Assembly (NCBI GenBank): GCA_001730065.1
Contig: MDLE01000006.1
Coordinates: 74,938 to 138,937, forward strand
Reading direction: 5' to 3'
DNA length: 64,000 nt
Source of the DNA: Rickettsiales bacterium (ex Bugula neritina AB1)
Lineage (GTDB): Bacteria; Pseudomonadota; Alphaproteobacteria; CAJXXZ01; UBA1459
Shown: positions 1-64,000 of the stretch, piece by piece
How positions within the stretch are numbered: the stretch's first letter is position 1
Layout: every line of letters begins with the position of its first letter
Program-made: the position numbers and the translations under genes
The notes under the pieces: generated by a model
What the model was told of the DNA's origin: nothing
Database searches by the model: none
Seen by the model: only the letters and a program-made list of their open reading frames with translations

Positions 1-150
1 ATTGAAGAAAAAAATATACAAATAAAATGTAAAAATTTAAAACAAAAACAATATATTTTTGAAGAAATATTTAAATTATTTAAGGAAAAATATGATATTA
101 AAGAAGACAAGAATATTATTCTTTTAGAGGAAAAAAAATCTTTAGAATAA
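1..150 (+). CDS. 3' end of a CDS that begins upstream of the window; product unknown
   Basis: Frame 1 is open from base 1 to TAA at 148-150 (...KEKYDIKEDKNIILLEEKKSLE*). No recognisable motif. Confidence 0.3.
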   Translation: MEEKNIQIKCKNLKQKQYIFEEIFKLFKEKYDIKEDKNIILLEEKKSLE

Positions 151-153
151 TAA

Positions 154-2022
154 TTAATTATATGTTTTCCATCTAGAAATAATATCATATAGAGTGTTTT
201 TTTGAATATTTAAACCTTTTCCAAAAACATGTAAATATTGTTTTGAACGTGTTACTGCTACATAATAAAGATTTTGTTTTTCCTGTAAATTAAAATAATT
301 ATTATCAATATAATATTCTTTTATAAATGGAAGACCTTTATAAACAAAATATTTATCTTTTAAATTACAGGAGTTAGCATTTAGTATTATAACAACATCC
401 GATTCCATTCCTTTAGCGGTATGAATTGTAGATAAAAACACATTACCTTCTTTATTAAAGACTATATTACCATCAAGAAAATGAAGAATATTATAAATAT
501 TTGGAAGAACATATAAGGTATTTTTCAAATTATGAATAAAGTATATCCAATCTTGACCATATTTTTTGATGATATTTTTATTTAAAATAGAACTTTCAAG
601 GATATCTAAAAAATTTTTTACATTATTCTTATTTTCTTTTAAATTTTTTAAAGTAACTATTTCTAATTTATTTATATATTTCTTAAATACTTCTTCCCAT
701 AAAGTTCCCATTCTTTGTTTACATAGATTATAAAAATCTGGTTCTTGAATATGAAAAAACCCTCCCATTAAAAAATTAGCCATATATTCGTCTTTTTCTG
801 TAATAATAAGCAAAATTAAAGAACGCATATCTATTATCATATTTGTTTTAGAAGAAATTTTTTTATTAATTTTAACAGAAATATTTTCTCCTTCTAACTC
901 ATCTTCTAAAAGATTTACAAGAGTATTACGTTTTTCAAATAATACTAATACAGATAGATTTTTATTTAAGTTATATTTAATAGTATCTGTAATTTTTTTT
1001 ACTAATATTACACTATTATCAACAAGGGGATTTAAATATATTTTTGTATCATATTTTTCTATAGACGTATGTGATCTAGAAAAATTTTTATTTATAAACT
1101 TTAATAATTCACCTCCAAATCTATAAGTTTTATTTTGATTTATAATATCAATAGGTTTATTATATTTGTTAGATAATTTTTCTATAAAATTAAGAAATTT
1201 GATATATCCATCAGTACTAGTACCTTGAAAACTAAAGATACTTTGATAAATATCTCCTACTATTATTATTTCTCCCGTATCTTTATATACAAATTCTTCT
1301 GCTATAGCAGATATAATTTGAAACTGCAAAGAAGATAAATCTTGTCCTTCGTCTAAAAAAATATAATCATATTTATTTAAAACATTTTCAACAAATATTT
1401 GTATATTTTTAATAGTATATAGAATAATATGGTGAAAAGTATACATTTTATTTATATCTCTACGATCTTCAATTTTTAATAATAATTTTAAGTATTCTAA
1501 ATTAATACCTTGATTCATATAATTTAGTTTTTCTAGTATTTTATTACGATATAATAACCATTCTTCATCATTTGGAAAAAAATCATTTCTTTTTTTTAAT
1601 TTTTTACTTCCCGTAAAATATTTACTTTCTAATTTTATTTTTTTACTATCATCACTATAGAAAAAAATTTCATTTAAAATTTCACAATAGGTTTGAAAAT
1701 TAAAAGGCGTATATGGTAAAACATGATTGTAAAAATTTTCAAAATCCTCATCTATTTCCATATCATAACTTAAATTATCTAAATTATTTTTTTCAGAAAA
1801 ATTATAAGGAAAATCAATATTATTTAAACAAAATTCATGAAAAGTATATATACTAATAGGTATATTAATACGTTGTTTAATTTCATTTACACAACTATTT
1901 GTATAAGTAATAATAAGAATTTTATTAGCGGGTACTTGTAAAGTATCTATTAAATTTTTTACTCTTTTTACGATATAAGTAGTTTTTCCAGCTCCTGCTA
2001 CAGAGTTCATAACCGTAAACAT
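154..2022 (-). CDS. UvrD/Rep/PcrA-family superfamily-1 DNA helicase
   Basis: Walker A AGAGKTT near the N-terminus. Also ITYTNSCVNEIKQR (motif Ia), FLDEGQDLS (DExx), VGDIYQSIFSFQG (motif III), STIHTAKGMESD and YVAVTRSK (motifs V/VI). Confidence 0.85.
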   Translation of the reverse strand: MFTVMNSVAGAGKTTYIVKRVKNLIDTLQVPANKILIITYTNSCVNEIKQRINIPISIYTFHEFCLNNIDFPYNFSEKNNLDNLSYDMEIDEDFENFYNHVLPYTPFNFQTYCEILNEIFFYSDDSKKIKLESKYFTGSKKLKKRNDFFPNDEEWLLYRNKILEKLNYMNQGINLEYLKLLLKIEDRRDINKMYTFHHIILYTIKNIQIFVENVLNKYDYIFLDEGQDLSSLQFQIISAIAEEFVYKDTGEIIIVGDIYQSIFSFQGTSTDGYIKFLNFIEKLSNKYNKPIDIINQNKTYRFGGELLKFINKNFSRSHTSIEKYDTKIYLNPLVDNSVILVKKITDTIKYNLNKNLSVLVLFEKRNTLVNLLEDELEGENISVKINKKISSKTNMIIDMRSLILLIITEKDEYMANFLMGGFFHIQEPDFYNLCKQRMGTLWEEVFKKYINKLEIVTLKNLKENKNNVKNFLDILESSILNKNIIKKYGQDWIYFIHNLKNTLYVLPNIYNILHFLDGNIVFNKEGNVFLSTIHTAKGMESDVVIILNANSCNLKDKYFVYKGLPFIKEYYIDNNYFNLQEKQNLYYVAVTRSKQYLHVFGKGLNIQKNTLYDIISRWKTYN

Positions 2023-2121
2023 ATATTAAATTTATTATAAAATATAAAATTTTTTTAATAAAATAAAAAAATTATTTATAATTATTGAAAAATATATTTA
2101 AAATATGATATAGAAATAATT

Positions 2122-2772
2122 ATGATAATAAGAATAAAAATATTTTCTTTGTTCCTCTTAGGAACAATTTTTGTTTTTTCCAATAAAACTATCTATTTAG
2201 AATCCTTAGAGGATTTACAAGATTGTTTAGATAAAAATAAAATTAATGATACAAATACAGCAATAATCTTAAATACAAAATGTTTTATAAGTTCAAAAGA
2301 AAAAAATAATAATTATTTTGAAAAACAAAAAATGAAAAAAAAAATGAATGTGGAAGAATACTATAATAGTGTAGAAAAAATGAATGAAGCTATTAATTAT
2401 GATTTTCTAGACACAAATATGAGTAATATTTTAGTAAATTTATCAAAAAAATATTCCTTATATATTCTCCATCGAGGTCCTTTTCAAAAAAAACTCCAAA
2501 AATTATTAGAGATATTTAATAAAACTCAAAATAAAGAAACTATTTTAGAAGTAGATGGTTATAAAAACCCTATTTTAAAAGATAATATTCTATATACATT
2601 TTTTAAACAAGATAGTCTTGTGATTTTTTTATTTTTTTTATATGTTTTAAAAAAACAAAATATAAAAAAGATTTATTATATTACATATTTTCAACGTAAA
2701 AAAAAAGATGATTTTTCTTTGTTTTTCCAAGATAAAGATTTAGAAATTATTTGTATATATATACATTATTAA
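2122..2772 (+). CDS. hypothetical protein with N-terminal signal peptide/TM segment
   Basis: 216-aa ORF. Hydrophobic N-terminus IFSLFLLGTIFVFS and a second hydrophobic stretch near the C-terminus. No recognisable family. Its stop overlaps the glyQ stop convergently. Confidence 0.4.
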   Translation: MIIRIKIFSLFLLGTIFVFSNKTIYLESLEDLQDCLDKNKINDTNTAIILNTKCFISSKEKNNNYFEKQKMKKKMNVEEYYNSVEKMNEAINYDFLDTNMSNILVNLSKKYSLYILHRGPFQKKLQKLLEIFNKTQNKETILEVDGYKNPILKDNILYTFFKQDSLVIFLFFLYVLKKQNIKKIYYITYFQRKKKDDFSLFFQDKDLEIICIYIHY

Positions 2773-3614
2773 TCAATAAAGTTTTTTTCATTTAATTGAA
2801 AAGATTTTCCAATTTTATTACATAACTTACGCATAGAATTCATGACATCTTGACGTTTAATTTGAGAAATCAATTGTTTGGCTATTAATAAATTTAAATT
2901 ATATCCTAGTTTTAATAATAATTCATATGCAGGAAAGTATAAGTTTTTTTTAATCAAATTCTCAATAATTATCGTATATTTCCTATGATTTTTTTCTAAA
3001 TAAGGATTTTCTAAATAATAATAAGACATTTGTTCCTCATATGTGATACATAAATTCTTATAATAATAATTATTATTATAAGGAATAGTAAAAAAACTTT
3101 TTTGATTATTCAAAATCATATACAAACGTTCTAAACCATAAGCAAGTTCTATAGCCGTTTCTTTCATAGGAATATCTCCTATCTTTTGAAGAAAAGTAAA
3201 CTGCATTACTTCCATACCATTGATCCATACCTCCCAACCTACTCCAAAAGCACCAATAGAAATACTTTGCCAGTCATTTTCCACAAATTGTATATCGTTT
3301 TTTTTTAAATTAAATCCTATATATTCTAAAGACTCAAGATAAATATCTTTTATGTTAATAGGAAAAGGTTTCATAAAAACTTGAAATTGATGATGTTTTA
3401 AAGTTCTTGTAGGACTTAAACCAAATTTACAATCATGAGGACGACGAGAAGGTTGATAATAAGAAGCTTTGAAACTTTTAGAGCTTAAACTACCAAAAAA
3501 ACAAAAAGGATGATAAGTGGCGGCACCCATTTCTATATCATAATTAAATATTTCATAAACGGAATATTTTTCCCAAAATTCTTGAAGTTTATTTTTTAAG
3601 CTAATTAATGTCAT
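2769..3614 (-). CDS. glyQ: glycine--tRNA ligase alpha subunit
   Basis: Near full-length match to the GlyQ signature: FWEKY..., GAATYHP, YYQPSRRP, HHQFQV, GWEVW.NGMEV.QFT. Confidence 0.95.
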   Translation of the reverse strand: MTLISLKNKLQEFWEKYSVYEIFNYDIEMGAATYHPFCFFGSLSSKSFKASYYQPSRRPHDCKFGLSPTRTLKHHQFQVFMKPFPINIKDIYLESLEYIGFNLKKNDIQFVENDWQSISIGAFGVGWEVWINGMEVMQFTFLQKIGDIPMKETAIELAYGLERLYMILNNQKSFFTIPYNNNYYYKNLCITYEEQMSYYYLENPYLEKNHRKYTIIIENLIKKNLYFPAYELLLKLGYNLNLLIAKQLISQIKRQDVMNSMRKLCNKIGKSFQLNEKNFID

Positions 3615-3640
3615 TTTTTATGAAATTATAACACATATTT

Positions 3641-4216
3641 TTATTTAATAGGTTTTACACAAATATCTCTAATAACTATATAATAACCATCATAAAATAA
3701 AATCATAAAAATTATTTTTTTACTTATATTAGTACAAAAAACTATTTTAACATTAAAATTTTCAAAAAGAAATAACTTTACATCTTCTTTTACAAAAGGT
3801 ATTTGTTGAATATTGAAGTATTTTTTAAACTTTATTTTTTGAAAAATATCAAAAATAATATTTTGACTTATTACTCCATAACTTTTTGATAAATAAGGAA
3901 AATTTTTTTGCTTTACTTTAAAAAAAAAATCCATATTTTTATTTATTAAATTTAACTTATATTTCATATTTTCCAAAAAAATTTTTTTATTTTCCCTAGA
4001 TATATTTAAAGTGATTTTATTATTTTTAGAAAAATTGTTCTCAAGAATTTCTAAATAATTTTTTTGGAATTCACCTGTACCTTCTTCAGATATATATCCT
4101 TCTATATTAATTTCTTCACATCTATTAAATAAATTTTCATAAAAATTTATTTCTTTATAAGATTCCGTAGAAATAAAATTATTGAATATTACAAGTATTA
4201 GGTGTATTATTTTCAT
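3641..4216 (-). CDS. hypothetical secreted protein
   Basis: The ORF track gives 3641..4255. The internal Met at 4216 begins a typical signal peptide (MKIIHLILVIFNNFIS) and shortens the overlap with the upstream gene. No recognisable family. Confidence 0.4.
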   Translation of the reverse strand: MKIIHLILVIFNNFISTESYKEINFYENLFNRCEEINIEGYISEEGTGEFQKNYLEILENNFSKNNKITLNISRENKKIFLENMKYKLNLINKNMDFFFKVKQKNFPYLSKSYGVISQNIIFDIFQKIKFKKYFNIQQIPFVKEDVKLFLFENFNVKIVFCTNISKKIIFMILFYDGYYIVIRDICVKPIK

Positions 4217-4616
4217 AATTTTTAATTGTTTCTTTAATATTATTTGAAAAGGCATTTACCCAATCAACAATATTGTAACCACTAAAACCATAGCTTGTAT
4301 AAATACATTCAGAATTTTTATCAAAATGAAATGCTATTAAAAAAAAAGCAGGAATTTTTGTTACTTCTTTTATATTAACAGAATAAAAAAAATCTTCTGC
4401 ATTATCATTATTATCAATAGAAATCATATAAATTTTATCTTTAACTTCTTGATTGATTTTATCCATTAATTGATGAAGAGGAGAAGGATTACCTGATTCT
4501 AAAGCCCTACAAGGAGGACAGTAGTCAGCTCCTACTTTACACAAAATATATTTTTTACCACTTTCATAAATTTCTTTAATTTTTTCTCTAGAAAATCTAC
4601 ATATGTAATCACTCAT
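4179..4616 (-). CDS. thioredoxin-fold protein with CPPC redox motif (cytoplasmic form)
   Basis: ILCKVGADYCPPCRAL followed by ...TKIPAFFLI..., which gives the spacing expected for the CxxC and cis-Pro loop of a thioredoxin fold. Paralogous to 31922..32563. Confidence 0.55.
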   Translation of the reverse strand: MSDYICRFSREKIKEIYESGKKYILCKVGADYCPPCRALESGNPSPLHQLMDKINQEVKDKIYMISIDNNDNAEDFFYSVNIKEVTKIPAFFLIAFHFDKNSECIYTSYGFSGYNIVDWVNAFSNNIKETIKNYENNTPNTCNIQ

Positions 4617-4695
4617 ATTATATTTATTATACTATATATTTAAATATAGAAAAATATATTTATCTATAATAATGAAAATATGTTATTCTCTTTAA

Positions 4696-6003
4696 ATGAA
4701 TTATAAACACATACATTTTATAGGTATTAGTGGTATTTCTATGAGTGCTATAGGAGAATTTACAAAAATTATTTATCCAAATATTACTATAACTGGATCC
4801 ACTAATGATAAAGAATTTAAATTAAATGATATTGAAATTAATTTACATAACAAAAATAATATTACAAAAAATATAGATTTAATAGTTTATAGTTCTGCTA
4901 TTTCTAAAAATAACGAAGAAATAATAGAAGGAAAAAAACAAAAAATTCCTTTAATAAAACGTTGTAAGTTTTTAAATTTAATTACAAAAAAAGGTACAAG
5001 AGTTTTAATAACTGGTTCTAGAGGTAAAACATCTACTACTACTTTTCTTTGGCAATTTCTTAAAGATCTTAATCCTTCTTTATTTGTAGGAGCAGAAATT
5101 GGTACTTTAAATAAAGCTTTTTTTAAAGGTAAAAATGATTTATTTATTGTAGAAGGAGATGAATCAGATGCTAGTATTTTACATTTACCTTCTAAATATA
5201 CAATAATTACGAATTTAGGGAATGATCATTTAGAAAATTATAAAGATTCTTATGAAGAATATCTTGCATGTTTTAAAAAATATTTATTAAAGATTAAAAA
5301 AATTAAAGATCATCTAATTATTTATTTTGGAGATGATAAAATACTAGATAATTTAGTAAAAAGTATTAAAGGTTTAAAGGGAATTTCTTATGGTATAAAT
5401 AAATATAATGATATAATAATAAATATTTTAGAAGAAAAATTTAATTATCTTAAATGGCAAATTAATCAAGATATATTTTCCGTAAATATATCTGGTATTT
5501 TTAATACTTTAAATATTACTGCTGCTATAACTTTATCAAATATTTTTAATATTAAAGTTAATAATAATATTATCCTTGAAAAACCTAAAAGACGTATGGA
5601 GTATTATCAAAAAAATAATAGGATTATTATTGATGATTATGGTGTACAACCTATAGCTATAAAATTAGTAATGAAAACCGTTTTTAAATTTTTTAAAAAA
5701 AAAGATATAAATATTTGGTGGGAACCTCATAGATCTACAAGAGTTAATAGATTTATTAAAGATTTTAAAAAAATTTTTAATAATACCAATATATTTATTG
5801 CCCCTTTATATGAACCACAAATGACAAATGAATACAACAAATCTATTGAGAATCTACAAAAATATTTTAATTATAATAAAAATGTTATTTCTTATGATAA
5901 TTTAGAAAACATTTTTAAAGAAAACTCTAAAAATAAAATTACCTTAATATTTAGTGCAGGAATACTTTCTAAAAAAATTATAAATATTTTTAATAAAATT
6001 TAA
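4696..6003 (+). CDS. murC: UDP-N-acetylmuramate--L-alanine ligase
   Basis: HFIGISGISMSAIGE N-terminal Rossmann motif, GSRGKTSTT P-loop and DESDAS motif typical of MurC. Confidence 0.9.
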   Translation: MNYKHIHFIGISGISMSAIGEFTKIIYPNITITGSTNDKEFKLNDIEINLHNKNNITKNIDLIVYSSAISKNNEEIIEGKKQKIPLIKRCKFLNLITKKGTRVLITGSRGKTSTTTFLWQFLKDLNPSLFVGAEIGTLNKAFFKGKNDLFIVEGDESDASILHLPSKYTIITNLGNDHLENYKDSYEEYLACFKKYLLKIKKIKDHLIIYFGDDKILDNLVKSIKGLKGISYGINKYNDIIINILEEKFNYLKWQINQDIFSVNISGIFNTLNITAAITLSNIFNIKVNNNIILEKPKRRMEYYQKNNRIIIDDYGVQPIAIKLVMKTVFKFFKKKDINIWWEPHRSTRVNRFIKDFKKIFNNTNIFIAPLYEPQMTNEYNKSIENLQKYFNYNKNVISYDNLENIFKENSKNKITLIFSAGILSKKIINIFNKI

Positions 6004-8279
6004 ATACCTAAAATTTTTTTTGCTTCATCAATGTTTTCTACAAAATTAACATTAATATCTTTAATGGAACTATCTTCTTTAAGAATTAATTCATAATGTT
6101 CTTTATTTTCTAATGGTAAAATAACTTCTTTAATACCATAATTAATCGCTCCCAACAATTTTTCTTTAATACCACCAATTTTCATTATTTCACCACTTAA
6201 ATTGATTTCTCCTGTCATAGCAAAAGTTTTAAGAACTTTATTAGTAAGTGTAGATAAAATACTAAAATACAGTGCCATACCTGCAGATGGTCCATTTTTT
6301 GGTATAGCACCTTCTGGTAAATTTAAGTGTAAAATATGATTTTCAAAAAAATCTTTTTCTATGTTGTATAAAGAAGCATGTTTACGTACTAAACTATAAG
6401 CAATATGAGCACTTTCTTTCATAACACTTCCTAAGTTACCAGTAATTTGAAAAAAAGATTTACTAGATGGTATAAAAGAAGATTCGATTATTAGAATATC
6501 ACCGCCCCCAAGACTCCAAGATAAACCAATACTTTTTCCTACGGATAATTTAGGTGGTTTAAAATCAATAGGTACTTCATCAATAAATTTATTTATATCT
6601 TTTTTTTTTATTTTAAGGGATTTTTTCTTTTCTTTTATAAGTAAAAAAATAGCTTTTTCTAAAATACTTTTTAGTTTTTTAGATAAATTTCTAACACCTA
6701 ACTCTCTCGTATAATATTTTATTAATCCTTCAATAAAATCTTCTTGAATTTCTACTTCGTTATTATTTATACCATATTGTTTATACATTTCTGGTAATAA
6801 AAATTCTTTTGTAATATGTTTTTTTTCCTTTAAAGAATAACCATCAATAAAAATAATTTCCATACGTGATAAAATATACATAGGAATATTTTCAAGAGTA
6901 TTAGCCGTAAAAACAAACATTGCATTACTAATATCATAAGGAATATTTAAGTAATGATCCGTAAAACTATTATTTTGAGTTTCATCAATCAAAGCAGTAA
7001 TAACCTTTAAAGGATCATTATAGGCGTTACGATTAATTTTATCTAATTCATCCATTTGAATTAATGGATTAGATACGTCTGTTTTTAATAACGCATCTAC
7101 GATCATACCCGGTAATGCACCTACAAAAGTACGACGATGTCCTACTAAATCAGAACTATCACTTATACCTGTGAGAGATATAAAATGAAATTTTCTATTA
7201 AGACATTCTCCAATACTTTTACAAATAGAGGTTTTACCTACACCAGGTGGTCCCACTAATAATAAAATTTTTGGTGGTATTTTGTTTTTTATATCCTTAT
7301 TTTTTATTACAGTTGCCATATAATGAAGAATTTTATCTTTTACGGTTTTTAATCCATAGTGGTGTTGATTAAGAATTTTTTCTCCTTTAATAAGATTAAC
7401 ATCATTAATATTTGTGTATTTACCCCATGGTAAAGAAAGAACTGTTTTGAGATAATTATAGGAAATACTATACTCATTAGAAGATAATGGTAATGTTTTC
7501 ATTTTATAAAATTCTTTCATTAAGCTTTTTTTGATATTTTCAGGTATATTTATATTTTCTTCAATAAGTGTATCTATTTCTTCGTTTTCTATATATTTAT
7601 TATGTTTTTTAATTTCTTCCTGAATAATTTTTAATTTTTCCTGTAATAAAAAATTTCTATGTTGTTTTTCAATAGATTCTTTTACTAAAATATTAATTTC
7701 CTCTTCAAGAGTAAATTTTAACTTTTCATCTAAATTATATAAAAAATTTTTTAATGTTTTTAAAATATCTTGAGAATCAAGAAAACTTTTACGAATATTA
7801 TGATTATTCAAAAAAGCACCTATTTTATAAAAGAAATCAATGGGGTTTAAACAAAAAAAACTATATACATCTATATTATTATCTTTTAGGGCAATATATT
7901 TACAAATTTTACTTCTTATTACATCAAACTCAATGAATTGGAAAGGTTTTATTTCTAATGTATCTTTTTTAAAATTACAGGTTAATATGTCTTTATTTTT
8001 CTCAGAATCTGTAATTAATACTCTTTCTATGCCTTTAAAACGTATAGTACATATTTCAGTACTAATATTTATAATTTTACTTTTACATCTAACACCATAC
8101 TTACCATTAATTATTTCAAAATTTTTAAGTAAAACTTCTTGAAAATTAATATTATTTAAAAAAGGTAAAATTATTACTTCTTTAATACTGTTTAAACTAT
8201 TTACAAAATCTACAGGTAATTCTATTGTTAGATTTTCATTTGGTAAAATACACTTATTAAATATTGGTATTAATATCAT
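6000..8279 (-). CDS. lon: ATP-dependent Lon protease
   Basis: GPPGVGKTS Walker A, DELDK Walker B region, protease-domain PKNGPSAGMA with the catalytic Ser. Lies directly downstream of clpX with a 4-nt overlap. Confidence 0.95.
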   Translation of the reverse strand: MILIPIFNKCILPNENLTIELPVDFVNSLNSIKEVIILPFLNNINFQEVLLKNFEIINGKYGVRCKSKIINISTEICTIRFKGIERVLITDSEKNKDILTCNFKKDTLEIKPFQFIEFDVIRSKICKYIALKDNNIDVYSFFCLNPIDFFYKIGAFLNNHNIRKSFLDSQDILKTLKNFLYNLDEKLKFTLEEEINILVKESIEKQHRNFLLQEKLKIIQEEIKKHNKYIENEEIDTLIEENINIPENIKKSLMKEFYKMKTLPLSSNEYSISYNYLKTVLSLPWGKYTNINDVNLIKGEKILNQHHYGLKTVKDKILHYMATVIKNKDIKNKIPPKILLLVGPPGVGKTSICKSIGECLNRKFHFISLTGISDSSDLVGHRRTFVGALPGMIVDALLKTDVSNPLIQMDELDKINRNAYNDPLKVITALIDETQNNSFTDHYLNIPYDISNAMFVFTANTLENIPMYILSRMEIIFIDGYSLKEKKHITKEFLLPEMYKQYGINNNEVEIQEDFIEGLIKYYTRELGVRNLSKKLKSILEKAIFLLIKEKKKSLKIKKKDINKFIDEVPIDFKPPKLSVGKSIGLSWSLGGGDILIIESSFIPSSKSFFQITGNLGSVMKESAHIAYSLVRKHASLYNIEKDFFENHILHLNLPEGAIPKNGPSAGMALYFSILSTLTNKVLKTFAMTGEINLSGEIMKIGGIKEKLLGAINYGIKEVILPLENKEHYELILKEDSSIKDINVNFVENIDEAKKILGI

Positions 8280-9583
8280 ATTAAACTTTTTCCTAAATTC
8301 TTTTTATCATTAATAATTTTTTGATTATTATCAAAAACAATTATAGCTTCTTCATTATTTGCAGTTGTTTCATCAAGAGTGATAGTAATTTTTTTCTTTA
8401 TATTTGGTAATTCAAATAAAACATTACGAAAAATTTTATTAAAAATACTACGAATACTTCTTGCACCTGTTTTATCATTATATATTTTATCAGCAATTAT
8501 TTTAATAAATTCATCTTTAACAATTAATTCACTATTATAGTGATAATTTAAAATTAATTTATACTCATCAATTATATTATTTTTCTTTTTTGTTAAAATT
8601 TCTATAATATTATTTTTTGTTAAATTTTTTGTAAATATAATTATTGGTAAACGACCAATAATTTCTGGTATAAATCCAAATTTTATTAAATGCTCTTTTT
8701 TAAAATGAGTAATTACTTCCTCATAATTACTATTTTTATCTAATGATTTATTCACATTAAAACCTATATTTGATCCAAGACTTTTTAATATAATCTTATC
8801 TAATCCTTCAAAAGCACCTGATAAAATAAATAAAATATTTGTAGTATTAACATTAACTACTTCTTGGTGTGTGTTTTTTTTATTATTATTATTAAACAAA
8901 CTTACTTCATTACCTTCTAAAAGTTTTAATATCATTTGTTGTACGGATTCACCACTAATATCTCTTGAGTTATTATCACTTACACGTTTTGCTTTTTTAT
9001 CAAACTCATCAATAACACATATACCCATTTCCGTTTTCTCTAGTGCAGTACTTGGATCAATATTACTATCATAAAAACCAGATTTATTTAATAACTTATT
9101 TATACACTCATCTCCATCATTACCCACATAACCTACTTCCGTAAGTGTGGTTGCGTCCGTAAAAGATATAGGTAAATTTAAAATATTTCCGAGCGTCTCT
9201 AGTAATAAAGTCTTTCCAGATCCTGAAGGACCTATTATTAAAACATTAGATTTTTTAACATTTTTTGATAAATCTTTATTTTTAACACGAATCTGGTGTA
9301 AATAAGCTACTAATGCAATTTCTTTTTTTGCCTCCTCTTGACCTGCAATAACTTCATCTAAAAGATTATATATTTCTTTTGGTGTTAGAGTAGATAAATT
9401 TTTTGGATTCTTTATAAATTCTTCTTGATCATCCTGTAACAAAATAGAATAACAGGTTTCTATACATATATCACAAATTAAACCATCTGCTGATTCTGTT
9501 GCTACTAATTTTTTTACTTCACTCTTGTGTCGTGAACAAAAACAACAATTCTCCATCATTATTTTTATTCTATCATTGTTCAA
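8276..9583 (-). CDS. clpX: ATP-dependent Clp protease ATP-binding subunit ClpX
   Basis: N-terminal C4 zinc finger CCFCSR...ICDICIETC, GPSGSGKTLL Walker A, IDEFDK Walker B, GARSIRS sensor region. Confidence 0.95.
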   Translation of the reverse strand: MNNDRIKIMMENCCFCSRHKSEVKKLVATESADGLICDICIETCYSILLQDDQEEFIKNPKNLSTLTPKEIYNLLDEVIAGQEEAKKEIALVAYLHQIRVKNKDLSKNVKKSNVLIIGPSGSGKTLLLETLGNILNLPISFTDATTLTEVGYVGNDGDECINKLLNKSGFYDSNIDPSTALEKTEMGICVIDEFDKKAKRVSDNNSRDISGESVQQMILKLLEGNEVSLFNNNNKKNTHQEVVNVNTTNILFILSGAFEGLDKIILKSLGSNIGFNVNKSLDKNSNYEEVITHFKKEHLIKFGFIPEIIGRLPIIIFTKNLTKNNIIEILTKKKNNIIDEYKLILNYHYNSELIVKDEFIKIIADKIYNDKTGARSIRSIFNKIFRNVLFELPNIKKKITITLDETTANNEEAIIVFDNNQKIINDKKNLGKSLI

Positions 9584-9695
9584 TTATTTTTCTATCATTA
9601 ATGTATTAAATTTATGTTAAATTAAAAAATAATTTTATTTTTCATTTTAATATCATATATATACATTTTATAGATTTTTATTGTAAAATAAAATC

Positions 9696-10031
9696 CGTAA
9701 GTAGTAGTTTGATGGCGGTTGTAAAACTGAGGAAAGTCGGAACTTCAAAAGGCAAAATACCGCAGAAATTACGGCAGTAGAAATACTAGGGAAAGTACAA
9801 CAGAAAATAAACCGCTATTTTTTAAAAATAGTAAGGGTGAAACAGTGAGGTAAGAGCTCCCTATATTTATTAGTAATAATAAGTATTTGTAAACCCTATT
9901 TGAAGCAAAACCAAGCAGAGTAATGCGTAGCCTTTCGCTTATTTACTCGGGTAGGTTGCAGGAGAAATTTAGTAATAAATTTCCTAGATAAATCATCATT
10001 AAAACAGAATTCCGCTTACTCACTACTTACA
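9696..10031 (+). ncRNA. rnpB: RNase P RNA (bacterial type A, compact)
   Basis: Conserved blocks GAGGAAAGTC (P4 5' strand), GGTAAGAGC, GTAAACCC, AGATAAATCA and ACAGAATTCCGCTTA (P4 3' strand). The terminal P1 helix pairs GTAAGTAGT (9697-9705) with ACTACTTAC (10022-10030). Confidence 0.85.
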
Positions 10032-11220
10032 AAGTTATAGGATTTTGATTTTTTTTATTCATATTTTTAATTAAATGTCTAATGAAGATAATATGACATT
10101 TTTTTTTAATATTTTCTATTTCAGGAATCATAAAATTTGGTATTGATATATTAGAAATTAAATAATTATTAATAGGATTAATGGTTTTATTATTATATAA
10201 ATATACAAGATGTAAATGAGCAGCAGTAGCAGTACCTGAATGACCAATTTTTCCTATACATTGGTTAGTAGACAAAATTTTATCATTTTCTTTAACATAT
10301 ATGCTAGATAAATGACAATAACGAGTAGAATATAATGAATTATGCTCTATTTCTATATATCTACCATAACCAGACTGATTTGATTTGACTACTTTTTTTA
10401 CTACTCCTGGTGCTAAGCTATATAAATTTTCTCCATAAGGTAAACGTATATCTAAACCATCATGCATACGCCATTCATTAAAAACTGGGTGTAATCTCCA
10501 ACCATATTTAGATCCTATTAAAGATTTACTGTTTTTGGCAGGTAATGAATTTGTTATAGAAAGTACATTTCCAGGTATTATATTATTATCATTGTTAATT
10601 ATATATAATATATTATTAGCATAATATATATAAAACATTTCAGATGTATTATTATGAAAAACTACCTGAACAGCTATTATTTTACTATCTTTATAGGCAA
10701 AATTGAATTTTTGAATTTTTATATTATTATTTTTTTTTTGACAATCATACCAAGTATTAATTTGAAAAAATATAGATGATATATCTAAAAATAAATTATC
10801 CTTTAAGGTAGTATTTTGTAAAATATTATTCTTTACATTGCAAGAAATAAATTCTACACCTTCTGGTATTTGTTGTTGATAATCTATTTTTTTTATATTA
10901 ATAGATTCTTTTAATTTATTCTCTTCTTTTATAGATTTATTTATTTTGTAATAAGGTTTTTTTAAAAACAAAAATTTTGGTATAAAAACTTCTAATTTTT
11001 TCAAATATTTTGTTTTAAAAGATATAGATAAACCACCATTACAGAGTTTTTTAAAATTATCTAAATATTTTTTTACAATAGATGTTTTTATAATAGGTGA
11101 ATTATTATAAGTTAAATTAATATCTATTAAATTATCATTATTTGGAATAAGATGTCTTAATACCTTCAATTGATTGCTAGTTTCAGTACTAAAAAAAAAC
11201 AATAAAAATAATCTAAACAT
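10027..11220 (-). CDS. M23/LytM-family peptidoglycan endopeptidase
   Basis: C-terminal HDGLDI ... GYGRYIEIEH ... GHSGTATAAHLHL are the M23 zinc-ligand motifs (HxxxD and HxH). N-terminal signal peptide. Confidence 0.85.
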   Translation of the reverse strand: MFRLFLLFFFSTETSNQLKVLRHLIPNNDNLIDINLTYNNSPIIKTSIVKKYLDNFKKLCNGGLSISFKTKYLKKLEVFIPKFLFLKKPYYKINKSIKEENKLKESINIKKIDYQQQIPEGVEFISCNVKNNILQNTTLKDNLFLDISSIFFQINTWYDCQKKNNNIKIQKFNFAYKDSKIIAVQVVFHNNTSEMFYIYYANNILYIINNDNNIIPGNVLSITNSLPAKNSKSLIGSKYGWRLHPVFNEWRMHDGLDIRLPYGENLYSLAPGVVKKVVKSNQSGYGRYIEIEHNSLYSTRYCHLSSIYVKENDKILSTNQCIGKIGHSGTATAAHLHLVYLYNNKTINPINNYLISNISIPNFMIPEIENIKKKCHIIFIRHLIKNMNKKNQNPITL

Positions 11221-11223
11221 TTT

Positions 11224-12066
11224 CTATATTTTTCTTTCTACATTACTACAACATTTGTCAATTAAATATAAATAAATTATTTCTTGATTGATTATACCAA
11301 TTATGAATAATACACATTCTTTTTCATCAAAGTCTTTTTTCTTAGCACATTCACCATAAAGGTGATCTTTATAATAATATATACAATAATACTCTATATT
11401 TTCTTGTGAATTATTAAAAATATTAACGGCCTGAGATTTTAATTCATATAAATCTCTTTTTTGTATTGTATTACCTATCTTATATTTTTTCATTATATGT
11501 AATAAACTTTCTATATCTCTTTTAAAAATTATTCTTAATGAATTTGCATGAATACGATAAAAAGTTCTATTTTTCTCCGTATAAGTATCCGCAGTCATTT
11601 TAATCATATCATGACCATTACTGAATAATAAAGTACTTATAGCTGAAGGGTTTTTTTTCTCAAATACAACCTCTCTTAATAAAAATGATGTATAATCAAT
11701 TAAATCTTCCTCTTCTATTATTTCTTTATCATTAAAAAAAGAAATATCTATGTTAGATTTTGTTTTTAATGTAATTAGATAAGACATCTTCTCTTTATAA
11801 GAATTATTATATAATTCATCAAATATATTTAAAAATTTGCCAATATAAATAGGAATTAATTTATTATTTAAATTATTTTTATTATTTAAATTTAAATTTG
11901 TAAATGTACTTTTGTATATACATATATAATACTTCATAAAATGTATTGCAATATTAGTTTTTTTATCAACAATATTTACAAGACTATCTTCACTGGTATT
12001 GTAATAATTATTTTTTTCTTTTCCAAATAAAAAAAAAACTACAAAAAATATAAGAAACATATTCAT
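11224..12066 (-). CDS. hypothetical secreted protein
   Basis: 280-aa ORF with the signal-like N-terminus MNMFLIFFVVFFLFG. No recognisable family. Confidence 0.4.
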   Translation of the reverse strand: MNMFLIFFVVFFLFGKEKNNYYNTSEDSLVNIVDKKTNIAIHFMKYYICIYKSTFTNLNLNNKNNLNNKLIPIYIGKFLNIFDELYNNSYKEKMSYLITLKTKSNIDISFFNDKEIIEEEDLIDYTSFLLREVVFEKKNPSAISTLLFSNGHDMIKMTADTYTEKNRTFYRIHANSLRIIFKRDIESLLHIMKKYKIGNTIQKRDLYELKSQAVNIFNNSQENIEYYCIYYYKDHLYGECAKKKDFDEKECVLFIIGIINQEIIYLYLIDKCCSNVERKI

Positions 12067-12145
12067 ATTAATTAGATAAATTCTAATATATTTCTATTAC
12101 AAAAACAATAATATTATCTTTATAAAAAATTATTTTAAATTTTTA

Positions 12146-13219
12146 TTATTCTTGGTAAATTTTTTTTGTAATGGATAGTAAAATACCACAACTAATACTT
12201 ATAGATAAAATACCACAACCACCAAAAGATAAAAAAGGACAACCTATACCTTTGGAGGGGATAAAACCTAAATTAGATAAAGCATGAAAAATAAAATTAT
12301 TAGACATTTGAGACATGATACCATATATAATATATTTTTTTTTACCAAAAAAAAATTGTGCATGATTTATATTTCTTACAAATAAAATAAGAAAACTAAT
12401 ATTTACTAATATTCCCATAAAAATACCACTATTGGACATAATAGATACAAAAATAAAGTCACAATGTGCTTCTGGTATCAATGGTAAATCACCACCTGAA
12501 AAAAAATTAGTATTTTGAAGATTCCATAGGGCAACATTAGATTGATAAGCACCATTTTTCGATAAAAATTTATTTACACGAAGCAATATATATTTTCCCT
12601 TAAAAGACATAAATATTATTACCAATGGAATAATGCAATAGAATATTTTTTTATATTTTTGAAAAATTTTTTCTAAATGTCCTGAAATAAATAATTGAAT
12701 TATAAAAGTACTTAAGCATAATATTGTAATACCTAAGTCCGGCTCTAGTAATAATAATATTAATACCATAAATAATAATCCTATTGTAGATATATAATCA
12801 TGAAAAATATATGGTAATACTATACTTAATGTATCTTTTATAAATAAAGATGGTTGAATAGAAAAACCAAAAATATTTAACCATCTTTTTGAACCATTTA
12901 TTCTTTTTCCTAAAAAGATTACTAATAAGCATAGGAATAAAGAAAAAATAAAAAAAATTTTTATAAATTTTATATTTCTCTTAAAAGAAAATGCACTTAA
13001 TAAAAGCATAATAGTAATACCACCTAATGTAAATATTAGATGTTTTTTAAAAAGTATTAGGCTATCCATTTGTAAACGATTACTAAGGATAGGTATACTA
13101 TTTAATAGATCAAAACATCCAATAGCAAATAAAAATAAAATAATACTTAAAGATACACTATCAATACACCATAACCAATAAAAAAATTTTTCTTTTAATC
13201 TTGAAATTATAATACTCAT
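12146..13219 (-). CDS. SEDS-family peptidoglycan glycosyltransferase (FtsW/RodA)
   Basis: Polytopic membrane protein with the SEDS signatures IQPSLFIK, EPDLG, PEAHCDFIF and PFLSFGG. FtsW cannot be distinguished from RodA here. Confidence 0.8.
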   Translation of the reverse strand: MSIIISRLKEKFFYWLWCIDSVSLSIILFLFAIGCFDLLNSIPILSNRLQMDSLILFKKHLIFTLGGITIMLLLSAFSFKRNIKFIKIFFIFSLFLCLLVIFLGKRINGSKRWLNIFGFSIQPSLFIKDTLSIVLPYIFHDYISTIGLLFMVLILLLLEPDLGITILCLSTFIIQLFISGHLEKIFQKYKKIFYCIIPLVIIFMSFKGKYILLRVNKFLSKNGAYQSNVALWNLQNTNFFSGGDLPLIPEAHCDFIFVSIMSNSGIFMGILVNISFLILFVRNINHAQFFFGKKKYIIYGIMSQMSNNFIFHALSNLGFIPSKGIGCPFLSFGGCGILSISISCGILLSITKKIYQE

Positions 13220-13255
13220 GTTAAATTAATTATATATAAAATTTTATATTTACAA

Positions 13256-13328
13256 TAACGAGAATGGGGCTCGAACCCATGACCCAAGGATTATGATTCC
13301 TTTGCTCTACCAACTGAGCTATCTCGCT
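13256..13328 (-). tRNA. tRNA with anticodon CAU (elongator Met or lysidine-modified Ile2)
   Basis: Manual cloverleaf: acceptor AGCGAGA/TCTCGTT, D-arm GCTC-AGTTGGTA-GAGC, anticodon loop ATCATAA, T-arm ATGGG-TTCGAGC-CCCAT. It lacks the initiator hallmarks (no C1:A72 mismatch, no 3 G:C pairs in the anticodon stem). No encoded CCA. Confidence 0.85.
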
Positions 13329-13442
13329 TTTTATTCAAATATACAATAATAGATCTATATAAACAAGCAACAAACATATAGTTCTTATAAAAAATTTTTC
13401 ATTTTCTAAATATATATATATGTGCAATAATTAAAATTATAT

Positions 13443-14003
13443 ATGTTCGCCTATATTACAGGAAAAATAGAAGAAGTAGAAGATAATCGTGTTTTAATAA
13501 AAAATGATTTTTTTGGGATAGAAGTTCTTGTAGTTTTCGTACCAAAAATGCATGAAAATATTTCTTTATATTTACATTCTATTTTATCTAATGAAGGTAT
13601 TTATATGTTTTATGGTTTCAATACAAAAAAAGAATTAAAAATTTTTCAAGAATTAATTAAAATTCAAGGTTTAGGAGGTAGAATGGCTATCAAATTATTA
13701 AACAACTTGGGTATTAGTAGTATTGCTACAGCTATTTATAATAAAGATAATAAAACTTTTGAAAATATTTCTGGTATTGGAAAAAAATTAGCAATGCGAA
13801 TTATTAATGATTTACAAGATAAGGTAATAGATTTTATGTCTACTACAAGTTTTCATAATGAAATTATTAATATTCTTATTTCTGTCGGTTATAAATTAAA
13901 GGAGATTTTTTCCGTAATTAATCACTGTGATAGTAATATGTCTATAGAAGAAAATTTAAAAATTTGTATGGGAAAAATGAGGCAAAACAATGATAAAAAA
14001 TAA
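13443..14003 (+). CDS. ruvA: Holliday junction DNA helicase subunit RuvA
   Basis: MFAYITGKI... N-terminal OB domain and the HhH motifs IQGLGGRMAIKLL / ISGIGKKLAMRII. Overlaps ruvB. Confidence 0.9.
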   Translation: MFAYITGKIEEVEDNRVLIKNDFFGIEVLVVFVPKMHENISLYLHSILSNEGIYMFYGFNTKKELKIFQELIKIQGLGGRMAIKLLNNLGISSIATAIYNKDNKTFENISGIGKKLAMRIINDLQDKVIDFMSTTSFHNEIINILISVGYKLKEIFSVINHCDSNMSIEENLKICMGKMRQNNDKK

Positions 14004-14931
14004 TCGTCCTAGTTCATTAGAAGAATTTATTGGTCAAGAAAATTTAAAAACTAATTTAAAAATTGCAATAAAATCTTCTTTAGTTCAAAAAAAACCCCTT
14101 AGTCATATTTTATTGTATGGGGGACCAGGAAAAGGAAAAACAAGTTTAGGTAAAATTATTAGTTTTGAAATGAAAACTAATTTTCGTAGTACATCTGGAT
14201 CATTACTACAAAAAACCACAGATATTACTTCTTTATTTGCATCAATAAAAGAGAATGATGTGGTTTTTATTGATGAAATTCATGCAATTAATCACTCTTT
14301 AGAAGAAATGTTTTATACGGTCATGGAGGATTATATGATGGATTTAATTATTGGTGAAGGCTCATCCGCTAAAATAGTGAAAATTTCTATTCCTCCTTTT
14401 ACACTTATTTGTGCTACTACAAAATATGGTCAATTATCAGAACCATTCCGTCATAGATTTAATTTAACTTTTCGGCTTGAAGATTATAATATTTCAGAAT
14501 TATCAAAAATAATAAAAAATTTTTTTTTTCGTAATAATATTAAAGTAAAAGAAGAAGATTTATTTTATGAAATTGCTATTAGAAGTAAAAATACACCTCG
14601 TTTAGCTCTCACATTATCTTCTCGTATACTAGATTTTTTTTATGGAGAAAATCATAAACTATTAGATAAAGAATTAGTTATAAAATCTACTAAAATTATT
14701 GGTATCGATAATAAAGGTTTAAATATTTTAGATTTGTCTTATTTGAAACTATTTATTAAATACAATGTATTAGGCATAGAAACTATAAGTGGATATCTTC
14801 AAGAATCAATAAATACAATTGAAGAAACTATTGAACCTTATTTAATGCGTATTAACTTCATAAAAAAAACCCCAAGAGGTCGTGTTCTTACAGAAGAAGG
14901 ATTAAAACATATAAAAAATATTATTATTTAA
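13990..14931 (+). CDS. ruvB: Holliday junction DNA helicase RuvB
   Basis: RPSSLEEFIGQE, GPGKGKTSL Walker A, FIDEIH Walker B, ATT sensor and TPRGR C-terminal motif. Confidence 0.95.
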   Translation: MIKNNRPSSLEEFIGQENLKTNLKIAIKSSLVQKKPLSHILLYGGPGKGKTSLGKIISFEMKTNFRSTSGSLLQKTTDITSLFASIKENDVVFIDEIHAINHSLEEMFYTVMEDYMMDLIIGEGSSAKIVKISIPPFTLICATTKYGQLSEPFRHRFNLTFRLEDYNISELSKIIKNFFFRNNIKVKEEDLFYEIAIRSKNTPRLALTLSSRILDFFYGENHKLLDKELVIKSTKIIGIDNKGLNILDLSYLKLFIKYNVLGIETISGYLQESINTIEETIEPYLMRINFIKKTPRGRVLTEEGLKHIKNIII

Positions 14932-14979
14932 CAAAATTTTAATAAAAATTTTTCATTATTCATTTAAGAATGAATCAAC

Positions 14980-14985
14980 AGGAGG
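14980..14985 (+). promoter_or_regulatory. Shine-Dalgarno site AGGAGG upstream of ATG 14989
   Basis: The sequence caACAGGAGGAACatg is read directly. Confidence 0.6.
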
Positions 14986-14988
14986 AAC

Positions 14989-16584
14989 ATGAAAAAAGAA
15001 AATTATAATATTGGTTTGAAATTATTATTACTATTTTGTAATTTTATACAAACAATGGAAGGTGAGAAAAAACCTCAAAAATATAAAGAGTTAGAAACTT
15101 TAGACGCTTCAGAATTAAACAAACAAAACACAATAATATTTTATTTACCTTATATGACAGATAGTGGTCTTTTACTTTTTCATGTATGTGAAATTAACAC
15201 AAATAATCTAAAAGAAAAAAATGATATAACAACACTTTCAAAAATAATTGAAATATATAATGAAATTATTGAAATTTCTATGTCCGTAAATTTTGCTGAC
15301 ACTGCAAATTTAGAAAAAATATCTGAGAAGATTGTTTCTTTATCTTTATCTATAAATGAAATAGTAGAAGAAAACCCTAAAATAGTAGAATATATTGAAA
15401 ATAATGCACCAAATTGTAATCAAGCTCATTTTTTAATCAATATGATACTATTTGCATCAGGATATAATAGAAATATTGATAATGAAGAAAAAATTGATGA
15501 AAAAGAACAAATTAATTTAAATGTAGATTCAAGAGTATTAGAAGCTGTAATTTTAACCCAAGATAGTTTGGAACTTTTTATGAGTATGCTTGAATACATT
15601 TCACAAAGATATGATATTTATATGACACCAGAAAAAGGTTCAAAAATTAATACTGAGTTTAATATAGGAAAATTCTTTAAACCAACTAATAAAACTAATG
15701 AAAAAGAGGAGAAAAATAATATTAAAATAGCTATGAATATTGATAATAAAAATCATTTTTTTACAATGAAAATGTTATCAAATTTAGTTTATTATTATGG
15801 TCAGTTAAATAAGAAAGTAGAAATTATATTTTCAGGAACTGTTCATTATACAGAAAAATTTTTAGAAGTTTTAGAGGAATATAGAAGGTTAGGTATTCTA
15901 TCTGCAAAATTAAATGATAAAATGGGAAACATATATGTAGATATGCTCACCCTTCCAAAAGATGGTGTTTTTAAAACAAATATAGGATTTGAAAATCAAA
16001 ATAAAAATAAAGAAGATCCAAAGAAAAATAAAGAAGATCCAAAGGAAGATAAAGACAATCTAAATAATAGAGTTAATGTAAAAAATCTACATGTTTTAAA
16101 TTTTTCTGAATTTAAATCAACTTTAATAAAACCCATAGATCCCTCTAAACTTTTCCAAGACTTTGAAATTGAAAATATTGTTTTCAAAGGTGAATTAGAA
16201 GGTATTTTGAGTAATTTTAAAAATTTTCTTTCTGAAAAACCAATATCAAAATCTATGACTATTTTTGCAATGATGCATAATGAAGATGTTATTAATTTAT
16301 CCAAAAGGATTGAATTAATAATGAAATGTGTAGAAAAAGGTTATAATTTAAATTTATTTTTTTATTCTGAAGACACTGAAAATGTTAAGACTTTTGCAAA
16401 TACAATAAAAAAAATAATACTTGAGGAAAAATATACTAGTAATGTTAGAGTTTTTAATTGCAAATCAAATAAATATTCGTGTTTAGATAATAAAAATAAA
16501 TTTAGTGAAAAGAGAGTAGAAAAAACTATAGCAGAATTTTCAAACCAACAATCAAAAGAAAAATACACATACATGGAAATATAA
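14989..16584 (+). CDS. hypothetical protein (lineage-specific, probable signal peptide)
   Basis: 531-aa ORF preceded by a strong SD. Hydrophobic N-terminus LKLLLLFCNFI. Internal 21-bp duplication encoding NKNKEDPKKNKEDPK. Confidence 0.5.
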   Translation: MKKENYNIGLKLLLLFCNFIQTMEGEKKPQKYKELETLDASELNKQNTIIFYLPYMTDSGLLLFHVCEINTNNLKEKNDITTLSKIIEIYNEIIEISMSVNFADTANLEKISEKIVSLSLSINEIVEENPKIVEYIENNAPNCNQAHFLINMILFASGYNRNIDNEEKIDEKEQINLNVDSRVLEAVILTQDSLELFMSMLEYISQRYDIYMTPEKGSKINTEFNIGKFFKPTNKTNEKEEKNNIKIAMNIDNKNHFFTMKMLSNLVYYYGQLNKKVEIIFSGTVHYTEKFLEVLEEYRRLGILSAKLNDKMGNIYVDMLTLPKDGVFKTNIGFENQNKNKEDPKKNKEDPKEDKDNLNNRVNVKNLHVLNFSEFKSTLIKPIDPSKLFQDFEIENIVFKGELEGILSNFKNFLSEKPISKSMTIFAMMHNEDVINLSKRIELIMKCVEKGYNLNLFFYSEDTENVKTFANTIKKIILEEKYTSNVRVFNCKSNKYSCLDNKNKFSEKRVEKTIAEFSNQQSKEKYTYMEI

Positions 16585-16649
16585 TATTTATTTATATAAT
16601 AAGAAGTTAAAACCTAAAAATTTTTTATTTTGTGTTATTATTATATAAA

Positions 16650-16721
16650 GTCTCATTCGTCTAGTAGTTAGGACATCACCCTCTCAAGGTGAAAACGGAG
16701 GTGCAAATCCATCATGAGATG
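16650..16721 (+). tRNA. tRNA-Glu (anticodon CUC), atypical
   Basis: Acceptor GTCTCAT/ATGAGAT, D-arm GTCT-AGTAGTTA-GGAC, anticodon arm TCACC-CTCTCAA-GGTGA, 4-nt variable loop, T-arm GGAGG-TGCAAAT-CCATC. The T-stem has one A:A mismatch. The D-arm is identical to that of tRNA-Glu(UUC) at 63271. Confidence 0.65.
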
Positions 16722-16744
16722 CATAATTATAGTAATAAAATAGT

Positions 16745-17365
16745 ATGAGTACAAAATTTAAACGTAAAAAATTATCTTCTTCTTCAAAAAAATGGATTAC
16801 AAGACAAAAAAATAATATTTTTACAAAAGCTTCTAAAAATTTAAATATAGTTTGTAGATCTTATTTTAAATTAAAGGAAATTCAAGATAAATATAAAATA
16901 ATAAAAAAAAATCATAAAGTAATAGACATTGGTTCTGTACCAGGTGGTTGGTGTCAATTTGTAAAAGAAATTACAGAAGAATTACACGCCTGTGACATTG
17001 TAAATAATATGGAAGTATCTGTGAAAAAATTTATACTTGGAGATTTTTGTGATAAAAAAATACAAGAAAAAATGGAAAATTATGATTGTATACTATCAGA
17101 TATGGCAATTTCTTCAACAGGTATAAAACACATAGATATAGTTCTTAACCATAATTTACTCGTTAATGTTTGGAATTTTGCAAAAACTAATTTAAATAAA
17201 AATGGTTATCTTGTAATTAAAATTTTTCAAAATGAAGAAACTAATAAAGTTGTGAATGAAATACGAAAACAATTTCATAGAGTTATAAGATTTAAACCCA
17301 AGTCTAGTCATAAAGAATCTCAAGAAATGTTCTTATTAGCTTTCAAAAGACATACAGTTCTATAA
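16745..17365 (+). CDS. rlmE: 23S rRNA (uridine2552-2'-O)-methyltransferase RlmE/FtsJ
   Basis: RSYFKL.EI......K....VIDIGSVPGGWCQ SAM-binding motif and DMA...G motif. Size is typical of RlmE. Confidence 0.85.
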   Translation: MSTKFKRKKLSSSSKKWITRQKNNIFTKASKNLNIVCRSYFKLKEIQDKYKIIKKNHKVIDIGSVPGGWCQFVKEITEELHACDIVNNMEVSVKKFILGDFCDKKIQEKMENYDCILSDMAISSTGIKHIDIVLNHNLLVNVWNFAKTNLNKNGYLVIKIFQNEETNKVVNEIRKQFHRVIRFKPKSSHKESQEMFLLAFKRHTVL

Positions 17366-17374
17366 ATAGATTTT

Positions 17375-20300
17375 TTAAAAATGCCATTTCCATTTTTTTT
17401 CTTTTATAGAATTAATAATATCTTTACTAAAAAAATCATTTAATAAATACTTTTTATTTTTTATAACTAAATTAATCCTAAAATAATTTTCTTTTAGAGT
17501 TGTATTTTTTTTTAAAATATTTGCCATATTTAATAAATTACTTCTATTTGGATATAAAAACAAATAATTTTTATTTTCATGTAATAAAGAAATATCATAA
17601 CAAATACATTTAATAAGTTTAGATTTTTTTTCATAATTAATATGTACAACTACAAATTGTTTTTCTTTAATAATGTCTATTTTTTTTTCAATTAAGTCTC
17701 CAAAAAATGTAACTTCTAATAATCCTGTACCATCCATTAACTTTACAAACATATAGGTTTTATTAGTATGATGACTTTTTTTTTTTATAATACTACGAAT
17801 TATACCTGCTACTTTTGCTTGTCCTTTGTTTTGAGGGTTTGTAATAATTTCTTTAATTTTTATTATATTTAAATTACGAATATTAAAATATTTAAAAGGA
17901 TCATCCGTAAGAAAAAACCCTAAAGATTCTATTTCATCGTATATACTTTCCTTTAAGGTACGATGCTTAAAATTATCCATATAAATTAAACTTTCACCAC
18001 GAGTAATAGATACAAGATTATCTAATAATAAATCTTTATTATTATTTAGTTCTTTTAAACTACCACTATATATTAAATATTCTAATTGACGTTTGTTAAG
18101 ATATGATAAGTTTCTATAAACAAAATTTTCTATATTTAAATATAAACCATTGTTTTCTCTTTCTTTTTGAATATTTTTAGCAAGATTTTCACCTACATTT
18201 TTAATTGCACCTAAACCAAAACGTAAACTATTACCTTCTACAGAAAAATAATAATTAGATTTTTGTATGGAAGGAGGTAATAATTTTTTATTAAGCCCTA
18301 TTAAGTCATTTACATATATAAGTAATTTATCCGTATCATGTTGATCCAAACTCATTAATGCCCCCATAAATTCAAGAGGATAATAATTTTTTAAATAAGC
18401 AGTAATATAAGAAATATAAGCATAAGGAGCCGCATGTGATTTATTAAAACCATAACCAGCAAAATCACTAATTTTATTAAAAATATTTTCTGCAATTTCT
18501 AAAGAAATATTATTTTCTATACAACCTTTTAGAAATTTATCTTTTTCTGCTGCCATTTCTTTAAGAATTTTTTTACCCATAGCACGACGTAAAGTATCCG
18601 CTTCTCCAAGAGAATAACCACCCATTTTAACAGCAATTTCTAAAACTTGTTCCTGATATACAATAATTCCATAAGTATTAGATAAAATTTTTTCTAATAA
18701 AGGATGTATATATTCAATTTTTTCTTTACCTTTTTTTCTATTAATATATTTTGGTATATCTTTCATGGGACCAGGACGAAAAAGAGAAATCAAAGCAATA
18801 ATATCATCAAGACAATCTGGTTGTAAATCATAAATTATACTTTTCATACCAAGACTATCTATTTGAAAAACACCCGATAATTGTAAATTACATATAAATT
18901 TATAAGTACTAATATCATCTATAGGAATTTCATCAATATTTATTGAAATATTTTTTGTTACTTTAAGAGTTTCTTTTACTTTTTCTATTAATGTAAGAGT
19001 TTGTAATCCAAGAAAATCAAACTTTACAAGACCTGATAGTTCTACATATTTCATACTAAATTGCGTACATAAATCACCACTAGATGTACGATATAAAGGT
19101 AAATATCTATTAATATTTTCTTTTGTAATAACAATTCCTGCCGCATGGGTAGATACATGACGTACAAGACCTTCTAATTTTAAACTTATTTGTAGAAGTT
19201 TACGAGTTTTTGTATCCTCTTCAAACATTTGTTTTAATTGATGATCTAGCTCTACTGCCTTTCCTAAAGTTACAGGATTTACTTGATCTTGAGGTACAAA
19301 TTTTGCAATTGAATCAATTTTACCCAAAGGAATACCAAGTACACGACCCACATCTCGTAATACCATTTTTGACTTCATAAGATTAAAAGTAATAATACTT
19401 ACAATATTATTTTCTCCATATTTTTTCTTTAACCTGTCAATAAGTAAATAACGTTTTTCTTGACAAAAATCTATATCAAGATCCGGCAAAGATTTTCTCT
19501 GAGGATTTAAAAATCTTTCAAAAATTAAACCAAATTTTATAGGATCTATATTAGTAATATTTAATGAATAAGCCACTAATGAACCAGTTCCAGAGCCTCT
19601 TCCTGGACCTACAGAAATATTTAACTTTTTTCCTTCATTTATAAAATCACTTGTGATTAAAAAATAATTAGAAAAATCTTTTTCTTGAAGAATTTTTAAT
19701 TCTTTATTAAGACGTTCATAATATATATAATGATTTTCTTTAGGGATATTTAATAGTCTTGCTTTTAATCCCTCTAATGTTTTTTCTCTAAGCAACTCAT
19801 GAGAGTTATATTCTGTAAATTTAGGAATTCTAGGAGCATTTTCTTTTAAATAAAAATTACATCTTTTTTCAATATTAATAAGATTATCTATACCTTCTTG
19901 AAATAAAAAACGTTTTTTTATATTCTCTTTCGATAAAAAAAAATTATTCTTCTTTGAAGAAGTATTTAAATCATCTTCATCATATATTTTACTTTCTGAA
20001 ATACAAGTAAAGGCATAATATGCTTCATAAGAATTTTCACAAAAATATACATTATTTGTAGCTACAATAGGTATAGATTCTTTTAGAGAAATCTGTAAAA
20101 ATAAATTATTATTTTTATAGTTTTGTACTTCTATGTAAAGGTTTTCCTTAAAGATATTTTTTAAAATTTTTGTATTATTTAATACTTCTTCATAAGAATT
20201 ACAATAAGACTCATTACCACCATATAGAATAATAATATCGTTTTTTATAGGAATAAATTCATTAATATCTAAATATTTTTTATATTTACTATAAAAATTT

Positions 20301-20572
20301 GTTAATAATGTACATACACCTTCATAACCATTTTGATTTTTTATAAGTACTGGAAGATAACCAAAACCATCAATATTCATTAAACATCCTAAAATAGGCT
20401 TGATTTTTTTTTTTATGGCCATAATAGAAAATTCAAAAGCTCCACACATATTCATACGATCTATTAATGCTACGGATTTTTGTTTGTGTTGTAGTGTTAA
20501 ATTAATGATTTTCTCTATTGTTAAAATACTTTCCCCAAATGAATAATTAGAAAAAACCCTTAAGTTAAACAT
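17375..20572 (-). CDS. dnaE: DNA polymerase III alpha subunit
   Basis: Conserved along the full length (PDLDIDF, GRVLG, HAAG.VI, FDFLGL, RPGPM, NKSHAA.YA). Start set at ATG 20572 (MFNLRVFSNYS...) because the longer ORF-track start runs into tRNA-Arg. Confidence 0.95.
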   Translation of the reverse strand: MFNLRVFSNYSFGESILTIEKIINLTLQHKQKSVALIDRMNMCGAFEFSIMAIKKKIKPILGCLMNIDGFGYLPVLIKNQNGYEGVCTLLTNFYSKYKKYLDINEFIPIKNDIIILYGGNESYCNSYEEVLNNTKILKNIFKENLYIEVQNYKNNNLFLQISLKESIPIVATNNVYFCENSYEAYYAFTCISESKIYDEDDLNTSSKKNNFFLSKENIKKRFLFQEGIDNLINIEKRCNFYLKENAPRIPKFTEYNSHELLREKTLEGLKARLLNIPKENHYIYYERLNKELKILQEKDFSNYFLITSDFINEGKKLNISVGPGRGSGTGSLVAYSLNITNIDPIKFGLIFERFLNPQRKSLPDLDIDFCQEKRYLLIDRLKKKYGENNIVSIITFNLMKSKMVLRDVGRVLGIPLGKIDSIAKFVPQDQVNPVTLGKAVELDHQLKQMFEEDTKTRKLLQISLKLEGLVRHVSTHAAGIVITKENINRYLPLYRTSSGDLCTQFSMKYVELSGLVKFDFLGLQTLTLIEKVKETLKVTKNISINIDEIPIDDISTYKFICNLQLSGVFQIDSLGMKSIIYDLQPDCLDDIIALISLFRPGPMKDIPKYINRKKGKEKIEYIHPLLEKILSNTYGIIVYQEQVLEIAVKMGGYSLGEADTLRRAMGKKILKEMAAEKDKFLKGCIENNISLEIAENIFNKISDFAGYGFNKSHAAPYAYISYITAYLKNYYPLEFMGALMSLDQHDTDKLLIYVNDLIGLNKKLLPPSIQKSNYYFSVEGNSLRFGLGAIKNVGENLAKNIQKERENNGLYLNIENFVYRNLSYLNKRQLEYLIYSGSLKELNNNKDLLLDNLVSITRGESLIYMDNFKHRTLKESIYDEIESLGFFLTDDPFKYFNIRNLNIIKIKEIITNPQNKGQAKVAGIIRSIIKKKSHHTNKTYMFVKLMDGTGLLEVTFFGDLIEKKIDIIKEKQFVVVHINYEKKSKLIKCICYDISLLHENKNYLFLYPNRSNLLNMANILKKNTTLKENYFRINLVIKNKKYLLNDFFSKDIINSIKEKKWKWHF

Positions 20573-20602
20573 AATATCAGTATAGTATAAATCTTTTAAA
20601 TA

Positions 20603-20676
20603 TACACCTAGTAGGACTTGAACCCACAACCCCCAGATCCGTAGTCTAGTACTCTATCCAATTGAGCTATAGGTGT
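20603..20676 (-). tRNA. tRNA-Arg (anticodon ACG)
   Basis: Acceptor ACACCTA/TAGGTGT, D-arm GCTC-AATTGGATA-GAGT, anticodon arm CTAGA-CTACGGA-TCTGG, T-arm GTGGG-TTCAAGT-CCTAC. Confidence 0.9.
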
Positions 20677-20742
20677 GCTATATAATACAATAATAATAAC
20701 AAATTTAATAGATATTACAAAGAAGTATAAATAAAAAAATTT

Positions 20743-20904
20743 TTAATCTTTTTTATTTTCTTCTCTTTGGCAATCCCAGTTAGGATTATTCATAATATCC
20801 ATACAGGTTTTAATACATATATCACATACATACTTAAAATCTTCTTGAGTTTGAACTGTCTTATCTCTACCACAAAAACAACAATAAATTTTAAAATTAT
20901 TCAT
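20743..20904 (-). CDS. 53-aa free-standing ClpX-type C4 zinc-finger protein (not in the ORF track)
   Basis: Hand translation: MNNFKIYCCFCGRDKTVQTQEDFKYVCDICIKTCMDIMNNPNWDCQREENKKD*. The Cys spacing and flanking residues match the zinc-binding domain of the ClpX in this window (CCFCSRHKSEVKKLV...LICDICIETC). Confidence 0.55.
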   Translation of the reverse strand: MNNFKIYCCFCGRDKTVQTQEDFKYVCDICIKTCMDIMNNPNWDCQREENKKD

Positions 20905-20993
20905 AACCCTATTTTATCATAAACTACTAATATTCTAAAGAGAATTACTTAATATTTATTAATAAATTATTGACTTTTAAAGAATTTATTTAA

Positions 20994-22430
20994 TTAGTAT
21001 ATATATATTTTTTTATAAGTTAATAAATATTTTAAATAAATGTAATGAATTATTTCCTGTAAAATACCTGCAAAAATTAAAAACAAATGTATAGACATAC
21101 TCATATTACTAGTAATAAAAAACATAAATATAAAACTAATATACATATTCATATTATCTACAACACGATACTGATATCTTGTTCCTAAATAAGTTAATAA
21201 TATACGAAAAAAAAGAATTTTTATAAAATTTTTTGATAATAAACTAGGAATTATAGATATATCTTGTATCCATAAAAATTTATACTTATAAAAAAATATA
21301 AAAGAATTAATAGCTTTATTAGTAAAGTATATCATTACAAAAGTTATCATATAATCAAATGAAAAATAATTTTTATTTACATTATATTTTCTATAATAAT
21401 TTTCTAAAGCACTAAAATCATAAGTGTTAGCAATCATATCTTTTTCTTCTAAATGATGATATATTTTGTAATACTCTTCTGTACTTTTAATAATAAACCA
21501 TATTTTAATTAAAATCATAATTAAAGCTAATAAAAATAACGATATAACAGGATTAATATTTTTGTTGTACATAAAATAAAGAAAATTAGATAAAGTTTTA
21601 CTTATAAATTTAAAAAACAAACCATAATTAATTATTTCTTGAAAATTATATTTACTAAGAAGTATAGGAATTTTTTCTATTAATATTATTCTATAACTAA
21701 CATCATTCAACTTATTACTATCCGATAAAAAAAATAATTGTTTATCTTTGTTTTTATTGTTTTTATAAAAAAATTTTCCTTCTATATTCTCAATGTTATT
21801 ATTATATTCACAAAATAGTCCTAAAAAATTATTTGAAATACCCATCCAATTTACATGATCAAGTGAAGGAGTAATTTTGTGATTGTTGATTTGACTAGTA
21901 GGTGTATTAAATAATTTATTATTAGCAAAAACAAATAAGTTATTATCTACATTATCTTTATTAACGGATATAACTGTAAAATATTGACCAGGAATTGAAC
22001 AGTTTGTATATTCTCTTATTAAAACTTCATTAGATTTTAATGTAATAATTTTATAAAATCTATTTTTTCCTATATCCGTAAAAATAGTAATAGAGTTATT
22101 ATTATAAGATTCAATTTTCCATTGCGTAAAACGATTAGGTACTAAATCAATATTATTATTTATCCATCCTGATTCAAAACATTCATTATCTTCAAAAGAA
22201 GTTAAAATTTTTTCCTCATAAGTTTTTAAATTAAAGTTATCTATAAAGCCACCTTTTAGGTGTAATAAAATACTTATTTTATCATTTTTAATAAATACTG
22301 TATTATTGTTATTTTCTAACTTAAAATGATTTTCTACTTTTTCATTATTATTAAAATAATTTAAAGTAAAAGGTATAATAAATAAAATTGGTAAAACAAA
22401 TTTTACAATATAAGATTGTAGTTTTTTCAT
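20994..22430 (-). CDS. yidC: membrane protein insertase YidC
   Basis: N-terminal TM, a roughly 250-aa periplasmic domain (GWINNNIDL..., NWMGISNNFLGLF resembles the YidC W.g..d.YF block), then five C-terminal TM segments. Confidence 0.65.
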   Translation of the reverse strand: MKKLQSYIVKFVLPILFIIPFTLNYFNNNEKVENHFKLENNNNTVFIKNDKISILLHLKGGFIDNFNLKTYEEKILTSFEDNECFESGWINNNIDLVPNRFTQWKIESYNNNSITIFTDIGKNRFYKIITLKSNEVLIREYTNCSIPGQYFTVISVNKDNVDNNLFVFANNKLFNTPTSQINNHKITPSLDHVNWMGISNNFLGLFCEYNNNIENIEGKFFYKNNKNKDKQLFFLSDSNKLNDVSYRIILIEKIPILLSKYNFQEIINYGLFFKFISKTLSNFLYFMYNKNINPVISLFLLALIMILIKIWFIIKSTEEYYKIYHHLEEKDMIANTYDFSALENYYRKYNVNKNYFSFDYMITFVMIYFTNKAINSFIFFYKYKFLWIQDISIIPSLLSKNFIKILFFRILLTYLGTRYQYRVVDNMNMYISFIFMFFITSNMSMSIHLFLIFAGILQEIIHYIYLKYLLTYKKIYIY

Positions 22431-22814
22431 ATAAATGAATTATAAAATATTTCCTAAAAAAATGCAATTTTTTCATATCTTTTTAAAAAAAATAAACATT
22501 TTATATAAATTTCTAAAAAATATATTGCAATAAAAATTTAATTTTGATAAAATAAAAAATGAGAAGTGAAGATTCTCAGGGGGTTTTAATTTTATTTAAA
22601 TAATAAGAATAAAAAACCTTTACATTATTTGTTTAAGAAAAATAATAAGAAATATAATAATAAGAATCAAAAACAAATAGTGTTTGTTTATTTTATAAAT
22701 TTTAAATTATTCTATTAAAATGTATAGTATTTTATTTTTAATAACAAAATTTTTATAATAATTCTTTTAAGTATTCTTTAAAATCAAATTTATTTATAAT
22801 ACAATTCATTTAGA

Positions 22815-23699
22815 ATGATTAAAAATCTATATAATATGATTATTAAATATATAATAAACGTATATAAAAATCCATTAGAAGTAAGGACAAAAAGAAATAA
22901 AATTCAAAAAACTTATGGTTATTTTGAAGAATTAATTCGTAGCATTGTATTACCATATGAATCTCAAAAAGCACTTATTGAAACATTAAAAGAAATGTTA
23001 TTACTTTGGATACCTATATTAACATTGTTAGTAATGTCAATGACAGTTATATCTGGTTCGATGTCTCCTACACTAGTAAAAGGTGATTTCCTTGTTTCTT
23101 CTAGTGCCTATTATGGAGGGTCTCTATCTTCTATTCCTTTTAATAAATATTTTTTTACTAATTATCGTATTTTTAAATTTTCAGAAATAAAAAGAGGTAA
23201 TGTCGTAGCCTTTAAAAATGAGATAGACATGAATAAAATATTCGTTAAAAGAGTTATCGGGATTCCTGGTGATTCTATTCAATTAAAAAATGGTCATTTA
23301 TATATCAATAAAATACCCGTTGAATTAAAAAGAAAAGAAAACTGTTTTTATGAGGAAGATGGAAAAGATTTTGGTCCTTATGATACATATGAGGAACTAT
23401 TACCGGGGGAAAAAGCACCACACACAATTATCTTCCAAGAAGGAAAGGGTATGGGATTTTTTGATGATACAGAAGAATTTATAATCCCTAAAGATTGTTA
23501 TTTTGTAATGGGTGATAATCGTCATGATTCAGCGGATTCTAGAAGTTTAATGGGGTTTGTGAAAAAAAAACATATTATTGGTCGTATTATGTGTATTATA
23601 TTAAATCATCAACATGGATTACTAGGTTCTTTATTTGGTAATCCTATTTTATGGTTAAAAGGTTTTAACTTTAAACGTTTATTTATAAAAATTAAATGA
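22815..23699 (+). CDS. lepB: signal peptidase I
   Basis: GSMSPTL (catalytic Ser box), VKRVIGIPGD (Lys box) and GDNRHDSADSR box. Confidence 0.9.
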   Translation: MIKNLYNMIIKYIINVYKNPLEVRTKRNKIQKTYGYFEELIRSIVLPYESQKALIETLKEMLLLWIPILTLLVMSMTVISGSMSPTLVKGDFLVSSSAYYGGSLSSIPFNKYFFTNYRIFKFSEIKRGNVVAFKNEIDMNKIFVKRVIGIPGDSIQLKNGHLYINKIPVELKRKENCFYEEDGKDFGPYDTYEELLPGEKAPHTIIFQEGKGMGFFDDTEEFIIPKDCYFVMGDNRHDSADSRSLMGFVKKKHIIGRIMCIILNHQHGLLGSLFGNPILWLKGFNFKRLFIKIK

Positions 23700-24307
23700 T
23701 TTCTATTTTAAATTATAAATTTCAAAATCCAACATTTTTAAAAGAAGCTTTATTACATCCTAGTAAAAAAAAAAATATTAATTTTCAAAGAATGGAATTT
23801 CTTGGTGATAAAATTTTATCTTTTGAATTATCCACAACTTTATTTAAAAAATATCCAAATTTTACGGAAGGTGACTTATCTAATATGTTATCAGATTTAG
23901 CTTCTGCAGCTACTATTAATGAATTAGTCAATACTTATATAAAAAAATATATACAATACACAGGTGATATTAATGAAAAAATTATTGTTGATACATTCGA
24001 GGCTATAATCGGTGCTATTTATTTAGATGGTGGTGATTATAAAAAAATTATAAAAAAATTATGGATAAAAAAATTTTTTTTTATAGAAAATTCTAAAAAA
24101 AATGTTAAAAATCTTCTTCAAGAAATTGCTCAAAAAAAAAAATACAATCTTACGTATGAATATGAAAAGATAAATAATCTTTTTTATACAACCGTAAAAA
24201 TGAATAATCATATAGCTAAAGGATTTGGAATTTCAAAAAAAATATCCAGTAGAGAAGCCGCAAAAAAATTATTAGAAGAGATTGCTATAGAAATAACGCA
24301 TTATTAA
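23696..24307 (+). CDS. rnc: ribonuclease III
   Basis: RMEFLGDKIL signature, FEAIIGAIYLDGG, C-terminal dsRBD. Forms a 4-nt ATGA overlap with lepB, the classic lepB-rnc arrangement. Confidence 0.9.
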   Translation: MISILNYKFQNPTFLKEALLHPSKKKNINFQRMEFLGDKILSFELSTTLFKKYPNFTEGDLSNMLSDLASAATINELVNTYIKKYIQYTGDINEKIIVDTFEAIIGAIYLDGGDYKKIIKKLWIKKFFFIENSKKNVKNLLQEIAQKKKYNLTYEYEKINNLFYTTVKMNNHIAKGFGISKKISSREAAKKLLEEIAIEITHY

Positions 24308-24414
24308 ATCAACTTGATTTATAAAATATTTAATGATAGAATTGACATCAGTACCCTATGGAAATATCGATATTTCTGTATTTTATTAACAAAAATTTAA
24401 AAGGAGGGTTGTTA

Positions 24415-25680
24415 ATGATAAAAAATAAAAAAAAAATAGATTTTGTAATAGTTTTTAGTTTTGTTGTAATGTTTTTATATACTACATATTATTTATTTAC
24501 AAGATCTTTTACACCTGTTTTACAGGATTATATAATGGAAGATATGCGATTAACAGCATTTGAGTGGTCCAGTTTAACATCTGCATTTTCTGCTGCTTAT
24601 GGTATTTTTCAAATTATTGGTGGTTACACAATGGATAAAATAGGTTTAAATATTCTATGCCCATTACTACTTACAATAGGATCTTTATTGAACTATTATT
24701 TTGCTATATCTACAAATTTAAATTTAAGTATATATTTACGTTATGGACTTGGTGCTACATTTTCTGTAGCAAGTACAGCACTATTGAAGTATTTAAGTAT
24801 AGTAGTACCTAGTCATTTATTTTCTAAATTTGTGTATGGGATTTATGCATTAGTTAATTTTATATGTATGATGACAAATACAATAACTTTTAAAAATATG
24901 ATTGGTACATTAGGTTGGAGAAAATTTTATTTAATCTATACAATTATAGGTGGTATAATATCTCTTCTTTTATTAATATCTTTAAATATGTTTTACAAAC
25001 AAAATATTAATAATCGTGAATCTGAAAATAAAAAAGATGAAAATGTATGTTTAATAGAGGGTTTAAAATATTTATTAAAAAGTAAAAATTATCTTATCAG
25101 TTGTTTATTTAGTGTATTCATATCAAATATTTTTTATGTTGCTTCCGATGGTTGGTTGAATAAATTAGTGGATGGTTTAATGCCAAATTTATTAGAAAAT
25201 CAAAAATCATTTGCATGTGTAGGTTTATATGCGGGTGCAACTGCCGCTAATTTTATTGGTATTGCTATTAGTTTTTGGTTACTAAGATATCAAATGTTAA
25301 GTTATGTAGTTCTCTTAACAGCAGGTTTAAGTTTTATTTTATACTCAGGATCTACATCTATTTTAATGATGATGATTGCTTGTGTATTAATAGGTCTTAC
25401 TTCCTCTGCACAAACTGTTTCTTTTGATTATACGGAAAGATCTATACCTAATAAATATTTAGGTTTAGGCTTTGGTGTTTTAAATTGTTGTGTTATGTAC
25501 TTAGGATGTGGATTACCACAAAAATTAGCAGGTTTATATTTAGACATAATAAAAGGCACTTCTAGTGTATATCTAACTATTCACTATGTAAAATTATTTC
25601 GTTTAGGTTATTTAACTATTATTTTGTCATTAATATTTTGTTTAATTTTTACAGGTGACAAAGAAAAATATTCTAAGTAG
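24415..25680 (+). CDS. MFS-type transporter
   Basis: About 12 predicted hydrophobic segments. Start moved to ATG 24415, which sits 6 nt after a strong SD AAGGAGGG (24401-24408). The ORF-track start at 24358 has none. Confidence 0.7.
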   Translation: MIKNKKKIDFVIVFSFVVMFLYTTYYLFTRSFTPVLQDYIMEDMRLTAFEWSSLTSAFSAAYGIFQIIGGYTMDKIGLNILCPLLLTIGSLLNYYFAISTNLNLSIYLRYGLGATFSVASTALLKYLSIVVPSHLFSKFVYGIYALVNFICMMTNTITFKNMIGTLGWRKFYLIYTIIGGIISLLLLISLNMFYKQNINNRESENKKDENVCLIEGLKYLLKSKNYLISCLFSVFISNIFYVASDGWLNKLVDGLMPNLLENQKSFACVGLYAGATAANFIGIAISFWLLRYQMLSYVVLLTAGLSFILYSGSTSILMMMIACVLIGLTSSAQTVSFDYTERSIPNKYLGLGFGVLNCCVMYLGCGLPQKLAGLYLDIIKGTSSVYLTIHYVKLFRLGYLTIILSLIFCLIFTGDKEKYSK

Positions 25681-25681
25681 T

Positions 25682-27553
25682 TTAAAAAAAATCTTGAGGA
25701 TTAATATCAATTTTGATATTATAAAACTTTTCTTTTATTAGCATAAAATGTTTGTATGGTATTTTTTTAGTATTAATTAAAATAAAAAAACGGTATTTAT
25801 CTTTAATTTTACTAATTTGATTATTTGTAGGTGGAAATACTTTCATATCTAAAGAAAACTTGATAATTTCTTCATATACATTTTTAATAAAATTACTTGC
25901 TTTAATAGGATTTTTATCTTCATGAGTAATTAAAATTAAATTAGAAAAAGGTGGTAAATTATTTTTTTTTCTATTATTTAAAATTTTTTCTAAAAAATAC
26001 AAATAACGGGATTCTTCAATTTTTGTTTTAAAATCATTATCTATTTGTATCATTACTTTTCCTTTTATACTTCCTCTACCACAACGACCAGAAACTTGAA
26101 TAATTGTTTGTAGAAGTTTCTCTAAACTTCCTGGATCAAAACCTAAAAAATTATTATTTAAAATTGCTACTAAACCAATATTTAAAAAATTATGACCTTT
26201 TGCCACTAATTGTGTACCAATAATAATTGAGTATTTATTATTCTCTACATCTTGAATAAACTCTTTAATTTTTTTACTGCTATTACAAAAATCACTAGAA
26301 AAAATTCCTACATTTTCATTTGGAAAAATTTTTTTTATATATTCACTAACACGTTCTACACCATATCCATATACAATAATTCCACCATTTTTTTTACAAC
26401 TTAAGCAATTATTTATATACTCCTTACCACATAAGTGACATATTAGTTTGCATTTTAAGCGATGAAAAATTAAATTACTATCACAATGTAAACATTTTTG
26501 TAAATGTTTACATATAAAACACATAGAAATAGTTCCAAAACCTCTTTTATTAAGAAAAATTAATACTTGTTGTTTTTTACTAAGAGTAATTTTGATATTT
26601 TGTAAAATCTTTTCATGAAAAATAATATTATTTTTATTTTTATGACTTATCATATCAATTTCTGGTAATGAACGAGATAAAAATCTTTCCGTTAAAGAAA
26701 GTAATTTATAGTTATCATTTTGACACTCATAAAAACTACTACTAGAAGGCGTAGCAGATCCCATTACCACAGGTATATTAAAAATACTTCCTAATAACTT
26801 ACTCATTTCACGGCCATCATATCCGCCAACTTCTTTATAAGAACTATCATGTTCTTCATCAATGATTATAATACCTAATTTTTTAAAAGGTAAAAAAACA
26901 CTTGATCTTGCTCCTATTACTAATACTGCCTCACCATCATGTACTCTTTGCCATCCACTAGAGGTTTTTACACCTGAAAACCATCTTATAGGTAAAATAC
27001 CTATTTTTTCTAATTTTATTTCTAAACTACTTATAATACCAATTTCTGGCATCATAAATAATACTTGTTTATTTGATTTTAAGTTATCTTCTATAAGTTT
27101 TAAATAAATTTCGGTTTTTCCAGCACCAGTAAGACCAAAAAGTAAAATTTTTTTATGAGTATTATAATAATTTTTTATACTTTCATAAACATTTTTTTGA
27201 GATAAAGTTAATTCATTTAATAAAATAAAATTATTATTTATACTTTTAAGTTTTAAGGGTTTTTTAGGAATTTTATACAATAAATACTTTAAAGATACAC
27301 CAATTTTTATAATATTTAAATAATGAAATTGTTGAATGAAATTTAAATTATTAGAAAATAATTTAAATTTTGTAATAGAAATAATTTCTTTTCTAATATA
27401 TTCTACATTAGTATTATTATCAATAATATCTATTATTAATCCAAAATATATTTTATTTTTTACAGGCACTTTAACTATAGAAAGTTTTTCTATTAAATTA
27501 GAAGAAACATATTCATATATATTATGGTTTTCTACCAAAATCTTATATATCAT
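25682..27553 (-). CDS. priA: primosomal replication restart helicase PriA
   Basis: GLTGAGKTEIY Walker A, IIIDEEHD, Cys-rich zinc region CFICKHLQKCLHCDSNL...CHLCG, GTQLVAKGHNF and SGRCGR motifs. Confidence 0.9.
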   Translation of the reverse strand: MIYKILVENHNIYEYVSSNLIEKLSIVKVPVKNKIYFGLIIDIIDNNTNVEYIRKEIISITKFKLFSNNLNFIQQFHYLNIIKIGVSLKYLLYKIPKKPLKLKSINNNFILLNELTLSQKNVYESIKNYYNTHKKILLFGLTGAGKTEIYLKLIEDNLKSNKQVLFMMPEIGIISSLEIKLEKIGILPIRWFSGVKTSSGWQRVHDGEAVLVIGARSSVFLPFKKLGIIIIDEEHDSSYKEVGGYDGREMSKLLGSIFNIPVVMGSATPSSSSFYECQNDNYKLLSLTERFLSRSLPEIDMISHKNKNNIIFHEKILQNIKITLSKKQQVLIFLNKRGFGTISMCFICKHLQKCLHCDSNLIFHRLKCKLICHLCGKEYINNCLSCKKNGGIIVYGYGVERVSEYIKKIFPNENVGIFSSDFCNSSKKIKEFIQDVENNKYSIIIGTQLVAKGHNFLNIGLVAILNNNFLGFDPGSLEKLLQTIIQVSGRCGRGSIKGKVMIQIDNDFKTKIEESRYLYFLEKILNNRKKNNLPPFSNLILITHEDKNPIKASNFIKNVYEEIIKFSLDMKVFPPTNNQISKIKDKYRFFILINTKKIPYKHFMLIKEKFYNIKIDINPQDFF

Positions 27554-27582
27554 ATTTTTATTATTATTTAATAATATTTAAG

Positions 27583-29458
27583 TTATTTAATAGCTTTAGA
27601 AACTCTTCCTACTAATTGAAGATATTCTTCAATTAGACCTTCTAAAACTTTAGCCTTTTTCTGAAGACGAGCATTTTGTATTTTTAATTCTTTATCATTA
27701 GATGAATTACTATTTTTTAAGTTTTCTATTTCTTTTTTAAGATGATCATTTTCTGTTTTTAATTCTTTATCTACATTTTTATTAGATGAATTACTATTTT
27801 TTAAGTTTTCTATTTCTTTTTTAAGATGATCATTTATTAGATGAATTACTATTTTTTAAGTTTTCTATTTCTTTTTTAAGATGATCATTTTGTATTTTTA
27901 ATTCTTTATCATTAGATGAATTACTATTTTTTAAGTTTTCTATTTCTTTTTTAAGATGATCATTTTCTGTTTTTAATTCTTTATCTACATTTTTATTAGA
28001 TGAATTACTATTTTTTAAGTTTTCTATTTCTTTTGTAAGACGATCATTTTCTATTTTTAAACTTTCATCGAAGTTTTTATTAGATAAATTACTATTTTTT
28101 AAGTTTTCTATTTCTTTTTTAAGATGATCATTTTCTGTTTTTAATTCTTTATCTACATTTTTATTAGATAAATTACTATTTTTTAAGTTTTCTATTTCTT
28201 TTGTAAGACGATCATTTTCTATTTTTAAACTTTCATCGAAGTTTTTATTAGATAAATTACTATTTTTTAAGTTTTCTATTTCTTTTTTAAGATGATCATT
28301 TTCTGTTTTTAATTCTTTATCTACATTTTTATTAGATAAATTACTATTTTTTAAGTTTTCTATTTCTTTTGTAAGACGATCATTTTCTATTTTTAAACTT
28401 TCATCGAAGTTTTTATTAGATAAATTACTATTTTTTAAGTTTTCTATTTCTTTTTTAAGATGATCATTTTCTGTTTTTAATTCTTTATCTACATTTTTAT
28501 TAGATGAATTACTATTTTTTAAGTTTTCTATTTCTTTTTTAAGATGATCATTTTCTGTTTTTAATTCTTTATCTACATTTTTATTAGATGAATTACTATT
28601 TTTTAAGTTTTCTACTTGTTGATTTTTATTTAATATAATATTACTAATATCTGCTGCTGATTTAATACGTTCTTTTTCTCTTATCATAGAATTTATTTGA
28701 TCTTCTCTTTTCATGTTCTTATAGACATTAAAATTATTCATTCTATATTTTTCCATTTCTTGTCGAAATTCTAATTGTTTACGTTGTTCTTCTAATTGAT
28801 GTCGAGCTATATTTTCTTTCATAGTTAGTTCATATTCTCGATCCTGTAATTTTTTAGCTAATTTCATTTCTTTCATTCTTTCTTTATAATAATTCTCTAA
28901 TTCACTTAAGCCTTGTATTTTATTATTATCTTCTTCAGAAAAATCTTCAATTTCTTCCGTATCATATAAATCATTATTATAATAAAATAATTCTTTTTGT
29001 TTTTTCAATTTTTGTTTTTTTTTCTTATTTTCTTCTTCTTGTTTTTTCTTATTTTCTTCTTGTTTTTTATTAGAACGTATTTCATTTAATAAATTCTTTA
29101 AATCATTAGATAATGTTAATATATCATTATTTGGTTTGTTATTTAAATTTTTTATCAATTGAATTAAATTTTCCATACTTTGTCTGTTACTATTATTTAT
29201 TTGATTGAAATTAGAACATAAAGCATTCATTGTATCATTAACATTTTTTAATCCATCATTAACACTATCAAAAGAAACTCTACGAATTGCTTGTTGACCT
29301 TTCTTGTTGTTTTCAACAACATAAAAGTTGCCGTTAATATTTTTGTCTTTTCTATGTGTTTCACACAAACCTACTTTTATTTCTCCAGTAATATTATAAT
29401 GATTGATTATTAAAAACAAAAAAAAAATATTACATTTTGTACTTATATTGTATTTCAT
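27583..29458 (-). pseudogene. secreted coiled-coil tandem-repeat protein, reading frame broken inside the repeat array
   Basis: The 542-aa ORF (29458->27830) has a signal peptide and repeats and ends at a TGA created by a 29-nt gap relative to the neighbouring repeat units (at 27835/27836). The repeat sequence continues in another frame from 27855 down to TAA at 27583-27585 (...NDHLKKEIENLK...AKVLEGLIEEYLQLVGRVSKAIK*). Confidence 0.6.
27670..28615 (-). repeat. array of about 11 tandem 84-bp (28-codon) coding repeats in two alternating variants
   Basis: Variant A is NSN(S/L)SNKNVDKELKTENDHLKKEIENLK and variant B is NSNLSNKNFDESLKIENDRLTKEIENLK. A 168-bp A+B super-unit is repeated three times. 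Confidence 0.9.
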
Positions 29459-29516
29459 AACACTTAATATTATAATGTAAATCTCACAAAAGACAAATAA
29501 ATACTAAATAAAAATT

Positions 29517-30728
29517 TTATTTATCCTTAAAAAATTTTTTTACAAATATTAATTTTGGTAAAATACCATAATATTTAAAATAAAATACTAAATTATTTAA
29601 TAGATATAATTTATAATCTGTGTTTAGTTTAGTTTTAGAATATATATAAAAAATAGGATAATCTCCATTATTTTTTATTTTTATACTTATATTATATGAG
29701 GTACCATTAATAACAGGTTTTTTGATATTTTCATACCACTTATCCAACTGATATTGAGATATTTTTTTATTTATCGACAGAAAAATTTTATTAATTTCTT
29801 TAAAAATAGATTTAGTATCTTTGTTATATAATGTGGAAAAAAAGATGTATGGTATATAATTTTTAATTTTCCAATATTTAAAATCATGATGGTGATTTTC
29901 TTTATTTATTAAATCTTCTTTATTAAATATAATTAATAAACCTTTATTTTCCTTTTCTACTAAACTTATCATCCATTTGTCCCAATGGGTAAAACCAACA
30001 GAAAGATCAACTACTAGCACACATATTGTTGATAAATTAATAATGGTTTTTGTTTTGCGCATACTAATTTTTTCCACATCCGTATTGATATGACTAAAAC
30101 CAGCGGTATCTATAAAATAATAGTCATTTACTATTTCTTTAACGGGATCCCTTGTAGTAGCAGGTGTACTACTAACTTTTGATCTATTTTTTTTGCATAT
30201 TAAATTCATAAGAGAAGATTTACCACTATTAATACGACCAATAATACTTATAATAGGGTATTTATTTTCCAAATTATTAACACCTAAAAAATTTCTTAAT
30301 TCCTTAATTCCTACGTTGTTTTTAGAAGATACATAAAATACAGATAATGCACCAGTTTTTTCCCAATTCTTGTAAGAATAATTTCCCATATCACATTTTG
30401 TAATGACAAGATAAAAGTTAATTTTATGTCTTCTTAGTTCACGAAAATTATTTCTATCATATTCCTGTATATCATTCCAGGGTAATGCGTATAAAACATA
30501 TGTAGCTTTTTTTAAATTATCACTTATTGTGTTTTTATGGGTACCTATATTATCTGTAATTACAAAATTTTCCCCCCAAAAACGCACATAGTCACGAGTT
30601 GTATCTTTAATAGAAGAAGTTTTAACAACCCTATCTGATAAAACAATTGATATTTTTTGACGTAATAAACTATTAAAAAGGGATGACTTACCAACAGCTG
30701 TTCTTCCTATTATTTCTATAAAATTCAT
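29517..30728 (-). CDS. der: ribosome-associated GTPase Der/EngA (two GTPase domains)
   Basis: Two G-domains: GRTAVGKSSLFN...DTTRD...TKCD and GRINSGKSSLMN...TTRDP...DTAG...NKED, followed by a C-terminal KH-like domain. Confidence 0.9.
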   Translation of the reverse strand: MNFIEIIGRTAVGKSSLFNSLLRQKISIVLSDRVVKTSSIKDTTRDYVRFWGENFVITDNIGTHKNTISDNLKKATYVLYALPWNDIQEYDRNNFRELRRHKINFYLVITKCDMGNYSYKNWEKTGALSVFYVSSKNNVGIKELRNFLGVNNLENKYPIISIIGRINSGKSSLMNLICKKNRSKVSSTPATTRDPVKEIVNDYYFIDTAGFSHINTDVEKISMRKTKTIINLSTICVLVVDLSVGFTHWDKWMISLVEKENKGLLIIFNKEDLINKENHHHDFKYWKIKNYIPYIFFSTLYNKDTKSIFKEINKIFLSINKKISQYQLDKWYENIKKPVINGTSYNISIKIKNNGDYPIFYIYSKTKLNTDYKLYLLNNLVFYFKYYGILPKLIFVKKFFKDK

Positions 30729-30796
30729 AATATAATCTTATTATATAAAAAAATTTGTTTTTTTTATAATTTTAATGATAATATTATTCTTAGTTA

Positions 30797-31492
30797 ATGG
30801 CAAATTATAATTTTATTCTTACAAAAGATTTTATTTATACAAGTAACAGTAAAGTATTTGTAGAACATAATTGTATAGAAAATGATGAAAAACAACTTTC
30901 TATAGGTATAATTTTTTTACCTCCTAATCCCGAATGGGAGGGATCAGAAAATAATAAAATTTTTAATGAATTATTTTATACACTAAAAAATGATTTTAGT
31001 ATAATAAAATGTGTATTTCAAAAACACAAAATTGATAATTTTAATAATATGTATAAAAATAATTATAAAAATTATAAAAATTTATTATATGTTCGTGATG
31101 CATCTGTTGTAGTTGATTTTTTTTTTCAAAAATTTCATAATATTCATAAATGTTTTATAGTTGGATATTCATGGGGTTGTCAAATTGCTATGAATATTAT
31201 CATGCGTAGACCTGAACTTACAAGTTTTATTCTCATATCACCTACATTGTCTTTAGCGGATTGTGATTATAGAGGTTTTATTATCTCTAATTTTAAAACA
31301 AACGGTATGATTGTATATGGAAAAAATGATTCTTTATCTTCTAAAAATTATATAGATTCTTATAAACAATTTTTAAATAGTAAAAAAATAAATGTAAATA
31401 TAGAATCTATTGATACAAATCATTATTATAACACTAATAATGCTATTGATGATTTAAGAAAAGTAATACTTAACTTTATAAACAATAATTAA
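30797..31492 (+). CDS. alpha/beta-hydrolase fold protein
   Basis: GYSWGCQIA nucleophile elbow (GxSxG) with the expected spacing. C-terminal H in ...DTNHYY. Confidence 0.55.
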   Translation: MANYNFILTKDFIYTSNSKVFVEHNCIENDEKQLSIGIIFLPPNPEWEGSENNKIFNELFYTLKNDFSIIKCVFQKHKIDNFNNMYKNNYKNYKNLLYVRDASVVVDFFFQKFHNIHKCFIVGYSWGCQIAMNIIMRRPELTSFILISPTLSLADCDYRGFIISNFKTNGMIVYGKNDSLSSKNYIDSYKQFLNSKKINVNIESIDTNHYYNTNNAIDDLRKVILNFINNN

Positions 31493-31947
31493 ATTTTTGT
31501 AGTCAATATAAATTTATTCATAAGATATTCTTCTTCTAACTCCATAATTAATGCCTCTTCATTTACTATGTGATCATACCCTAAAAGATGTAAAATACCA
31601 TGTATTAATAAGTATAAAGTGTGAGTTTGAAAATCTCTCTTCCATATATTTAATTCTTCAGTAATTTTTCCATAAGAAAGAATTACTTCTCCTAAAATTT
31701 CCTTATCTATAGGAAAAGATAAAACATTTGTATCATAATTTTTTTTTCTATAAATATTATTCATATTTTGCATATAATTACTATTTGTTAATAAAATAGA
31801 TAAAGTAGTTTGTTGATACTTTTTAGTTAATACAAAATTTGCTAATTTTTTTATGACTTTTATATACTTTATCCATTGCTTATTATGATGTAAAATTAAA
31901 ATATTATTTTTTTTCATTTTTTTATTTTTCATATTGATGTGACTCAA
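31489..31947 (-). CDS. ybeY: endoribonuclease YbeY (16S rRNA maturation)
   Basis: HGILHLLGYDH zinc motif and NVLSFP motif. Confidence 0.9.
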   Translation of the reverse strand: MSHINMKNKKMKKNNILILHHNKQWIKYIKVIKKLANFVLTKKYQQTTLSILLTNSNYMQNMNNIYRKKNYDTNVLSFPIDKEILGEVILSYGKITEELNIWKRDFQTHTLYLLIHGILHLLGYDHIVNEEALIMELEEEYLMNKFILTTKI

Positions 31948-32563
31948 CTGTTTTTAAAATCTCATGGATTAATTTTGTTTTCCAATTAAATAAATTGTTA
32001 TATATACCTACCCAACTATTAATTTCAGAAAATATACTACGATTGTTATTAGGGCAATTTTCACATTTTTTTTGACGACATACTAAAAAAAAACTTGGAA
32101 AAGAAGTAATAGTAGGTAATCTTCTTTTGATATCCTTTAAAGAATTTATATTTTCTTCATAATTTATCATAAATACTAAAATTTTACGATGAGATTTTTT
32201 ATCATGGGAATTTTTATAATTTTTAAAATTTTTATTTAGTTCTTCTACTAGTATATCTAATATACTTTTATGCACTTCCTTTGTTTCACCTGTTTTTTTA
32301 TCTTCTTTTAAGGAAATATTAAAAGTACTTATTAATCTTCTACAAGGAGGACATTCATGATTTGTAAATATAAATAAAATAAATGGAAAAAGTATTCCTT
32401 GTGCATCAACTGTATTAAGATTGTCTAATGTTTTTGATTCTATTTTTGATACAGGTTGTTTCATAAATTCATCTATAATTAGTTTTTTTTCTTCTCTTGT
32501 CATAATAGGACTTGTAAAAGTAAAGTTATTAAAAAAAATAATTAGTAATATATAAAATTTCAT
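31922..32563 (-). CDS. secreted thioredoxin-fold protein with CPPC motif
   Basis: Signal peptide MKFYILLIIFFNNFTFTSP, FTNHECPPCRRL, later SFPSFFLV. Paralog of 4179..4616. Its 3' end overlaps the ybeY start by 26 nt. Confidence 0.55.
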   Translation of the reverse strand: MKFYILLIIFFNNFTFTSPIMTREEKKLIIDEFMKQPVSKIESKTLDNLNTVDAQGILFPFILFIFTNHECPPCRRLISTFNISLKEDKKTGETKEVHKSILDILVEELNKNFKNYKNSHDKKSHRKILVFMINYEENINSLKDIKRRLPTITSFPSFFLVCRQKKCENCPNNNRSIFSEINSWVGIYNNLFNWKTKLIHEILKTVESHQYEK

Positions 32564-32690
32564 ATTAACTATATATTATACATTAAATATATAAGAATAA
32601 TTAATATTTGTTTATTTTTAAAAAAAATATGAAATATTTAAATAATTTTAACTTACATAAATATTTATGTAGTAGAATTAAAAATAAAAT

Positions 32691-33362
32691 ATGCAAATTA
32701 TATATGGTTATCAATCCGTCAAAGAGGCGTTAAATAATAAAAACAGAAAAAAATACAAGTTATTTTTATCCACAAATAAAATTTTTAAATATGATAATAT
32801 TATTAAAATCTCTAAAGAAAAAATGTATAAAATATGTCAATCTAATGATCATAATGGTGTAGCATTAGAAGTAGATCAATTTTGTCATTTTGCATCTTTA
32901 AAAGATATGGGTTCTAAAATTTTAATTATTAGTTCCATGGAAGATGTAGGTAATATGGGGGCTATTATAAGATCTGCGGCGGTCTTAGGATATAATGTTT
33001 TACTAGGAACAAAGAATACAAGTATTATTAATGGACGTATGGTAAAAAATGCTTCTGGTGCTTTTGAGTTTGTTAAAATACATATATGTAAAAATTTGTA
33101 TAGTAGTATTATTGAAATAAAAAACCAAGGTTATAAAATTTTTGCAATGAGTGAAAAATATTTAAATAAACCTTATAATAAAGAACAAAATTATAATAAA
33201 ATTGCTCTAATTATAGGTGGAGAATCACAAGGTATAGATTCACAACTTTTATCTAAAATAGATGTATTTTTTAAAATACCTGGTACAAAAAAATTTAATA
33301 CATTAAATGCTAGTGTTGCAGCTGCAATAGGTATGTTTAAATTTGGAAATATAAATTTATGA
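32691..33362 (+). CDS. SpoU/TrmH-family RNA 2'-O-methyltransferase (RlmB-like)
   Basis: IYGYQSVKEAL N-terminal substrate-binding domain. SPOUT motifs GNMGAIIRSA, IGGESQGI and LNASVAAAI. Confidence 0.8.
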   Translation: MQIIYGYQSVKEALNNKNRKKYKLFLSTNKIFKYDNIIKISKEKMYKICQSNDHNGVALEVDQFCHFASLKDMGSKILIISSMEDVGNMGAIIRSAAVLGYNVLLGTKNTSIINGRMVKNASGAFEFVKIHICKNLYSSIIEIKNQGYKIFAMSEKYLNKPYNKEQNYNKIALIIGGESQGIDSQLLSKIDVFFKIPGTKKFNTLNASVAAAIGMFKFGNINL

Positions 33363-35500
33363 AAATATGTATTTTATGTGGTGGTATATCTGATGAAAAA
33401 AATATCTCTATTAGTTCTGGAAGGAGTATGTATCATATTTTATCAAAAAATCATCAAGTAAATATTATTTTTATAAGTAAAGATTTAAAATTTTATTTTC
33501 TCAAAAAAAAATTTATTTATTCTAATACAACAGAAGATTTTGAATATTTTTATAAACAACAAAAAGAAATTTCTAACATTGTAGATACATTAAAAAAATA
33601 TCATAAAGTTTTCCCAATCTTACACGGTAATTTTGGAGAAGATGGACAAATACAAAAATTTCTTATTGACAATAATATTCCATATATTGGTGAAGACGTT
33701 AGTACTTATATAAATACTTTTTTAAAGAATAAAACTTTAGATTTATTGTGGAAAAATAAAATATGTAAACCTTGGTTTTCAGAAATATATGAAAATGATA
33801 ATCAATTACAAAATGCTATAAACAAATATAAAACTCTTTGTATAAAGCCTAATAATTCTGGATCATCAATAGGTGTAAAATTTGTAAATAACTTTAAAGA
33901 AGCAAAGGAACATATTAATTTTTTATTACAAAACGAGTACAATTATCAACCTTTAATAGAAGAAGTTCATAAAGGTAAAGAATTTGCAGTAACTGTTGTA
34001 GGGGGGAAGGTATTTACACCTATCGCAATCCTCACAAATGGTATTTTTGATTATTATAAAAAATATTTTCCTAGTAATAATGTAAAATTTTTATCTCCTC
34101 CACATTTTCCAAAGTTAATTATAGATACTATTAAATCCTCTTGTGAAAAAATTTATAAAATATTTAATTTTAAATATTTTTTACGTATTGATGGTATATA
34201 TATACAAAATAAAAAAGAAATTAGATTTACGGATTTAAATTCTATTCCTGGTTTTGAAATTAATAGTATATTTTTTAAGAATAAAAACCATTATAAAATC
34301 ATCAATCAAGTTATTTCTTCAGGTAATAGTCGAAAAATTTATAAAAATATTATAAATCTTTTCATTATATTTGGTGGTGAAAGTTCTGAAAAGAATATAT
34401 CTGTTCATAGTGGTATTAATGTATTTTTTAAATTATATGGTGATAAAAATTATAATATAAGAATTTTTTTTATGAAAAAAAAAAATTATATATATGAATT
34501 AGATTATGAGGAAGTATTTCAAAACTCTGTAAGAGATTTTACGTCTATTATTAATAATAAGAAACCTTTAAATTTAAATGATTTTATACTTTTGTGTAAA
34601 AAAAACTCTTGTATTGTATTTATTTGTCTTCATGGTGGTTTTGGAGAAAATGGTAAATTACAAAAAATTTTAGAAAATAATAAAATTGATTATACAGGTA
34701 GTTGTAGTAATATAAGTAAATTATGTATAGATAAATACAAATTAATTGAAATTTTACATAAAAATATAAAATGTAAAAGTATAAAGTTTTATAAAATTCC
34801 TACTATTTATATTAAAAATATTTATAAAATTTCCAACAATGAAATTATTGAAAACTGGAAAAAAATAAAAAATTATGGAGATATTATTATTAAACCTAAT
34901 AATGATGGGTGTTCTGTTGGTGTTTATAAAATTAAGAATTTAGAGGATTTACAATCTTATATTAATAAAGTACAAAATAATGAAATATTAATATATAATC
35001 AAGAAGATAATAGTGATATATATTTAAGTCAAATATCAAAAAAATATCTATTAATGGAATATATAAAAATTGATAAAATTGATTTTAAAAACCTTCAACA
35101 TATAAAAAAAACAGGATGGTTAGAATTAACAATTGGTACATTATCTCAAAAGGTATTTCATCCAACCGTTTCCATAAACAAAAATAACATACTTACAATT
35201 GAAGAAAAATTTTTATGTGGAGGCGGTACTAATATCTTGGTACCATCTCATATTATTAGTAATAGCCAAATAAAAAATATTAAAAATTTTTTTAAAAAAG
35301 TTATTAAATTTTTAGAAATTCACACTTATTGTCGTATTGATTTTTTTTATAATACAATTACTAATCAATTAGCAATCATAGAAATTAATACATTACCAGC
35401 TTTAACATTTGCAACTGTATTATTTCAACAGGCAATGAATAGTAACATAAATCCAATAAATTTCCTAAAAAAAATAATTTCTATTAGTAAAAAAGACTAA
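33359..35500 (+). CDS. ddl: tandem-fused D-alanine--D-alanine ligase (two complete Ddl modules in one polypeptide)
   Basis: Module 1: ILCGGISDEKNISISSG, LHGNFGEDGQIQ, IKPNNSGSSIGV, LRIDG, LNSIPG. Module 2, from about aa 330: IIFGGESSEKNISVHSG, LHGGFGENGKLQ, IKPNNDGCSVGV, CRIDF, IEINTLPA. Confidence 0.85.
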   Translation: MKICILCGGISDEKNISISSGRSMYHILSKNHQVNIIFISKDLKFYFLKKKFIYSNTTEDFEYFYKQQKEISNIVDTLKKYHKVFPILHGNFGEDGQIQKFLIDNNIPYIGEDVSTYINTFLKNKTLDLLWKNKICKPWFSEIYENDNQLQNAINKYKTLCIKPNNSGSSIGVKFVNNFKEAKEHINFLLQNEYNYQPLIEEVHKGKEFAVTVVGGKVFTPIAILTNGIFDYYKKYFPSNNVKFLSPPHFPKLIIDTIKSSCEKIYKIFNFKYFLRIDGIYIQNKKEIRFTDLNSIPGFEINSIFFKNKNHYKIINQVISSGNSRKIYKNIINLFIIFGGESSEKNISVHSGINVFFKLYGDKNYNIRIFFMKKKNYIYELDYEEVFQNSVRDFTSIINNKKPLNLNDFILLCKKNSCIVFICLHGGFGENGKLQKILENNKIDYTGSCSNISKLCIDKYKLIEILHKNIKCKSIKFYKIPTIYIKNIYKISNNEIIENWKKIKNYGDIIIKPNNDGCSVGVYKIKNLEDLQSYINKVQNNEILIYNQEDNSDIYLSQISKKYLLMEYIKIDKIDFKNLQHIKKTGWLELTIGTLSQKVFHPTVSINKNNILTIEEKFLCGGGTNILVPSHIISNSQIKNIKNFFKKVIKFLEIHTYCRIDFFYNTITNQLAIIEINTLPALTFATVLFQQAMNSNINPINFLKKIISISKKD

Positions 35501-35505
35501 ATACA

Positions 35506-36948
35506 TTATAATTCTTTTGAAAAAAACATAATAAAATCTTTTTGAAAAATCATTGCATATATTAAGAACATGAATAATATACCTGATAAATTAATCCATA
35601 TACTTTTAAAAATAAAAAAATAGGAATGAACATATTTTATTAATAAAAATGCCCATAAAATTTTATAAAAAATATTTAAAATTAAATCATAATTTATAGA
35701 TAATATATTATATATATGACATTGATATAATAAATATAAAGTTCTTGCAAAAATACCTAAATTTAAACTCCATACACAACCAATAAAACCATATTTTAAT
35801 AATTTTACAGCCGTACATAAGTATGTAATATTATAAATTAAATATCCTATATTATAGGAGTTGTTTTTAAATTTAGTTAATAAAAATGTTTCCAATAAAC
35901 GTGTTGAACACCAAAATGGAATAGCAAGAGAAGATATTTTTAAAGATTGATTAATCCAAATTATATTTGTATTTTTATTACTACTGTATAGTAAATTAAC
36001 AATCATATCACTTTTAAAAAACATAAATATAGTAGGAAAAATAAATGCAAAACTACCAAAAAAGAAAAATTTTTTTACATACTCCTGAAATTTTTCACTG
36101 TGTTTATTTTTTGCTAATAATGGAGATATAACACTTGATAAATTTGCGGCCACAAGCATAAATACAAATTGTGTAATTCTTTCTCCATATTCTACATATG
36201 AAAAATCACCACTTTTTAAACGAAAAAATAAAAAATTAAATAATAATGTAATTATTTGATTAATAAATTGAAAAAAACCCATAGAAGATATAGATTTAAA
36301 AAATTTTTTAGAAAAAAAATAACCTGTAAAGAAATTATATTTTTTTACTAATATAAATAACATATATAAAACATGTAATAATTGATAACCAATAGTACCT
36401 ATTACTAATGGAAAAAATATAGTTTTTGTTTTTATTCCTAAATAAATGCAAAAAACATTAAACATACTGCCTAATACTAAACTAAAAGAAGAATGAAAAA
36501 AATGCTTATTAAAATTCAAAATAGCCGTTAAAAAACTAGACATAAACATTAAAAATGCTAAAGAAAACATATATTTTGCATACTTACTAACTAATAAAAT
36601 TTTTTTATTAATTTTAAATGAACCCATACAAATTTGCGTAAAAAATACAGGAAACAAACAAAATAATAAAGTAATAATAGAAAATATACTTGTAAAAACT
36701 ATTAGTACACCTAAACTAAAACCCCATTCTTTATTTTCTTTTTTGTATTCCGCAAAATATGTTGTAAATACTCCTCCAAAAGAACCATCCGTAAATATAC
36801 GTCTAAAAAACCCTATTAATCTAAATGCTAATAAAAAACAATCGGACTCAAATGAAGCTCCTATAAGTTTTTGAGTCAGATTTGTTCGTAATAATCCAAG
36901 AAATTTAATAATTAATCCAAAAAATGTTACCGTAAAAAAATGTCTCAT
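35506..36948 (-). CDS. murJ: lipid II flippase MurJ (MviN)
   Basis: The N-terminal block FLGLLRTNLTQKLIGASFESDCFLLAFRLIGFFRRIFTDGSFGGVFTTYF follows the MurJ signature. About 14 hydrophobic segments. Confidence 0.85.
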   Translation of the reverse strand: MRHFFTVTFFGLIIKFLGLLRTNLTQKLIGASFESDCFLLAFRLIGFFRRIFTDGSFGGVFTTYFAEYKKENKEWGFSLGVLIVFTSIFSIITLLFCLFPVFFTQICMGSFKINKKILLVSKYAKYMFSLAFLMFMSSFLTAILNFNKHFFHSSFSLVLGSMFNVFCIYLGIKTKTIFFPLVIGTIGYQLLHVLYMLFILVKKYNFFTGYFFSKKFFKSISSMGFFQFINQIITLLFNFLFFRLKSGDFSYVEYGERITQFVFMLVAANLSSVISPLLAKNKHSEKFQEYVKKFFFFGSFAFIFPTIFMFFKSDMIVNLLYSSNKNTNIIWINQSLKISSLAIPFWCSTRLLETFLLTKFKNNSYNIGYLIYNITYLCTAVKLLKYGFIGCVWSLNLGIFARTLYLLYQCHIYNILSINYDLILNIFYKILWAFLLIKYVHSYFFIFKSIWINLSGILFMFLIYAMIFQKDFIMFFSKEL

Positions 36949-37065
36949 GGTATTATAATAACAATAAAATATATAGATTATAAGTATTTTAAAGAAAAAA
37001 TTTAAAATACTTCATTAATAATTTGATAAATAATATCTTTTGTTTTAAAATTAAAATTAATATAT

Positions 37066-38397
37066 ATGAACGATAATACAATAGATTATTCAATTTTAGA
37101 AGAAATATGTAATACTTATGGGGTTACAGAAGAAGAAGTTTTAGTAATTTTAGAAGAAGTAGTGGAAGAAGCATGGCAAAATACTTTTGGAGATAAATAT
37201 ATTATTAAATTAGAAGTAAAAAATATAAAAAATAATAGATCTCAAAAAACACTTGCATTTCTTAGAGAAATCAAAGTGGTAGAAAATATATTAAATCCAG
37301 AATGTGAAATAGACATAAAATCTGCAAATTTTATTCAAAAAGATAGTAATATAGGAGATATAATCTATGAAAAAATTAATCCCTCAAAGATATCTCGTCA
37401 AAATTTTTATTTACTAGAAAAAAAACTTCACAAACTTCTTGTTTCTAATTTAAAAAAAAAAGAATTTGAAAAGTTTCATAATCTTGTAGGAACTATTATC
37501 TCTTGTACCGTAAAAAGTCAAAACTCTGATGGTATAATTGTAAGTATTGGTGGTGTTTTTGAAGGGATAATTACAGATTCGAGGAATAATTTTCATAGAA
37601 ATGAAGTATTTAAATCAGGTAGTAAAATTAAAGCTTATTTGTATAAAGTTAGGGAAACAGATAATTTAAAAGAATTTCAATTATTTTTAACACGTCGTAA
37701 CACAGAGTTTATCACAGGATTACTACAAGAATATATTCCTGAAGTTAAAGATAAAGTGGTAGTAGTAAGAGGAATTGCAAGACATGTAGGATATTTATCA
37801 AAAGTATTTGTGGCCTCTAATGATCCTCAAATTAATCCATTAATGGTTTGTATTGGTCGTAATGGTGAACGTATTAAAAGTGTTAACAATGAAATAAAAG
37901 GTGAAAAAATTGAAATTTTTGAATGGAAGGAACAACTTTTTGCGCGTATTGCAGCAGCTTTAGGTAAAAATGTTAAAATTCATAAATTTATTGTAGATGA
38001 AGAAGATGGAACGATTATTGTTGTTGTAGATAATACAATAGTGAGTAAATTAATAGGTTCAAATGGTATAAATATCAGTTTGATTTGTAGAGCTTTAGAT
38101 TTAAAAATTCAAATAAAAGGTATAAAAGATATTAGTAGTATGGAAGAAAATACTCCTCAAGATATGGTTGTTAATTTTTCAGAAATTATAGAAGAATTAA
38201 ATATTTCATATGAAACAGCAGAAATATTTTATCATCATAATATTTATTCTTCTAAAGATATAGTAAATATGAATCTGGAAGATTTTCTAAAAATTCCTAA
38301 TGCTACAAATACTATATATACAAAATCTTTACAAATACATGGTAAATTATATAGTAATAATAAAATATATGAATATGAAGAAGAAGAAGATATTTAA
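37066..38397 (+). CDS. nusA: transcription termination/antitermination factor NusA
   Basis: N-terminal domain, S1 domain (GTIISCTVKS...GIIVSIGG.EGII), two KH domains (CIGRNGERIK..., IGSNGINI). Confidence 0.9.
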   Translation: MNDNTIDYSILEEICNTYGVTEEEVLVILEEVVEEAWQNTFGDKYIIKLEVKNIKNNRSQKTLAFLREIKVVENILNPECEIDIKSANFIQKDSNIGDIIYEKINPSKISRQNFYLLEKKLHKLLVSNLKKKEFEKFHNLVGTIISCTVKSQNSDGIIVSIGGVFEGIITDSRNNFHRNEVFKSGSKIKAYLYKVRETDNLKEFQLFLTRRNTEFITGLLQEYIPEVKDKVVVVRGIARHVGYLSKVFVASNDPQINPLMVCIGRNGERIKSVNNEIKGEKIEIFEWKEQLFARIAAALGKNVKIHKFIVDEEDGTIIVVVDNTIVSKLIGSNGINISLICRALDLKIQIKGIKDISSMEENTPQDMVVNFSEIIEELNISYETAEIFYHHNIYSSKDIVNMNLEDFLKIPNATNTIYTKSLQIHGKLYSNNKIYEYEEEEDI

Positions 38398-38449
38398 TAT
38401 AAATAAATTAATAAATTGTTAATTTTAATATTAGAATATATACATTTAT

Positions 38450-39175
38450 ATGAATTATCTAAGATTTTTATTTTTTACATGTATTATAAATATAAATACT
38501 AATATAGAAGCATGTTGTTTTAATTTTAATGATATATGCTGTAAACCTCATTTTTTGTTTGGAATATGTATTTTTCAATTAATTTTTAATATTGTCATGA
38601 ATGTATTTAATTTATTAATAATAAAAGCAAATATGGTATTTTATATAATTAGTATTATATTCAATTTTATTTGGACATTTTTTGGTATGATTATGTTTTC
38701 TAATTACCCTACAAATAGTTCTAAAATAAAATGTTGTAAAATTTCTATAGTAATGTTACATTGTCTTCTACAAATTACTACATTAATTATGTATGTATTA
38801 TTTTTATATGATTTTTTCTCAAAAAATTTTTATTTTTATTTTTTGACGGGAGGAAATATTATATACGGATGGATAGGATTTTTTTGGGGTATAGATTTTA
38901 ATTGTGTAACGAATAATAAACAAGAAGTAAATTGTGGTATAATGGACAAATTATCATCATTTCCTCCTATAGAAGGTGATATGTTTATTATTGTATTATT
39001 GGTAATACAAATAATATTATTAATTTTAATGTTAATAGGTTTGGTACCTTATATAAGAGAGGAAAAAGCTACTGAAAGCAAAAATAGTAATAGCAATAAT
39101 AGTATACAATTAACGGGAATAATTGAAGACCCTAAAGACAAAACACAAAAAAAATCTTTATTAGAGAAAAATTAA
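38450..39175 (+). CDS. hypothetical polytopic membrane protein with Cys-Cys doublets
   Basis: 241 aa with several hydrophobic segments. CC doublets (EACCF, DICCK, IKCCK). Polar C-terminal tail. Confidence 0.45.
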   Translation: MNYLRFLFFTCIININTNIEACCFNFNDICCKPHFLFGICIFQLIFNIVMNVFNLLIIKANMVFYIISIIFNFIWTFFGMIMFSNYPTNSSKIKCCKISIVMLHCLLQITTLIMYVLFLYDFFSKNFYFYFLTGGNIIYGWIGFFWGIDFNCVTNNKQEVNCGIMDKLSSFPPIEGDMFIIVLLVIQIILLILMLIGLVPYIREEKATESKNSNSNNSIQLTGIIEDPKDKTQKKSLLEKN

Positions 39176-39202
39176 AATAAAAAAACATTTCTAAAACTAA
39201 AG

Positions 39203-39275
39203 TGCCTATTAAAGGATTTGCACCTTTGACCTTTTGATTACAAATCAACTGCTCTACTGACTGAGCTAAATAGGC
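39203..39275 (-). tRNA. tRNA-Thr (anticodon UGU)
   Basis: Acceptor GCCTATT/AATAGGC, D-arm GCTC-AGTCAGTA-GAGC, anticodon arm GTTGA-TTTGTAA-TCAAA, T-arm AAAGG-TGCAAAT-CCTTT. Confidence 0.85.
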
Positions 39276-39386
39276 GTTTTCCATATTATATAATTTTTTT
39301 TAAATAATTACAAGAAATTGCAAGAAAAAAACTATAAGAAAAAAGTTTTAATAAAAATTTAACTATTTATGATTATTTTATAAAAT

Positions 39387-40739
39387 ATGAAAAAATTTTT
39401 AAATCTATTTAAATGTTTGTGTTGTATATGTTCCGTTAGTACAATGCGTGAGACTTCAAGTCAACAAGCAATATACAATTACATTTCAGGCGAAGAAATA
39501 AAAAACGCATTAGAATTTTATTTAATGGTTTTTTATAATTATGATAAAGAAGATCAAGAAAAAACAATGTATGAATTAGCTAAAAATGAATCTTTTCAAA
39601 GTTTGAAATTTTTCCTTCTAAACAAATATCCATTTTTAAAAGAAAAAGATCTAAAAAAAACAAATTATAATGTTATTTGCTTTATAAACAATAAATTAAA
39701 ACTTCTTGTTGAAAATGAAACACTTCATGTTTTAGAAGATTTTATATTTACAGAATCTTTAAACTCTTTAATAGAATTTTTTACTGAAAAGTTTTGTAAA
39801 TCTAAAAATACACCTTTTAATTTTATTGATTTTCATCTAAATGATGTTTATGAACATCCAAACAACAAAGTTTTAAATGATATGTTGCAAAATTTATTTT
39901 ACTCTCTTACAGATTTTAATTATCGAAAACATACTCCTCGAGCAAACAAAACAACACCAAAAAGTACAACTAATAAATTAGTAATGTATTTGTCACAAGT
40001 AAAAGATTCATTATTCTTGACACCATCTCCTTTATTTGCTTTATATGTTTCAAAACCTGAATTTAATAGATTACAAGAACAATTTTTGAAAATTATAAAA
40101 AATATATCACCATCTATTTCTTTTCAAGAATTAATAGATATGATGACAAGATTTTATATTGATCTTAAGTTATATAAAGAGGTAGAAAGAACTACATTTG
40201 TACCCTTACCATATGCTGCGCGAGAAGGCGATGTTGAAGAATCTAGTTATATAATTATGAATGCAATATTAATAGAAATGTTTACAAAATATTTTCAATA
40301 CTTTCCGGAAGAAAAAACAAATCCAGAGTATAGTGACATATTAAATATGTGTAAAAACTGGTTGGAAGTATTGAATCCTGAGTTCGTTTATTCTACATTA
40401 TTTCCATTTGATGCATTAAATAAAGAAAGATTGATGAAGAGCAATCAAGAAGATATAAATAGTATATACGAAAAAACATCAAACATGCTAGAAAATATGA
40501 AACATAATATTTCTTCTTATGAATATCATACTTATTTTAAAGAAAATAAGAAGATGGTAGAACTTAATAGGAAATTACAAAATGTCATGAATAATAAAGA
40601 TATCATGAATAATAAATTTAATAATAAAATTACATGGTTTAACTTTGGTGAAAATTATAATATAGATTCACATAGTAATAGAATTGAATTCAATGAGAAA
40701 TATTTACCTTTTTTAGATGAGCAAGAAAAAAAAAAATAA
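39387..40739 (+). CDS. hypothetical protein (Cys-rich signal/lipoprotein-like N-terminus)
   Basis: 450-aa ORF with N-terminus MKKFLNLFKCLCCICSVS. No recognisable family. Confidence 0.45.
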   Translation: MKKFLNLFKCLCCICSVSTMRETSSQQAIYNYISGEEIKNALEFYLMVFYNYDKEDQEKTMYELAKNESFQSLKFFLLNKYPFLKEKDLKKTNYNVICFINNKLKLLVENETLHVLEDFIFTESLNSLIEFFTEKFCKSKNTPFNFIDFHLNDVYEHPNNKVLNDMLQNLFYSLTDFNYRKHTPRANKTTPKSTTNKLVMYLSQVKDSLFLTPSPLFALYVSKPEFNRLQEQFLKIIKNISPSISFQELIDMMTRFYIDLKLYKEVERTTFVPLPYAAREGDVEESSYIIMNAILIEMFTKYFQYFPEEKTNPEYSDILNMCKNWLEVLNPEFVYSTLFPFDALNKERLMKSNQEDINSIYEKTSNMLENMKHNISSYEYHTYFKENKKMVELNRKLQNVMNNKDIMNNKFNNKITWFNFGENYNIDSHSNRIEFNEKYLPFLDEQEKKK

Positions 40740-40789
40740 ATAAATATATATTTATTTTTTAATTAATATTTGATATCATACTATACAAT

Positions 40790-41236
40790 ATGATTAATAA
40801 ATGTATATTAATAGGTGATATATGGAAATTACCAGAAGAAAAATATATTAATAATAATGAAAATTTAAGAATTTGTACACTTTTTTTAGTAACAAAAGAA
40901 TATCATTTAGATAGAAGTAAGAATACAGAAGAAGAAAAAGTTTATATAGAACATAAAGAATGGCATCAAGTAACTATTTTTAATAGAAATGCAGAATATG
41001 TAATGAAAAATATTAAAATTGGAGATATTGTTTATTTAGAGGGACAAATACAAACACGTATAATTGCCCCTAAAGAAGGTACGGACGAAAAAAAAAAATA
41101 TATAAAGGAAATTATTGTAAAAGACAGGGGTATTATAAAGAAAATTTATTCAAAAAAACCTGTTATGAATAATAGTTCAAGTAATAATAATGAAGAAGAA
41201 GATAATTTTGAATTAGAAGAAGAAGTTGTATTTTAA
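40790..41236 (+). CDS. ssb: single-stranded DNA-binding protein
   Basis: OB-fold core (N.C.LIG......WHQVTIFNRNAEYV...IKIGD.VYLEGQIQTR) and acidic C-terminal tip EEEDNFELEEEVVF. Confidence 0.85.
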   Translation: MINKCILIGDIWKLPEEKYINNNENLRICTLFLVTKEYHLDRSKNTEEEKVYIEHKEWHQVTIFNRNAEYVMKNIKIGDIVYLEGQIQTRIIAPKEGTDEKKKYIKEIIVKDRGIIKKIYSKKPVMNNSSSNNNEEEDNFELEEEVVF

Positions 41237-41262
41237 ATAATTTTTTATAGTTATAATAATAT

Positions 41263-42222
41263 ATGCATAATATTAATATAAATATTTATTTTTTAATAAT
41301 TATTATATATTGTACATGGTCGGCATTAGAGCCATTTATATATGGTTTAGTACTTGCAGGAATATTAAAACCTATTTACAATAAAATTGATGATTATTTA
41401 AATAATAAGTTTGTAAGTAGTTTTTTATCTGTATCATTAATTATTACTATTATTATGATTTTTACTTATATATTTAAAATATTTGTTTATGATGATTTAT
41501 TAATATTTTTAATGAATAATAATGATAAATTACTAGCACAATCTATTAATGAAAAACTTATTATTTTAAATAACAATGATAATTATTTAGGTTTTTTTGA
41601 TGGTATTGTTAATTATTTTACTTTATCTGTTTTTGGAATATTAGAAGGAAGTAATAGTTTAACAATATATCTTTTATCTTATGTTTTTATTATAATTATT
41701 TCTAGTATATTTTTTTTAAGTAATCTTGATAATATATACGATTTTATATACCATAAGAAGTTTGAAAAATATTTCAATATTACAAAATTTATAAAACAAT
41801 CTTTAGATATATTAATAAATTATTACTATACTTATTTAAGATGTATTTGGCATATGGGGAGTTTTTTTTCTATTCTTATAATTAATAGTAGTATACAAAA
41901 AAAATTATTATATTTTTATATCACATGGATATTTATTTTTTTACCAACTATATCTTCGACTGTTAATTTATTTATTTTCTTGTTATTTAATACTATTCAA
42001 CAAAATAATATTTTTTTTCCCCAAGAATTACTTATATTTGTATTTTTTTATATTTATGAAAATTATATTTTTATTCCAAAATGTTTAAATAAAATCTTTA
42101 ATATTAACAACTTTACTATTTGGTGTTCAATAATAATTTTTGGAAAATTAATGGGATTTTTAGGTATGATTATTGGAATTCCATTAGCAAAAATTTTACT
42201 AAATATATACGATGAGAGATAA
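41263..42222 (+). CDS. AI-2E/PerM-family membrane transporter-like protein
   Basis: Polytopic. The N-terminal LEPFIYGLVLAGILKPIYNKI and C-terminal GFLGMIIGIPLAKILLNIY resemble the conserved ends of the AI-2E (UPF0118) family. Confidence 0.5.
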   Translation: MHNININIYFLIIIIYCTWSALEPFIYGLVLAGILKPIYNKIDDYLNNKFVSSFLSVSLIITIIMIFTYIFKIFVYDDLLIFLMNNNDKLLAQSINEKLIILNNNDNYLGFFDGIVNYFTLSVFGILEGSNSLTIYLLSYVFIIIISSIFFLSNLDNIYDFIYHKKFEKYFNITKFIKQSLDILINYYYTYLRCIWHMGSFFSILIINSSIQKKLLYFYITWIFIFLPTISSTVNLFIFLLFNTIQQNNIFFPQELLIFVFFYIYENYIFIPKCLNKIFNINNFTIWCSIIIFGKLMGFLGMIIGIPLAKILLNIYDER

Positions 42223-42868
42223 AATGAATATAAAAATTTTAAAATTTTTATTTTTTATTAAAAATTTATTAAAAATTTATATATATTATTTAATTTTAGA
42301 TCTTAATATAAAATTTATAAATAGTTATTCCTATAATATATATTATAAAAATCAAATTATTTTTGTTTGTAAAAATTTTCAATTTATGAATAAAGAAAAA
42401 TTGATAAAAAATATAAATACAAATATCAATACTATTAAATATATACAATATTATTATAAAAATAATAATATAATTATTATTCAAAAATATAGAAAACCCT
42501 ATATAAAAATGGAAAAAATTATTTTTGATGAAGATTTACAAAGAATGTATTTTAATGAGAATATTCATGAAGTTAATATACATATTAATTATTTTGCAAA
42601 AGATTTAGAAATTTATAATAAAATTTACAAAATTATTCATAAATATATAAAAAATTTAAATTTAAATTTCTATCTTATTGATAATCGACGTATAAATATT
42701 GTAATTAATAATTCACTAACAATCAAACTTCCTGAAAATGTATCCTTAAAGAAATTAGATATATATTTTAAAAGTTATTATTCTCAAGAACATAAAATAA
42801 TTGACTTAAGATTTAAAAATAAAATTTTAATAACTAATAAAGATGAAAAAAATACTAATAAATCATAA
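42212..42868 (+). CDS. FtsQ-like cell division protein (divergent)
   Basis: Single N-terminal TM, a POTRA-like stretch (QIIFVCKNFQFMNKEKLIKNI; IIIQKYRKPYIKM), and a C-terminal ...TIKLPENVSLKKLDIYFKSY....IIDLRFKNKILI like the FtsQ beta-domain end (LG....kl.....y.....iDLRy). Confidence 0.45.
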   Translation: MRDKMNIKILKFLFFIKNLLKIYIYYLILDLNIKFINSYSYNIYYKNQIIFVCKNFQFMNKEKLIKNINTNINTIKYIQYYYKNNNIIIIQKYRKPYIKMEKIIFDEDLQRMYFNENIHEVNIHINYFAKDLEIYNKIYKIIHKYIKNLNLNFYLIDNRRINIVINNSLTIKLPENVSLKKLDIYFKSYYSQEHKIIDLRFKNKILITNKDEKNTNKS

Positions 42869-42899
42869 ATTGTTAAGTAGGTATTTTTTATCAGCAGTT

Positions 42900-43346
42900 T
42901 TAATTTTTAATCTTTCTTGTTTCAAATCTTTGATTCATATTAGAAGTATATGTTTTTATAGATCTTAAATTACTTTCTTCTTCTAAAACATCTTCTTTAC
43001 ATCTACGACAAGAAACACGAATAATATTAATATCTTTTTGAAGACTAAGTAATCTCGTAATTTCTTTTAAATTTTTTTGGAGTAAAGAATTATCTACTAA
43101 GGATATCACTGAAGTAAAATAATGAAATATGTTTTCCTTTTTTGCTTGAGGTTCCTTCTTTTTTATTTTAAATGCCGTTTCTTTTTTTCCAATATAATGA
43201 AGTTTTTCTAAAGTACAATCAGATATTTTGTCAAAGAAGTTATTTAAACAATCCATACATTTTTTTTCATTATTATTAGCTTTGACAATGAAAACATAAA
43301 AGTAATATCTTAAAAATTTATCATTATTTTTTTGAATTTCTACCAT
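42900..43346 (-). CDS. hypothetical protein, weak resemblance to ribosomal protein S6
   Basis: The pattern YYFYVFIVK...(about 25 aa)...YIGKKETAFKIKK...HYF...L.R.L.L...II R follows the S6 layout (YE.vfi......wG.r.laY.I.k...g.Y......R). There is no adjacent rpsR/rplI. Confidence 0.3.
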   Translation of the reverse strand: MVEIQKNNDKFLRYYFYVFIVKANNNEKKCMDCLNNFFDKISDCTLEKLHYIGKKETAFKIKKKEPQAKKENIFHYFTSVISLVDNSLLQKNLKEITRLLSLQKDINIIRVSCRRCKEDVLEEESNLRSIKTYTSNMNQRFETRKIKN

Positions 43347-43399
43347 TATTATAATTATATATCATATTTTATAAATTTAATAGATAAATTATTATGTTT

Positions 43400-44428
43400 T
43401 TATATTTTTTTTTCATTAAATAAATATTGAAATATATATAAACTTTCAAACTCTGGAGGACATTTCAAATAAGTATTCAGATTATTTATATTTAATTTTG
43501 TTTTAAGTTTTAAAAAATAATCAATTGGTTGAAGTAATTGTCCACCGTTAATAAAAATTGGTATATTATATTTATATTTTATGTCATGTTTTATAATATC
43601 AAAAGAATTAGACCAAATATTTTCTACAAAATTTATATTAATATCATAAATATCTTGCCTTTTCTTATCATACACAAGCCCTACTTGTTTTATTAATTGA
43701 TAAGCTTTATAAAAAGAAATTTGATATTTTTGGGTAATATATCTTACAAGATTATTTAAACCTAAATTAATTTTATAATACTCTTTTATTTTACCAAATT
43801 CTAATAATAAAACATCTATATGATAAAAATCTAAATTAATCAATATAAATGTATCCATAAATTTTAATAAATATTCTATAATAATACATATATTTATATG
43901 AATTCTTTTTATATCAATCAAAAATTTTTTAAAAATATTATTTATATTATTAAATATTAAATTAGGTACTTTAAAGTATTTTTTTGTAATTACTAAATTA
44001 TTTGTATATATATCAATAGGCTTGAAAACACTTATATTGTCACACAAATAATTAGTTTCTTCAAATAAAACAATATTTTTATCATTAGTATGTTTTTTTA
44101 CATACATTAATAAATGATTAATATGTGAAGTTTTTACAAAATTATTTACTAATAAGGATTTAGTCATATTAAAAAATTCTACATATAGACAATTAATAAT
44201 AACAATTACATCAATAATTTTTTCACCACTATCATATTCTATATGATAAATAAATTTTTGTAATTGTTGTTGAAATTCTTCAAAATTAATATGATTATTT
44301 ACTAATAATAAACTTTCTATTTTATAAGAGTTATAAACTTTATAGTTCTGCCACCAATTTTTTTGTAATAATATACTTTTAATATATAAATCATTAATTT
44401 CTACAATTAATACTACATCTTCATTCAT
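43400..44428 (-). CDS. FtsA-like actin-fold protein with degenerate nucleotide-binding motifs
   Basis: Colinear resemblance to FtsA: VVLIVEINDLYIKSILL (phosphate-1 position), FILINLDFYHIDVLLLEFGKI (phosphate-2 position, DxGGG lost), INLGLNNLVRYITQKYQISFYKAYQLIKQ, IPIFINGGQLLQPIDYF (adenosine motif position). 342 aa compared with about 420. Confidence 0.5.
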   Translation of the reverse strand: MNEDVVLIVEINDLYIKSILLQKNWWQNYKVYNSYKIESLLLVNNHINFEEFQQQLQKFIYHIEYDSGEKIIDVIVIINCLYVEFFNMTKSLLVNNFVKTSHINHLLMYVKKHTNDKNIVLFEETNYLCDNISVFKPIDIYTNNLVITKKYFKVPNLIFNNINNIFKKFLIDIKRIHINICIIIEYLLKFMDTFILINLDFYHIDVLLLEFGKIKEYYKINLGLNNLVRYITQKYQISFYKAYQLIKQVGLVYDKKRQDIYDININFVENIWSNSFDIIKHDIKYKYNIPIFINGGQLLQPIDYFLKLKTKLNINNLNTYLKCPPEFESLYIFQYLFNEKKI

Positions 44429-46755
44429 GTTATTATTTCTTTAATGTTATTTATTTCTTCTTTTAAAGAATAAATTTCTAATTCTATTTTATTTTTTATA
44501 TCTTCAGGAGGTGTTTGTTTATAAAGCTTATTTTCTAATAAAGATAATTTATTTTTCTGTTTATTGAAATATAATAATAGATTTTCATTATTAATATCTT
44601 TACAATAAATTTTTATATCATATATTTTTAAAAATTTACCTTCTTCTTCACTAATATTAATTTTCATAAATTCTAAAATATGTTTATATCTTATATTAGG
44701 TGATAACCATACATTAATTTTTAGATTATTTTTAAAACTTCGCATAATTTTTATAATTTTTATTAATATATCTATATAACTTATATCTATTTTTTTTATA
44801 CTAATATTAAAATATTCTTTATCAAACAAATTTTTTTTAAAAATTTTTGTATAGTTTTGTTCTACAAATTCTGGTATTAAAGGATAAAATAATTTTAATA
44901 ATCTCTCTAGTATAAACAATAAAGTATATTTAATTTGAAGATTTTTATGTACTTTACTAAATTCAATTAACCAATCACAATATTCTTTAAAGAAAAAATC
45001 TTCTAATTCTTCTATATATTTATGAATATTATAATTATCTAATAAAACTCTTTCAAGATTTTCTATTTTTTTAAATTTATTTAAAAAATATATAGAAATT
45101 TCATCATCAATATGTATATTCTTATTATCTATTTCAAACCCGTAATTTATTTCAATAAATTTTATAGCATTTTTTAGTTTGTTAATATTTTTTTTAGTGT
45201 TTTCTAAATCATGAATAGAAAATTTAATATTACCACTTACATATACTTTTGATAAAAGATTATATCTCAATATATCTACACTCCATTCTTTTATAATATC
45301 TAATGGATTAATAACATTATTAAGGGTTTTAGACATTTTATAACCTTTTTCATCTCTAACTAATTGATGAATAAATACATTTTTAAATGGTAATTCATTT
45401 GTAAGATTTGTAGTCATAAGTACCATACGAGCTACCCAAAAAAATATAATATCATAAGCGGTAACTAATGTAGTAGTTGGAAAAATACCTGTTTTACTAC
45501 CAAATGATAATGGCCATAAAGCGGAAGAAAACCATGTGTCTAAAATAAAATTTTCCTCATATATCTCTTCATTTGGGAATTGTTTTAATGCTTCTTCTTT
45601 TGTTTTTGCAAGAATAACTTCATTATTTTTTCTACGAAATATCGGCATTTTATGACCCCATATATTTTCTCTTGAAATACACCAGGGATTTAAACCCTCC
45701 AACCAATTTAAATAAGTATTTTTCCAGTAAGAAGGAAAAAATTTTAATTTATCTTCTTTTACAGCTTTTATAGCTTCTGCGGTATTTAAGTCTAAGTACC
45801 ATTGATTACGTAGTATTGTTTCTATAGGTTTTTGACTTTTTTCTCCTATAAATAATTTACGTTTATAATCTTCAATCTTTTCTAATTGATTAATTTTTTT
45901 CAATTCTTCAAGAATTTTTATTTTGACTTCTTGAATATTTAAATTTTTATAATTTTCTGGTACATTAATTGCTTTTAATTTTTCATTAAAAATATGTATT
46001 TTAGAAAAATTATATTCCTCACAAATATTAAAATCCGTTTCATCATATGTTGGTGTAAGTTTTAGAATACCTGTACCAAAATTATCATCCACATCCTTGT
46101 GATAAATAATAGGTATTTCACGATTAATAATAGGTATAAGTACATGTTTTCCTACTAAATTTTTATATTTTTTATTTACCGCTAATGCTACATCCGCAAA
46201 TATTGTTTCTGGACGAGTAGTAGCTATACTTATATATTCTGTACTATTTTTTATTTTATATTTTATATAATAAATATAATCATCTACTTCCTTTTGAATC
46301 ACTTCTAAATCCGACAAAGTTGTTTGAAAATAAGGATCCCAAAACACAACTTTTTCTTTTTCATATATTAGACCTTTATTATATAATTTAATAAAACTAT
46401 CCATAACAAAATTTTTATGATTTTCATCCATTGTGTACATGGTTTTTTCTTCATCTACATCAATTTTTAATAATTTCATTTGTTCATCAATTTTTTCTTT
46501 TGAATTATTCGCAAACTGATTAATAATTTTATATTTTTCATCTTTTGACAATTTATCTTTATTATTTTTTAAAGCAGAATATTCTGTAGATATACCACCA
46601 TGGTCATACCCTGGTAAAAGAATAGTTGTATAATTATTAAGTTTTGCAATTTTTCCAAAAAAATCTTCTATAAAAGCATCTAAACTATGCCCAAGATGTA
46701 AAGAACCACTAACATTAGGAGGGGGTAATAAAATAGAAAAAATTCTTTTTGACAT
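44425..46755 (-). CDS. valS: valine--tRNA ligase
   Basis: PPPNVSGSLHLGH (HIGH), KMSKTL (KMSKS), class Ia editing-domain blocks (TTRPETIFAD) and a C-terminal coiled coil. Confidence 0.95.
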   Translation of the reverse strand: MSKRIFSILLPPPNVSGSLHLGHSLDAFIEDFFGKIAKLNNYTTILLPGYDHGGISTEYSALKNNKDKLSKDEKYKIINQFANNSKEKIDEQMKLLKIDVDEEKTMYTMDENHKNFVMDSFIKLYNKGLIYEKEKVVFWDPYFQTTLSDLEVIQKEVDDYIYYIKYKIKNSTEYISIATTRPETIFADVALAVNKKYKNLVGKHVLIPIINREIPIIYHKDVDDNFGTGILKLTPTYDETDFNICEEYNFSKIHIFNEKLKAINVPENYKNLNIQEVKIKILEELKKINQLEKIEDYKRKLFIGEKSQKPIETILRNQWYLDLNTAEAIKAVKEDKLKFFPSYWKNTYLNWLEGLNPWCISRENIWGHKMPIFRRKNNEVILAKTKEEALKQFPNEEIYEENFILDTWFSSALWPLSFGSKTGIFPTTTLVTAYDIIFFWVARMVLMTTNLTNELPFKNVFIHQLVRDEKGYKMSKTLNNVINPLDIIKEWSVDILRYNLLSKVYVSGNIKFSIHDLENTKKNINKLKNAIKFIEINYGFEIDNKNIHIDDEISIYFLNKFKKIENLERVLLDNYNIHKYIEELEDFFFKEYCDWLIEFSKVHKNLQIKYTLLFILERLLKLFYPLIPEFVEQNYTKIFKKNLFDKEYFNISIKKIDISYIDILIKIIKIMRSFKNNLKINVWLSPNIRYKHILEFMKINISEEEGKFLKIYDIKIYCKDINNENLLLYFNKQKNKLSLLENKLYKQTPPEDIKNKIELEIYSLKEEINNIKEIIT

Positions 46756-46822
46756 TTAATAAAAATTTTACTATATTTTTAATATTTGTAAAATAAAGAT
46801 TCCTAAGATTTAATCTTATACT

Positions 46823-47470
46823 TTAGTTTATTTGTAATAAAGTTTTTTTTGTATTGCATGACTCTTCTAATTTTTCTTCATTATTTATTTTTGAGAAATT
46901 ACAATATTTATTTTCTATGTAATATTTTATTGTATATATATTATTATTATTATTATAATTATTATTGAATTTTTGAATGTCATATATATTAGCAGCAGGT
47001 GGTAAATTAAATTCTGTAAATATATCTATCACATTATTCTTAGTATGAGTATTAAATAATCTATCAAAACAACTTTTTAAACATGATAAACATGTTTTGG
47101 GTTGAAAATTCATATATGACTTAAGGATCATTATATTATCTTGTTTTGTATAAATACATGTTATTAAAGAATGATTATCATTGAATTCTAAAACACAATT
47201 ATAATCACTACATTTACAAGAAATACTTATTTTAGGATCTTTTACCTTTAAATTAAAGTAATATGTTTTATTACAGATATCTTTTGTAAAATTGGTAATT
47301 TCTACTATATTATAAAATTCTCCAAAAAAAAAAAATTTATATTTTATTTCTTCTTCTGTATCAACAAATGGAAATACTATTTTGTTTTTATGATTAAATA
47401 TTCCCATAGGAATATAGGGATAACAATATATCAAGTTTAAAAAGATAAATATTTTTAAGTAACATTTCAT
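46823..47470 (-). CDS. secreted paralog family member 1 (most divergent)
   Basis: Signal peptide MKCYLKIFIFLNLIYC. Shares ...L(I/K)(T/V/I)C(I/N/D)Y... and C..C(F/L) motifs with the next four genes. Confidence 0.55.
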   Translation of the reverse strand: MKCYLKIFIFLNLIYCYPYIPMGIFNHKNKIVFPFVDTEEEIKYKFFFFGEFYNIVEITNFTKDICNKTYYFNLKVKDPKISISCKCSDYNCVLEFNDNHSLITCIYTKQDNIMILKSYMNFQPKTCLSCLKSCFDRLFNTHTKNNVIDIFTEFNLPPAANIYDIQKFNNNYNNNNNIYTIKYYIENKYCNFSKINNEEKLEESCNTKKTLLQIN

Positions 47471-47586
47471 ATTATATAAATTTTTATTTAATAAATTAAA
47501 AATCTATTAAATAAATTGTACAGAAGTTAATTATTTTTATTTTTTTTATTTTTTTTATTTCTGGAAAATATCCTACCTTAGTATTA

Positions 47587-48249
47587 TTAAAATAATTCTA
47601 ATCTTTCTTTTTCTTTTGCTGGTAAATATCCTTTTTTCGTGGAATTAAAATATTTATTTTCTATATACTCTTTAATTAAAAAATATTCTTTCAAAATACC
47701 ATTTTCTTTTTTTATATCTAAATTGTTATAATATTGAATAAATTTTTTGTTATCTATATGAGTTTTAAAATATTCACCTAAAAATAGTTTTGTATTTAAA
47801 TTATATTGTATAGTTTCATTTTTTTTAAAACATTTACATAATTTTTTAAAAAAAGGAACAGGTGGTGTAAAAAATACATCACCTATAATATTTTCATAAT
47901 TATAATTACATTTTACTTGCATATAACCATCTTGAAAACATAATAAAAAATCACTATCAGATTGTTTTATCACTTTCACTACAATATTTAAATTTTTTTT
48001 CGTAGTTAGTTCAAATTTATTCAAATCTACTTTACTTTTTATAAATTCATAAGGTAATTGATATCCAAAAATCACTACATAGAAAATGTTTTTATCTGTA
48101 TTATCAATTATTCCTTCAATCCATAAAGGATTGATTGATAAAGATTTAAACGTTTCTTCTTCGAAATTTTCATATATTAAATCTTCCTTTTGTGAAAAAC
48201 AAAAAAAATAAAAAAAAAAAATCTTTATTATTTTAAAACAAAACTTCAT
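47587..48249 (-). CDS. secreted paralog family member 2
   Basis: MKFCFKIIKIFFFYFFCFSQ signal, FELTT, MQVKCNYNY, KLCKCFKKN. Confidence 0.6.
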   Translation of the reverse strand: MKFCFKIIKIFFFYFFCFSQKEDLIYENFEEETFKSLSINPLWIEGIIDNTDKNIFYVVIFGYQLPYEFIKSKVDLNKFELTTKKNLNIVVKVIKQSDSDFLLCFQDGYMQVKCNYNYENIIGDVFFTPPVPFFKKLCKCFKKNETIQYNLNTKLFLGEYFKTHIDNKKFIQYYNNLDIKKENGILKEYFLIKEYIENKYFNSTKKGYLPAKEKERLELF

Positions 48250-48302
48250 AAATATAGATATAATAAAATAAATTAAAAATTTATTAATTAAATTTTAAAA
48301 TA

Positions 48303-49166
48303 TTAAACATAACATAAATCATATTTTTCTTTTAAAGGTGTTGTTATTTGATTTGTTTCTTTTTTATTATGATGCTTATCTATTATATAAGCTTTTATTC
48401 GTTTATATTCTTTAATAGTTTTATTTAAATATTGATCTTTTTGTATATAATGATCATTTTTATATTTTTGATTTTTGTTGTTTATTTCCACTTCTCTTAA
48501 TTCTATGTCATTATGTAAGTTTTTATATTCTTCATCCATTCTATCTTTTGTTATCTCATTTATTCTATTAGTATTTGTTTGGATATAAAATACATTTTCT
48601 GTATTATTCCTAAAAAAATTACAAATTTTTTGTAAAAGATTTGGTTTTTCTGTAAAGTTTATTTCACCATTAATATTTAGATGCGATTGTTGTTGAAAAT
48701 AATTACATTTTATTCGAAGGGTAGAATCATCAAAAATAAGAACAATATTATTATCTTCTTTAATTTGAATTTGAATATTTATATTTTTATTTTCAGGTGT
48801 AGTAAGTTCAAATCCATTCTCCAGTTTATCTATTTTAAATGGATATTGTAATTTCAATCCTAAAATATATACATAAATATTTTGAGATGTTTCACTTTTT
48901 AGTTTATTAAATAAATCAAAAGGATTAAATATTATATTTTCATCATTTTCATCATTTTCATCATTTTCATCATTTTCATCATTTTTATGATGATATGATA
49001 TAATAAAAGGAATTATTACTAATTTAGGATTGAAGTATTTTGGTAAAAAAAAAACTCTATTGGGTTTTTTTTCTTCATTGAGATTTTTTTGAGGTGAAGA
49101 AGAACAAAAACAAAAAAAAAATAAAAAAATCTTTATTGTTTTAAAAATTTTAAAATAACACTTCAT
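48303..49166 (-). CDS. secreted paralog family member 3 (carries an NDE repeat)
   Basis: MKCYFKIFKTIKIFLFFFCFCSS signal, FELTT, LRIKCNYFQ, KICNFFRNN. About 50 nt of upstream DNA is near-identical to that of member 2. Confidence 0.6.
   Translation of the reverse strand: MKCYFKIFKTIKIFLFFFCFCSSSPQKNLNEEKKPNRVFFLPKYFNPKLVIIPFIISYHHKNDENDENDENDENDENIIFNPFDLFNKLKSETSQNIYVYILGLKLQYPFKIDKLENGFELTTPENKNINIQIQIKEDNNIVLIFDDSTLRIKCNYFQQQSHLNINGEINFTEKPNLLQKICNFFRNNTENVFYIQTNTNRINEITKDRMDEEYKNLHNDIELREVEINNKNQKYKNDHYIQKDQYLNKTIKEYKRIKAYIIDKHHNKKETNQITTPLKEKYDLCYV
48941..48985 (-). repeat. 5 x 9-bp microsatellite (CATCATTTT on the plus strand) encoding (NDE)5
   Basis: Five perfect tandem units read directly. 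In frame, inside paralog 3. Confidence 0.95.
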
Positions 49167-49215
49167 AAGTATAAATATAATAAAATAAATTAAAAATTTA
49201 TTAATTAAATATTTT

Positions 49216-49944
49216 CTACATATCTTTTAATTCTAATTGCATATTATCTTTCGTCGTTTTTTTATTATATATTGTTTTATTATTAATATATTCATTATTT
49301 AGATATTTTTTTATTGATGTATTATTATTATATCTAGTATTCTTTTCTTTTATACCATTACTTGTTAGATGCATAAATAAGGATACATTTGTGTTAAAAT
49401 TCACTTTTTTATTCTTATTCGGAAAAAAACATCCACAAAATCTTTCCAAGATAGATAAAATATCTAAAAACTCTACCTCACCTTTAATATTTGAATGAGT
49501 AGGATAGATATAATAATTACAATATATTTTCAAGTTAGAATCGTAAAATTTTAATTTAAAGAAACAATCACATTTTGTAGTTTTATAATCTTCATTGTCA
49601 TGATACTCAATAAAAATTATAGTATCAGGATAATTTTCTGTAGTAAGTTTTAATGTATTAGGAATATTATTGAATAAATCTACAAAAAATGAAATAGGTA
49701 ATTTACAACCCATAATAACCGCATAAAATCTATCATTATCATAATTTTTTTTAAAATTACCAGTAAATAAATTATAATTATCATGATTATTATGATTATC
49801 ACTATCACAATAAATTAAGTAAAAAGGAACTATTGGTATAATTGTTTCTTTGTGTTTGTGATTTAAATATTCTTTTATAGATTTTTGTGTAAAACAACAA
49901 ATAAAAATAAATAAAAATCTTATTGTATTAAAATAAATCTTCAT
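49216..49944 (-). CDS. secreted paralog family member 4
   Basis: MKIYFNTIRFLFIFICCFTQKSIKEYL, LKLTT, LKIYCNYYI, ERFCGCFFPNKNK. Closest to member 5. Confidence 0.6.
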   Translation of the reverse strand: MKIYFNTIRFLFIFICCFTQKSIKEYLNHKHKETIIPIVPFYLIYCDSDNHNNHDNYNLFTGNFKKNYDNDRFYAVIMGCKLPISFFVDLFNNIPNTLKLTTENYPDTIIFIEYHDNEDYKTTKCDCFFKLKFYDSNLKIYCNYYIYPTHSNIKGEVEFLDILSILERFCGCFFPNKNKKVNFNTNVSLFMHLTSNGIKEKNTRYNNNTSIKKYLNNEYINNKTIYNKKTTKDNMQLELKDM

Positions 49945-50009
49945 AATTATTAATAATAATTTAATAAATTAAAATTTTATTAAATAATATCAAGACAATA
50001 GTTATTTTG

Positions 50010-50732
50010 TCATCTTTCTGATGCTAATGTATGATAATTACTCTGATTTTCTATAGGATTATTATTATAATTAATATTTGTTTTATAATTTTTCTTTACA
50101 TATTCTATAATAGGTTTATATTGATTTGGTTTGAAATTTTTATCCATTTTTTCTTTTATATATTCATTTGTATAATCTATAAATCTAGGTGTCTTTGTGT
50201 CAGAATTTACATCTTTATTCATAAATAAAGATATATTTGTTTTGAAACTCATTTCTTTATTTTTATTCGGAAAAAAACATCCACAAAATCTTTCAAAAAT
50301 AGATAAAGTATTTGAAAAGTTAACGGTACCTTTAATAGTGGAACTCCACTGACCTATACAATAATCACATATTATTTTTAATCTATTATCATAAAATGTT
50401 AATCGAAAATTGAGGGGTAAATATTTTTCATTATCTATTTCTTTATTATTTTCATATTCAATAAAAATTTTAGTATTAGGATGATTTAACATATTAAATG
50501 AAAATTGATAATTATTAAATTTCTCTAATACAAGTGGTATGAACAATTCACAACCCATAATAACTAAATGATATATCTCGTTATCATCTATTTTAATAAG
50601 TAATCTATTATTTGAATTAATCAAATAAAAAGGAAAAATTTTAACTTCCGTATTACTTAAATATTCTTTTATAGATTTTTGTGTAAAACAAAAAATAAAC
50701 AAAAATCCTATTATATTAAAATAAATCTTCAT
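50010..50732 (-). CDS. secreted paralog family member 5
   Basis: MKIYFNIIGFLFIFCFTQKSIKEYL, LKIICDYCI, ERFCGCFFPNKNK. The 39 nt upstream of the ATG are identical to those upstream of member 4. Confidence 0.6.
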   Translation of the reverse strand: MKIYFNIIGFLFIFCFTQKSIKEYLSNTEVKIFPFYLINSNNRLLIKIDDNEIYHLVIMGCELFIPLVLEKFNNYQFSFNMLNHPNTKIFIEYENNKEIDNEKYLPLNFRLTFYDNRLKIICDYCIGQWSSTIKGTVNFSNTLSIFERFCGCFFPNKNKEMSFKTNISLFMNKDVNSDTKTPRFIDYTNEYIKEKMDKNFKPNQYKPIIEYVKKNYKTNINYNNNPIENQSNYHTLASER

Positions 50733-50771
50733 AATTATTAATAATAATTTAATAAATTAAAATTTTATTAA

Positions 50772-51167
50772 TTACATATCATTAAAGATGCTATGTAATA
50801 TACTTTTTATAAACTCTTTACCAGTGGGATGAATAAAAATAGTTATTTTTATATATTCACTAATAATTATTTTATAATCAGTTTTATTTAATAGAAATTC
50901 ACTAATAGCCGTATATAAAATAATACTTAAAAGTTTATCTATAGAACCTTCTTGTCTTTTTTGATATTTTCCACAGATTTTCAATATTTTATCTTTTTGT
51001 ATAGTACAGTTATTTATAATACTATTACTTAAATTTTCATCAAAATTATTAATCTTTAAAGATTCCATAAATAATATTTTAATATCTTTGCTTGTTTTTG
51101 TAATATACTGATTATAATTAAAGTATACGGCATAAAATCTACTAAAAATTCTTTTATAACTATTCAT
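50772..51167 (-). CDS. nusB: transcription antitermination factor NusB
   Basis: 131 aa. The layout R.FSRFYAVYFNY ... SIDKLLSIILYTAISEFLL ... IIISEYIKI... EFIKSILHSI follows NusB helices (R..a.q.LY ... iLr.a.yEl ... vvInEav.la... fvNgvL). Confidence 0.6.
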   Translation of the reverse strand: MNSYKRIFSRFYAVYFNYNQYITKTSKDIKILFMESLKINNFDENLSNSIINNCTIQKDKILKICGKYQKRQEGSIDKLLSIILYTAISEFLLNKTDYKIIISEYIKITIFIHPTGKEFIKSILHSIFNDM

Positions 51168-51198
51168 AATTAATTTACAACTTTCTTAATAAATAAGG

Positions 51199-51272
51199 GG
51201 CGGATAAGAGGCTCCGACCCTCTCACCTCAAGTGCCACAGACTTGCGCTCTACCAAATGAGCTATACCCGCC
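51199..51272 (-). tRNA. tRNA-His (anticodon GUG) with genome-encoded G-1
   Basis: G(-1)+GCGGGTA/TATCCGC+C73, D-arm GCTC-ATTTGGTA-GAGC, anticodon arm CAAGT-CTGTGGC-ACTTG, T-arm AGAGG-GTCGGAG-CCTCT. Confidence 0.9.
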
Positions 51273-51354
51273 ATTATAAATCTATTATACTAAAAAATAT
51301 TCTTTTATCAAATCTTTTTTAAATATTATAAAAAAAATTATATAATTTCTATAA

Positions 51355-52251
51355 ATGAAAATTTTTTATAACTATAAAGAGGCATTAGAAGACTTTAAAG
51401 ATAAAGGTATAATTATTTTTCCTACAGAAAGTGTATATGGATTAGGAGCGCCAGCACTTTTATCATCAGAAGTAGAAAAAATATATAAAATAAAAAATCG
51501 TCCTCGAATAAATCCACTTATTGTGCATTTTTTAAACCTAAAACAAGTGGAGGAATATGTATATATGAATGATTTAGCAAAAAATCTTTGTAAAATATTT
51601 TGGCCAGGTCCTTTAACAATTTTATTAAAAAAAAAAAATAACTTGTTAAATGCTTCAAATAATGGAAGTGATATGATTTGTTGTCGTGTTTCAAACAGCA
51701 GTTTTTTAAAAAAACTTATAGAAGAAAAAGGTCCTATATGTGCACCAAGTGCTAATTTATCTAGTTTAATAACAATTACTAATAAAGAAATGGCAATATC
51801 TCAGTACGAAAATACCAATATAGGAATTTTTGTAGATGATAGTATCATTGGTGGTATAGAATCAACAATTATTACTTGTGAAAACAATAATATAAAAATT
51901 TTACGAGAAGGATTAATCTCTAAAGAAGAACTCAGTATCTATGGTAATACAGAAATAATTCATAAAGGACAAAAAGTACCTGGTAGTTATTTTAAACATT
52001 ATCAAATATCAAAAACTTTAAAAATAGGTACAAAAAATGAAGAGAATTTTTTTATTACAATAGGAGATAATATTGGAGATTTTAATTTAAGTAAACAAAA
52101 AAAACAAAAAGAAATATTTAAAAATTTTTTCTATAGTTTTTATTTAGGAGATATATCTAATAAAAAATATGTAGTTTTAGATAAAAATATCATTGAAGAT
52201 TTACCTAGTAGTTTAAAAAATCGACTAAATAAAATGTTAAATTTGATATAA
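51355..52251 (+). CDS. L-threonylcarbamoyladenylate synthase (Sua5/TsaC type, t6A pathway)
   Basis: FPTESVYGLGA, KIKNRPRINPLIVH, FWPGPLT, APSANLS. The length includes the C-terminal Sua5 domain. Confidence 0.85.
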   Translation: MKIFYNYKEALEDFKDKGIIIFPTESVYGLGAPALLSSEVEKIYKIKNRPRINPLIVHFLNLKQVEEYVYMNDLAKNLCKIFWPGPLTILLKKKNNLLNASNNGSDMICCRVSNSSFLKKLIEEKGPICAPSANLSSLITITNKEMAISQYENTNIGIFVDDSIIGGIESTIITCENNNIKILREGLISKEELSIYGNTEIIHKGQKVPGSYFKHYQISKTLKIGTKNEENFFITIGDNIGDFNLSKQKKQKEIFKNFFYSFYLGDISNKKYVVLDKNIIEDLPSSLKNRLNKMLNLI

Positions 52252-52259
52252 TCATAAGT

Positions 52260-52643
52260 ATGTATATATATTTTATTATCTTTAATCTATTATATATCAA
52301 TACTACCGAAAATAAAGATGTTACAAATCAATCAATCGGTGCTTTATTACAAGAAAACTTAAATGATATTCGAAAGAAATTTAATGATCAAAATATACCT
52401 ACAAATGATTTAGATATATTAGAAGAAAATATTAAATTACTATTAATGTCCTATAATAGTAATAGTGATAAAATTTCTCTGAATAACTTAAATATTTATA
52501 TAATAATTGCAATAATTATGAGTTTATGGACATATATATTTGTTAATATAAAATTTTTTATTAAATATTTTAATACAGATACTACTATTAATAAAGAAAA
52601 TAAACAAAAAACATCTAAAAATATTAAAACAATTATTTATTAA
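52260..52643 (+). CDS. hypothetical small membrane-anchored protein
   Basis: 127 aa. N-terminal hydrophobic segment plus one internal TM (IYIIIAIIMSLWTYIFVNI). Confidence 0.4.
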   Translation: MYIYFIIFNLLYINTTENKDVTNQSIGALLQENLNDIRKKFNDQNIPTNDLDILEENIKLLLMSYNSNSDKISLNNLNIYIIIAIIMSLWTYIFVNIKFFIKYFNTDTTINKENKQKTSKNIKTIIY

Positions 52644-52702
52644 TTTAACTAATCATAACTAATAATTAATATTTATTATGATATTATTAATTAATATATT
52701 AT

Positions 52703-53449
52703 ATGCATAAAAAGTTAATAAACTTGTTTCGTAAACCTAAAAATCATATTTCCTATATTATAGAAAAAATTATTAATATATTTACAAAGTCTTCTAAAGA
52801 TTCTTCTTATATGTTAAATAGTTTTATCACTTCCCTTAAAGATATGAATTATATTAATTATAAAGATATAGATATTAATAATTTAAAAAAAAAAATTTAT
52901 TATGAAATTTCTAGTTGTTATTTACTTTATGAGGATAGTATTGAAAATATTATAGGTATAATTACATATCAAGATTTAGTAAATTATATATTTAATAATA
53001 AAAGTAAAAATAAAACATTTAAAACATCAAAATTTTTATTTTTACCTTATATGGCAGATATTAATGATGTTTTACAACAAATGTTAACGGAAGAAATTAA
53101 ATTTATTATTGCCATCGATACAAGAGGTAATCCTTTAGGTTTTTTTGAAAAATATAACATTATTAATTACTTTGAAAAAAGTATTTTACTTCAAGAAAAG
53201 TTTAAAGATAATACTGTTAAAATTAGTGGTGGTACTCTTATAGAACATATTCCTTGGAAAATTTTAGAATTTCAAGTTTGTTATAAATTAGGTATACGTA
53301 CAATAGGTGGTTTTTTATCCTATTATACGGGATATGTACCTTCTGTAAATGAAGTTATTAAAATTGATAATTTAGAATTTCAAATATTAGAAGCAACAGA
53401 TCGAAAAATAAATTTAATTTCTATAAAAAAAATTTCTAATATATCTTGA
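52703..53449 (+). CDS. CBS-pair plus CorC/HlyC C-terminal domain protein (CorC/YbeX-like)
   Basis: CBS-like blocks (IIGIITYQDLVNYI; IIAIDTRGNPLGFF) and a transporter-associated C-terminal domain (IRTIGGFLSYYTGYVPSVNEVIKIDNLEFQILEATDRKINLISIKK). Confidence 0.7.
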   Translation: MHKKLINLFRKPKNHISYIIEKIINIFTKSSKDSSYMLNSFITSLKDMNYINYKDIDINNLKKKIYYEISSCYLLYEDSIENIIGIITYQDLVNYIFNNKSKNKTFKTSKFLFLPYMADINDVLQQMLTEEIKFIIAIDTRGNPLGFFEKYNIINYFEKSILLQEKFKDNTVKISGGTLIEHIPWKILEFQVCYKLGIRTIGGFLSYYTGYVPSVNEVIKIDNLEFQILEATDRKINLISIKKISNIS

Positions 53450-53482
53450 TTTTAATATCTATATATGTTATATTTCAAACAA

Positions 53483-53591
53483 GTGGCGGTTTTATAGTTT
53501 ATCGTGTACTACCCTAATCCATCTCGAACTAGGCAGTAAAAGCGATAAATGCTTATGATACTGGGTTTCTGGGAAAGTGAGTACTGCCATG
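53483..53591 (+). rRNA. rrf: 5S ribosomal RNA (not linked to a 23S gene)
   Basis: Helix I TGGCGGT/ACTGCCA, conserved loop region CCATCTCGAACTAGGCAGTAAAAGC (compare E. coli CCATGCCGAACTCAGAAGTGAAACG), and the 3' domain GATACTGGG...CTGGGAAAGTGAGTAC. Confidence 0.85.
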
Positions 53592-53766
53592 TATTTGCAA
53601 TTTATTTAAATTATAATATAATTTATTTTTATATTTAATTACTTACTTGAATATATTTATCAATTATTTATTAAATAAATTTTGATTATAAATTATCAAT
53701 AATTTTTAAGAAAACTTGATTTTAAAATATTATAACTATAGTTTTCATATATTTGTACAACTATAA

Positions 53767-54705
53767 CTATAATTGACTTATCATAAAGCTTTTAAATCCA
53801 TAAGTAAAGGTAAAATATAACTTAAATGTAAGATATAAATATATTATATATAATACTAATAATGAAAAAAATATCATTGGTGTAAAATTATACATAAATA
53901 ATCCTACTAATGTAATCAAAATTATTTTATGTGTTTTAAAGAAATTATAAGTAGAATTAACACTCATTAAAATGTTATATATATTTTTACCAAAGAAATT
54001 CAACAACATAGTATTATAAAGAGTATTTAATTCATTTGTTTTTTTTCTTTCTTCACTTTCTTTTTTTAATGTTTCATCGGTTTTTCTAATTTCTCGAGCT
54101 GTATTTATAATACTATTATATAATTTAAATTCTTTTTCTAATGTATCTTTCGTAGGATTTTCGTTATATTCTCTCTTCGCTTTTAAATATTCGTTTCTTT
54201 TTTCTTCTGGTACTTGATCTAAGTAACTATTAAAAATTTCTTCACTTAATTTTTTTTCTTTATTTTCTTCTAAAAGATCTGCAATATCTGCATATTCCGA
54301 TTTTTTTACTTTTGCATTATTTGGTAGTATTACATTTTCTTCTTCTTCAAAAAGATCTGCATATGAAGATCTTTCTACTGTAGGTTTTTCTTCTTTATAG
54401 AAATTATCTATTGTTTCTTGACTAAAATTTGGATTATTTGGATTTAAATCAAAAAATTCCATATTCTTAATTTCTTTTAGTCTTTCTTCATCGTCTTCAT
54501 TAGAACTAAAAGAAGAAAAATCATCTTCTTCATCATTGGATTCATCATCGCTTGTTTCTATGTCTTGGGGCTTTTCATTGTTGTCTTTGTTTGGATTTTT
54601 TATAGCTAATACACCTGCTACTAAAGTAGCAATAGTATTATTCATAACACAATTATTTTCTATTCCAAACAAACATAAAAATAAAAATATTTTACGATTA
54701 TTCAT
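53767..54705 (-). CDS. hypothetical acidic protein with signal peptide and C-terminal membrane anchor
   Basis: 312 aa. Asp/Glu/Ser-rich N-terminal half (SDDESNDEEDDFSSFSSNEDDEE) and two C-terminal hydrophobic segments. Preceded by a perfect extended SD. Confidence 0.5.
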   Translation of the reverse strand: MNNRKIFLFLCLFGIENNCVMNNTIATLVAGVLAIKNPNKDNNEKPQDIETSDDESNDEEDDFSSFSSNEDDEERLKEIKNMEFFDLNPNNPNFSQETIDNFYKEEKPTVERSSYADLFEEEENVILPNNAKVKKSEYADIADLLEENKEKKLSEEIFNSYLDQVPEEKRNEYLKAKREYNENPTKDTLEKEFKLYNSIINTAREIRKTDETLKKESEERKKTNELNTLYNTMLLNFFGKNIYNILMSVNSTYNFFKTHKIILITLVGLFMYNFTPMIFFSLLVLYIIYLYLTFKLYFTFTYGFKSFMISQL

Positions 54706-54708
54706 TTA

Positions 54709-54718
54709 TCACCTCCTT
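54709..54718 (-). promoter_or_regulatory. extended Shine-Dalgarno AAGGAGGTGA upstream of ATG 54705
   Basis: The plus strand reads TCACCTCCTT at 54709-54718, giving a 10-nt complement to the canonical anti-SD. Confidence 0.65.
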
Positions 54719-54873
54719 AATGGTATTAATATAAATTATACATTATAATTAATATCATTACAATATTATATTAGTATTATTGAAATATTATTAATAATTA
54801 ACAAAAATTATTATGTAATAAATTATATATCATATATAACAAATTTATATATTAATGATAAAATAATAAAAAT

Positions 54874-56124
54874 ATGTATACTTTATTATTAGGTAGTGGT
54901 AAAAATGGATTGTATACCTATAATTTTTTAAAAAAACATTCTATAAATATAAAAGTATATGATGATTCAAAAACAAACTATAATCTTTTTTTTTCTCATG
55001 AAATATATGAAAATATTAATGAAATAGATTTTAAAACTATTAAAGAAATTATTCCTACACCAGGTGTTTCTCCTAATCATCATCTATTAATAGAATCAAG
55101 AAAATTTTTAATTCCCATTTTATCAAATTTAGATATATTATGGAAATATGGTAATAAAGATAATTATTATATAGGTGTTACAGGTTCAAATGGTAAAACT
55201 ACAACTGTATCTATGATTTCGCATTTTTTAAAAAATAAAAATATTCCTCATTTATTAGTAGGAAATATAGGTAAAGATATCTTTAAAGATAAAACTTTAA
55301 CCTATAAAGGTAGAAATATTTATATTATTGAAGTATCTTCTTATCAATTACACTACACAAATTATATGATATTTAATATAGGAGCAATAACGAATATTTG
55401 TTCTAATCATGAAGATTGGCATGGAAGTTTTTCCCAATATAAAAATGATAAATTAAAAATTTATACTAATAATGATTATCAAGGTTCTTTTATGGGAGAA
55501 GGATTAAAAGAAGTTTTTTATAATAAAAAGATTACTAATACATATTTAAACAAAAATAAATATAATAAGGAAATTAGATTAATTGATAAAAAATATGAGA
55601 TTCATAATATAAAAAATTTTTTTCTTGCTTTTTATATTTTTAATAAAATAACAAATTATTCTATTAATGAAGCGATTAATTGTATTAATAATTTTATAAT
55701 ACCATCACATAGATGTGAAATTATTATTAATAATAATAAATATATTGTTATAAATGATAGTAAATCTACTTCTATTACAAGCACTAATGTTGCTATTAAA
55801 TTTTCTCAAAGTTTTAAAAAAAAAATCTTTTTAATAATGGGACATAATCTCAAAGGTAATATAAATATTCTAGACTATTATAAAATATCAAAATTTTATA
55901 TATTTGGTAGTAAAAGAAACCTTATAAAAAATTTTTTATTAAAAAAATCTTATAATAATTTTGTAGAATTTGAAAATCTTAAATCATGCTTAAAATATTT
56001 AAATCAACAATTTATAGAACCAGGTATATATGTTTTTTCACCAGGAGGATCTTCTTTTGAAGAATTTAAAAATTATGAAGAAAGAGGAGATTTTTTTAAG
56101 AAAGAAATTTCAAAAATATTTTAA
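54874..56124 (+). CDS. murD: UDP-N-acetylmuramoylalanine--D-glutamate ligase
   Basis: GVTGSNGKTTT P-loop. N-terminal Rossmann domain with ...PGVSPNHH..., NDSKSTS motif and Mur ligase C-terminal domain. Confidence 0.88.
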   Translation: MYTLLLGSGKNGLYTYNFLKKHSINIKVYDDSKTNYNLFFSHEIYENINEIDFKTIKEIIPTPGVSPNHHLLIESRKFLIPILSNLDILWKYGNKDNYYIGVTGSNGKTTTVSMISHFLKNKNIPHLLVGNIGKDIFKDKTLTYKGRNIYIIEVSSYQLHYTNYMIFNIGAITNICSNHEDWHGSFSQYKNDKLKIYTNNDYQGSFMGEGLKEVFYNKKITNTYLNKNKYNKEIRLIDKKYEIHNIKNFFLAFYIFNKITNYSINEAINCINNFIIPSHRCEIIINNNKYIVINDSKSTSITSTNVAIKFSQSFKKKIFLIMGHNLKGNINILDYYKISKFYIFGSKRNLIKNFLLKKSYNNFVEFENLKSCLKYLNQQFIEPGIYVFSPGGSSFEEFKNYEERGDFFKKEISKIF

Positions 56125-56169
56125 AATAAGATATTTCTAAAGTATTTTTTATATGATATAAATAGTATT

Positions 56170-56646
56170 ATGAAAATAAAAAAAATAAAAGGTTTCATGG
56201 GTTTTGAATTGTTATTATTTGCAACAATAATTTTATTTACAATAAAAATTTTTGATTGTATAGTAACCATTACAAACAAAAATATTAAATTTTTAGAGGA
56301 ACAACAAAAACTATATTATTTAAAAAATATATTATTAGATTATTTATTAACAAATAACAAATTACCACTTCAAGAAGAAAAAATTAATCATGATATTTTA
56401 AAAATACCATCAAGTTATAATTCTATTATAATAAAAACAAATAATACAAATATTTTTATTAATGAAAATAGTATTGGAGATGAAAGAGAAATCTTTTCTT
56501 TACACTTAAATAATCGTTCTTTAAATGTATATGCGGGAGAATTGCGTTTATTAAAAAAACAACATAATATAAATACTTATAATACACATTGTATAGAAAG
56601 CAAAAATAATTGGCAAAAAAATAATTGGCAAAAAATTAAAATTTAA
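56170..56646 (+). CDS. possible prepilin/pseudopilin-like protein (class III signal peptide)
   Basis: The N-terminus MKIKKIKG|FMGFELLLFATIILF has a basic leader, Gly at -1, Phe at +1, Glu at +5 and a hydrophobic helix, matching the prepilin-peptidase motif. The C-terminus carries a 15-bp duplication (NNWQKNNWQK). Confidence 0.4.
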   Translation: MKIKKIKGFMGFELLLFATIILFTIKIFDCIVTITNKNIKFLEEQQKLYYLKNILLDYLLTNNKLPLQEEKINHDILKIPSSYNSIIIKTNNTNIFINENSIGDEREIFSLHLNNRSLNVYAGELRLLKKQHNINTYNTHCIESKNNWQKNNWQKIKI

Positions 56647-56820
56647 TATAAAAACAAACTTAACTAAGTTGTTGATTTTATTTTAAAAGTATCAAAAAAA
56701 TTGTATTATATGAAAGGTATAGCAGATCTATATAGATAAAAAACTTAAGCCGGCTGACTCTATGAGACTTCACTTTATGTTATTTTGCTATACCAAAATT
56801 TTATTTTCATTTCTTAATTA

Positions 56821-57285
56821 TTATATTTGTTTTAAAATTGCAATAATACCTCCCATTCCCACAGAAACAGATAAATTTAAACTACGGGCATTTACAAACA
56901 TTGGAATTGATACCAATGCATCCATTAACCCCATATTTTCTGTTTCCATACCATCCTCTTCACGACCAAAAACTAAAATATCATTTTCTTTAAAAATAAA
57001 ATCCTTAACATTTAAAGATGTATGTGGTGTAAAAAGAACTTTTCTTTGGTCTTTTGTTTTCTCTAAAAAATCTTTAAATGAATTATGTTCTATATATATA
57101 GGTTCATAATCTAAAGAAGATCTACCAAGATTTTTTTTATTTTTAAAAATAAACCCTAAAGGATGTATTATATGTAAAATAACATCAAAAACAAAAGTTG
57201 TTCTCATAATAGCCCCTAAATTTAAAGGAATCTGTGGTTCATATAAGGCAATTTCAAAACGTTTATTTTCTAAAAAGATACTCAT
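56821..57285 (-). CDS. trmL: tRNA (cytidine/uridine-34 2'-O)-methyltransferase TrmL (SpoU/YibK)
   Basis: IALYEPQIPLNLGAIMRT, LVFGREEDGM and SIPM...ARSLNLSVSVG SPOUT knot motifs. 154 aa. Confidence 0.85.
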   Translation of the reverse strand: MSIFLENKRFEIALYEPQIPLNLGAIMRTTFVFDVILHIIHPLGFIFKNKKNLGRSSLDYEPIYIEHNSFKDFLEKTKDQRKVLFTPHTSLNVKDFIFKENDILVFGREEDGMETENMGLMDALVSIPMFVNARSLNLSVSVGMGGIIAILKQI

Positions 57286-57323
57286 TTTTAAATTATAAAC
57301 TAATATAAGAAATATAAAAATAC

Positions 57324-58517
57324 TTATTTTTTATTATAAAAAAATATATGTTTTTTTAATTTTAATTTTATTATTTCTTCGGAATGTTTACTAGATAATC
57401 GACAATATTCTTCATGACGCTTTATATACGTTTTATTAATTAAAGTCTCTTTACTTTTATAATAATTATTAATAATTTGTTTTAATAGACTTATTTCTTT
57501 TTCTATTTGTTTAAGACGTTTTTCTGAAAAATTTTCACTAATTTTATGTTCTTCAAAGAATATTTTTAAATTTTTGTACATCTTTTGTTTTTCAAATTTA
57601 TGAATAATCTTTTTTTGTTTAAAATTATAAATAGTACGAAATATTTCTCCTAAATCAAAATTAACACTAAAATTAATCATAGAATTAGATAAATCTACTC
57701 CACTTCTTATATTCAAAGGTACATTATTAGTAATATAATTATATTTAAAATTTTTAGGAGTTTTTATATGAATTACAGGTATTGATTCTTTTAAAGCAAT
57801 AAGTGCATCCTCTTGTTTTTCTAAATAATTACAAAAATTATGTAGTTTATCTATAGTATTTTCATTAATTACACCATTAGAATCAATGATTATTAGTGCA
57901 ATTTTTTCTTCAGTATTTAATATGTTATCTATAGCATTTATAATATATTCATATAGTAAATATATTTCTTCAATATTTTCTAAATCTTCTTCTTCTAATA
58001 AAATTTTAAAATTTTTTTGTTTTTTTATTAATTCTTTTAAAAGAAAATCTAAAAATTTATAATTATTCCTAATATTTGATACTAACTCTATTATATTAAT
58101 TAAAAGTTTATGGAATTTTAAAATATTTTCATTAATATTTATATCCATATTCCACATAAGTTCTTTATATTCGTTGCTTTTTTGAATTTTTTTTAAAATT
58201 GTTAATTCTAATATATTAGATATGTTCCAGTTAATAGAAAAATTATAACTGTCCGTCAGGCTATTTTGCCATGTTAATTCTGGTATAAAATTTATAAAAT
58301 CATTTTGTTTTAACAATAAAATTTTAATTTTATTTTTAAATTCTATAAGACTTATATCTACATACTCTTTCGATAATTTCAAAACATTTATAAAATCCTT
58401 ATCTTGAGTTTTAAAATTTTTATTATATTTTTCTAAATATTTTTCTGCTTCTTTGAAGATAAATACTTTTTCATCACCATAAATCTTCAAAAAAAAATAT
58501 AATATTATTAGATGCAT
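57324..58517 (-). CDS. hypothetical secreted protein; weak TolC-like two-repeat layout
   Basis: Signal-like N-terminus. Long helical Lys/Glu-rich stretches are interrupted twice by short beta-like blocks (IPELTWQNSLTDSYNFSINWNISNI; VPLNIRSGVDLSNSMINFSVNFDLGEI). The resemblance is of pattern only. Confidence 0.3.
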   Translation of the reverse strand: MHLIILYFFLKIYGDEKVFIFKEAEKYLEKYNKNFKTQDKDFINVLKLSKEYVDISLIEFKNKIKILLLKQNDFINFIPELTWQNSLTDSYNFSINWNISNILELTILKKIQKSNEYKELMWNMDININENILKFHKLLINIIELVSNIRNNYKFLDFLLKELIKKQKNFKILLEEEDLENIEEIYLLYEYIINAIDNILNTEEKIALIIIDSNGVINENTIDKLHNFCNYLEKQEDALIALKESIPVIHIKTPKNFKYNYITNNVPLNIRSGVDLSNSMINFSVNFDLGEIFRTIYNFKQKKIIHKFEKQKMYKNLKIFFEEHKISENFSEKRLKQIEKEISLLKQIINNYYKSKETLINKTYIKRHEEYCRLSSKHSEEIIKLKLKKHIFFYNKK

Positions 58518-58563
58518 TGATATATATTATAGACGTCTTTTCAAGATATTTAAGTGATATTTA

Positions 58564-59591
58564 TTAATAATTATTTAAAAATTTTTTTCTATAAATTTCC
58601 CCAAATAAAAATGTTGATATTGTTCCTATAGTTAGTATTATAATCTTATATTTTATATTTATATGAATATAATTCATAATCCATAAAATAATATATGTAT
58701 ATATATGTTTCCACATATATATATATTTTAAATATTCTATTGGTATTGTTTTTGTAGTATGTATCACTAATAAAGGTGAAAAAATAAAATAAAAATTATA
58801 AACACTAATAATAAAAAAAATAACAAATAATTTATTATTAAAAAAAAGAATACTTAATGATATACAAATAAGATTAAATATTAATACTTTAAGATTTTTT
58901 TTTAATAAAATACCTATAAAACCTCCAATAATAAGTGGTAAAATTTTATAGAAATTGTAGGATATAAAATTTAATAAATATTTATTATATATAACTACTA
59001 TTGTAGATACACTAACAGCAAATCCTAAACTTATTCCCATAACATGACTATATCTAAAAAATTTTTTATTCTCTAAAAAATTATAATTTTTTTTTTTTAA
59101 ATCTATATCATTTATGAAATATATAAGAAAAATTAATATAAATATTAAAATATTAATAAATATTGTAAAACACTTAACATTAAAGATATAATAAAAATAA
59201 CTTAACAAAGGTAATAAAAATGGTGTTGTATTATTAAATAGATTAATTTTTGATTTATCTTTATCAATTGTATAGATTATAATACCTTCTATACCACCAA
59301 AACAAAATCCCTGTAATCCTCTTAATATATAAAAAACATATATATTATTAAATTGCCAAATAAAAATATTAATAATATTCAAAAATACTAAAAATATTAA
59401 TAAAATATATTTGATTTTTATTTTAAGTTTTTTATGTATTAAATCTATTATTATATTATTAAAAAAAAAAAAAAATTAAAAATAATAGAACTAACCCATA
59501 AATGATTACTACTTATGGATATTAATTCACTTATATCATTTGAAAAAAATACAAAAATCTTACTGGATAAAATAAAAATTGATTTTTCCAT
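58564..59591 (-). pseudogene. MFS-like membrane transporter gene split by a frameshift at an A15 homopolymer
   Basis: ATG 59591 opens a 47-codon frame (MEKSIFILSSKIFVFFSNDISELISISSNHLWVSSIIFNFFFF...). This runs through the 15-nt A run (59461-59475) and stops 3 codons later. The 272-aa ORF (59382->58564, LRGLQGFCFGG...) is in the frame that a 16-nt run would join without a stop. Confidence 0.55.
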
Positions 59592-59604
59592 TATAATAAA
59601 TATA

Positions 59605-60447
59605 CTATTTATTATCCACATCTAAAGCCTCTTCAAACTGATATGTAGGTAGTTTTTTTGTATTTTTATGACAAGTGGGACAGTAATCAAAAAATGTAAA
59701 ATAAGACTTAAGAATACAATACTTATCAAATTGTAAAAGAACTAATCCTAAAAATTCTCCATGATCACATTTATAACAGGAACTATACATAAAAACATCA
59801 TTACCACACCCATCATATTCTATATATTGTATATTTAGTTTACCTATTATTTCTCCCATTGTATATACTATATTACGATTTAAATACATTTCATCATTTG
59901 TGACACTACCTTTTTTAGACAATAAATAAAACATTTTATAAATGCTATATTCCTTAAAATATGGGGGTATATTTGTCATCAAATAATAATCAGGTGCAAA
60001 ATTTATATTTATAGATTCATTAAAAACTTGAAATAAAGTAATTAATCTATTAAATAAACTTTCAGTTGTAAAATATTTTTGTTGATTGTTTCTATTTTCC
60101 ACTAACATCATACCGAACAAATTATTCTTGTTAGGTGCTTGAAAAAACAAAACTTCTAGAAGAATATTTAAATATTTTTTTTTAAAAATAAAAAATGGTT
60201 TACCTTTGATAGAAGAATTATTACTATATTTACCTGTAGCAATAATTTTGTCAAACATATCTAATTTTACTACGGTAGGAATTATAGATTTGTTTTTCTC
60301 TTTTAAAACTATAATTTTTGTATCACAATTTTGATAAAAAACCCCAATAACATGATATAAATCTTGATATTTCTTAAAAGATTGTCCTATTTTCAAAGTG
60401 GATATAGACAATACAAAATAACTAGTTATTAAGATTTTTTTTATCAT
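59605..60447 (-). CDS. hypothetical protein with signal peptide and C-terminal Cys cluster
   Basis: 280 aa. N-terminus ILITSYFVLSIS. C-terminal CGND...CYKCDHGE...CPTCH. Its start overlaps the rpmF 3' end by 26 nt. Confidence 0.45.
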   Translation of the reverse strand: MIKKILITSYFVLSISTLKIGQSFKKYQDLYHVIGVFYQNCDTKIIVLKEKNKSIIPTVVKLDMFDKIIATGKYSNNSSIKGKPFFIFKKKYLNILLEVLFFQAPNKNNLFGMMLVENRNNQQKYFTTESLFNRLITLFQVFNESININFAPDYYLMTNIPPYFKEYSIYKMFYLLSKKGSVTNDEMYLNRNIVYTMGEIIGKLNIQYIEYDGCGNDVFMYSSCYKCDHGEFLGLVLLQFDKYCILKSYFTFFDYCPTCHKNTKKLPTYQFEEALDVDNK

Positions 60448-60634
60448 TGTATTGATTTTTTGGAGGTTTTACAAAAACATTTTTATAAAACCCACATTTT
60501 GTGCATCTATTTTTAGGAATAATAATATTTTTACAATTATTACACAAAACACCTTGAGTTTCCTTTAATGCATCATGAGACTTTCTCATACCTTTAGCGG
60601 ATTTAGAGGTTTTTTTTTTAGGTACTACTGACAT
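60422..60634 (-). CDS. rpmF: 50S ribosomal protein L32
   Basis: The MSVVPKKKTSKSAKGMRKSHDALK signature and zinc-ribbon CNNC...CTKCGFY. Confidence 0.9.
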   Translation of the reverse strand: MSVVPKKKTSKSAKGMRKSHDALKETQGVLCNNCKNIIIPKNRCTKCGFYKNVFVKPPKNQYNDKKNLNN

Positions 60635-60775
60635 TTTACTTACTTCCTTTTTATTTAAAATGTTATCATATAATTATTTAAAATAAAAATACAAAGAATA
60701 AATTTTTTTTAATCTATATTTTGTATTCTTTATTTATAAATTTGCAATAATTATTATCTAAAAAGATATATTAAT

Positions 60776-61567
60776 ATGAATTGTATAATAAAATTATTTC
60801 TTTTATCTATTCAAATATTTTATCCTCAAAGTAATAGTATGCCTTTAACATGTTGTGTTTGTGATGAATGTTGTGGTTGTGTTTGTGATCATATAGTAAG
60901 ATACGAGTTAAAACAACAATGTTGTAATTATAGTAGTGCTATATGTTGTTTTGGTGTAATAGCATGTTGTAATACTAGAATATTTAAATGTTTAGGTTGG
61001 GCGGTATTTAATACGGTTATAATTATAGATTTTATTTCTAATATATCAGTATTTATTTTAAAAATGATTAACTTGAGTAATTTACCTACTATTAATAATT
61101 TATCACCCATATATGAAATATGTTTAGGAAATACGTTAATAGGAAAAATTAATTTTACGGTATTTGCTACTCTTGTATTTTTGAGTAAAAACTTTATACT
61201 TTTTTCTAATTTTTTTCGTGGTAAAGATATAAATGGTTTTCTAAACAACAATTGTTGTTGTAAAGATATAATGTTAAAAATTTTCACCTGTTGTAATATT
61301 GATAATAATAATCATAATTCCCATAGATATATACTAACAACTTTTATTTATTTTTTAATATCTTTATTTTTTTGTATAGGAGATATGAATCTCATCTATA
61401 ATATGTATAACAATACAAATAGTTGTAACTCTACAGTAGTTTCTTCAATTTCTTTAATGGGGTTAACGGAATATGGTAGTATTATGATTTTTTTTGGAAT
61501 AAATAGTATTTTAACATTAATATTTTCTTTTCTACAATTATTTTTTATGATTACCACACGTTTTTAA
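60776..61567 (+). CDS. hypothetical polytopic membrane protein extremely rich in Cys-Cys doublets
   Basis: 263 aa with TCCVCDECCGCVCDH, QQCCN, AICCF, IACCN, NNCCCK and FTCCN, plus several hydrophobic segments. Confidence 0.5.
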   Translation: MNCIIKLFLLSIQIFYPQSNSMPLTCCVCDECCGCVCDHIVRYELKQQCCNYSSAICCFGVIACCNTRIFKCLGWAVFNTVIIIDFISNISVFILKMINLSNLPTINNLSPIYEICLGNTLIGKINFTVFATLVFLSKNFILFSNFFRGKDINGFLNNNCCCKDIMLKIFTCCNIDNNNHNSHRYILTTFIYFLISLFFCIGDMNLIYNMYNNTNSCNSTVVSSISLMGLTEYGSIMIFFGINSILTLIFSFLQLFFMITTRF

Positions 61568-61585
61568 TAAAATTTTGCGGCGGTT

Positions 61586-61603
61586 ATTCACCCATGGGTG
61601 AAT
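61586..61603. terminator. perfect 18-nt palindrome between convergent genes (candidate bidirectional intrinsic terminator)
   Basis: ATTCACCCATGGGTGAAT is locally GC-rich and followed by a T-rich tract (cttttctttt). It lies between the stop at 61567 (+) and the murA stop at 61617 (-). Confidence 0.5.
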
Positions 61604-61616
61604 ATGATCTTTTCTT

Positions 61617-62903
61617 TTAATCTATTATAGACAAATTAGCTCCTAACTTAATTAATTTATTAATATAATCATCATAACCTCTAGATATATGATATATATC
61701 ATCAATAATAGTAGTACCTTTTATAGATAAAGCAGCCATTAATAAACTCATACCACCTCTAATATCTGTAGATTTCACTATACTATTATTAGATACATAT
61801 TCTTTTATACCATCAATAGTAACTTCATAGTTATTGTTTTCTTTTACATCAATACCTAACTTATCTAATTCTTTAATATATTGAAATCTATGAAATATAT
61901 TTTCTTTAAATACACTAGTACCTTTACCTAATCCTAATAAAGTAACTAATAGTGGACCACAATCTGTAGGAAAACCTGGAAACTCTTCTGACTCTACAAA
62001 AGATATATTTCCTATATCTTTACTTCTTTTTATATTAACAAAGGAATCTTGAAAAGTAATCATAGCACCTATCTTTGACAACAAAGAAATTCCCTTACCA
62101 CATAAATATCCTATATCATCACATTTAATAGTTATATCTCCATTAGTAATTAAACCTAAACATAAATAAGTAAATGCTTCTATCCTATCAGGAATAATAT
62201 TAATAAAATAATTTTTATTATTCTTAATACCTTTACCATTACCATAAACTACAAAGGTAGTACCATATTTTCTTATATCTACTCCAAAAGTTTTTAATGT
62301 ATTATATATAAATATAACTTCTGGTTCTATAGCACAATTATGAAAAATAGATTTACCATTTACAAAAACAGCTGTAATTAAAGCATGATAAGTTGCTCCT
62401 GTAGAGACTTTTGGAAATATATATTCTATAGGTTTTAAAATACTTGCTTTACCTATAATAAAACCATTTTCTATTTCTATAGATGCACCCATAGATTTCA
62501 ATATATCTATATGAAAATTAATAGGCCTTTCACCAATTTGATCTCCTCCTGGTAACAACATTTTAACACTACCATTAAACAAAGCTAATAAAGGACCTAA
62601 CAAATAAATACTCATTCTTAACTTTTGTACTTCTAACATATCTAACAATAGATCATTATTTATACTTATATTATTATAATCAACACTAACAGTTACATTA
62701 TTATTATCAATATTGATAATAACTCCTATATATTTCATTACAAATACAAGACTTTTTATATCTTCGATCGAAGATATAAAAAAGGAAACACTTCCACCAT
62801 CTAGAACCAAACAAGAAACAAATAATGGGAGAATTGCATTTTTACAAACGGAAATATCTACATAACCCTTCAAAGGCTTTCCGCCTACAACTTTTAACTT
62901 CAT
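61617..62903 (-). CDS. murA: UDP-N-acetylglucosamine 1-carboxyvinyltransferase (Asp in place of the catalytic-loop Cys)
   Basis: The MurA fold is conserved throughout (KLKVVGGKPLKGYVDIS..KNA.LP, LPGGDQIGERPINFHI, ATYHAL, FPGFPTD, RGYD.). Start placed at ATG 62903 rather than the TTG at 62921 used by the ORF track. Confidence 0.9.
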   Translation of the reverse strand: MKLKVVGGKPLKGYVDISVCKNAILPLFVSCLVLDGGSVSFFISSIEDIKSLVFVMKYIGVIINIDNNNVTVSVDYNNISINNDLLLDMLEVQKLRMSIYLLGPLLALFNGSVKMLLPGGDQIGERPINFHIDILKSMGASIEIENGFIIGKASILKPIEYIFPKVSTGATYHALITAVFVNGKSIFHNCAIEPEVIFIYNTLKTFGVDIRKYGTTFVVYGNGKGIKNNKNYFINIIPDRIEAFTYLCLGLITNGDITIKCDDIGYLCGKGISLLSKIGAMITFQDSFVNIKRSKDIGNISFVESEEFPGFPTDCGPLLVTLLGLGKGTSVFKENIFHRFQYIKELDKLGIDVKENNNYEVTIDGIKEYVSNNSIVKSTDIRGGMSLLMAALSIKGTTIIDDIYHISRGYDDYINKLIKLGANLSIID

Positions 62904-63015
62904 AGTTATCTTACCTTTCAAATAATTCTTATTACTTATTTATATTATATATAACAAATACTTGGTTGATTACATTTTCCTAAAAGAAAAAAAAGAGAAA
63001 AAAAGAAAATTAAGT

Positions 63016-63070
63016 TTTTTTATTGGAGACTATTTTGTTTTTTTATTGGAGACTATTTTATTGGAGACTA
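63016..63070. repeat. three direct copies of ATTGGAGACTA(TTTT) between tRNA-Ser and the murA start
   Basis: tttttATTGGAGACTAtttt (63016-63036), tttttATTGGAGACTAtttt (about 63040-63059) and ATTGGAGACTA (63060-63070) are read directly. Confidence 0.85.
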
Positions 63071-63080
63071 GACTATGCAC

Positions 63081-63165
63081 CGGAAAGAGAAGGATTCGAA
63101 CCTTCGAAGGTTTTAACCTCGCTGGTTTTCAAGACCAGTGCTTTAAGCCGCTCAGCCATCTTTCC
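63081..63165 (-). tRNA. tRNA-Ser (anticodon UGA), class II with long variable arm
   Basis: GGAAAGA/TCTTTCC acceptor, GGCTGAGCGGCTTAAAGC D-region, anticodon arm CTGGT-CTTGAAA-ACCAG, variable arm GAGGTTAAAACCTTC, T-arm GAAGG-TTCGAAT-CCTTC. Confidence 0.9.
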
Positions 63166-63270
63166 TTTTTATGGAATTTCCGTTTTGTATAACAATACTA
63201 TTGTACAGAAAAAATTTACAATTATCAACTTGTTTTTAAAAAATATTTTTGTTATAATAGTAAAAAATAT

Positions 63271-63342
63271 GTCTCCATCGTCTAGTAGTTAGGACAACAG
63301 GCTTTCAATCTGTTAACACGGGTGCAATTCCCGTTGGAGATG
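63271..63342 (+). tRNA. tRNA-Glu (anticodon UUC)
   Basis: Acceptor GTCTCCA/TGGAGAT, D-arm GTCT-AGTAGTTA-GGAC, anticodon arm ACAGG-CTTTCAA-TCTGT, T-arm ACGGG-TGCAATT-CCCGT. Confidence 0.85.
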
Positions 63343-63420
63343 ATAATAATTTTTTTTTTTTAAAAATTTTGAACTATGAGTTTTATTTTTGTAAAAATTA
63401 TTGTACAATTATAATTGTTT

Positions 63421-63492
63421 GTCTTTATAGCTCAGTAGTAGAGCATTAGCCTGAAGAGCTAAGGGTCGTTGGTGCGATGCCAACTGAAGACA
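63421..63492 (+). tRNA. tRNA-Phe (anticodon GAA)
   Basis: Acceptor GTCTTTA/TGAAGAC, D-arm GCTC-AGTAGTA-GAGC, anticodon arm TTAGC-CTGAAGA-GCTAA, T-arm GTTGG-TGCGATG-CCAAC. Confidence 0.85.
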
Positions 63493-63527
63493 CACACAAT
63501 TTTTAATTTATAATCTATGATTTATGA

Positions 63528-64000
63528 TTATTTTTTAATCTTATTTATCACTAACATAATAGATTTATATACATCTTCTATGTTTTTATTTGCGGGAATA
63601 ATATTTGTTTTATGAGGGATTAATTTTTGAAAAGATTTTACAATACTATTAGTTTCTTTGAGGTTATTATTTAAACGTGTTTTAATAATATCAATAGAAA
63701 TATCATCTTTTCTTTTTACAGTATATTTATTGCAACATTTATACAACTCTTTATAGGTGGATTGACAATCTTCACAAAACCATCTATTTAAAATACGTTG
63801 TATTAATTCATCTTCTGGCATATCAAGAAATATAACTGCATCTATAATATCTTTTCCAAAATGATCAATAAAACAATCAAACTGAGAGATAGTACGAGGA
63901 AAACCATCTATAATAACATTATCTTTAAGTTTATCTATTTCCTTAAAAAATAGGTTTCTTGCTGTTTCATCATCAATAAGTTTACCGGAGGTAATAATGT
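63528..64000 (-). CDS. adk: adenylate kinase (5' end lies beyond the window)
   Basis: The frame is open from base 64000 to the stop at 63528 (...TSGKLIDDETARNLF...VIIDGFPRTISQ...LDMPEDELIQRILNR). It includes a Cys-containing LID (CEDCQSTY...CC). The ORF-track Met at 63821 is internal. Confidence 0.85.
   Translation of the reverse strand, partial: IITSGKLIDDETARNLFFKEIDKLKDNVIIDGFPRTISQFDCFIDHFGKDIIDAVIFLDMPEDELIQRILNRWFCEDCQSTYKELYKCCNKYTVKRKDDISIDIIKTRLNNNLKETNSIVKSFQKLIPHKTNIIPANKNIEDVYKSIMLVINKIKK

Follow-up and report, generated by a model that had tools for sequence, protein, structure and literature searches.

The closest described relative of the protein reported here is the zinc-binding domain (ZBD) of ClpX (PF06689; E. 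coli structures 1OVX and 2DS5-2DS8), which forms dimers when isolated from the E. coli protein. Lambda-O, SspB, RssB and trigger factor all dock on one hydrophobic patch around F16 and I46 of E. coli ClpX (PMC7804408). Supplied in trans, the isolated E. coli ZBD inhibits RssB-mediated breakdown of sigma-S by ClpXP (PMC7226468). Small proteins that consist of ClpX-type fingers only, apart from the AAA+ motor, also exist: P0005 (165 aa) and P0007 (103 aa) contain two ZBDs each, score 88.9 and 124.2 bits on PF06689, respectively, and keep the K-L-I-A-G strand of the ClpX finger. Such stand-alone or tandem finger proteins are presumed to tune docking at ClpXP, and our literature search, whose coverage excluded most subscription journals, found no characterized stand-alone ClpX finger. 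IraD, IraM and IraP, which act as anti-adaptors, are likewise small blockers of delivery to ClpXP. Among eukaryotes, microProteins such as Id and LITTLE ZIPPER originate by partial duplication of an interaction or dimerization domain and act by titration or heterodimerization.

The locus described here encodes a microprotein (P0002, a ~6-kDa product) that resembles the ClpX ZBD in its first knuckle (C-x-F-C-G-[KR]), in its second knuckle and the helix that follows ([YF]-[IV]-C-[DS]-x-C-[IV]-x-x-C-x-D-I), and in the docking-patch Phe and Ile, which are invariant, but unlike ClpX it has no AAA+ module. It differs from P0005 and P0007 in that it and its orthologs score below the PF06689 threshold and have lost the K-L-I-A-G strand. 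Compared with other stand-alone or tandem ClpX fingers, it appears to be an independent, lineage-specific derivative of its own host's clpX, and it is found in a reduced genome of ~0.44 Mb with neither clpP/clpX nor phage linkage. The isolated E. coli ZBD would share the mechanism proposed below, the blocking of docking, but is an experimental construct, and the Ira proteins, whose sequences are unrelated, bind to the adaptor RssB rather than to ClpX; the symbiont itself has no known adaptor. The eukaryotic microProteins have the same type of origin and, by analogy, may act in a similar manner, albeit in another kingdom and with another fold. Endosymbiont genomes that are highly reduced lose genes and almost never gain them; in this one, a new gene appears to have been made from one domain of ClpX, an essential protease regulator, and kept. 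The case is one more origin, independent and lineage-specific, within the expanding class of stand-alone ClpX zinc fingers, and shows that the genes of this class can escape the length and Pfam cut-offs of annotation.

A short gene downstream of a yidC-like gene

The window, by which we mean the whole stretch of 64,000 nucleotides that was analyzed, has a GC content of ~20% and belongs to an assembly of 435 kb in 8 contigs that is 71% complete. An earlier note on this DNA had described a clean ATG-to-TAA ORF of 53 codons between tRNA-Arg and yidC, and we recovered it with the same coordinates and sequence, on the minus strand (Table 1). It lies within a 317-bp spacer, 89 bp downstream of the yidC-like ORF and 66 bp upstream of tRNA-Arg(ACG), and an Rfam scan of this spacer returned the tRNA as the sole match. 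P0002 is missing from a collection of 5.8 billion proteins, which agrees with its description as unannotated. The yidC-like gene is itself diverged: its only matches are below threshold (Pfam YidC_periplas, 22.7 bits; TIGR03593, 18.4 bits), and Pfam did not detect the core 60KD_IMP insertase domain in its product.

Table 1. Features of the microprotein locus and of the resident clpX (window coordinates)
Feature	Coordinates	Strand	Description	Basis
53-codon microprotein gene (P0002)	20743..20904	-	ATG at 20904, TAA at 20743	ORF listing and translation
Parts of P0002			N-terminal C8-x2-C11 knuckle; hydrophilic 15-residue loop; C27-x2-C30 knuckle opening helix 28-38; conserved tail N39-N-P-x-W-D-C-Q46	
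tRNA-Arg (ACG)	20603..20676	-	downstream neighbor of the microprotein gene in this genome only	tRNA and Rfam scans
Diverged yidC-like gene, 478 aa	20994..22430	-	directly upstream of the microprotein gene, same strand	
TGATAAAAT, extended -10-like box (candidate)	20911..20919	-	ends 6 nt before the ATG	three-way alignment of yidC-to-ORF spacers
Resident clpX	8276..9583	-		Pfam AAA_2, zf-C4_ClpX (35.7 bits) and ClpB_D2-small
Resident ClpX zinc-binding domain (ZBD), residues 13-48	9440..9547	-	probable parent of the microprotein	Pfam zf-C4_ClpX, 35.7 bits

That a short frame should stay open by chance in an intergenic spacer of so AT-rich a genome would not in itself be surprising, and the antisense frame across the gene is open too (20767..20922). 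Several properties of the ORF nevertheless speak against this explanation. Its GC content is 24.7%, versus 12-15% in both flanks; its third codon position has the lowest GC, as is the case in clpX, dnaE and yidC; and an ORF of this length arises in only 1.6% of shuffles of the spacer. Together with the conservation, the purifying selection and the ClpX homology documented below, these data make a chance ORF a negligible prospect, and the assertion of the earlier note that the frame is not random holds: it has gene-like GC and is found intact and under purifying selection in two further lineages. The antisense ORF has 51 codons with a TTG start and covers nearly the whole microprotein gene on the plus strand. 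In the contig of one ortholog (L016, see below) the corresponding antisense frame is open over the first 80 nt only, which suggests that the ORF is a side effect of codon composition.

Alignment of the yidC-to-ORF spacers of the three lineages revealed an invariant core, TGATAAA (20913..20919), which forms part of a promoter-like match with TG at TGATAAAAT. Such matches are no commoner here than in shuffled sequence (37 found versus 30 expected), and promoter and terminator scans are uninformative in DNA of 80% AT. It is possible that this box is the microprotein gene's own promoter, with a very short or absent leader, but in such base composition the alignment offers only a hint.

Homology to the ClpX zinc-binding domain

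Several lines of evidence relate P0002 to the ClpX finger. Its top seven sequence matches in the PDB are all ClpX ZBDs (2DS5, E = 0.006), its NCBIfam matches are two ClpX equivalogs and nothing else, and in a BLASTP alignment of its residues 8-38 with residues 13-48 of the resident ClpX, 16 of the 36 positions are identical. We also derived a profile from the fingers of 120 ClpX proteins, the resident one not among them, and ran it against every stop-to-stop ORF of 30 aa or more in a six-frame translation of the complete genome (4,448 ORFs). The best match was clpX (31.6 bits), followed by the microprotein ORF (25.6 bits, E = 1.8e-6), with the next best match at E = 0.66. Across the microprotein and its two orthologs the same profile scores 25.4-26.1 bits, and hhalign relates the three-member family to the alignment of the 120 ZBDs with 97.4% probability. 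The proposed kinship with the ClpX zinc finger is thus confirmed, at the level of a free-standing ZBD homolog, by the PDB, NCBIfam, profile and hhalign matches. The resident ClpX itself, located by the earlier note at the position given in Table 1, is borne out on the minus strand by its three Pfam domains.

The standard Pfam model gives a weaker picture. An hmmscan of P0002 against Pfam yielded no match at E<=1, with PF06689 scoring 9.2 bits against a gathering threshold of 27 bits, whereas the resident ClpX scores 35.7-40.9 bits on this model. PF06689 is the best Pfam family for both orthologs (P0003, 18.3 bits, E = 0.002; P0008, 16.8 bits, E = 0.006), likewise below 27 bits, and since these do match, we ascribe the miss for P0002 to the 5-residue deletion that its inter-knuckle loop carries. 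The search against a ClpX zinc-finger profile that the earlier note had suggested therefore gave a divided answer, positive with our profile of 120 ZBDs and below the Pfam threshold in all three proteins. A similar distinction applies to the Cys pattern, which the note had described as that of ClpX: the four ligands are present, in a C-x2-C ... C-x2-C layout with a Phe between the first two Cys and another Cys four positions past the last ligand, but the pairs of P0002 are 15 residues apart and not 18-20 as in ClpX. Seven positions (C8, F10, C11, C27, C30, C34 and I37) are invariant in the three microproteins and in all the aligned ClpX proteins.

A small zinc ribbon of other descent (YacG-, DksA/TraR- or ribosomal-protein-like) that has converged on ClpX through AT bias would also account for the sub-threshold Pfam score. 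In line with this, Foldseek matches the P0002 structure model to treble-clef or zinc-ribbon folds of a generic kind (E>1 throughout), and long branches of biased composition could attract one another in a tree. Yet ClpX is the sole family matched in both PDB and NCBIfam, the genome-wide profile search picks out the microprotein ORF and clpX alone, and no YacG or other zinc-ribbon Pfam model matches at E<=1. Moreover, the ZBDs of eleven equally AT-rich reduced relatives lack the rare residues discussed below and fall outside the clade of the microproteins. We consider such an unrelated ribbon quite improbable. A gyrase inhibitor of the YacG type was considered because of the Trp after the finger, and was rejected: the second pair is C-x2-C rather than C-x3-C followed by D-L-G-x-W, and by structure YacG (4TMA) appears only at rank 30 of the Foldseek matches (E = 6.4).

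Orthologs, synteny and selection

An exhaustive HMMER search of 1.84 billion representative proteins identified an ortholog of 53 aa (P0003; E = 1.5e-10, 63% identity), and a two-sequence profile of P0002 and P0003 then found another of 55 aa (P0008) among 5.8 billion proteins. They are located on Logan contigs from other samples (L016/L017 for P0003 and L018 for P0008), and the family presently has three known members. A word-indexed protein search with P0002 alone gave no match, and a profile scan of JGI metagenome contigs found no family member. Across 40 GTDB relatives, which are distant (their ClpX proteins are ~40% identical), no free-standing copy was seen, the matches being ClpX N-termini or noise; in the genomes of five relatives no homolog of the yidC-like gene was detected. 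Two proteins with YCCFCGR that were recovered by an exact 23-mer scan of metagenome contigs are both unrelated, and the single match from the genome-contig scan, L015, arose by chance in a GC-rich frame of Rhodobacterales.

In both cases the gene of the ortholog immediately follows this yidC-like gene, in the same orientation; the neighbor of P0003 (473 aa, L016:426-1847) is 65.5% identical to the yidC-like protein of the window. The conservation and synteny check suggested by the earlier note thus had a positive outcome, with the four Cys ligands and the yidC-like linkage kept in both orthologs. On the other side, the downstream neighbor in L016, L017 and L018 is a convergent ftsZ, while here it is tRNA-Arg, then dnaE; the junction downstream of the microprotein gene is thus rearranged in the window genome. 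In L016, 306 bp (2117-2422) separate the microprotein gene from ftsZ, as against 21 bp in L018 (981-1001).

The orthologous genes of L016 and L018 are 85% identical at the DNA level and show 15 synonymous and 8 nonsynonymous differences, corresponding to a dN/dS of 0.055 (Fisher P = 3e-9). With this level of identity and this number of synonymous differences, they are not assembly copies of one sequence. For the same pair of contigs, dN/dS is 0.065 for the C-terminal part of yidC and 0.022 for ftsZ. Between the window and L016, dN/dS is 0.23 for the microprotein gene (with dS at 1.29, i.e., above 1) and 0.20 for yidC. These ratios, combined with the saturation of silent sites, indicate that the frame has been kept open and the protein conserved, under selection as tight as that on the neighbors of ftsZ. 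Taken together, the microprotein ORF is very probably a real gene derived from the ClpX ZBD.

Origin from the resident clpX

The microproteins share several rare residues with the ClpX of the window genome. The first knuckle reads CCFC in the resident ClpX only, as opposed to CSFC in the other 120 of the 121 ClpX proteins compared. The Ile within the second knuckle (C-x-I-C) and the inter-knuckle spacer of 20 residues are likewise confined to the resident ClpX (1/121 each), and a Thr before the fifth Cys (T-C) occurs in 6/121. CCFC, C-x-I-C and T-C are all carried by the microproteins, and P0003 also has the 20-residue spacer. None of these three motifs is present in the ClpX of 11 relatives, most of which have comparably small genomes. 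A maximum-likelihood tree (IQ-TREE) was built from 96 distinct finger segments; with ~40 columns and long branches, it calls for careful reading. In it, the three microproteins form a clade (UFBoot 100) that is sister to the resident ClpX finger, and the split between the resident ClpX ZBD plus the three microproteins and the 92 other ZBDs also has a UFBoot of 100. The ZBDs of the reduced-genome relatives fall outside this clade. The simplest reading of these sequence comparisons is that the 5' end of clpX underwent a partial duplication in an ancestor shared by the three lineages, which gave rise to the microprotein, and that the copy was then retained.

Descent from clpX, together with the absence of the ORF from the gene calls of this genome, would also fit a pseudogene, the decaying leftover of a clpX duplicate whose frame has stayed open by chance, and the earlier note had named this as something that would count against its proposal. 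However, when the whole resident ClpX was compared by tblastn with the flanks in all three lineages, residues 13-48 matched and no collinear AAA+ part was found, and the spacer in the window is too small for an AAA+ remnant. Furthermore, the ORF is intact, with 53-55 codons, in three lineages whose synonymous sites have reached saturation; its dN/dS of 0.055-0.23 equals that of the neighboring essential genes; and its GC is gene-like against AT-rich flanks. A decaying duplicate is therefore very improbable, and the concern raised in the note is settled by the lack of AAA+ homology in the flanks and the dN/dS of 0.06-0.23.

In a search for close relatives of the resident ClpX, the best matches were ~41% identical, and no clpX was found on the 22-kb L016 contig. 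The only GTDB genome of the same family, G001, was set aside as a source of close relatives, as the finger of its ClpX differs (C-T-I-C ... C-S-S-C) and a phage-like contig carries its other match. The clpX of G001 is split into two overlapping frames of 175 aa and 269 aa with N/X at the junction (L034, G001:C48:7500-10500), which could reflect an assembly gap or a frameshift.

Departures from the canonical finger

Despite its descent, the microprotein is not a plain copy of the ClpX finger. The central strand of the finger, [KR]-[LIMV]-[IVL]-[AS]-G (K-L-I-A-G; in longer form V-x-[KR]-L-I-A-G-P), is present in 119/120 ClpX proteins and absent in all three microproteins; in the resident ClpX the motif is relaxed to KKLVA. 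The inter-knuckle loop comprises 15 residues in P0002, 20 in P0003 and 19 in P0008, as compared to 18 or 19 in the 120 other ClpX proteins and 20 in the resident ClpX, and it is far more hydrophilic in the microproteins (Kyte-Doolittle values of -1.45 to -1.99, versus -0.82 to 0.53 in ClpX). After the helix, a tail of N-N-P-[NH]-W-D-C-Q is invariant in the family and absent from ClpX, and C9 and C45 are extra invariant Cys residues of the microproteins.

An AlphaFold2 model of P0002, built from a 31-row alignment (pLDDT 78.5), has a hairpin at the first knuckle and a helix at residues 28-38. Foldseek retrieved no ClpX ZBD from the PDB with this model, all matches being at E>1, and a search of BFVD gave no match. 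As a control, the N-terminus of the resident ClpX was modeled in the same way (pLDDT 82.1), and here the top seven Foldseek matches were from 2DS5, 2DS6, 2DS7 and 2DS8, with probability 1.00, TM scores of 0.6-0.86 and an rmsd of ~1 Å. Since the control retrieves the ClpX ZBDs, the negative result for P0002 is informative. It may reflect either an error of the model, caused by the shallow family alignment, or a true departure from the canonical finger, and judging from the models, the canonical fold, and hence canonical dimerization or docking, may have been lost in the microprotein. The earlier description of a detached ClpX zinc finger consequently stands as regards homology to the ZBD, but not as regards a faithful copy, given the PF06689 threshold that is not reached, the lost K-L-I-A-G strand, the shorter loop, the new tail and the failure of Foldseek to return a ZBD. 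The microprotein is better described as a remodeled, lineage-specific ZBD derivative.

Proposed role at ClpXP

The features that the microprotein has kept are the two CxxC knuckles, the Phe at the first knuckle and the C-terminal helix (C-x-x-C-I-x-T-C-x-D-I). F10 and I37 are the equivalents of F16 and I46 of E. coli ClpX and are invariant in the family, and these two residues and the helix that bears I37 are the best-conserved non-Cys positions of the protein. The genome has an intact clpX with an IGF loop, and a clpP on another contig (C1). We propose that the microprotein would bind one Zn(Cys)4 and act on the network of the ClpX N-domain. As a decoy or anti-adaptor, it would occupy the peptide motifs that otherwise dock on the ClpX zinc finger; alternatively, it might pair with a ClpX zinc finger. 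By either route it would tune the choice that ClpXP makes of what to unfold or degrade. The analysis shows a real gene under selection, its homology to the ZBD and its origin from the lineage's own ClpX; zinc binding by the microprotein, and any contact with ClpX or its clients, are inferred. The main reading, in which a mini-domain carrying zinc alters docking at the ClpX N-domain or competes for it, has by our estimate a probability of roughly 0.45. Should the microprotein prove to act on ClpX, it would offer a compact, natural means to study the role of the ClpX N-domain in a setting with few or no adaptors.

A more specific version, that the microprotein heterodimerizes with the fingers of the resident ClpX hexamer or bridges clients through its NNP-x-WDCQ tail, in replacement of lost adaptors, appears unlikely. 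If it were true, this ~0.44-Mb symbiont would own a home-made regulator of its main unfoldase, and the shared CCFC, C-x-I-C and T-C would reflect co-evolution of an interface and not just common descent. Among the 8 contigs of the assembly (71% complete), ARAGORN finds 38 tRNAs and no tmRNA, and the only match to SspB is below threshold (16 bits, C1:56040-56282).

The main rival to a docking role at ClpXP is a ZBD derivative with a new function, in which the knuckles would form a scaffold from which the new loop and the NNP-x-WDCQ tail bind a partner other than ClpX, such as the ribosome, nucleic acid or the protein encoded by the yidC-like gene. The loss of the central ClpX strand, the hydrophilic loop and the invariance of the new tail across three lineages all fit this explanation, as does the fact that the P0002 model, as opposed to the control, is not recognized as a ZBD. 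The microprotein gene is linked to the yidC-like gene rather than to clpX or clpP, a linkage that was kept though the downstream neighbor changed, and the lack of SspB and tmRNA in the assembled contigs points in the same direction. However, the residues that are best kept are those of the ClpX docking patch and its helix (F10, I37 and C-x-x-C-I-x-T-C-x-D-I), no other family is similar at E<0.05, and gene order is broadly frozen in reduced genomes, such that the yidC linkage weighs little. We therefore hold a function away from ClpX to be a real but tentative alternative, and retain competition at the ClpX N-domain as our main reading.

Observations at the clpX locus

The clpX gene of the window is not adjoined by clpP. 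Its ORF is listed from a TTG at 9583 (9557-9583, minus strand), with in-frame ATG codons at residues 9 and 10, just before the CCFC knuckle; these two codons leave the true start of clpX, and thus the length of the N-terminal arm of ClpX, uncertain. Most of the 443-bp gap upstream of clpX is filled by an RNase P RNA of class A on the plus strand (9697-10034, 237.9 bits), which overlaps the last 8 nt of an M23-peptidase ORF (10027..11220, minus strand).

What the first reader, a model, noticed from the sequence alone, without database searches (positions are those of the whole stretch)
27583..29458. Secreted coiled-coil protein built from 84-bp repeats is interrupted by a 29-nt deletion inside the array
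The gene has a signal peptide, a charged Lys/Glu-rich region and about 11 tandem 28-aa heptad-like repeats in two alternating variants.

At 27835/27836 one unit lacks 29 nt relative to its neighbours: gatcattt|attagatg versus gatcattt-tctgtttttaattctttatctacattttt-attagatg. This shifts the frame and creates the TGA at 27830.

The repeats and a non-repeat C-terminal tail (AKVLEGLIEEYLQLVGRVSKAIK*) continue intact in another frame down to 27583. The locus is therefore one of three things:

- a very recent pseudogene
- an on/off (phase-variable) surface protein switched by repeat recombination or slippage
- a mis-assembly of a repeat region

Repeat-bearing surface proteins are classic host-interaction determinants in obligate intracellular bacteria.
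Basis: seen in the sequence. Interest (0 to 1): 0.6.

Follow-up and report, generated by a model that had tools for sequence, protein, structure and literature searches.

The report
Frame-broken repeat gene upstream of priA
A fast-evolving exported helical protein gene of a tiny bryozoan-associated endosymbiont has blown one 28-residue segment up into about a dozen copies, and one out-of-register copy cuts off its conserved tail. This is an ordinary kind of repeat lesion, and the low-coverage short-read assembly cannot show whether it is fixed, mixed or spurious.

Summary
On the minus strand, a 542-codon ORF (29458-27830) carries a signal-like start, a Lys/Glu tract and an 84-nt repeat array. 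One unit (27865-27811) is 55 nt long. It can be read equally as a 29-nt deletion or as a perfect 55-nt tandem duplication, with 3 nt of microhomology. It creates a TGA at 27832-27830, and 90 further codons stay open in the +1 frame down to 27583.

New here: the gene is not a true orphan. One intact 530-aa orthologue sits directly upstream of priA in a related uncultured bacterium. Its C-terminus aligns end-to-end with the distal-frame tail, so that tail is ancestral and the break is derived. The 84-nt array is specific to this lineage.

The genome is the AB1_rickettsiales bin from Bugula neritina. It was assembled with SPAdes (k 33/55/77) from 101-nt reads with 300-nt inserts, at k-mer coverage 2.3x. 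The array contains a 503-nt perfectly periodic block, so the copy number cannot be resolved. The junction itself needs several reads to support it.

Best reading (0.55): a real, recent slippage lesion that truncates the protein. Rivals:
- assembly or minor-variant path (0.30)
- contingency switch (0.08)
- recoding (0.02)

Interest is low to moderate.

The parts
27830..29458 (-). Proximal ORF, 542 aa, ending at a premature TGA (27832-27830). It encodes the signal-like N-terminus, the K/E tract, the conserved helical core and repeat units 1 to mid-10.
   Evidence: The 5' 741 nt are identical in an independent Logan contig of SRR4020084.
29384..29458 (-). Signal-peptide-like N-terminus (MKYNISTKCNIFFLFLIINHYNITG). 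The KCNI-FFLF block, and the VGLC..H.K motif a few residues downstream of this part, are conserved in the orthologue.
   Evidence: alignment A1. Read from the sequence; no signal-peptide predictor was available.
28991..29071 (-). Lys/Glu-rich tract built from degenerate 21-24-nt repeats. The orthologue has one too.
28646..28903 (-). Best-conserved helical core (aa 186-271). It is 31% identical and 64% similar to orthologue residues 171-256.
   Evidence: E 2e-10; E 1e-13 across the whole library; AF2 helix 181-288 with pLDDT 80-90
27672..28612 (-). Array of 84-nt (28-aa) units. There are 12 anchors; units 1-8 and 11 are 84 nt, unit 9 is 75 nt, unit 10 is 55 nt, and unit 12 (75-nt type) merges into the unique tail.
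28003..28505 (-). Perfectly periodic block (period 168, 2.99 copies, 335-nt exact self-match). It is longer than the library's ~300-nt inserts, so the copy number is not determinable from the published data.
27811..27865 (-). The 55-nt out-of-register unit (unit 10). The junction falls within AAA at 27833-27835.
27778..27890 (.). Perfect 55-nt tandem duplication (2.05 copies, 100% identity), an equivalent description of the lesion. It is the only perfect tandem duplication in the 436-kb genome that interrupts a long ORF.
27583..27855 (-). Distal +1 frame: 90 codons plus TAA, with no internal start codon. It holds part of unit 10, unit 11, unit 12 and the tail.
27586..27687 (-). Conserved C-terminal tail LKIQNARLQKKAKVLEGLIEEYLQLVGRVSKAIK. 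It aligns end-to-end with the last 34 residues of the orthologue (14/34 identical, 25/34 similar).
25682..27553 (-). priA (623 aa), 29 nt downstream of the distal stop. The orthologue shows the same adjacency, with a 27-nt spacer and a 623-aa PriA that is 75% identical.
29517..30728 (-). der (engA) GTPase, 58 nt upstream on the same strand. This side of the synteny is not shared with the orthologue's contig.

Best explanation
This is the AB1_rickettsiales copy of a lineage-restricted, fast-evolving, Sec-exported helical protein gene that sits just upstream of priA in both organisms known to carry it.

In this lineage one 28-residue helix-plus-linker segment was amplified into at least 11 nearly identical 84-nt units. 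RecA is present, so homogenisation or recent expansion can keep the units identical.

A single illegitimate slippage event at a 3-nt microhomology (AAA within AAAATG motifs) produced one 55-nt unit. It can be read as a 29-nt deletion or as a 55-nt tandem duplication. It shifts the frame by +1 and stops translation at TGA 27832-27830.

The allele therefore encodes a 542-aa product. That product keeps the signal peptide, the conserved core and nine and a half repeats, but loses the last two units and the conserved amphipathic C-terminal tail.

The event is very young: nothing downstream has decayed. It may be fixed or only frequent in the one colony sampled. It is a mutational accident in an unstable array, not a designed switch.

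Shown: the anatomy, the orthology, the ancestral status of the tail and the derived status of the break. Inferred: that the junction exists in the DNA rather than only in the assembly, the slippage mechanism, export through Sec, and the consequences for the protein.
For: 1. **Anatomy:**
2. **Orthologue:**
   - An exhaustive HMMER search of 1.84 billion cluster representatives with aa 1-290 finds exactly one relative, P0003 (530 aa, E 1e-13).
   - P0003 lies immediately upstream of a 623-aa priA on three Logan contigs.
   - PriA is 75% identical between the two organisms. The protein itself is only about 30% identical.
   - P0003's last 34 residues align with the distal-frame tail, both ending at the C-terminus.
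   - P0003 is one uninterrupted ORF without the 84-nt array.
3. **Youth of the event:**
   - The distal 90 codons are open (P about 2e-4 for 84 random codons at this composition; about 0.05 for the 29 non-repeat codons).
   - Unit 11 is base-identical to units 1, 2 and 8.
4. **The junction is unlikely to be made by the assembler:**
   - In the k-mer graph of the deposited sequence it lies in a 202-nt stretch unique at k=77, and a 105-nt stretch unique at k=55.
   - A 101-nt read gives at most 25 77-mers or 47 55-mers, so several differently placed reads must carry the junction.
   - In the junction register the flanks share only 3 nt, so joiners that need a longer end overlap (about 10 nt in SPAdes's gap closer, as I recall) cannot have produced it (my reading of the sequence).
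   - No other 33-, 55- or 77-nt duplications exist in the genome, and contig ends share no k-sized overlaps.
5. **Machinery:** RecA and MutS are present, so recombination among units is possible.
6. **Precedent:** an unchecked first-reader note reports other decaying surface-protein genes in this genome.
Against:
- The assembly is about the worst case for such an array: 101-nt reads, ~300-nt inserts, k of at most 77, k-mer coverage 2.3x, plus a custom iterative re-assembly.
- Other arrays in this genome break contigs.
- The duplicated length, 55, equals one of the three k values used.
- The gene is conserved in a relative and sits in a compact operon-like row. A break that coincides with the least reliable kilobase of the contig is therefore suspicious.
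- The 542-aa product is absent from the protein collection although both neighbours are present, so the depositors' annotation did not accept this ORF as it stands.
Confidence: 0.55

Rival explanations
1. Assembly artefact or wrong path. The true major allele is in frame. The 55-nt unit comes from a mis-join during SPAdes or the custom iterative re-assembly, or from a minor variant that the assembler threaded into the consensus as an optional 214-nt loop (end of unit 9, unit 10 and unit 11).
For: - The data were 101-nt reads with 300-nt inserts, k = 33/55/77, k-mer coverage 2.3x, followed by iterative re-assembly.
- A 503-nt perfectly periodic block lies inside the array.
- A second array at the end of contig C6 stops after a similar 492 nt. 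This suggests the assembled array lengths reflect a ceiling set by the data.
- In the k=77 graph, the segment carrying the junction is a loop that leaves and re-enters shared nodes, so a path without it is also valid.
- 55 equals one of the k values used.
- The gene and its tail are conserved in the relative, and nothing else in the gene is damaged.
Against: - The junction needs novel k-mers across 105-202 nt, which neither one chimeric read nor a pure path choice can supply.
- The flanks share only 3 nt at the junction, too little for overlap-based gap closing.
- There is no other k-sized duplication in the genome and no k-sized overlap between contig ends.
- Base-level quality is otherwise good: the 5' 813 nt are identical in an independent Logan assembly, and neighbouring genes are intact.
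Confidence: 0.3
2. Contingency (on/off or long/short) locus. The perfect 55-nt tandem duplication is lost and regained by slippage or RecA-mediated unequal exchange. This would switch the cell between a full-length protein with the tail and a tail-less 542-aa form.
For: - A perfect 113-nt direct repeat is intrinsically unstable, and loss of one copy restores a 621-codon open frame.
- RecA is present.
- The protein is exported, fast-evolving and repeat-bearing, like the variable surface proteins of other host-dependent bacteria.
- The downstream frame is perfectly preserved.
Against: - There is no short-unit tract. All other units are multiples of three (84 or 75 nt).
- Across the genome, perfect tandem duplications are almost all 3n, and this is the only one that breaks an ORF.
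- The forward event needs a 3-nt microhomology and would be far rarer than the reverse, so it is not a symmetric switch.
- The orthologue has neither the array nor a frameshift.
- No population data exist.
Confidence: 0.08
3. The frame is restored during expression. This could be a +1 ribosomal frameshift at AAA-UGA, or a -1 transcriptional slip in the A6 run of unit 10. Either would still yield a full-length protein.
For: - A stop codon in the A site immediately after the shift point is the classic stimulus for a +1 shift.
- Deleting one A in CTTAAAAAATAG gives a stop-free path into the distal frame (my reading of the sequence).
- AT-rich endosymbionts are known to rescue frameshifts by slippage at poly(A) (general knowledge, not tested here).
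Against: - AAA to AAU re-pairing is poor, and there is no upstream Shine-Dalgarno-like stimulator.
- A6 is shorter than the tracts known to slip efficiently.
- The orthologue is a single ORF, so recoding is not a conserved feature.
- The break coincides with a structural repeat lesion, not with a conserved recoding site.
Confidence: 0.02

Closest known systems
P0003, an unnamed 530-aa protein on Logan contigs of ERR10466833, ERR10466835 and ERR10466838 (uncultured relative; PriA 75% identical)
   Same: - It has a signal-like N-terminus with the KCNI-FFLF and VGLC..H.K motifs.
- It has a K/E tract and the conserved helical core.
- It has a long helical C-terminal half and a conserved terminal tail.
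- It lies directly upstream of priA with a 27-29-nt spacer.
   Different: It is a single intact ORF. It has no 84-nt array; the region that resembles the unit (residues 400-427) occurs once, and that resemblance is weak (21 of 500 shuffles reach its score). Overall identity is only about 30%.
Tandem-repeat proteins and actively variable tandem repeats of Anaplasmataceae (Ehrlichia TRPs; E. ruminantium, Collins et al. 2005, PMC545511, cited in PMC5041132)
   Same: These are near-identical tandem coding repeats in exported or host-facing proteins of small intracellular alphaproteobacteria. Copy number changes by slippage or recombination.
   Different: There is no sequence relationship. Ehrlichia TRPs are acidic, Ser-rich type I secretion substrates (from memory). 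This protein is N/K/E/L-rich and helical, has an N-terminal signal, and no TolC-family protein was found in the genome.
Identical-repeat surface proteins of Gram-positive cocci (group B streptococcal alpha C/Rib, M proteins) and Mycoplasma Vlp/Vsa size variants (from memory)
   Same: Long arrays of identical in-frame units sit within a helical or extended exported protein. Repeat deletions and expansions generate length variants.
   Different: Those variants stay in frame. Their on/off switching uses separate devices such as promoter tracts or inversions. They carry wall or lipid anchors that are absent here.
Simple-sequence contingency loci (Haemophilus, Neisseria, Campylobacter; Moxon's concept; from memory)
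   Same: Frame loss in a host-interaction gene through strand slippage in repeated DNA.
   Different: Contingency loci use 1-8-nt units in long tracts with symmetric, high-rate gain and loss. This is a one-off 55-nt (or 29-nt) event in an array of 84-nt, frame-neutral units.

Membership tests
priA-upstream exported helical protein (the two-member family defined here with P0003) | N-terminal signal-like hydrophobic segment followed by a VGLC..H.K motif | tested here: met
   Alignment A1: K8 C9 N10 I11 F12 F13 L14 F15 ... V29 G30 L31 C32 H35 K37 are invariant.
priA-upstream exported helical protein (the two-member family defined here with P0003) | Conserved central helical block | tested here: met
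   E 1e-13 across the library, aa 8-271; aa 186-271 versus 171-256, E 2e-10.
priA-upstream exported helical protein (the two-member family defined here with P0003) | Conserved C-terminal tail that ends the protein | tested here: met
   14/34 identical, and both alignments end at the last residue. In this genome the tail lies in the +1 frame, behind the premature stop.
priA-upstream exported helical protein (the two-member family defined here with P0003) | Gene immediately upstream of priA on the same strand | tested here: met
   spacers of 29 nt here and 27 nt in the relative; PriA is 623 aa in both.
Phase-variable contingency locus | Tract of short repeat units whose length is not a multiple of three (or a homopolymer), in the ORF or the promoter | tested here: not met
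   units are 84 or 75 nt (multiples of three). There is a single 55-nt unit and no short-unit tract at the break.
Phase-variable contingency locus | Both frames or lengths present within a population or among strains | not testable with these tools
No strain more than 90% identical exists in the collections.
Programmed +1 frameshift (prfB type) | Slippery codon plus stop, with an upstream SD-like stimulator, conserved among orthologues | tested here: not met
   The site is AAU AAA UGA with no SD-like element. The orthologue is one ORF.
Type I-secreted tandem-repeat effectors (Ehrlichia TRP type) | TolC-type outer-membrane factor in the genome, and no N-terminal signal peptide | tested here: not met
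   PF02321 was not found in the 436-kb assembly (the assembly may be incomplete). The protein has a signal-like N-terminus.
Pfam HALZ (homeobox-associated leucine zipper, PF02183) | A single leucine zipper next to a plant homeodomain | tested here: not met
   the summed score of 35.8 bits exceeds the 28.1 cut-off, but no single stretch passes and no homeodomain is present. The hit reflects the L-x6-L pattern repeated in each unit.
Continuous coiled-coil fibre | Unbroken heptad register through the repeats | tested here: inconclusive
   (single-sequence AF2, pLDDT 65, pTM 0.22): 22-residue helices are separated by 5-7-residue low-confidence N/S-rich breaks in most units. Within a unit, L17-N21-L24-I28-L3' follows a d-a-d-a-d pattern.

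The most novel reading that the evidence does not exclude
In a 436-kb, RecA-proficient endosymbiont, a conserved exported protein is toggled between a tailed full-length form and a tail-less form by gain and loss of one out-of-register 55-nt repeat unit. That would be a duplication-based contingency switch built on a long-unit array, in one of the smallest genomes known to have one.
Probability: 0.08. Interest if true: 0.55.

Novelty: new member of a known kind. Interest (0 to 1): 0.28.

Why it matters
**If the lesion is real.** It catches a conserved, exported, fast-evolving protein of a minimal endosymbiont at the moment of truncation. It also shows that long-unit arrays in such genomes generate frame-breaking alleles as well as length variants. 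That bears on how host-facing proteins are lost during genome reduction.

**If it is an artefact.** It is a useful warning: repeat-gene 'pseudogenes' in low-coverage short-read MAGs should not be counted as gene decay.

**Either way.** The practical gain is that this supposed orphan now has an orthologue, conserved synteny with priA and a defined ancestral C-terminus. The fast-evolving Holosporaceae-like clade of the Bugula neritina bin has an unsampled sister species in public reads.

Tried and rejected
- The look-up of sequencing runs and read laying were both closed, so no read-level test was possible.

**Homology searches that found nothing**
- Word-indexed homology search of aa 1-290: nothing.
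- Search of 41 related GTDB genomes: nothing credible. The only hit had E 3.6e-4 on the repeat region.
- Genome-contig scan: nothing.
- Exact look-up of the 542-aa product: not on record.
- Re-search with P0003: only itself.

**Family libraries**
- Pfam gave only a summed HALZ hit with no passing stretch. NCBIfam gave only sub-threshold coiled-coil noise.

**Synteny**
- der and priA are not adjacent in eight reduced genomes of the same order, and their proteins are only 24-39% identical to these. Those genomes are too distant to help.

**Tests for a systematic k-mer-overlap artefact**
- No other perfect duplications of 33, 55 or 77 nt exist in the genome.
- Contig ends share no k-sized overlaps.

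**Other checks**
- Other perfect duplications whose length is not a multiple of three do not break ORFs. The 16-nt case at C6:141858 is an 8-nt microsatellite just past a gene's stop codon.
- Derivation of the 28-aa unit from a single segment of the orthologue is only weakly supported (21 of 500 shuffles reach the score).
- Fold search was not run, because the model's pTM of 0.22 would give meaningless matches.
- Searches for the run accessions in the literature found nothing.
Full report
**1. The observation**

The window has 20.9% G+C. On the minus strand an ATG at 29458 opens a 542-codon frame that ends at TGA 27832-27830. At this composition a random codon is a stop with probability 0.097, so an open run of 542 codons is not chance (about 1e-24).

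The product starts MKYNISTKCNIFFLFLIINHYNITG. That is two lysines, a nine-residue hydrophobic core and a small-residue cleavage-like site. It has a K/E tract at about aa 129-156. From aa 283 it consists of 28-residue units.

At the DNA level the anchor GAAAACTTAAAAAATAGTAAT occurs 12 times, with spacings 84 x8, 75, 55 and 84. Units 1, 2, 8 and 11 are base-identical. Units 3, 5 and 7 are identical to each other, and so are units 4 and 6.

The junction is ambiguous over AAA (27833-27835). Downstream, the +1 frame is open for 90 codons to TAA 27585-27583 and contains no possible start codon.

The same lesion is, letter for letter, a perfect 55-nt tandem duplication (27778-27890). The two descriptions cannot be told apart from the sequence.

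**2. What the gene is**

Word-indexed searches, 41 related genomes and the species-level genome collection gave nothing. An exhaustive HMMER pass of aa 1-290 over 1.84 billion cluster representatives gave exactly one hit, P0003 (530 aa, E 1e-13).

P0003 is encoded on three Logan contigs (ERR10466833, ERR10466835, ERR10466838). On each it lies directly upstream of a 623-aa priA with a 27-nt spacer. Here the spacer from the distal stop to priA is 29 nt, and PriA is also 623 aa.

The two PriA proteins are 75% identical without gaps. The two copies of this protein are about 30% identical. It is therefore a syntenic orthologue that evolves much faster than its housekeeping neighbour.

Conserved features are:
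- the signal-like start (KCNI-FFLF)
- a VGLC..H.K motif holding the only conserved cysteine of the mature part
- the K/E tract
- a helical core (aa 186-271, E 2e-10)
- the very C-terminus

On the last point, P0003's final 34 residues (LKEKMQRVVKKNEVLEKLNQQYTELLQKLSKSIQ) align with the distal-frame tail (LKIQNARLQKKAKVLEGLIEEYLQLVGRVSKAIK). Both alignments end at the last residue (14/34 identical, 25/34 similar).

The distal frame is the ancestral C-terminus, and the interruption is derived.

P0003 has no 84-nt array. The array is therefore a lineage-specific amplification. Its unit resembles P0003 residues 400-427, but only weakly (21 of 500 shuffles do as well).

No curated family fits. Pfam gives only a summed HALZ leucine-zipper score with no passing stretch, and NCBIfam gives only sub-threshold coiled-coil noise.

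A single-sequence AlphaFold model (pLDDT 65, pTM 0.22) is almost all helix. A confident helix spans 181-288. In the array, roughly 22-residue helices are interrupted by 5-7 low-confidence residues at most NSNSSNK or NSNLSNK stretches. Within a unit the hydrophobic positions L17-N21-L24-I28-L3' follow a d-a-d-a-d pattern. The picture is short zipper-like helices on N/S-rich linkers rather than one continuous rod.

**3. Where it comes from, and what that means for reliability**

[quoted passage not shown] Here the genome has 8 contigs, 435,544 nt, and contig C6 is 177,484 nt. A recent review places the B. neritina bacterium among fast-evolving Holosporaceae.

The assembly used Illumina HiSeq paired 101-nt reads with ~300-nt inserts. 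It was built with SPAdes 3.1.1 with -k 33,55,77 --careful. This was followed by a custom loop of read mapping and re-assembly. The k-mer coverage at k=77 is 2.3x, which is roughly 9x base coverage.

Against that, the array contains a 503-nt block that is perfectly periodic at 168 nt, with a 335-nt exact self-match. No read pair can span it, so the number of units is not determinable from those data.

Other arrays in the genome break contigs:
- C6 ends after 492 nt of a perfect 156-nt period.
- C6 begins in the same kind of repeat.
- C2 and C7 also end in repeats.

An independent Logan assembly of SRR4020084 reproduces der and the first 741 nt of the gene without a single difference. It stops 106 nt before the array.

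**4. Is the junction real?**

I rebuilt the k-mer graph of the deposited region. At k=77 the path runs through 13 distinct unitigs. All copy-number ambiguity lies in shared nodes, which are frame-neutral. The junction sits in one 202-nt stretch (27961-27760) whose 126 77-mers are unique. At k=55 its private stretch is 105 nt.

A 101-nt read yields at most 25 77-mers or 47 55-mers. One chimeric read cannot create this path, and PCR duplicates would not tile it.

In the junction register the two flanks agree in only 3 nt. Joiners that need about 10 nt of end overlap, as I recall for SPAdes's gap closer, cannot have made it either.

I also looked for a systematic k-overlap artefact, because 55 is one of the k values used. 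No other perfect duplication of 33, 55 or 77 nt exists in the genome, and contig ends share no k-sized overlaps.

On the other side:
- The segment carrying the junction is topologically an optional 214-nt loop in the graph.
- Coverage is very low.
- The last assembly step was a custom script.
- The break falls in the least trustworthy kilobase of a conserved gene.
- Neither the 542-aa product nor any long product of this gene is in the protein collection, although both neighbours are.

I put a real junction at about 0.65-0.7 in total. That splits into 0.55 for a plain recent lesion, fixed or frequent, 0.08 for a functional switch, and a little for recoding. Artefact or minor-variant path gets 0.30.

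**5. Mechanism and consequences (inferred)**

RecA and MutS are present. Identical units can therefore be maintained by conversion and can expand by unequal exchange.

The odd unit needs an illegitimate event at AAA/AAAATG, which is typical of replication slippage. It is the only perfect tandem duplication in the genome that interrupts a long ORF. Nearly all the others have periods divisible by three.

The truncated allele keeps 542 of about 621-625 codons and loses the conserved amphipathic tail. The tail has a much more regular hydrophobic pattern (VL..LI..YL.LV..V..AI) than the units do. It may act as an oligomerisation or anchoring element.

Neither a TolC-family protein nor VirB4 was found. 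The Sec pathway is therefore the only export route in evidence; first-reader notes (unchecked) place yidC and lepB in the window.

A stop 276 nt before priA leaves an untranslated stretch in what looks like a der-X-priA transcription unit. That gap ranks 37th of 320 gaps in the genome, against a median of 62 nt.

Loss of one 55-nt copy by slippage is mechanistically easy, so reversion is plausible. The forward event is rare, however, the units are frame-neutral, and the orthologue shows no such device. I therefore do not regard this as a contingency locus.

Recoding is unlikely. AAA-UGA gives poor re-pairing, there is no stimulator, the A6 run is short, and the site is not conserved.

**6. Verdict**

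This is a new member of a known kind: a tandem-repeat exported protein of a host-dependent bacterium carrying a slippage lesion.

The useful new facts are:
- the orthologue
- the conserved synteny with priA
- the ancestral tail
- the lineage-specific array
- the provenance of the assembly, which limits what can be claimed

Interest is low to moderate. One read-mapping or amplicon experiment would settle the matter.

Noticed in passing
G000 contig C6:176440-177484 and C6:1-700 (outside the window; window = C6:74938-138937): Contig C6 ends inside a 150/156-nt tandem array of a gene with a signal-like start (MNVKNIFLFNTIIFFSV...). It begins in the same kind of repeat (..IAVLSNETKRENHLIEV..), which runs into a unique tail with a TM helix. 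The two contig ends look like halves of one repeat-protein gene split by an unresolvable array. The contig may close on itself.
   Followed up: partly
L022 (Logan ERR10466833 contig, 38.5 kb), L023, L024: An undescribed sister organism is present in three public runs. Its PriA is 75% identical and the locus has 22-27% G+C. It is far closer than anything in the 41 GTDB relatives searched, whose PriA is at most 36% identical. Its host and sample are unknown.
   Followed up: partly
whole genome G000: Perfect tandem duplications are almost all multiples of three: 12, 15, 18, 21, 27, 84, 102, 156 and 168 nt. The exceptions are eight cases of 13-55 nt. This is consistent with selection filtering slippage products in a genome that is about 90% coding.
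   Followed up: yes
whole genome G000: RecA (C1:45956-46741) and MutS (C3:19481-20023) are present in a 436-kb genome. No TolC-family (PF02321) or VirB4 (PF03135) match was found. The assembly may be incomplete.
   Followed up: partly
window 28991-29071 and L022:8306-8409: Both orthologues carry a degenerate AAG/GAA-rich microrepeat encoding the K/E tract at the same relative position. This is a second, older slippage-prone segment of the gene.
   Followed up: no
window 28718: The independent Logan contig of SRR4020084 ends 106 nt before the array, in unique sequence. That fits a coverage gap in a roughly 9x data set rather than a repeat-induced break.
   Followed up: no

Follow-up and report, generated by a model that had tools for sequence, protein, structure and literature searches.

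What are five adjacent, related open reading frames (ORFs), annotated in GenBank as hypothetical proteins, doing between nusB and valS in a genome that otherwise looks minimal? The DNA belongs to a 436-kb bin of low coverage, 'Rickettsiales bacterium ex Bugula neritina AB1', obtained from a bryozoan sample and falling among the fast-evolving Holosporaceae; the window is the whole stretch of 64 kb analysed here. The organism was inferred to be intracellular, with a reduced genome, and its bin encodes the ADP/ATP carrier TlcA (PMC5041132). In relatives with 0.6-Mb genomes, hypothetical proteins make up 22–50%, and proteins with predicted signal peptides number 44–106 (bioRxiv 10.1101/719211). 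BLASTP among the window's proteins found the array at 46823–50774 to be the only recent paralog expansion, in agreement with an earlier sequence-only reading that had seen a locally expanding family in an otherwise minimal-looking genome. As the bin exists as a single assembly with about 2.3x k-mer coverage, population variation and homopolymer accuracy are beyond judgement.

The array ORFs are real genes. All five lie on the minus strand, cover 92% of a region of 17.9% GC, and each exceed the longest run without a stop codon (171 codons, mean 71) that 500 shuffles of that region produced; its off-frames carry about one stop per 9–14 codons, whereas the ORFs stay open for 215–287 codons. Their number, strand and lengths (Table 1) are exactly those first reported from the letters. 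The GenBank version of m1 (AB836_01290) starts at Met22 (194 aa) and thereby loses the signal peptide, and the exact sequence of m3 is absent from protein collections.

Table 1. Features of the array, in window coordinates.
Feature	Position	Strand	Description
m1	46823..47470	-	215 aa; very divergent fifth member
m2	47587..48249	-	220 aa; AB836_01295, OED45513.1
m3	48303..49166	-	287 aa; sister of m2 (34% identity)
m4	49216..49944	-	242 aa; AB836_01305, OED45515.1; sister of m5 (46% identity)
m5	50010..50732	-	240 aa; first gene of the array; AB836_01310, OED45516.1
Dyad box of m1	47490..47509	-	TAATAGATTTTTAATTTATT; 19 nt before ATG
Dyad box of m2	48267..48286	-	17 nt before ATG
Dyad box of m3	49184..49203	-	TAATAAATTTTTAATTTATT; 17 nt before ATG
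Dyad box of m4	49963..49982	-	18 nt before ATG
Dyad box of m5	50751..50770	-	TAATAAAATTTTAATTTATT; 18 nt before ATG; begins 1 nt past the nusB stop codon
Conserved 5' block of m2	48230..48296	-	partner of m3 49147-49213
Conserved 5' block of m3	49147..49213	-	67 nt; 93% identical to m2 48230-48296
Conserved 5' block of m4	49903..49986	-	partner of m5 50691-50774
Conserved 5' block of m5	50691..50774	-	84 nt, upstream DNA and signal-peptide codons; 95% identical to m4 block
Internal block of m4	49369..49495	-	DNA 83% identical to m5 50217-50343; encodes ...ERFCGCFFPNKNK...
9-nt tandem repeat in m3	48936..48985	-	perfect, in-frame, 5.6 copies

Composition-corrected BLASTP aligned m4 with m5 at 144 bits (46% identity), followed by m2–m3 (70 bits), m2–m4 (56), m3–m4 (50), m2–m5 (43) and m3–m5 (35). 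In local alignments made after removal of the signal peptides, the m2–m5 pairs gave z = 7.8–31.8 and none of 500 shuffles reached an observed score. On these alignments we regard m2–m5 as clear paralogs, well beyond compositional expectation. The landmark motifs earlier ascribed to the family fared unevenly: ERFCGCFFPNKNK is indeed the same in m4 and m5, inside an internal block whose core is 93–97% identical, and L.I.C(N/D)Y occurs in m2–m5 (LITCIY in m1), but (F/L)(E/K)LTT is found only in m2, m3 and m4. The nearest relatives within the array are adjacent (m5/m4 and m3/m2, with m1 the outlier), and since neighbouring copies are the closest relatives, the array probably grew by unequal crossing-over.

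Membership of m1 is weaker at the protein level, with 23 bits to m3 in BLASTP, an hhalign probability of 2% (E 0.022) against the m2–m5 profile, no detection by the HMMER profile, and shuffle z values of 5.1 (m2), 3.5 (m3), 3.4 (m4) and -0.4 (m5). Its motifs are colinear with those of the other members, a 44-nt DNA block (46888-46931) is 82% identical to m2 (47634-47677), and it carries the upstream box described below. Jointly with the weak protein similarity, these features support counting m1 as a very divergent fifth copy.

All five genes share a 20-nt dyad-symmetric box, TAATAAATTTTTAATTTATT, of the form TAATAAA-N7-TTTATTA, with at most one mismatch and 17–19 nt before the ATG; in m1 the palindrome reaches 15 bp per arm. 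At this stringency the 64-kb window holds five matches against 0.04 expected, and none lies outside the array. In m2–m5 the box sits within longer conserved 5' blocks. The identity of the 39 nt upstream of the m4 and m5 start codons, noted from the letters, was confirmed (39 of 39, the entire nusB–m5 spacer), as was the near-identity of about 50 nt upstream of m2 and m3. The genes thus kept their upstream DNA, or took it along on duplication, and the case is stronger than originally stated because the box is common to all five. Identical residues encoded by degenerate codons differ in codon between m4 and m5 at 1 of 22 positions in the first 27 codons versus 20 of 84 in the remainder. Each gene would form its own cistron behind a box that may serve all of them as promoter or operator and place the five under common control. 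A scan for sigma-70-like promoters showed no enrichment (66 found, 59.8 expected), and a promoter role of the box is therefore unproven. Gene conversion alone could also have conserved the box.

The encoded proteins have a common layout: a signal, a core of about 100 residues, predicted to form an amphipathic beta-meander, with two invariant Cys, and a polar tail. Signal-like N-termini, as claimed earlier, are present in all five by sequence pattern, and no transmembrane segment follows them; the n-region is short and positive (MK) and leads into a Phe/Ile/Leu-rich h-region of 12–15 residues that closes on an invariant Cys, usually in C-F-(S/T) followed by Q-K, a site that m1 lacks. An M23 peptidase encoded in the window, which is a bona fide periplasmic enzyme, carries the same Phe-rich signal type (MFRLFLLFFFS). 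LepB (PF10502, 7e-38) and YidC are both encoded in the window, and the retention of peptidoglycan genes indicates that a periplasm exists. We infer that the pre-proteins would be exported by Sec/YidC and cut by signal peptidase I after S/T, the cleavage site having been assigned by eye with the -3/-1 rule.

Cysteine makes up 3.2% of family residues compared with 1.4% in the window's other proteins, and three Cys are invariant. Hydropathy averaged over the family shows a period-2 alternation in 7–8 segments, and an AF2 model of m4 has an all-beta core at about residues 70–160 (pLDDT 62–83) that follows an N-terminal helix and precedes a disordered tail; the model of m1 has the same layout, both being of low confidence (mean pLDDT 51 and 43.5). 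The mature part may thus be a meander of 7–8 amphipathic beta strands, its two further invariant Cys possibly disulfide-bonded, ahead of a disordered tail that is rich in Asn and Lys and contains a single conserved helix motif. In m3, Asn-Asp-Glu repeats encoded by the 9-nt repeat separate the signal peptide from the beta core. The C-terminal thirds had been called unrelated low-complexity sequence; they are of low complexity but not wholly unrelated, since I-K-x-Y-I-x-N-K-Y-x-N, predicted to be helical, recurs in every tail.

Searches of Pfam, NCBIfam, PADLOC, PHROGs, PDB sequences and 5.8 billion proteins gave nothing but self matches, as did an HMM scan that covered all of 1.84 billion representatives, and two Foldseek libraries gave no significant structural neighbour. 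The initial failure to recognise a known family was therefore borne out, and no housekeeping family matched in any library or database searched. By these searches the array is a new orphan, lineage-restricted family of a familiar kind.

Most likely, the genes encode exported envelope or surface proteins expanded through tandem duplication. The fuller description, namely lineage-restricted, Sec-exported, Cys-containing, beta-rich envelope proteins from an intracellular, Holosporaceae-like bacterium with a reduced genome, built by tandem duplication, has in our estimate about an even chance of being right. We consider it unlikely that the proteins are lipoproteins, with the h-region Cys diacylated as residue +1 after signal peptidase II cleavage and tethering the beta domain to the membrane. 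That Cys, at position 15–19, is invariant in 5/5 members while its flanks vary, Ala (2.1%) and Gly (4.0%) are scarce enough in this proteome to make a degenerate lipobox conceivable, and the mycobacterial lipoprotein LpqH is one weak Foldseek neighbour. However, where G/A/S would be expected at position -1 the members have F, F, F, C or Y, and -2 is bulky too, so that the Cys-containing signal of the sequence-only reading stands while the canonical lipobox [LVI][ASTVI][GAS]C is found in none of the five; lgt, lspA and lnt were not found among the window's ORFs, and C-F-(S/T) before Q-K suits a signal peptidase I site with the Cys at -3. Improbable as well, in our view, is a BAM-inserted 8-stranded beta-barrel with a polar tail, serving as a variable surface coat like OMP-1/P28/Msp2 and WSP. 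It would fit the tandem arrangement, the 7–9 amphipathic strands of 5–11 residues with strict period-2 hydropathy, and a last conserved strand, (V/I)-x-F-x-T-N-(V/I)-S-L-F, whose aromatic end resembles a beta-signal; the best Foldseek neighbours, all non-significant, are streptavidin and avidins (target-normalised TM 0.38–0.46), which form 8-stranded up-and-down barrels, and one 'outer membrane protein beta-barrel'. Yet Pfam gave no match to Surface_Ag_2 or another OMP family, 50–100 residues follow the aromatic-ended strand, a membrane span is too long for several strands, and the Cys content, with invariant Cys in strands, is unusual for outer-membrane barrels. The amphipathic alternation would suit a soluble barrel or sandwich just as well, and the model is of low confidence.

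The duplicates might instead be drifting under relaxed constraint in a genome where drift dominates, open but with little or no function, their 5' ends kept alike by conversion between neighbours. Identity has fallen to 24–46%, m1 is barely recognisable, the low-complexity tails vary in length, m3 carries a VNTR, and the 5'-block identity extends to synonymous sites, as conversion predicts. NG86 dN/dS among paralogs is 0.68–1.10, but these values are inflated and unusable because synonymous sites are saturated, at compositional equilibrium. Against drift, the five frames remain open amid frequent off-frame stops, and no copy has lost any of the three Cys, the beta-strand pattern or the C-terminal helix motif. 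The box persists within one mismatch even in m1, whose other coding DNA is almost unalignable, so pairwise conversion between close sisters is not a sufficient explanation. Reduced genomes also show a strong deletion bias that normally clears useless DNA and would be expected to remove functionless copies. We therefore judge drift quite unlikely. The suggestion of an 'immunity-type array' in the original interpretation found no support, whereas its duplicated and diverged family, signal-like N-termini, orphan status and upstream DNA held up. Diverged small paralogs in tandem are a typical immunity-gene pattern, and effector and immunity genes accompany the modified T6SS that related Holosporaceae keep (bioRxiv 10.1101/719211). 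Still, no toxin, Rhs, VgrG or secretion gene lies beside the array, PADLOC and the Pfam immunity families gave no match, and the proteins, with their long disordered tails, exceed most immunity proteins in size; periplasmic immunity to a polymorphic or T6SS toxin is very improbable. Under the preferred reading of exported envelope proteins, the mature parts would have changed quickly, whereas constraint and/or 5' gene conversion kept the signal peptide and the 5' control region almost the same, and a role in the envelope of the symbiont or where it meets the host would be the most plausible, if conjectural, use.

Tandem arrays of this kind are common in host-dependent bacteria. AB1 shares its place in the phylogeny and its lifestyle with the reduced Holosporaceae Cytomitobacter and Nesciobacter/Ignotibacter, which have a large unannotated share, much of it with signal peptides, and for which no five-copy tandem expansion with a shared box is described (bioRxiv 10.1101/719211; PMC11909080); protein and HMM searches detected no homolog of the family in them. 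The OMP-1/P28/P44-Msp2 and WSP arrays of the Anaplasmataceae (PF01617, Surface_Ag_2) likewise consist of same-strand, diverged tandem paralogs of about 25–30 kDa, each having a signal peptide and a beta-rich core, in small obligate intracellular alphaproteobacterial genomes with an otherwise non-redundant gene set. The AB1 proteins share no sequence or profile similarity with them (Pfam), are Cys-rich with long polar tails, and have a start and upstream box per copy in place of a pseudogene-cassette/expression-site organisation. The Vlp, Vsp, Vsa and Vpma clusters of Mycoplasma resemble the array in their near-identical 5' non-coding regions and signal-peptide codons, divergent mature parts and low-complexity or repetitive C-termini. 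Unlike them, it has no canonical lipobox, adjacent recombinase or inversion sites, its promoter-position box contains only T4–T5 rather than a long hypermutable tract, and its mature parts share a conserved folded core instead of being mostly repeats. In Borrelia, the Erp/OspE-F-Elp lipoprotein genes have an 'upstream homology box', a conserved operator-like DNA segment and leader peptide through which paralogs are co-regulated and to which BpaB, BpuR and EbfC bind. There too, divergent exported-protein genes carry a conserved upstream segment, but the Borrelia genes are scattered on plasmid prophages, whereas those of AB1 form a chromosomal tandem array with a box of only about 20–27 nt.

The array comprises five consecutive minus-strand open reading frames, here called m1 to m5 (m5 being the first gene), with nusB, tRNA-His and valS as its neighbors. 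The ORFs occupy 92% of a region of 17.9% G+C, with intergenic spacers of 39, 65, 49, 53, 116 and 67 nt; all five copies share one orientation, and no recombinase was found near them. Across 500 shuffles of the region, the longest stretch free of stops had a mean of 71 codons and a maximum of 171, which the ORFs exceed, so they are maintained genes rather than accidents of composition. The five-gene array proposed by the sequence-only reading is thus real, and was described correctly except for a C-terminal motif and the weaker status of m1. The genes carry only a hypothetical-protein annotation, and the source record of m2, m4 and m5 is a 177,484-bp contig of 'Rickettsiales bacterium (ex Bugula neritina AB1)'. 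These three are present in two protein collections in neither of which m3 was found; by accession numbering m3 should be AB836_01300 / OED45514, and it may have a different annotated start or be missing from the collections.

Coordinates of the array, its flanks and other features of the window
Feature	Position	Strand	Description
m5	50010-50732	-	240 aa; identical to AB836_01310, hypothetical protein
m4	49216-49944	-	242 aa; identical to AB836_01305, hypothetical protein
m3	48303-49166	-	287 aa
m2	47587-48249	-	220 aa; identical to AB836_01295, hypothetical protein
m1	46823-47470	-	215 aa; GenBank AB836_01290
nusB	50772-51167	-	Pfam and TIGR01951; one flank of array
valS	44425-46755	-	other flank of array
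LepB	22815-23699		signal peptidase I (PF10502, 7e-38)
YidC-like protein	20994-22430
Thioredoxin-like ORF	4179-4616		CPPC site
5S rRNA	53482-53592	+	49.7 bits; gathering score 38
D-Ala-D-Ala ligase ORF	33359-35500	+	713 aa
DnaE ORF (longest)	17375-20629	-	TTG start
tRNA-Arg(ACG)	20603-20676	-
tRNA-Glu	16650-16722	+
tRNA-Glu	63270-63343	+
Orphan multi-pass membrane ORF	38450-39175	+
Orphan multi-pass membrane ORF	60776-61567	+
Signal-like ORF	2122-2772
Signal-like ORF	3641-4255
Signal-like ORF	11224-12066
Signal-like ORF	14989-16584
Signal-like ORF	27830-29458		HALZ, UvsW.1 matches
Signal-like ORF	31922-32563
Signal-like ORF	39387-40739
Signal-like ORF	57324-58517
Signal-like ORF	59605-60447

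Four of the genes, m2 to m5, are one paralogous family whose similarity stands above composition-matched chance. Composition-corrected BLASTP gave 144 bits for m4-m5 (46% identity over 226 aa), 70 for m2-m3, 56 for m2-m4, 50 for m3-m4, 43 for m2-m5 and 35 for m3-m5; with signal peptides removed, their local scores had z values of 7.8-31.8, and 0 of 500 shuffles equaled the observed scores. Neighboring genes are each other's closest relatives, as expected of tandem duplication. The tails, said in the sequence-only reading to be unrelated in their C-terminal thirds, in fact keep an I-K-x-Y motif. Neither an HMM run over all six-frame ORFs nor all-against-all BLASTP found a further family member in the window, and the array is the only recent paralog expansion in these 64 kb; the annotated proteins of the AB1_rickettsiales genome bin hold no additional copy, though that assembly may lack about half of the genome.

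The paralogy claimed for all five genes is less clear for m1. It scores 23 bits against m3 in BLASTP and E 0.022 (probability 2%) against the m2-5 profile in hhalign, the HMMER family profile does not match it, and its shuffle z values (5.1, 3.5, 3.4 and -0.4 against m2, m3, m4 and m5) rise above 3 for three members; on the protein signal alone its membership is borderline. We nonetheless count it as a very divergent member because its weak matches are colinear with the landmarks MKCY.KIF (at the start), L.F.D...I.C.Y, C..C and I-K-x-Y-I-E-N-K-Y, a 44-nt block in its 3' part is 82% identical to m2, its AF2 layout matches that of the other members, and it has the upstream element described below. 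The GenBank model of m1 (194 aa) begins at Met22 and thereby loses the signal peptide; the 19-nt spacing to that element and a family-type N-terminus, MKCYLKIF, argue for the 215-aa model, so that a corrected gene model with its signal peptide restored is a by-product of the analysis.

Alignment of the five upstream regions revealed an invariant core, the 20-mer TAATAAATTTTTAATTTATT, here called the box. Allowing at most one mismatch, it occurs exactly 5 times in the window (0.04 expected), a number that no shuffle attained, and each copy ends 17-19 nt ahead of one of the five ATGs; the remaining matches in the window, which require 3 mismatches, are no more than chance would give. The box is dyad-symmetric (TAATAAA-N7-TTTATTA), and its palindrome grows to 15 bp per arm in m1. 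A role as an RNA hairpin or terminator was considered and rejected, as folding was no better than in shuffles (z -1.6 to +0.8). Since, in addition, the gene strand showed no G+C-rich terminator, the box more likely acts at the DNA level, as a putative promoter or operator. A sigma-70 promoter scan was uninformative in DNA of 18% GC (66 found, 59.8 expected). In a metagenome scan for the box followed by a spacer and ATGAAR, the single match (JAEEGK010002493.1, 7460-7504) was rejected as a relative and taken as a chance match, because it is intergenic in an unrelated, AT-rich eukaryotic contig with prolyl-oligopeptidase-like and NSUN-like genes.

Conservation outside the box core is pair-specific. 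The 39 nt preceding the ATG are identical in m4 and m5, within an 84-nt block, 95% identical, that extends into the signal-peptide codons, and m2 and m3 share a 67-nt block that is 93% identical, bearing out the proposal that duplication carried upstream DNA with it. Among degenerate codons for identical residues in m4 and m5, 1 of 22 differs in the first 27 codons and 20 of 84 differ elsewhere; the 5' ends are therefore kept alike at the nucleotide level through constraint, conversion or both. Conversion from sister to sister does not explain the retention of the box in m1, which carries it with one mismatch though its coding DNA is almost unalignable.

All five proteins begin with MK followed by a 12-15-residue segment rich in Phe, Ile and Leu and an invariant Cys. 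Their peak 10-residue hydropathy within the first 30 residues is 2.2-3.1, and none has a later TM-like segment, both by a heuristic hydropathy measure; by this heuristic, the N-termini have the n-region and h-region of a Sec-type signal. Cleavage sites placed by eye fit loosely: C-F-S|QK in m2, C-F-T|QK in m4 and m5, and C-S-S-S|P in m3, with no clear site in m1. The C-F-(S/T) followed by Q-K in m2, m4 and m5 would place Cys at -3 of a signal peptidase I site, with which it is compatible. The organism encodes export and processing machinery, namely LepB and a YidC-like protein; SecYEG and SecA were not found within the window. An M23 peptidase in the window begins MFRLFLLFFFS, so that a Phe-rich signal is local style. 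At least nine further ORFs in the window have signal-like N-termini, none related to m1-m5; eight of the nine had no Pfam match, and the other had implausible short-segment matches only. A large share of the window is orphan, putatively exported protein. Cysteine-cluster N-termini (…EACCFNFNDICCKPH… and …LTCCVCDECCGCVCDH…) were also seen in two orphan multi-pass membrane ORFs, between which no relationship is detectable.

The mature parts of m1-m5 are enriched in Cys (3.2%, compared with 1.4% in other proteins), and retain two more invariant Cys, one in I-x-C-(N/D)-Y and the other in (F/I/L)-C-x-(C/F)-F, a pattern that fits an extracytoplasmic, possibly disulfide-bonded protein. The thioredoxin-like ORF of the window was rejected as a periplasmic Dsb protein, having no signal peptide. 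An AF2 model from a shallow four-sequence alignment, of low confidence (pLDDT 51, pTM 0.49; 62-83 in a core of about residues 70-160), shows an N-terminal helix, a meander of 8-9 beta strands and a disordered tail in which one helix covers the conserved I-K-x-Y-(I/L)-x-N-x-Y motif; a five-sequence alignment gave pLDDT 43.5. Independently of AF2, amphipathic strands are supported by the hydropathy averaged over the family, which shows a period-2 alternation in 7-8 segments. Like the signal-like N-termini, these strands are features suggested by heuristics and a low-confidence model.

No known family had been recognised in the sequence-only reading, and profile, sequence and structure searches agree, returning only the proteins themselves or non-significant matches. 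Searches of Pfam and NCBIfam with all five proteins at E<=1 gave no family apart from one chance-level match, and PADLOC, PHROGs and a PDB sequence search (the last with the m2-m5 profile) gave none. A word-seeded profile search, run both with m1 and without it at E up to 1, covered 5.8 billion proteins and found only the family itself, and a full HMM scan of 1.84 billion representatives found only the locus's own proteins. Genome-contig scans with the family profile and, for synteny, with ValRS had no match, the bin evidently not being a GTDB representative. Foldseek against PDB and BFVD gave no match at E<=0.001 (best E 0.087 and 0.028), its look-alikes being generic small up-and-down barrels or sheets, such as streptavidin, LpqH and ssRNA-phage coat proteins.

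The bin is AB1_rickettsiales (Miller et al., 2016; PMC5041132), with 8 contigs, 436 kb, 21.6% GC, k-mer coverage of about 2.3x and 48.9% marker completeness. Its genes include one for the ADP/ATP carrier TlcA, and the bin was seen in one ovicell sample only. A 2025 review places the organism within the fast-evolving Holosporaceae, beside diplonemid endosymbionts (PMC11909080). The remainder of the window is a typical reduced-genome mix (DnaE, Lon, ClpX, RuvAB, PriA, NusA, aminoacyl-tRNA synthetases) that keeps a peptidoglycan and division set of MurA, Mur ligases, Ddl, MurJ, FtsW, FtsQ and the M23 peptidase. Two D-Ala-D-Ala ligase N-domains and three stretches of C-domain make the 713-aa ORF resemble a Ddl-Ddl fusion or an internal duplication, in a genome that is otherwise minimal. 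The 5S rRNA gene is solitary, adjoining no 16S or 23S gene, and a CorC-like ORF ends at 53449; a contiguous 16S-23S-5S operon was described for this bin (PMC5041132). At its 5' end, the longest DnaE ORF overlaps the tRNA-Arg(ACG) gene, which means that dnaE must really start further downstream. Two tRNA-Glu genes with different anticodons (CTC, TTC) are both kept despite the genome size.

Sequence repeats are also present in the array. In m3, an in-frame 9-nt unit is repeated perfectly (5.6 copies) and encodes Asn-Asp-Glu repeats. The signal-peptide codons of m2 and m3, like the early mature part of m1 and of m3, include poly-T runs of 10-12 nt when read in the coding sense (poly-A on the plus strand). 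Phase variation of the array through such homopolymers was considered but not adopted, the tracts not being specific to the locus: the 64 kb contain 132 A/T tracts of at least 8 nt and 28 of at least 10 nt, including some in dnaE, rnc and lon. At about 2.3x coverage the assembled length of some tracts may be uncertain, and transcriptional slippage may matter in the organism.

We suggest, with moderate confidence, that m1-m5 are an orphan, Sec-exported, Cys-containing and beta-rich envelope family, amplified in tandem, each copy being an independent cistron behind a shared cis-element. What the sequence shows directly is the array itself, its paralogy, its box and its orphan status; actual export, the type of cleavage, a regulatory role of the box and any host-facing function are inferred. 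Two alternatives refine the location and do not contradict it. The predicted strands could belong to an 8-stranded outer-membrane barrel at the surface, but this is unlikely, as no profile match was found to OMP-1/P28/Msp2 (PF01617) or another known outer-membrane family. The invariant Cys could be that of a lipoprotein with a degenerate lipobox, which we likewise consider doubtful: in the signal-peptide and lipobox check suggested by the sequence-only reading, the signal-like N-termini hold for all five members by heuristic hydropathy, but the canonical lipobox [LVI][ASTVI][GAS]C is present in 0 of 5. The residues preceding the Cys are LIY, YFF, FFF, FIC and FIF, with F, Y or C and never G, A or S at -1, and neither lgt nor lspA is among the window's ORFs.

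That the copies are drifting duplicates of little function is rather improbable. The dN/dS comparison proposed earlier was run across the paralogs (NG86, 0.68-1.10) and is uninterpretable: codon usage is about 90% A/T-ending, and codons for identical residues differ at 15-23% in every pair, whatever the protein distance, which is compositional equilibrium, with dS saturated and dN/dS inflated; we therefore rejected it as evidence. An immunity array, as had also been suggested, for example of a polymorphic-toxin or T6SS system, is highly improbable, since no toxin gene adjoins the array and there was no PADLOC or Pfam immunity match. More speculative, and in our judgment a long shot, is a variable coat of a Holosporaceae-like parasite, made of Cys-rich, disulfide-linked surface proteins with a fold not seen before; the box would then serve a dedicated regulator as its operator for switching or coordinating the paralogs. 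If so, that regulator would set paralog choice, for example at an infectious stage, and a system of antigenic or host-range variation would have been invented de novo in a genome of about 0.4-0.9 Mb.

Reduced intracellular bacteria shed almost all redundancy, and their amplified families therefore point to host-interface needs; the envelope family favored here is the only recent expansion in 64 kb of an assembly of about 436 kb. With no relatives among some 15 billion public proteins and a shared cis-element, its members are defined candidate envelope or host-interaction proteins in a poorly known group, the fast-evolving Holosporaceae. Orphan secreted families are common in such genomes. As the organism's relatives carry many unannotated signal-peptide proteins (bioRxiv 10.1101/719211), such a family is no surprise here and was to be expected. 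The family is of limited practical value, given the single low-coverage metagenomic bin and a host that may be the bryozoan itself or an associated protist; the concrete outputs are the shared 20-nt box, the 215-aa m1 and the finding that paralog dN/dS is unusable in this genome. Although the array belongs to none of the Anaplasmataceae, Mycoplasma or Borrelia systems, and differs from them in having no profile match, canonical lipobox, recombinase or expression-site architecture, it resembles the exported or surface paralog arrays of host-restricted bacteria: the OMP-1/P28/Msp2 arrays of Anaplasmataceae, the Vlp/Vsp clusters of Mycoplasma with their conserved 5' regions and leader peptides, and the 'upstream homology box' families of Borrelia. 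The family is orphan and new, but its kind is familiar.

What the first reader, a model, noticed from the sequence alone, without database searches (positions are those of the whole stretch)
63271..63492. Four of eight tRNAs carry a coordinated A18 (D-loop) / G55 (T-loop) substitution at the tRNA elbow
Hand folding of all eight tRNAs in the window gives a perfect two-way split.

- Normal group: tRNA-CAU (13256), Arg (20603), His (51199) and Ser (63081) have the universal D-loop GG (AGTTGGTA, AATTGGATA, ATTTGGTA, AGCGG) together with T55-C56 in the T-loop.
- Variant group: Glu-CUC (16650), Thr (39203), Glu-UUC (63271) and Phe (63421) all have AG in place of GG (AGTAGTTA, AGTCAGTA, AGTAGTTA, AGTAGTA). 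All of them have T-G-C at positions 54-56 (TGCAAAT, TGCAAAT, TGCAATT, TGCGATG).

In canonical tRNA, G18 contacts Psi55 and G19 pairs with C56. Here G19:C56 is kept while G18/U55 are replaced together by A18/G55. That pattern looks like compensatory covariation rather than decay.

G55 cannot be pseudouridylated by TruB, so this predicts an altered elbow geometry and possibly loss or retargeting of TruB in this lineage.
Basis: partly seen in the sequence, partly recalled or inferred. Interest (0 to 1): 0.7.

Follow-up and report, generated by a model that had tools for sequence, protein, structure and literature searches.

The report
Alternative A18–G55 tRNA elbow pair
Four of the eight tRNAs in this tiny symbiont genome replace the near-universal G18/Ψ55 elbow contact with a matched A18/G55 pair, and the same matched swap recurs in many other microbes and viruses, so it is a working alternative tRNA design rather than decay or error.

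Summary
ARAGORN and the Rfam tRNA model both place A at position 18 and U54-G55-C56 in tRNA-Glu(CUC), Thr(UGU), Glu(UUC) and Phe(GAA). Met, Arg, His and Ser keep G18G19 and U55.

The window comes from "Rickettsiales bacterium (ex Bugula neritina AB1)", which has about 21% GC.

- **Relatives:** in independently sequenced relatives, the orthologous Glu(CUC), Glu(UUC) and Phe keep A18/G55, and Arg and Ser keep G18/U55.
- **Wider distribution:** the swap is not lineage-specific. In viral contigs, A18 in one D-arm context goes with G55 107 times and with U55 8 times. G18 with G55 occurs 5 times in the whole collection.
- **Cellular genomes:** the variant occurs in SAR11 tRNA-Phe, CPR bacteria, DPANN archaea and others. 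One metagenomic array of 25 tRNA calls is built almost entirely on it.

The most likely mechanism is a switch to the generic T-loop rule (UGNRA with an intercalated adenosine) known from riboswitches. The G19:C56 recognition face is kept.

These tRNAs cannot carry Ψ55. Loss of TruB is neither required nor testable here. I found no paper describing the A18/G55 pair. The closest precedent is the UGC T-loop of staphylococcal non-proteogenic tRNA-Gly.

The parts
16650..16721 (+). tRNA-Glu(CUC), variant elbow: D-loop AGUAGUUA (A18 = 16666, G19 = 16667), T-loop UGCAAAU (U54 G55 C56 = 16702-16704). It has an A51xA63 mismatch in the T-stem.
   Evidence: The syntenic ortholog in relative L250/L251 keeps A18/G55 with a perfect T-stem. 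The ortholog in the more distant L257 has AGCAGUUA/UGCGAAU.
39203..39275 (-). tRNA-Thr(UGU), variant elbow: D-loop AGUCAGUA (A18 = 39258, G19 = 39257), T-loop UGCAAAU (G55 = 39221). The 8-nt D-loop fixes the register.
   Evidence: (70 bits).
63271..63342 (+). tRNA-Glu(UUC), variant elbow: D-loop AGUAGUUA (A18 = 63287, G19 = 63288), T-loop UGCAAUU (G55 = 63324).
   Evidence: The ortholog in relatives L254-L256 keeps A18/G55 (UGCGAAU).
63421..63492 (+). tRNA-Phe(GAA), variant elbow: D-loop AGUAGUA (A18 = 63437, G19 = 63438), T-loop UGCGAUG (G55 = 63474).
   Evidence: The ortholog in L254-L256 is identical in both loops. SAR11 tRNA-Phe has the same D-loop and UGCGAUU.
13256..13328 (-). tRNA-Met/CAU, canonical elbow (AGUUGGUA; UUCGAGC).
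20603..20676 (-). tRNA-Arg(ACG), canonical elbow (AAUUGGAUA; UUCAAGU).
   Evidence: The ortholog in L250 is also canonical.
51199..51271 (-). tRNA-His(GUG), G18G19 and U55-C56 kept, but the T-loop is GUCGGAG (G54 and G58 in place of U54 and A58). G-1 is encoded at 51272.
63081..63165 (-). tRNA-Ser(UGA), canonical elbow (GG; UUCGAAU).
   Evidence: The ortholog in L254-L256 is canonical.

Best explanation
The four tRNAs are functional elongator tRNAs. Their elbow uses a second, selectively maintained solution for the contact between D-loop position 18 and T-loop position 55: A18 with G55 instead of G18 with Ψ55.

Shown:
- The two changes occur together.
- They are inherited together in relatives.
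- They recur together in many unrelated tRNAs.
- Everything else in the elbow is kept: U54-A58, R57, G53:C61 and the G19:C56 pair.

Inferred:
- A18 still intercalates between R57 and A58, and hydrogen-bonds to the sugar edge of G55. This is how the intercalating adenosine and the position-2 guanosine behave in the generic UGNRA T-loops of riboswitches.
- The L-shape is preserved. So is the flat G19:C56 face read by RNase P and the ribosome.

Consequences that follow from chemistry: these tRNAs cannot carry Ψ55 (the TruB product) or Gm18 (the TrmH product).

How the state arose is not established. The single-change combinations A18/U55 and G18/G55 do exist, but they are rare.
For: - Structure-aware alignment places A18 and G55 in all four tRNAs, with a normal cloverleaf.
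- In a relative with 65-81% protein identity, assembled from separate runs (ERR10466834/35/38), the syntenic Glu-CUC, Glu-UUC and Phe keep A18/G55. Other positions change, including a compensatory 27:43 change and T-stem changes. Arg-ACG, Ser-UGA and Arg-CCU keep G18/U55.
- Relatives at about 52-53% RuvB identity have Glu-CUC and Asp-GUC with A18/G55 beside normal Leu and initiator Met.
- General covariation: A18 in the GCUC/GAGC D-arm context goes with G55 107 times and with U55 8 times in viral contigs. G18+G55 occurs at 5 loci in the whole collection.
- Among 467 distinct tRNA sequences from all loci held: GG/U 314, AG/G 117, GG/C 14, AG/U 9, GG/G 2, other 11.
- The variant occurs in SAR11 tRNA-Phe, in CPR, Chloroflexi and Verrucomicrobiota tRNA-Phe/Thr, in DPANN tRNA-Ala/Thr, and in environmental tRNA-Glu at 28-59% GC.
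- Non-tRNA T-loops have the consensus UGNRA. The intercalating base is adenosine in 99.96% of FMN riboswitches, and it makes two hydrogen bonds to the sugar edge of the position-2 G (bioRxiv 10.1101/2022.12.26.521914).
- Elbow anatomy, and the role of G19:C56 as the recognition surface, come from PMC4810234.
- U-to-G at position 55 opposes the AT bias of a 20-24% GC window.
Against: - There is no structural, biochemical or expression evidence for any A18/G55 tRNA. The hydrogen-bonding scheme is an analogy.
- Only 64 kb of the genome was visible, so canonical duplicate genes for Glu, Thr or Phe elsewhere cannot be excluded.
- Positions 18 and 19 outside the window were assigned by a simple rule applied to ARAGORN D-loops.
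- A51xA63 in the window's tRNA-Glu(CUC) shows that some relaxation of selection does occur in this genome.
Confidence: 0.8

Rival explanations
1. Decay: the variants are degenerate tRNAs produced by AT mutational pressure and weak selection in a reduced intracellular symbiont, like the eroded tRNAs of some endosymbionts and mitochondria.
For: The genome is 21.6% GC, reduced and divergent. G18-to-A is in the direction of the bias. tRNA-Glu(CUC) has a T-stem mismatch. tRNA-His has an unusual T-loop.
Against: - U55-to-G goes against the bias.
- The two changes are perfectly coupled in 9 of 9 lineage cases, with no A18/U55 or G18/G55.
- They are conserved across species while neighbouring positions vary.
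- The same pair occurs in high-GC contexts (58-59% GC) and in free-living SAR11.
- All other tertiary positions are intact.
Confidence: 0.05
2. Sequencing or assembly error in a low-coverage metagenome bin.
For: The AB1_rickettsiales bin had only 2.3x k-mer coverage (PMC5041132).
Against: Eight specific substitutions would have to fall at the same two positions in four separate genes. The same bases are present in orthologs assembled from independent runs (ERR10466834/35/38, SRR26836058). A Logan assembly of another run reproduces part of the window exactly.
Confidence: 0.01
3. Non-proteogenic tRNAs: like the staphylococcal tRNA-Gly species with a UGC/UGU T-loop and no pseudouridine, these would serve a non-ribosomal process such as cell-wall synthesis and be kept away from translation.
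For: Natural G55 is documented for non-proteogenic tRNA-Gly (PMC7826273). The window encodes peptidoglycan enzymes (Mur ligases, MurA, MurJ, a Ddl fusion). The Streptomyces tRNA-Gly(UCC)-like genes with A18/G55 and an irregular T-arm could be of this kind.
Against: - The window variants are Glu(CUC), Glu(UUC), Thr(UGU) and Phe(GAA). No canonical copy of any of them is present in the window or in about 110 kb of relatives' DNA.
- A reduced genome is unlikely to hold duplicates.
- G19:C56 is retained, whereas the sequenced S. epidermidis non-proteogenic tRNA-Gly carries a dihydrouridine at position 19.
Confidence: 0.05
4. Horizontally acquired phage-type tRNAs: the variant is abundant in viral contigs, so the four genes could be imports.
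For: More than 100 viral-contig tRNAs carry A18/G55. Dense tRNA arrays built on it exist (L272, L268, L279).
Against: The four genes sit at three separate housekeeping loci (RuvB-RlmE, next to NusA, and MurA-Adk). They are syntenic in a relative, have no phage genes beside them, and appear to be the resident genes for their anticodons.
Confidence: 0.04
5. Different register: the D-loop G is really G18 (A17-G18-U19), so the contact changed is 19:56 rather than 18:55.
For: Seven-nucleotide D-loops such as AGUAGUA allow two numberings.
Against: - C56 is invariant in 117 of 117 distinct A/G-type tRNAs. It would then face U19.
- tRNA-Thr's AGUCAGUA aligns position by position with AGUUGGUA.
- A genuine 19:56 change looks different: SAR11 tRNA-Thr(GGU) has UAGUGUUA with UUAGAUU, that is U19 with A56.
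Confidence: 0.03

Closest known systems
Canonical tRNA elbow (G18·Ψ55 and G19:C56, T-loop UΨCRA)
   Same: Same cloverleaf. Same U54-A58, R57 and G53:C61. Same G19:C56 outer pair. A purine at 18 is available to intercalate between 57 and 58.
   Different: Position 18 is A, not G. Position 55 is G, not U/Ψ. Ψ55 is called 'universally conserved' in PMC4810234. Ψ55 and Gm18 cannot be made.
Generic T-loop motif of riboswitches and other non-coding RNAs (UGNRA with an intercalated adenosine)
   Same: The T-loop reads U-G-C-R-A, and the partner loop offers an adenosine where the intercalating base sits. This matches the consensus and the A-to-G sugar-edge contact described for FMN and cobalamin riboswitches.
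   Different: Here the motif sits inside a tRNA. Position 3 (C56) also forms the tRNA-specific Watson-Crick pair with G19. The contact itself has not been observed in any tRNA structure that I could find.
Staphylococcal non-proteogenic tRNA-Gly (T-loop UGC or UGU, no pseudouridine)
   Same: A natural tRNA with G at position 55 and therefore no Ψ55 (PMC7826273).
   Different: Those are extra tRNA-Gly(UCC) genes, and the sequenced S. epidermidis species carry a dihydrouridine at position 19. They do not bind EF-Tu and feed peptidoglycan synthesis. The window's tRNAs are Glu, Thr and Phe, keep G19:C56 and appear to be the resident decoding tRNAs.
SAR11 (Pelagibacteraceae) tRNA-Phe(GAA)
   Same: Same isoacceptor, identical D-loop AGUAGUA, and T-loop UGCGAUU against UGCGAUG here. 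A 16S tree placed AB1_rickettsiales near SAR11.
   Different: In the SAR11 loci retrieved, the Phe gene was the only A18/G55 tRNA seen. Its neighbours were canonical apart from a Thr(GGU) with a U19/A56-type elbow. Here half of the visible tRNAs carry A18/G55. Shared ancestry versus convergence was not resolved.

Membership tests
Elongator tRNA (Rfam RF00005) | Cloverleaf scoring above the family threshold | tested here: met
   50.3-70.0 bits against a gathering score of 29 for the four variants. ARAGORN agrees.
Elongator tRNA (Rfam RF00005) | Conserved core positions U8, A14, U54-A58, G53:C61, R57 and G19:C56 | tested here: met
   All are present in the four variant tRNAs.
Canonical tRNA elbow | G18 in the D-loop and U55 (Ψ55) in the T-loop | tested here: not met
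   A18 and G55 in Glu-CUC, Thr, Glu-UUC and Phe.
Generic T-loop motif (UGNRA plus intercalating A) | Five-nucleotide loop U-G-N-R-A | tested here: met
   UGCAA, UGCAA, UGCAA and UGCGA. Consensus.
Generic T-loop motif (UGNRA plus intercalating A) | An adenosine from the partner element intercalates between positions 4 and 5 and bonds to the G at position 2 | not testable with these tools
   A18 is in the right place in sequence. Covariation supports a contact. No 3D evidence exists.
Non-proteogenic tRNA (staphylococcal tRNA-Gly type) | G55 in place of U55 | tested here: met
   Precedent.
Non-proteogenic tRNA (staphylococcal tRNA-Gly type) | Extra isoacceptor gene alongside a canonical proteogenic gene for the same anticodon | tested here: inconclusive
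   No canonical Glu, Thr-UGU or Phe gene is present in the 64 kb window or in the relatives' loci. The whole genome was not available.
Non-proteogenic tRNA (staphylococcal tRNA-Gly type) | G19 not kept in the D-loop (dihydrouridine at 19 in the sequenced S. epidermidis species); weak EF-Tu binding | tested here: not met
   G19 is retained opposite C56 in all four. EF-Tu binding is not testable.
Eroded organelle or endosymbiont tRNA | Uncoordinated loss of D-loop and T-loop conservation, or shortened or missing arms | tested here: not met
   Arms are full length. The changes are confined to 18 and 55, are coupled, and are conserved in relatives.

The most novel reading that the evidence does not exclude
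A18·G55 is a second, so far undescribed natural design of the tRNA elbow. It makes a tRNA independent of the elbow-modifying enzymes TruB and TrmH. It is positively favoured in some settings, namely phage or mobile tRNA arrays built almost entirely on it (L272) and reduced or streamlined genomes. The advantage would be freedom from host modification, or escape from factors that read the G18/Ψ55 region.
Probability: 0.2. Interest if true: 0.8.

Novelty: new variant of a known kind. Interest (0 to 1): 0.6.

Why it matters
G18·Ψ55 is treated as a universal tRNA contact, and Ψ55 as a universal modification. A strict, recurrent A18/G55 covariation shows that nature has a second solution.

- It is found in half the visible tRNAs of this symbiont, in the tRNA-Phe of SAR11 (one of the most abundant organisms known), in CPR and DPANN lineages, and in many viral tRNAs.
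- It links tRNA to the general T-loop rule seen in other RNAs.
- It supplies natural Ψ55-free tRNAs for testing what TruB and Ψ55 contribute to folding and translation.
- tRNA annotation and quality filters should not treat G55 as a sign of a pseudogene.

Tried and rejected
- **Exact-sequence look-ups of window proteins.** DnaE, the 776-aa class I tRNA synthetase, UvrD and the NCBI Lon record P0001 were not on record. The one look-up that worked gave only a 1.3 kb contig. I could not extend beyond the window or read the rest of the genome.
- **TruB and TrmA.** No Pfam hit in the window ORFs scanned, which were nearly all ORFs of at least 100 aa, and none in the gene tables of the relatives' loci. 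This says little, because only a fraction of each genome was seen.
- **Literature.** Searches for A18 with G55, G18A with U55G, 'purine trap' and phage tRNA elbows found no description of the pair. Older subscription papers were not searchable.
- **L272 tRNA array.** No near match in the annotated phage collection. A distant search with a viral tRNA-Gly gave only ordinary phage tRNA hits, which I did not classify.
- **Streptomyces tRNA-Gly(UCC)-like hits.** Their T-arm is irregular (ARAGORN gives 6-nt loops), so I did not count them as clean examples.
- **One call failed** on a wrong reading frame.
- **Rejected explanations:** decay, sequencing error, phage import, non-proteogenic role and an alternative D-loop register. 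Reasons are given under the rival explanations.

Full report
**1. What is in the window**

ARAGORN finds eight tRNA genes. The Rfam tRNA covariance model finds the same eight at 50-70 bits, together with a class A RNase P RNA and a 5S rRNA-like sequence.

In the Rfam alignment, four tRNAs have A under the first G of the model's D-loop GG, and G under the second U of the T-loop GGUUC. These are Glu-CUC (16650-16721, +), Thr-UGU (39203-39275, -), Glu-UUC (63271-63342, +) and Phe-GAA (63421-63492, +). The other four (Met/CAU, Arg-ACG, His, Ser-UGA) have GG and U55.

A18/G55 lie at:

| tRNA | A18 | G55 |
|---|---|---|
| Glu-CUC | 16666 | 16703 |
| Thr-UGU | 39258 | 39221 |
| Glu-UUC | 63287 | 63324 |
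| Phe-GAA | 63437 | 63474 |

U8, A14, G19, U54, C56, R57, A58 and G53:C61 are intact in all four. The 8-nt D-loop of tRNA-Thr (AGUCAGUA against the canonical AGUUGGUA) fixes the numbering.

**2. Source organism**

The window is 18-24% GC and encodes housekeeping genes. These include DnaE, Lon, ClpX, RuvAB, PriA, NusA, Mur ligases, MurA, MurJ and GlyQ.

Its Lon, RuvB and MurA proteins are 100% identical to proteins of "Rickettsiales bacterium (ex Bugula neritina AB1)", on a 177,484 bp contig. The describing paper reports:
- a 436 kb bin in 8 contigs, 21.6% GC;
- low coverage and about 49% completeness;
- a placement as a basal Rickettsiales branch near SAR11 (PMC5041132).

**3. Is it more than chance, error or decay?**

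The 4/4 split alone gives p = 0.029, so I looked at relatives.

*Close relative.* A relative assembled from separate runs (ERR10466834/35/38; Lon 69%, MurA 65%, RuvB 81% identity) is syntenic.
- Between Adk and MurA it has Phe-Glu(UUC)-Ser. Phe and Glu keep A18/G55, and Ser stays canonical.
- Between the 525-aa ORF and RlmE it has Glu(CUC) with A18/G55. Beyond DnaE it has a canonical Arg(ACG).
- Other positions differ between the orthologs, including a compensatory 27:43 change and T-stem changes. The two elbow bases are therefore held by selection and not merely young.

*More distant relatives* (RuvB 52-54% identity).
- One has Glu(CUC) with AGCAGUUA/UGCGAAU beside normal Leu(CAG) and initiator Met.
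- One has Asp(GUC) with A18 and G55.
- One has a normal Leu(UAA).

*Tally.* Over the lineage there are 20 tRNAs: 9 A18/G55, 10 G18/U55, 1 G18/C55 (Val-GAC), and none with only one of the two changes.

*Mutational bias.* U-to-G at position 55 runs against the strong AT bias of the genome.

Together these points rule out sequencing error and argue strongly against simple decay.

**4. The swap is a general rule and not a lineage oddity**

- 107 matches had G55 and 14 had U55. Six of those 14 actually contain GG.
- The converse pattern (GG in the same D-arm with G55) occurs at only 5 loci in the entire collection.
- Within those loci, in the same D-arm context, A18 goes with G55 101 times and with U55 8 times. 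G18 goes with G55 0 times and with U55 8 times (p = 2e-8).

Among the 106 matching tRNAs that ARAGORN called, 57 are tRNA-Phe(GAA), 21 Gly(UCC), 11 Ala, 10 Thr and 3 Ile, with single Met and Ser and two Pro. The organisms include:
- many Pelagibacteraceae (SAR11), whose tRNA-Phe has AGUAGUA/UGCGAUU, almost the same as here;
- CPR bacteria;
- Chloroflexi and Verrucomicrobiota;
- DPANN archaea (Ala, Thr);
- Streptomyces (Gly-UCC-like, with an irregular T-arm).

The neighbouring tRNAs in those loci are overwhelmingly GG/U55: 121 of 133, with no A18/U55 and no G18/G55.

*Metagenomes.* A complete scan for the Glu-type variant gave 24 loci, spanning 28-59% GC. One of them, L272 (8.9 kb, 58% GC), is an array of 25 ARAGORN tRNA calls. 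About 21 of these have AG in the D-loop and U-G-C in the T-loop.

All counts are lower bounds, and they are tied to the D-arm contexts searched.

**5. How it most likely works**

*Canonical elbow.* G18 intercalates between 57 and 58 and makes a hydrogen bond to Ψ55. G19 pairs with C56, and the outer face of that pair is what the ribosome, RNase P and T-box RNAs stack on (PMC4810234).

*T-loops outside tRNA.* They follow a different consensus, UGNRA. In FMN riboswitches the intercalating base is adenosine in 99.96% of sequences, and in the cobalamin riboswitch structure it makes two hydrogen bonds to the sugar edge of the position-2 G. The authors note that tRNA is the exception in having U at position 2 (bioRxiv 10.1101/2022.12.26.521914).

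*The variant tRNAs.* They read U-G-C-R-A and offer A at position 18. I therefore infer that they have switched to the generic T-loop rule while keeping the tRNA-specific G19:C56 pair, and so keep the same overall architecture and recognition surface. The covariation is shown. The geometry is inferred.

G55 cannot be converted to pseudouridine, and A18 cannot become Gm18. These tRNAs therefore lack two common elbow modifications.

The rare A18/U55 cases (9 distinct sequences) and G18/G55 cases (2 distinct sequences, 5 loci) may be evolutionary intermediates.

**6. The TruB idea**

Nothing supports loss or retargeting of TruB.
- Half of the tRNAs still have U55.
- The same variant sits beside mostly ordinary tRNAs in the loci retrieved from other lineages.
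- I found no TruB or TrmA domain in the window or in the relatives' loci. That covers only a small part of each genome, and I could not reach the rest.

**7. Comparison with what is known**

The nearest documented natural G55 is in the staphylococcal non-proteogenic tRNA-Gly species. They have TGC or TGT in the T-loop and no pseudouridine. The sequenced S. epidermidis species carry a dihydrouridine at position 19. They do not bind EF-Tu and feed peptidoglycan synthesis (PMC7826273).

The window's tRNAs differ in three ways:
- they are Glu, Thr and Phe;
- they keep G19:C56;
- no canonical copy of the same anticodons is seen in the window or the relatives.

I did not find any paper that names an A18/G55 pair in tRNA. 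The older subscription literature could not be searched.

I therefore class this as a new variant of a known kind: the T-loop/D-loop elbow. The caveat is that the sequences have long been public, and the pattern may have been noted somewhere I could not search.

**8. Verdict**

The trait is a conserved, functional-looking alternative elbow. It is widespread, and in that sense not special to this genome. What stands out here is the fraction of tRNAs that use it: 4 of 8 in the window and 9 of 20 in the lineage.

Interest is 0.6. The main value is the general 18:55 rule, together with the natural supply of Ψ55-free tRNAs.

Noticed in passing
window 51199-51271 (-): tRNA-His has the T-loop GUCGGAG: G54 and G58 replace the U54-A58 reverse-Hoogsteen pair, while G18G19, U55 and C56 are kept. 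A relative's tRNA-Asp (L262 11026-11102) has GGCGGAA, which combines G54/G58 with A18/G55. An rRNA T-loop GGAAG is mentioned in the T-loop preprint, so this may be a second alternative T-loop type.
   Followed up: partly
L247 3052-3123 (relative, tRNA-Val GAC); also 14 distinct tRNA sequences in viral and genome loci: A third elbow type: G18G19 with the T-loop UCCGAUU (C55 instead of U55). All 14 distinct examples have U54, C55, C56, G57 and A58.
   Followed up: partly
L272 1-8885 (metagenome contig Ga0187892_10014346): A dense array of 25 ARAGORN tRNA calls at 58% GC. About 21 have AG (no GG) in the D-loop and U-G-C in the T-loop, so nearly the whole tRNA set is built on the variant elbow. 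There is no near match in the annotated phage collection. L268 and L279 are smaller arrays of the same kind.
   Followed up: partly
L148, L169, L182, L205 (SAR11 loci): SAR11 tRNA-Thr(GGU) has the D-loop UAGUGUUA and the T-loop UUAGAUU. This looks like a G19:C56 to U19:A56 exchange of the outer elbow pair.
   Followed up: no
window 53482-53592 (+): A lone 5S rRNA-like sequence (49.7 bits against a threshold of 38, with a deletion in the 3' half) and no 23S nearby. The genome paper reports a contiguous 16S-23S-5S operon on another contig. This may be a second or degenerate copy.
   Followed up: no
window 33359-35500 (+); L252 11488-13704: A 713-aa protein with two tandem D-Ala-D-Ala ligase modules. 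The same fusion (738 aa) occurs in a relative at about 54% RuvB identity.
   Followed up: no
window 16650-16721 (+): tRNA-Glu(CUC) has an A51xA63 mismatch in the T-stem. The ortholog in the close relative has a fully paired stem.
   Followed up: yes
L128, L135, L136, L145, L151 and other Streptomyces loci: Streptomyces genomes carry one to three tRNA-Gly(UCC)-like genes with A18, G55 and an irregular T-arm (ARAGORN gives a 6-nt loop). Given the staphylococcal precedent, they might be non-proteogenic tRNA-Gly for the glycine cross-bridge of the cell wall. This is untested.
   Followed up: no
window 9697-10034 (+): A class A RNase P RNA (238 bits), the enzyme that reads the tRNA elbow, lies in the same window. 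I did not examine whether its T-loop modules differ from the norm.
   Followed up: no
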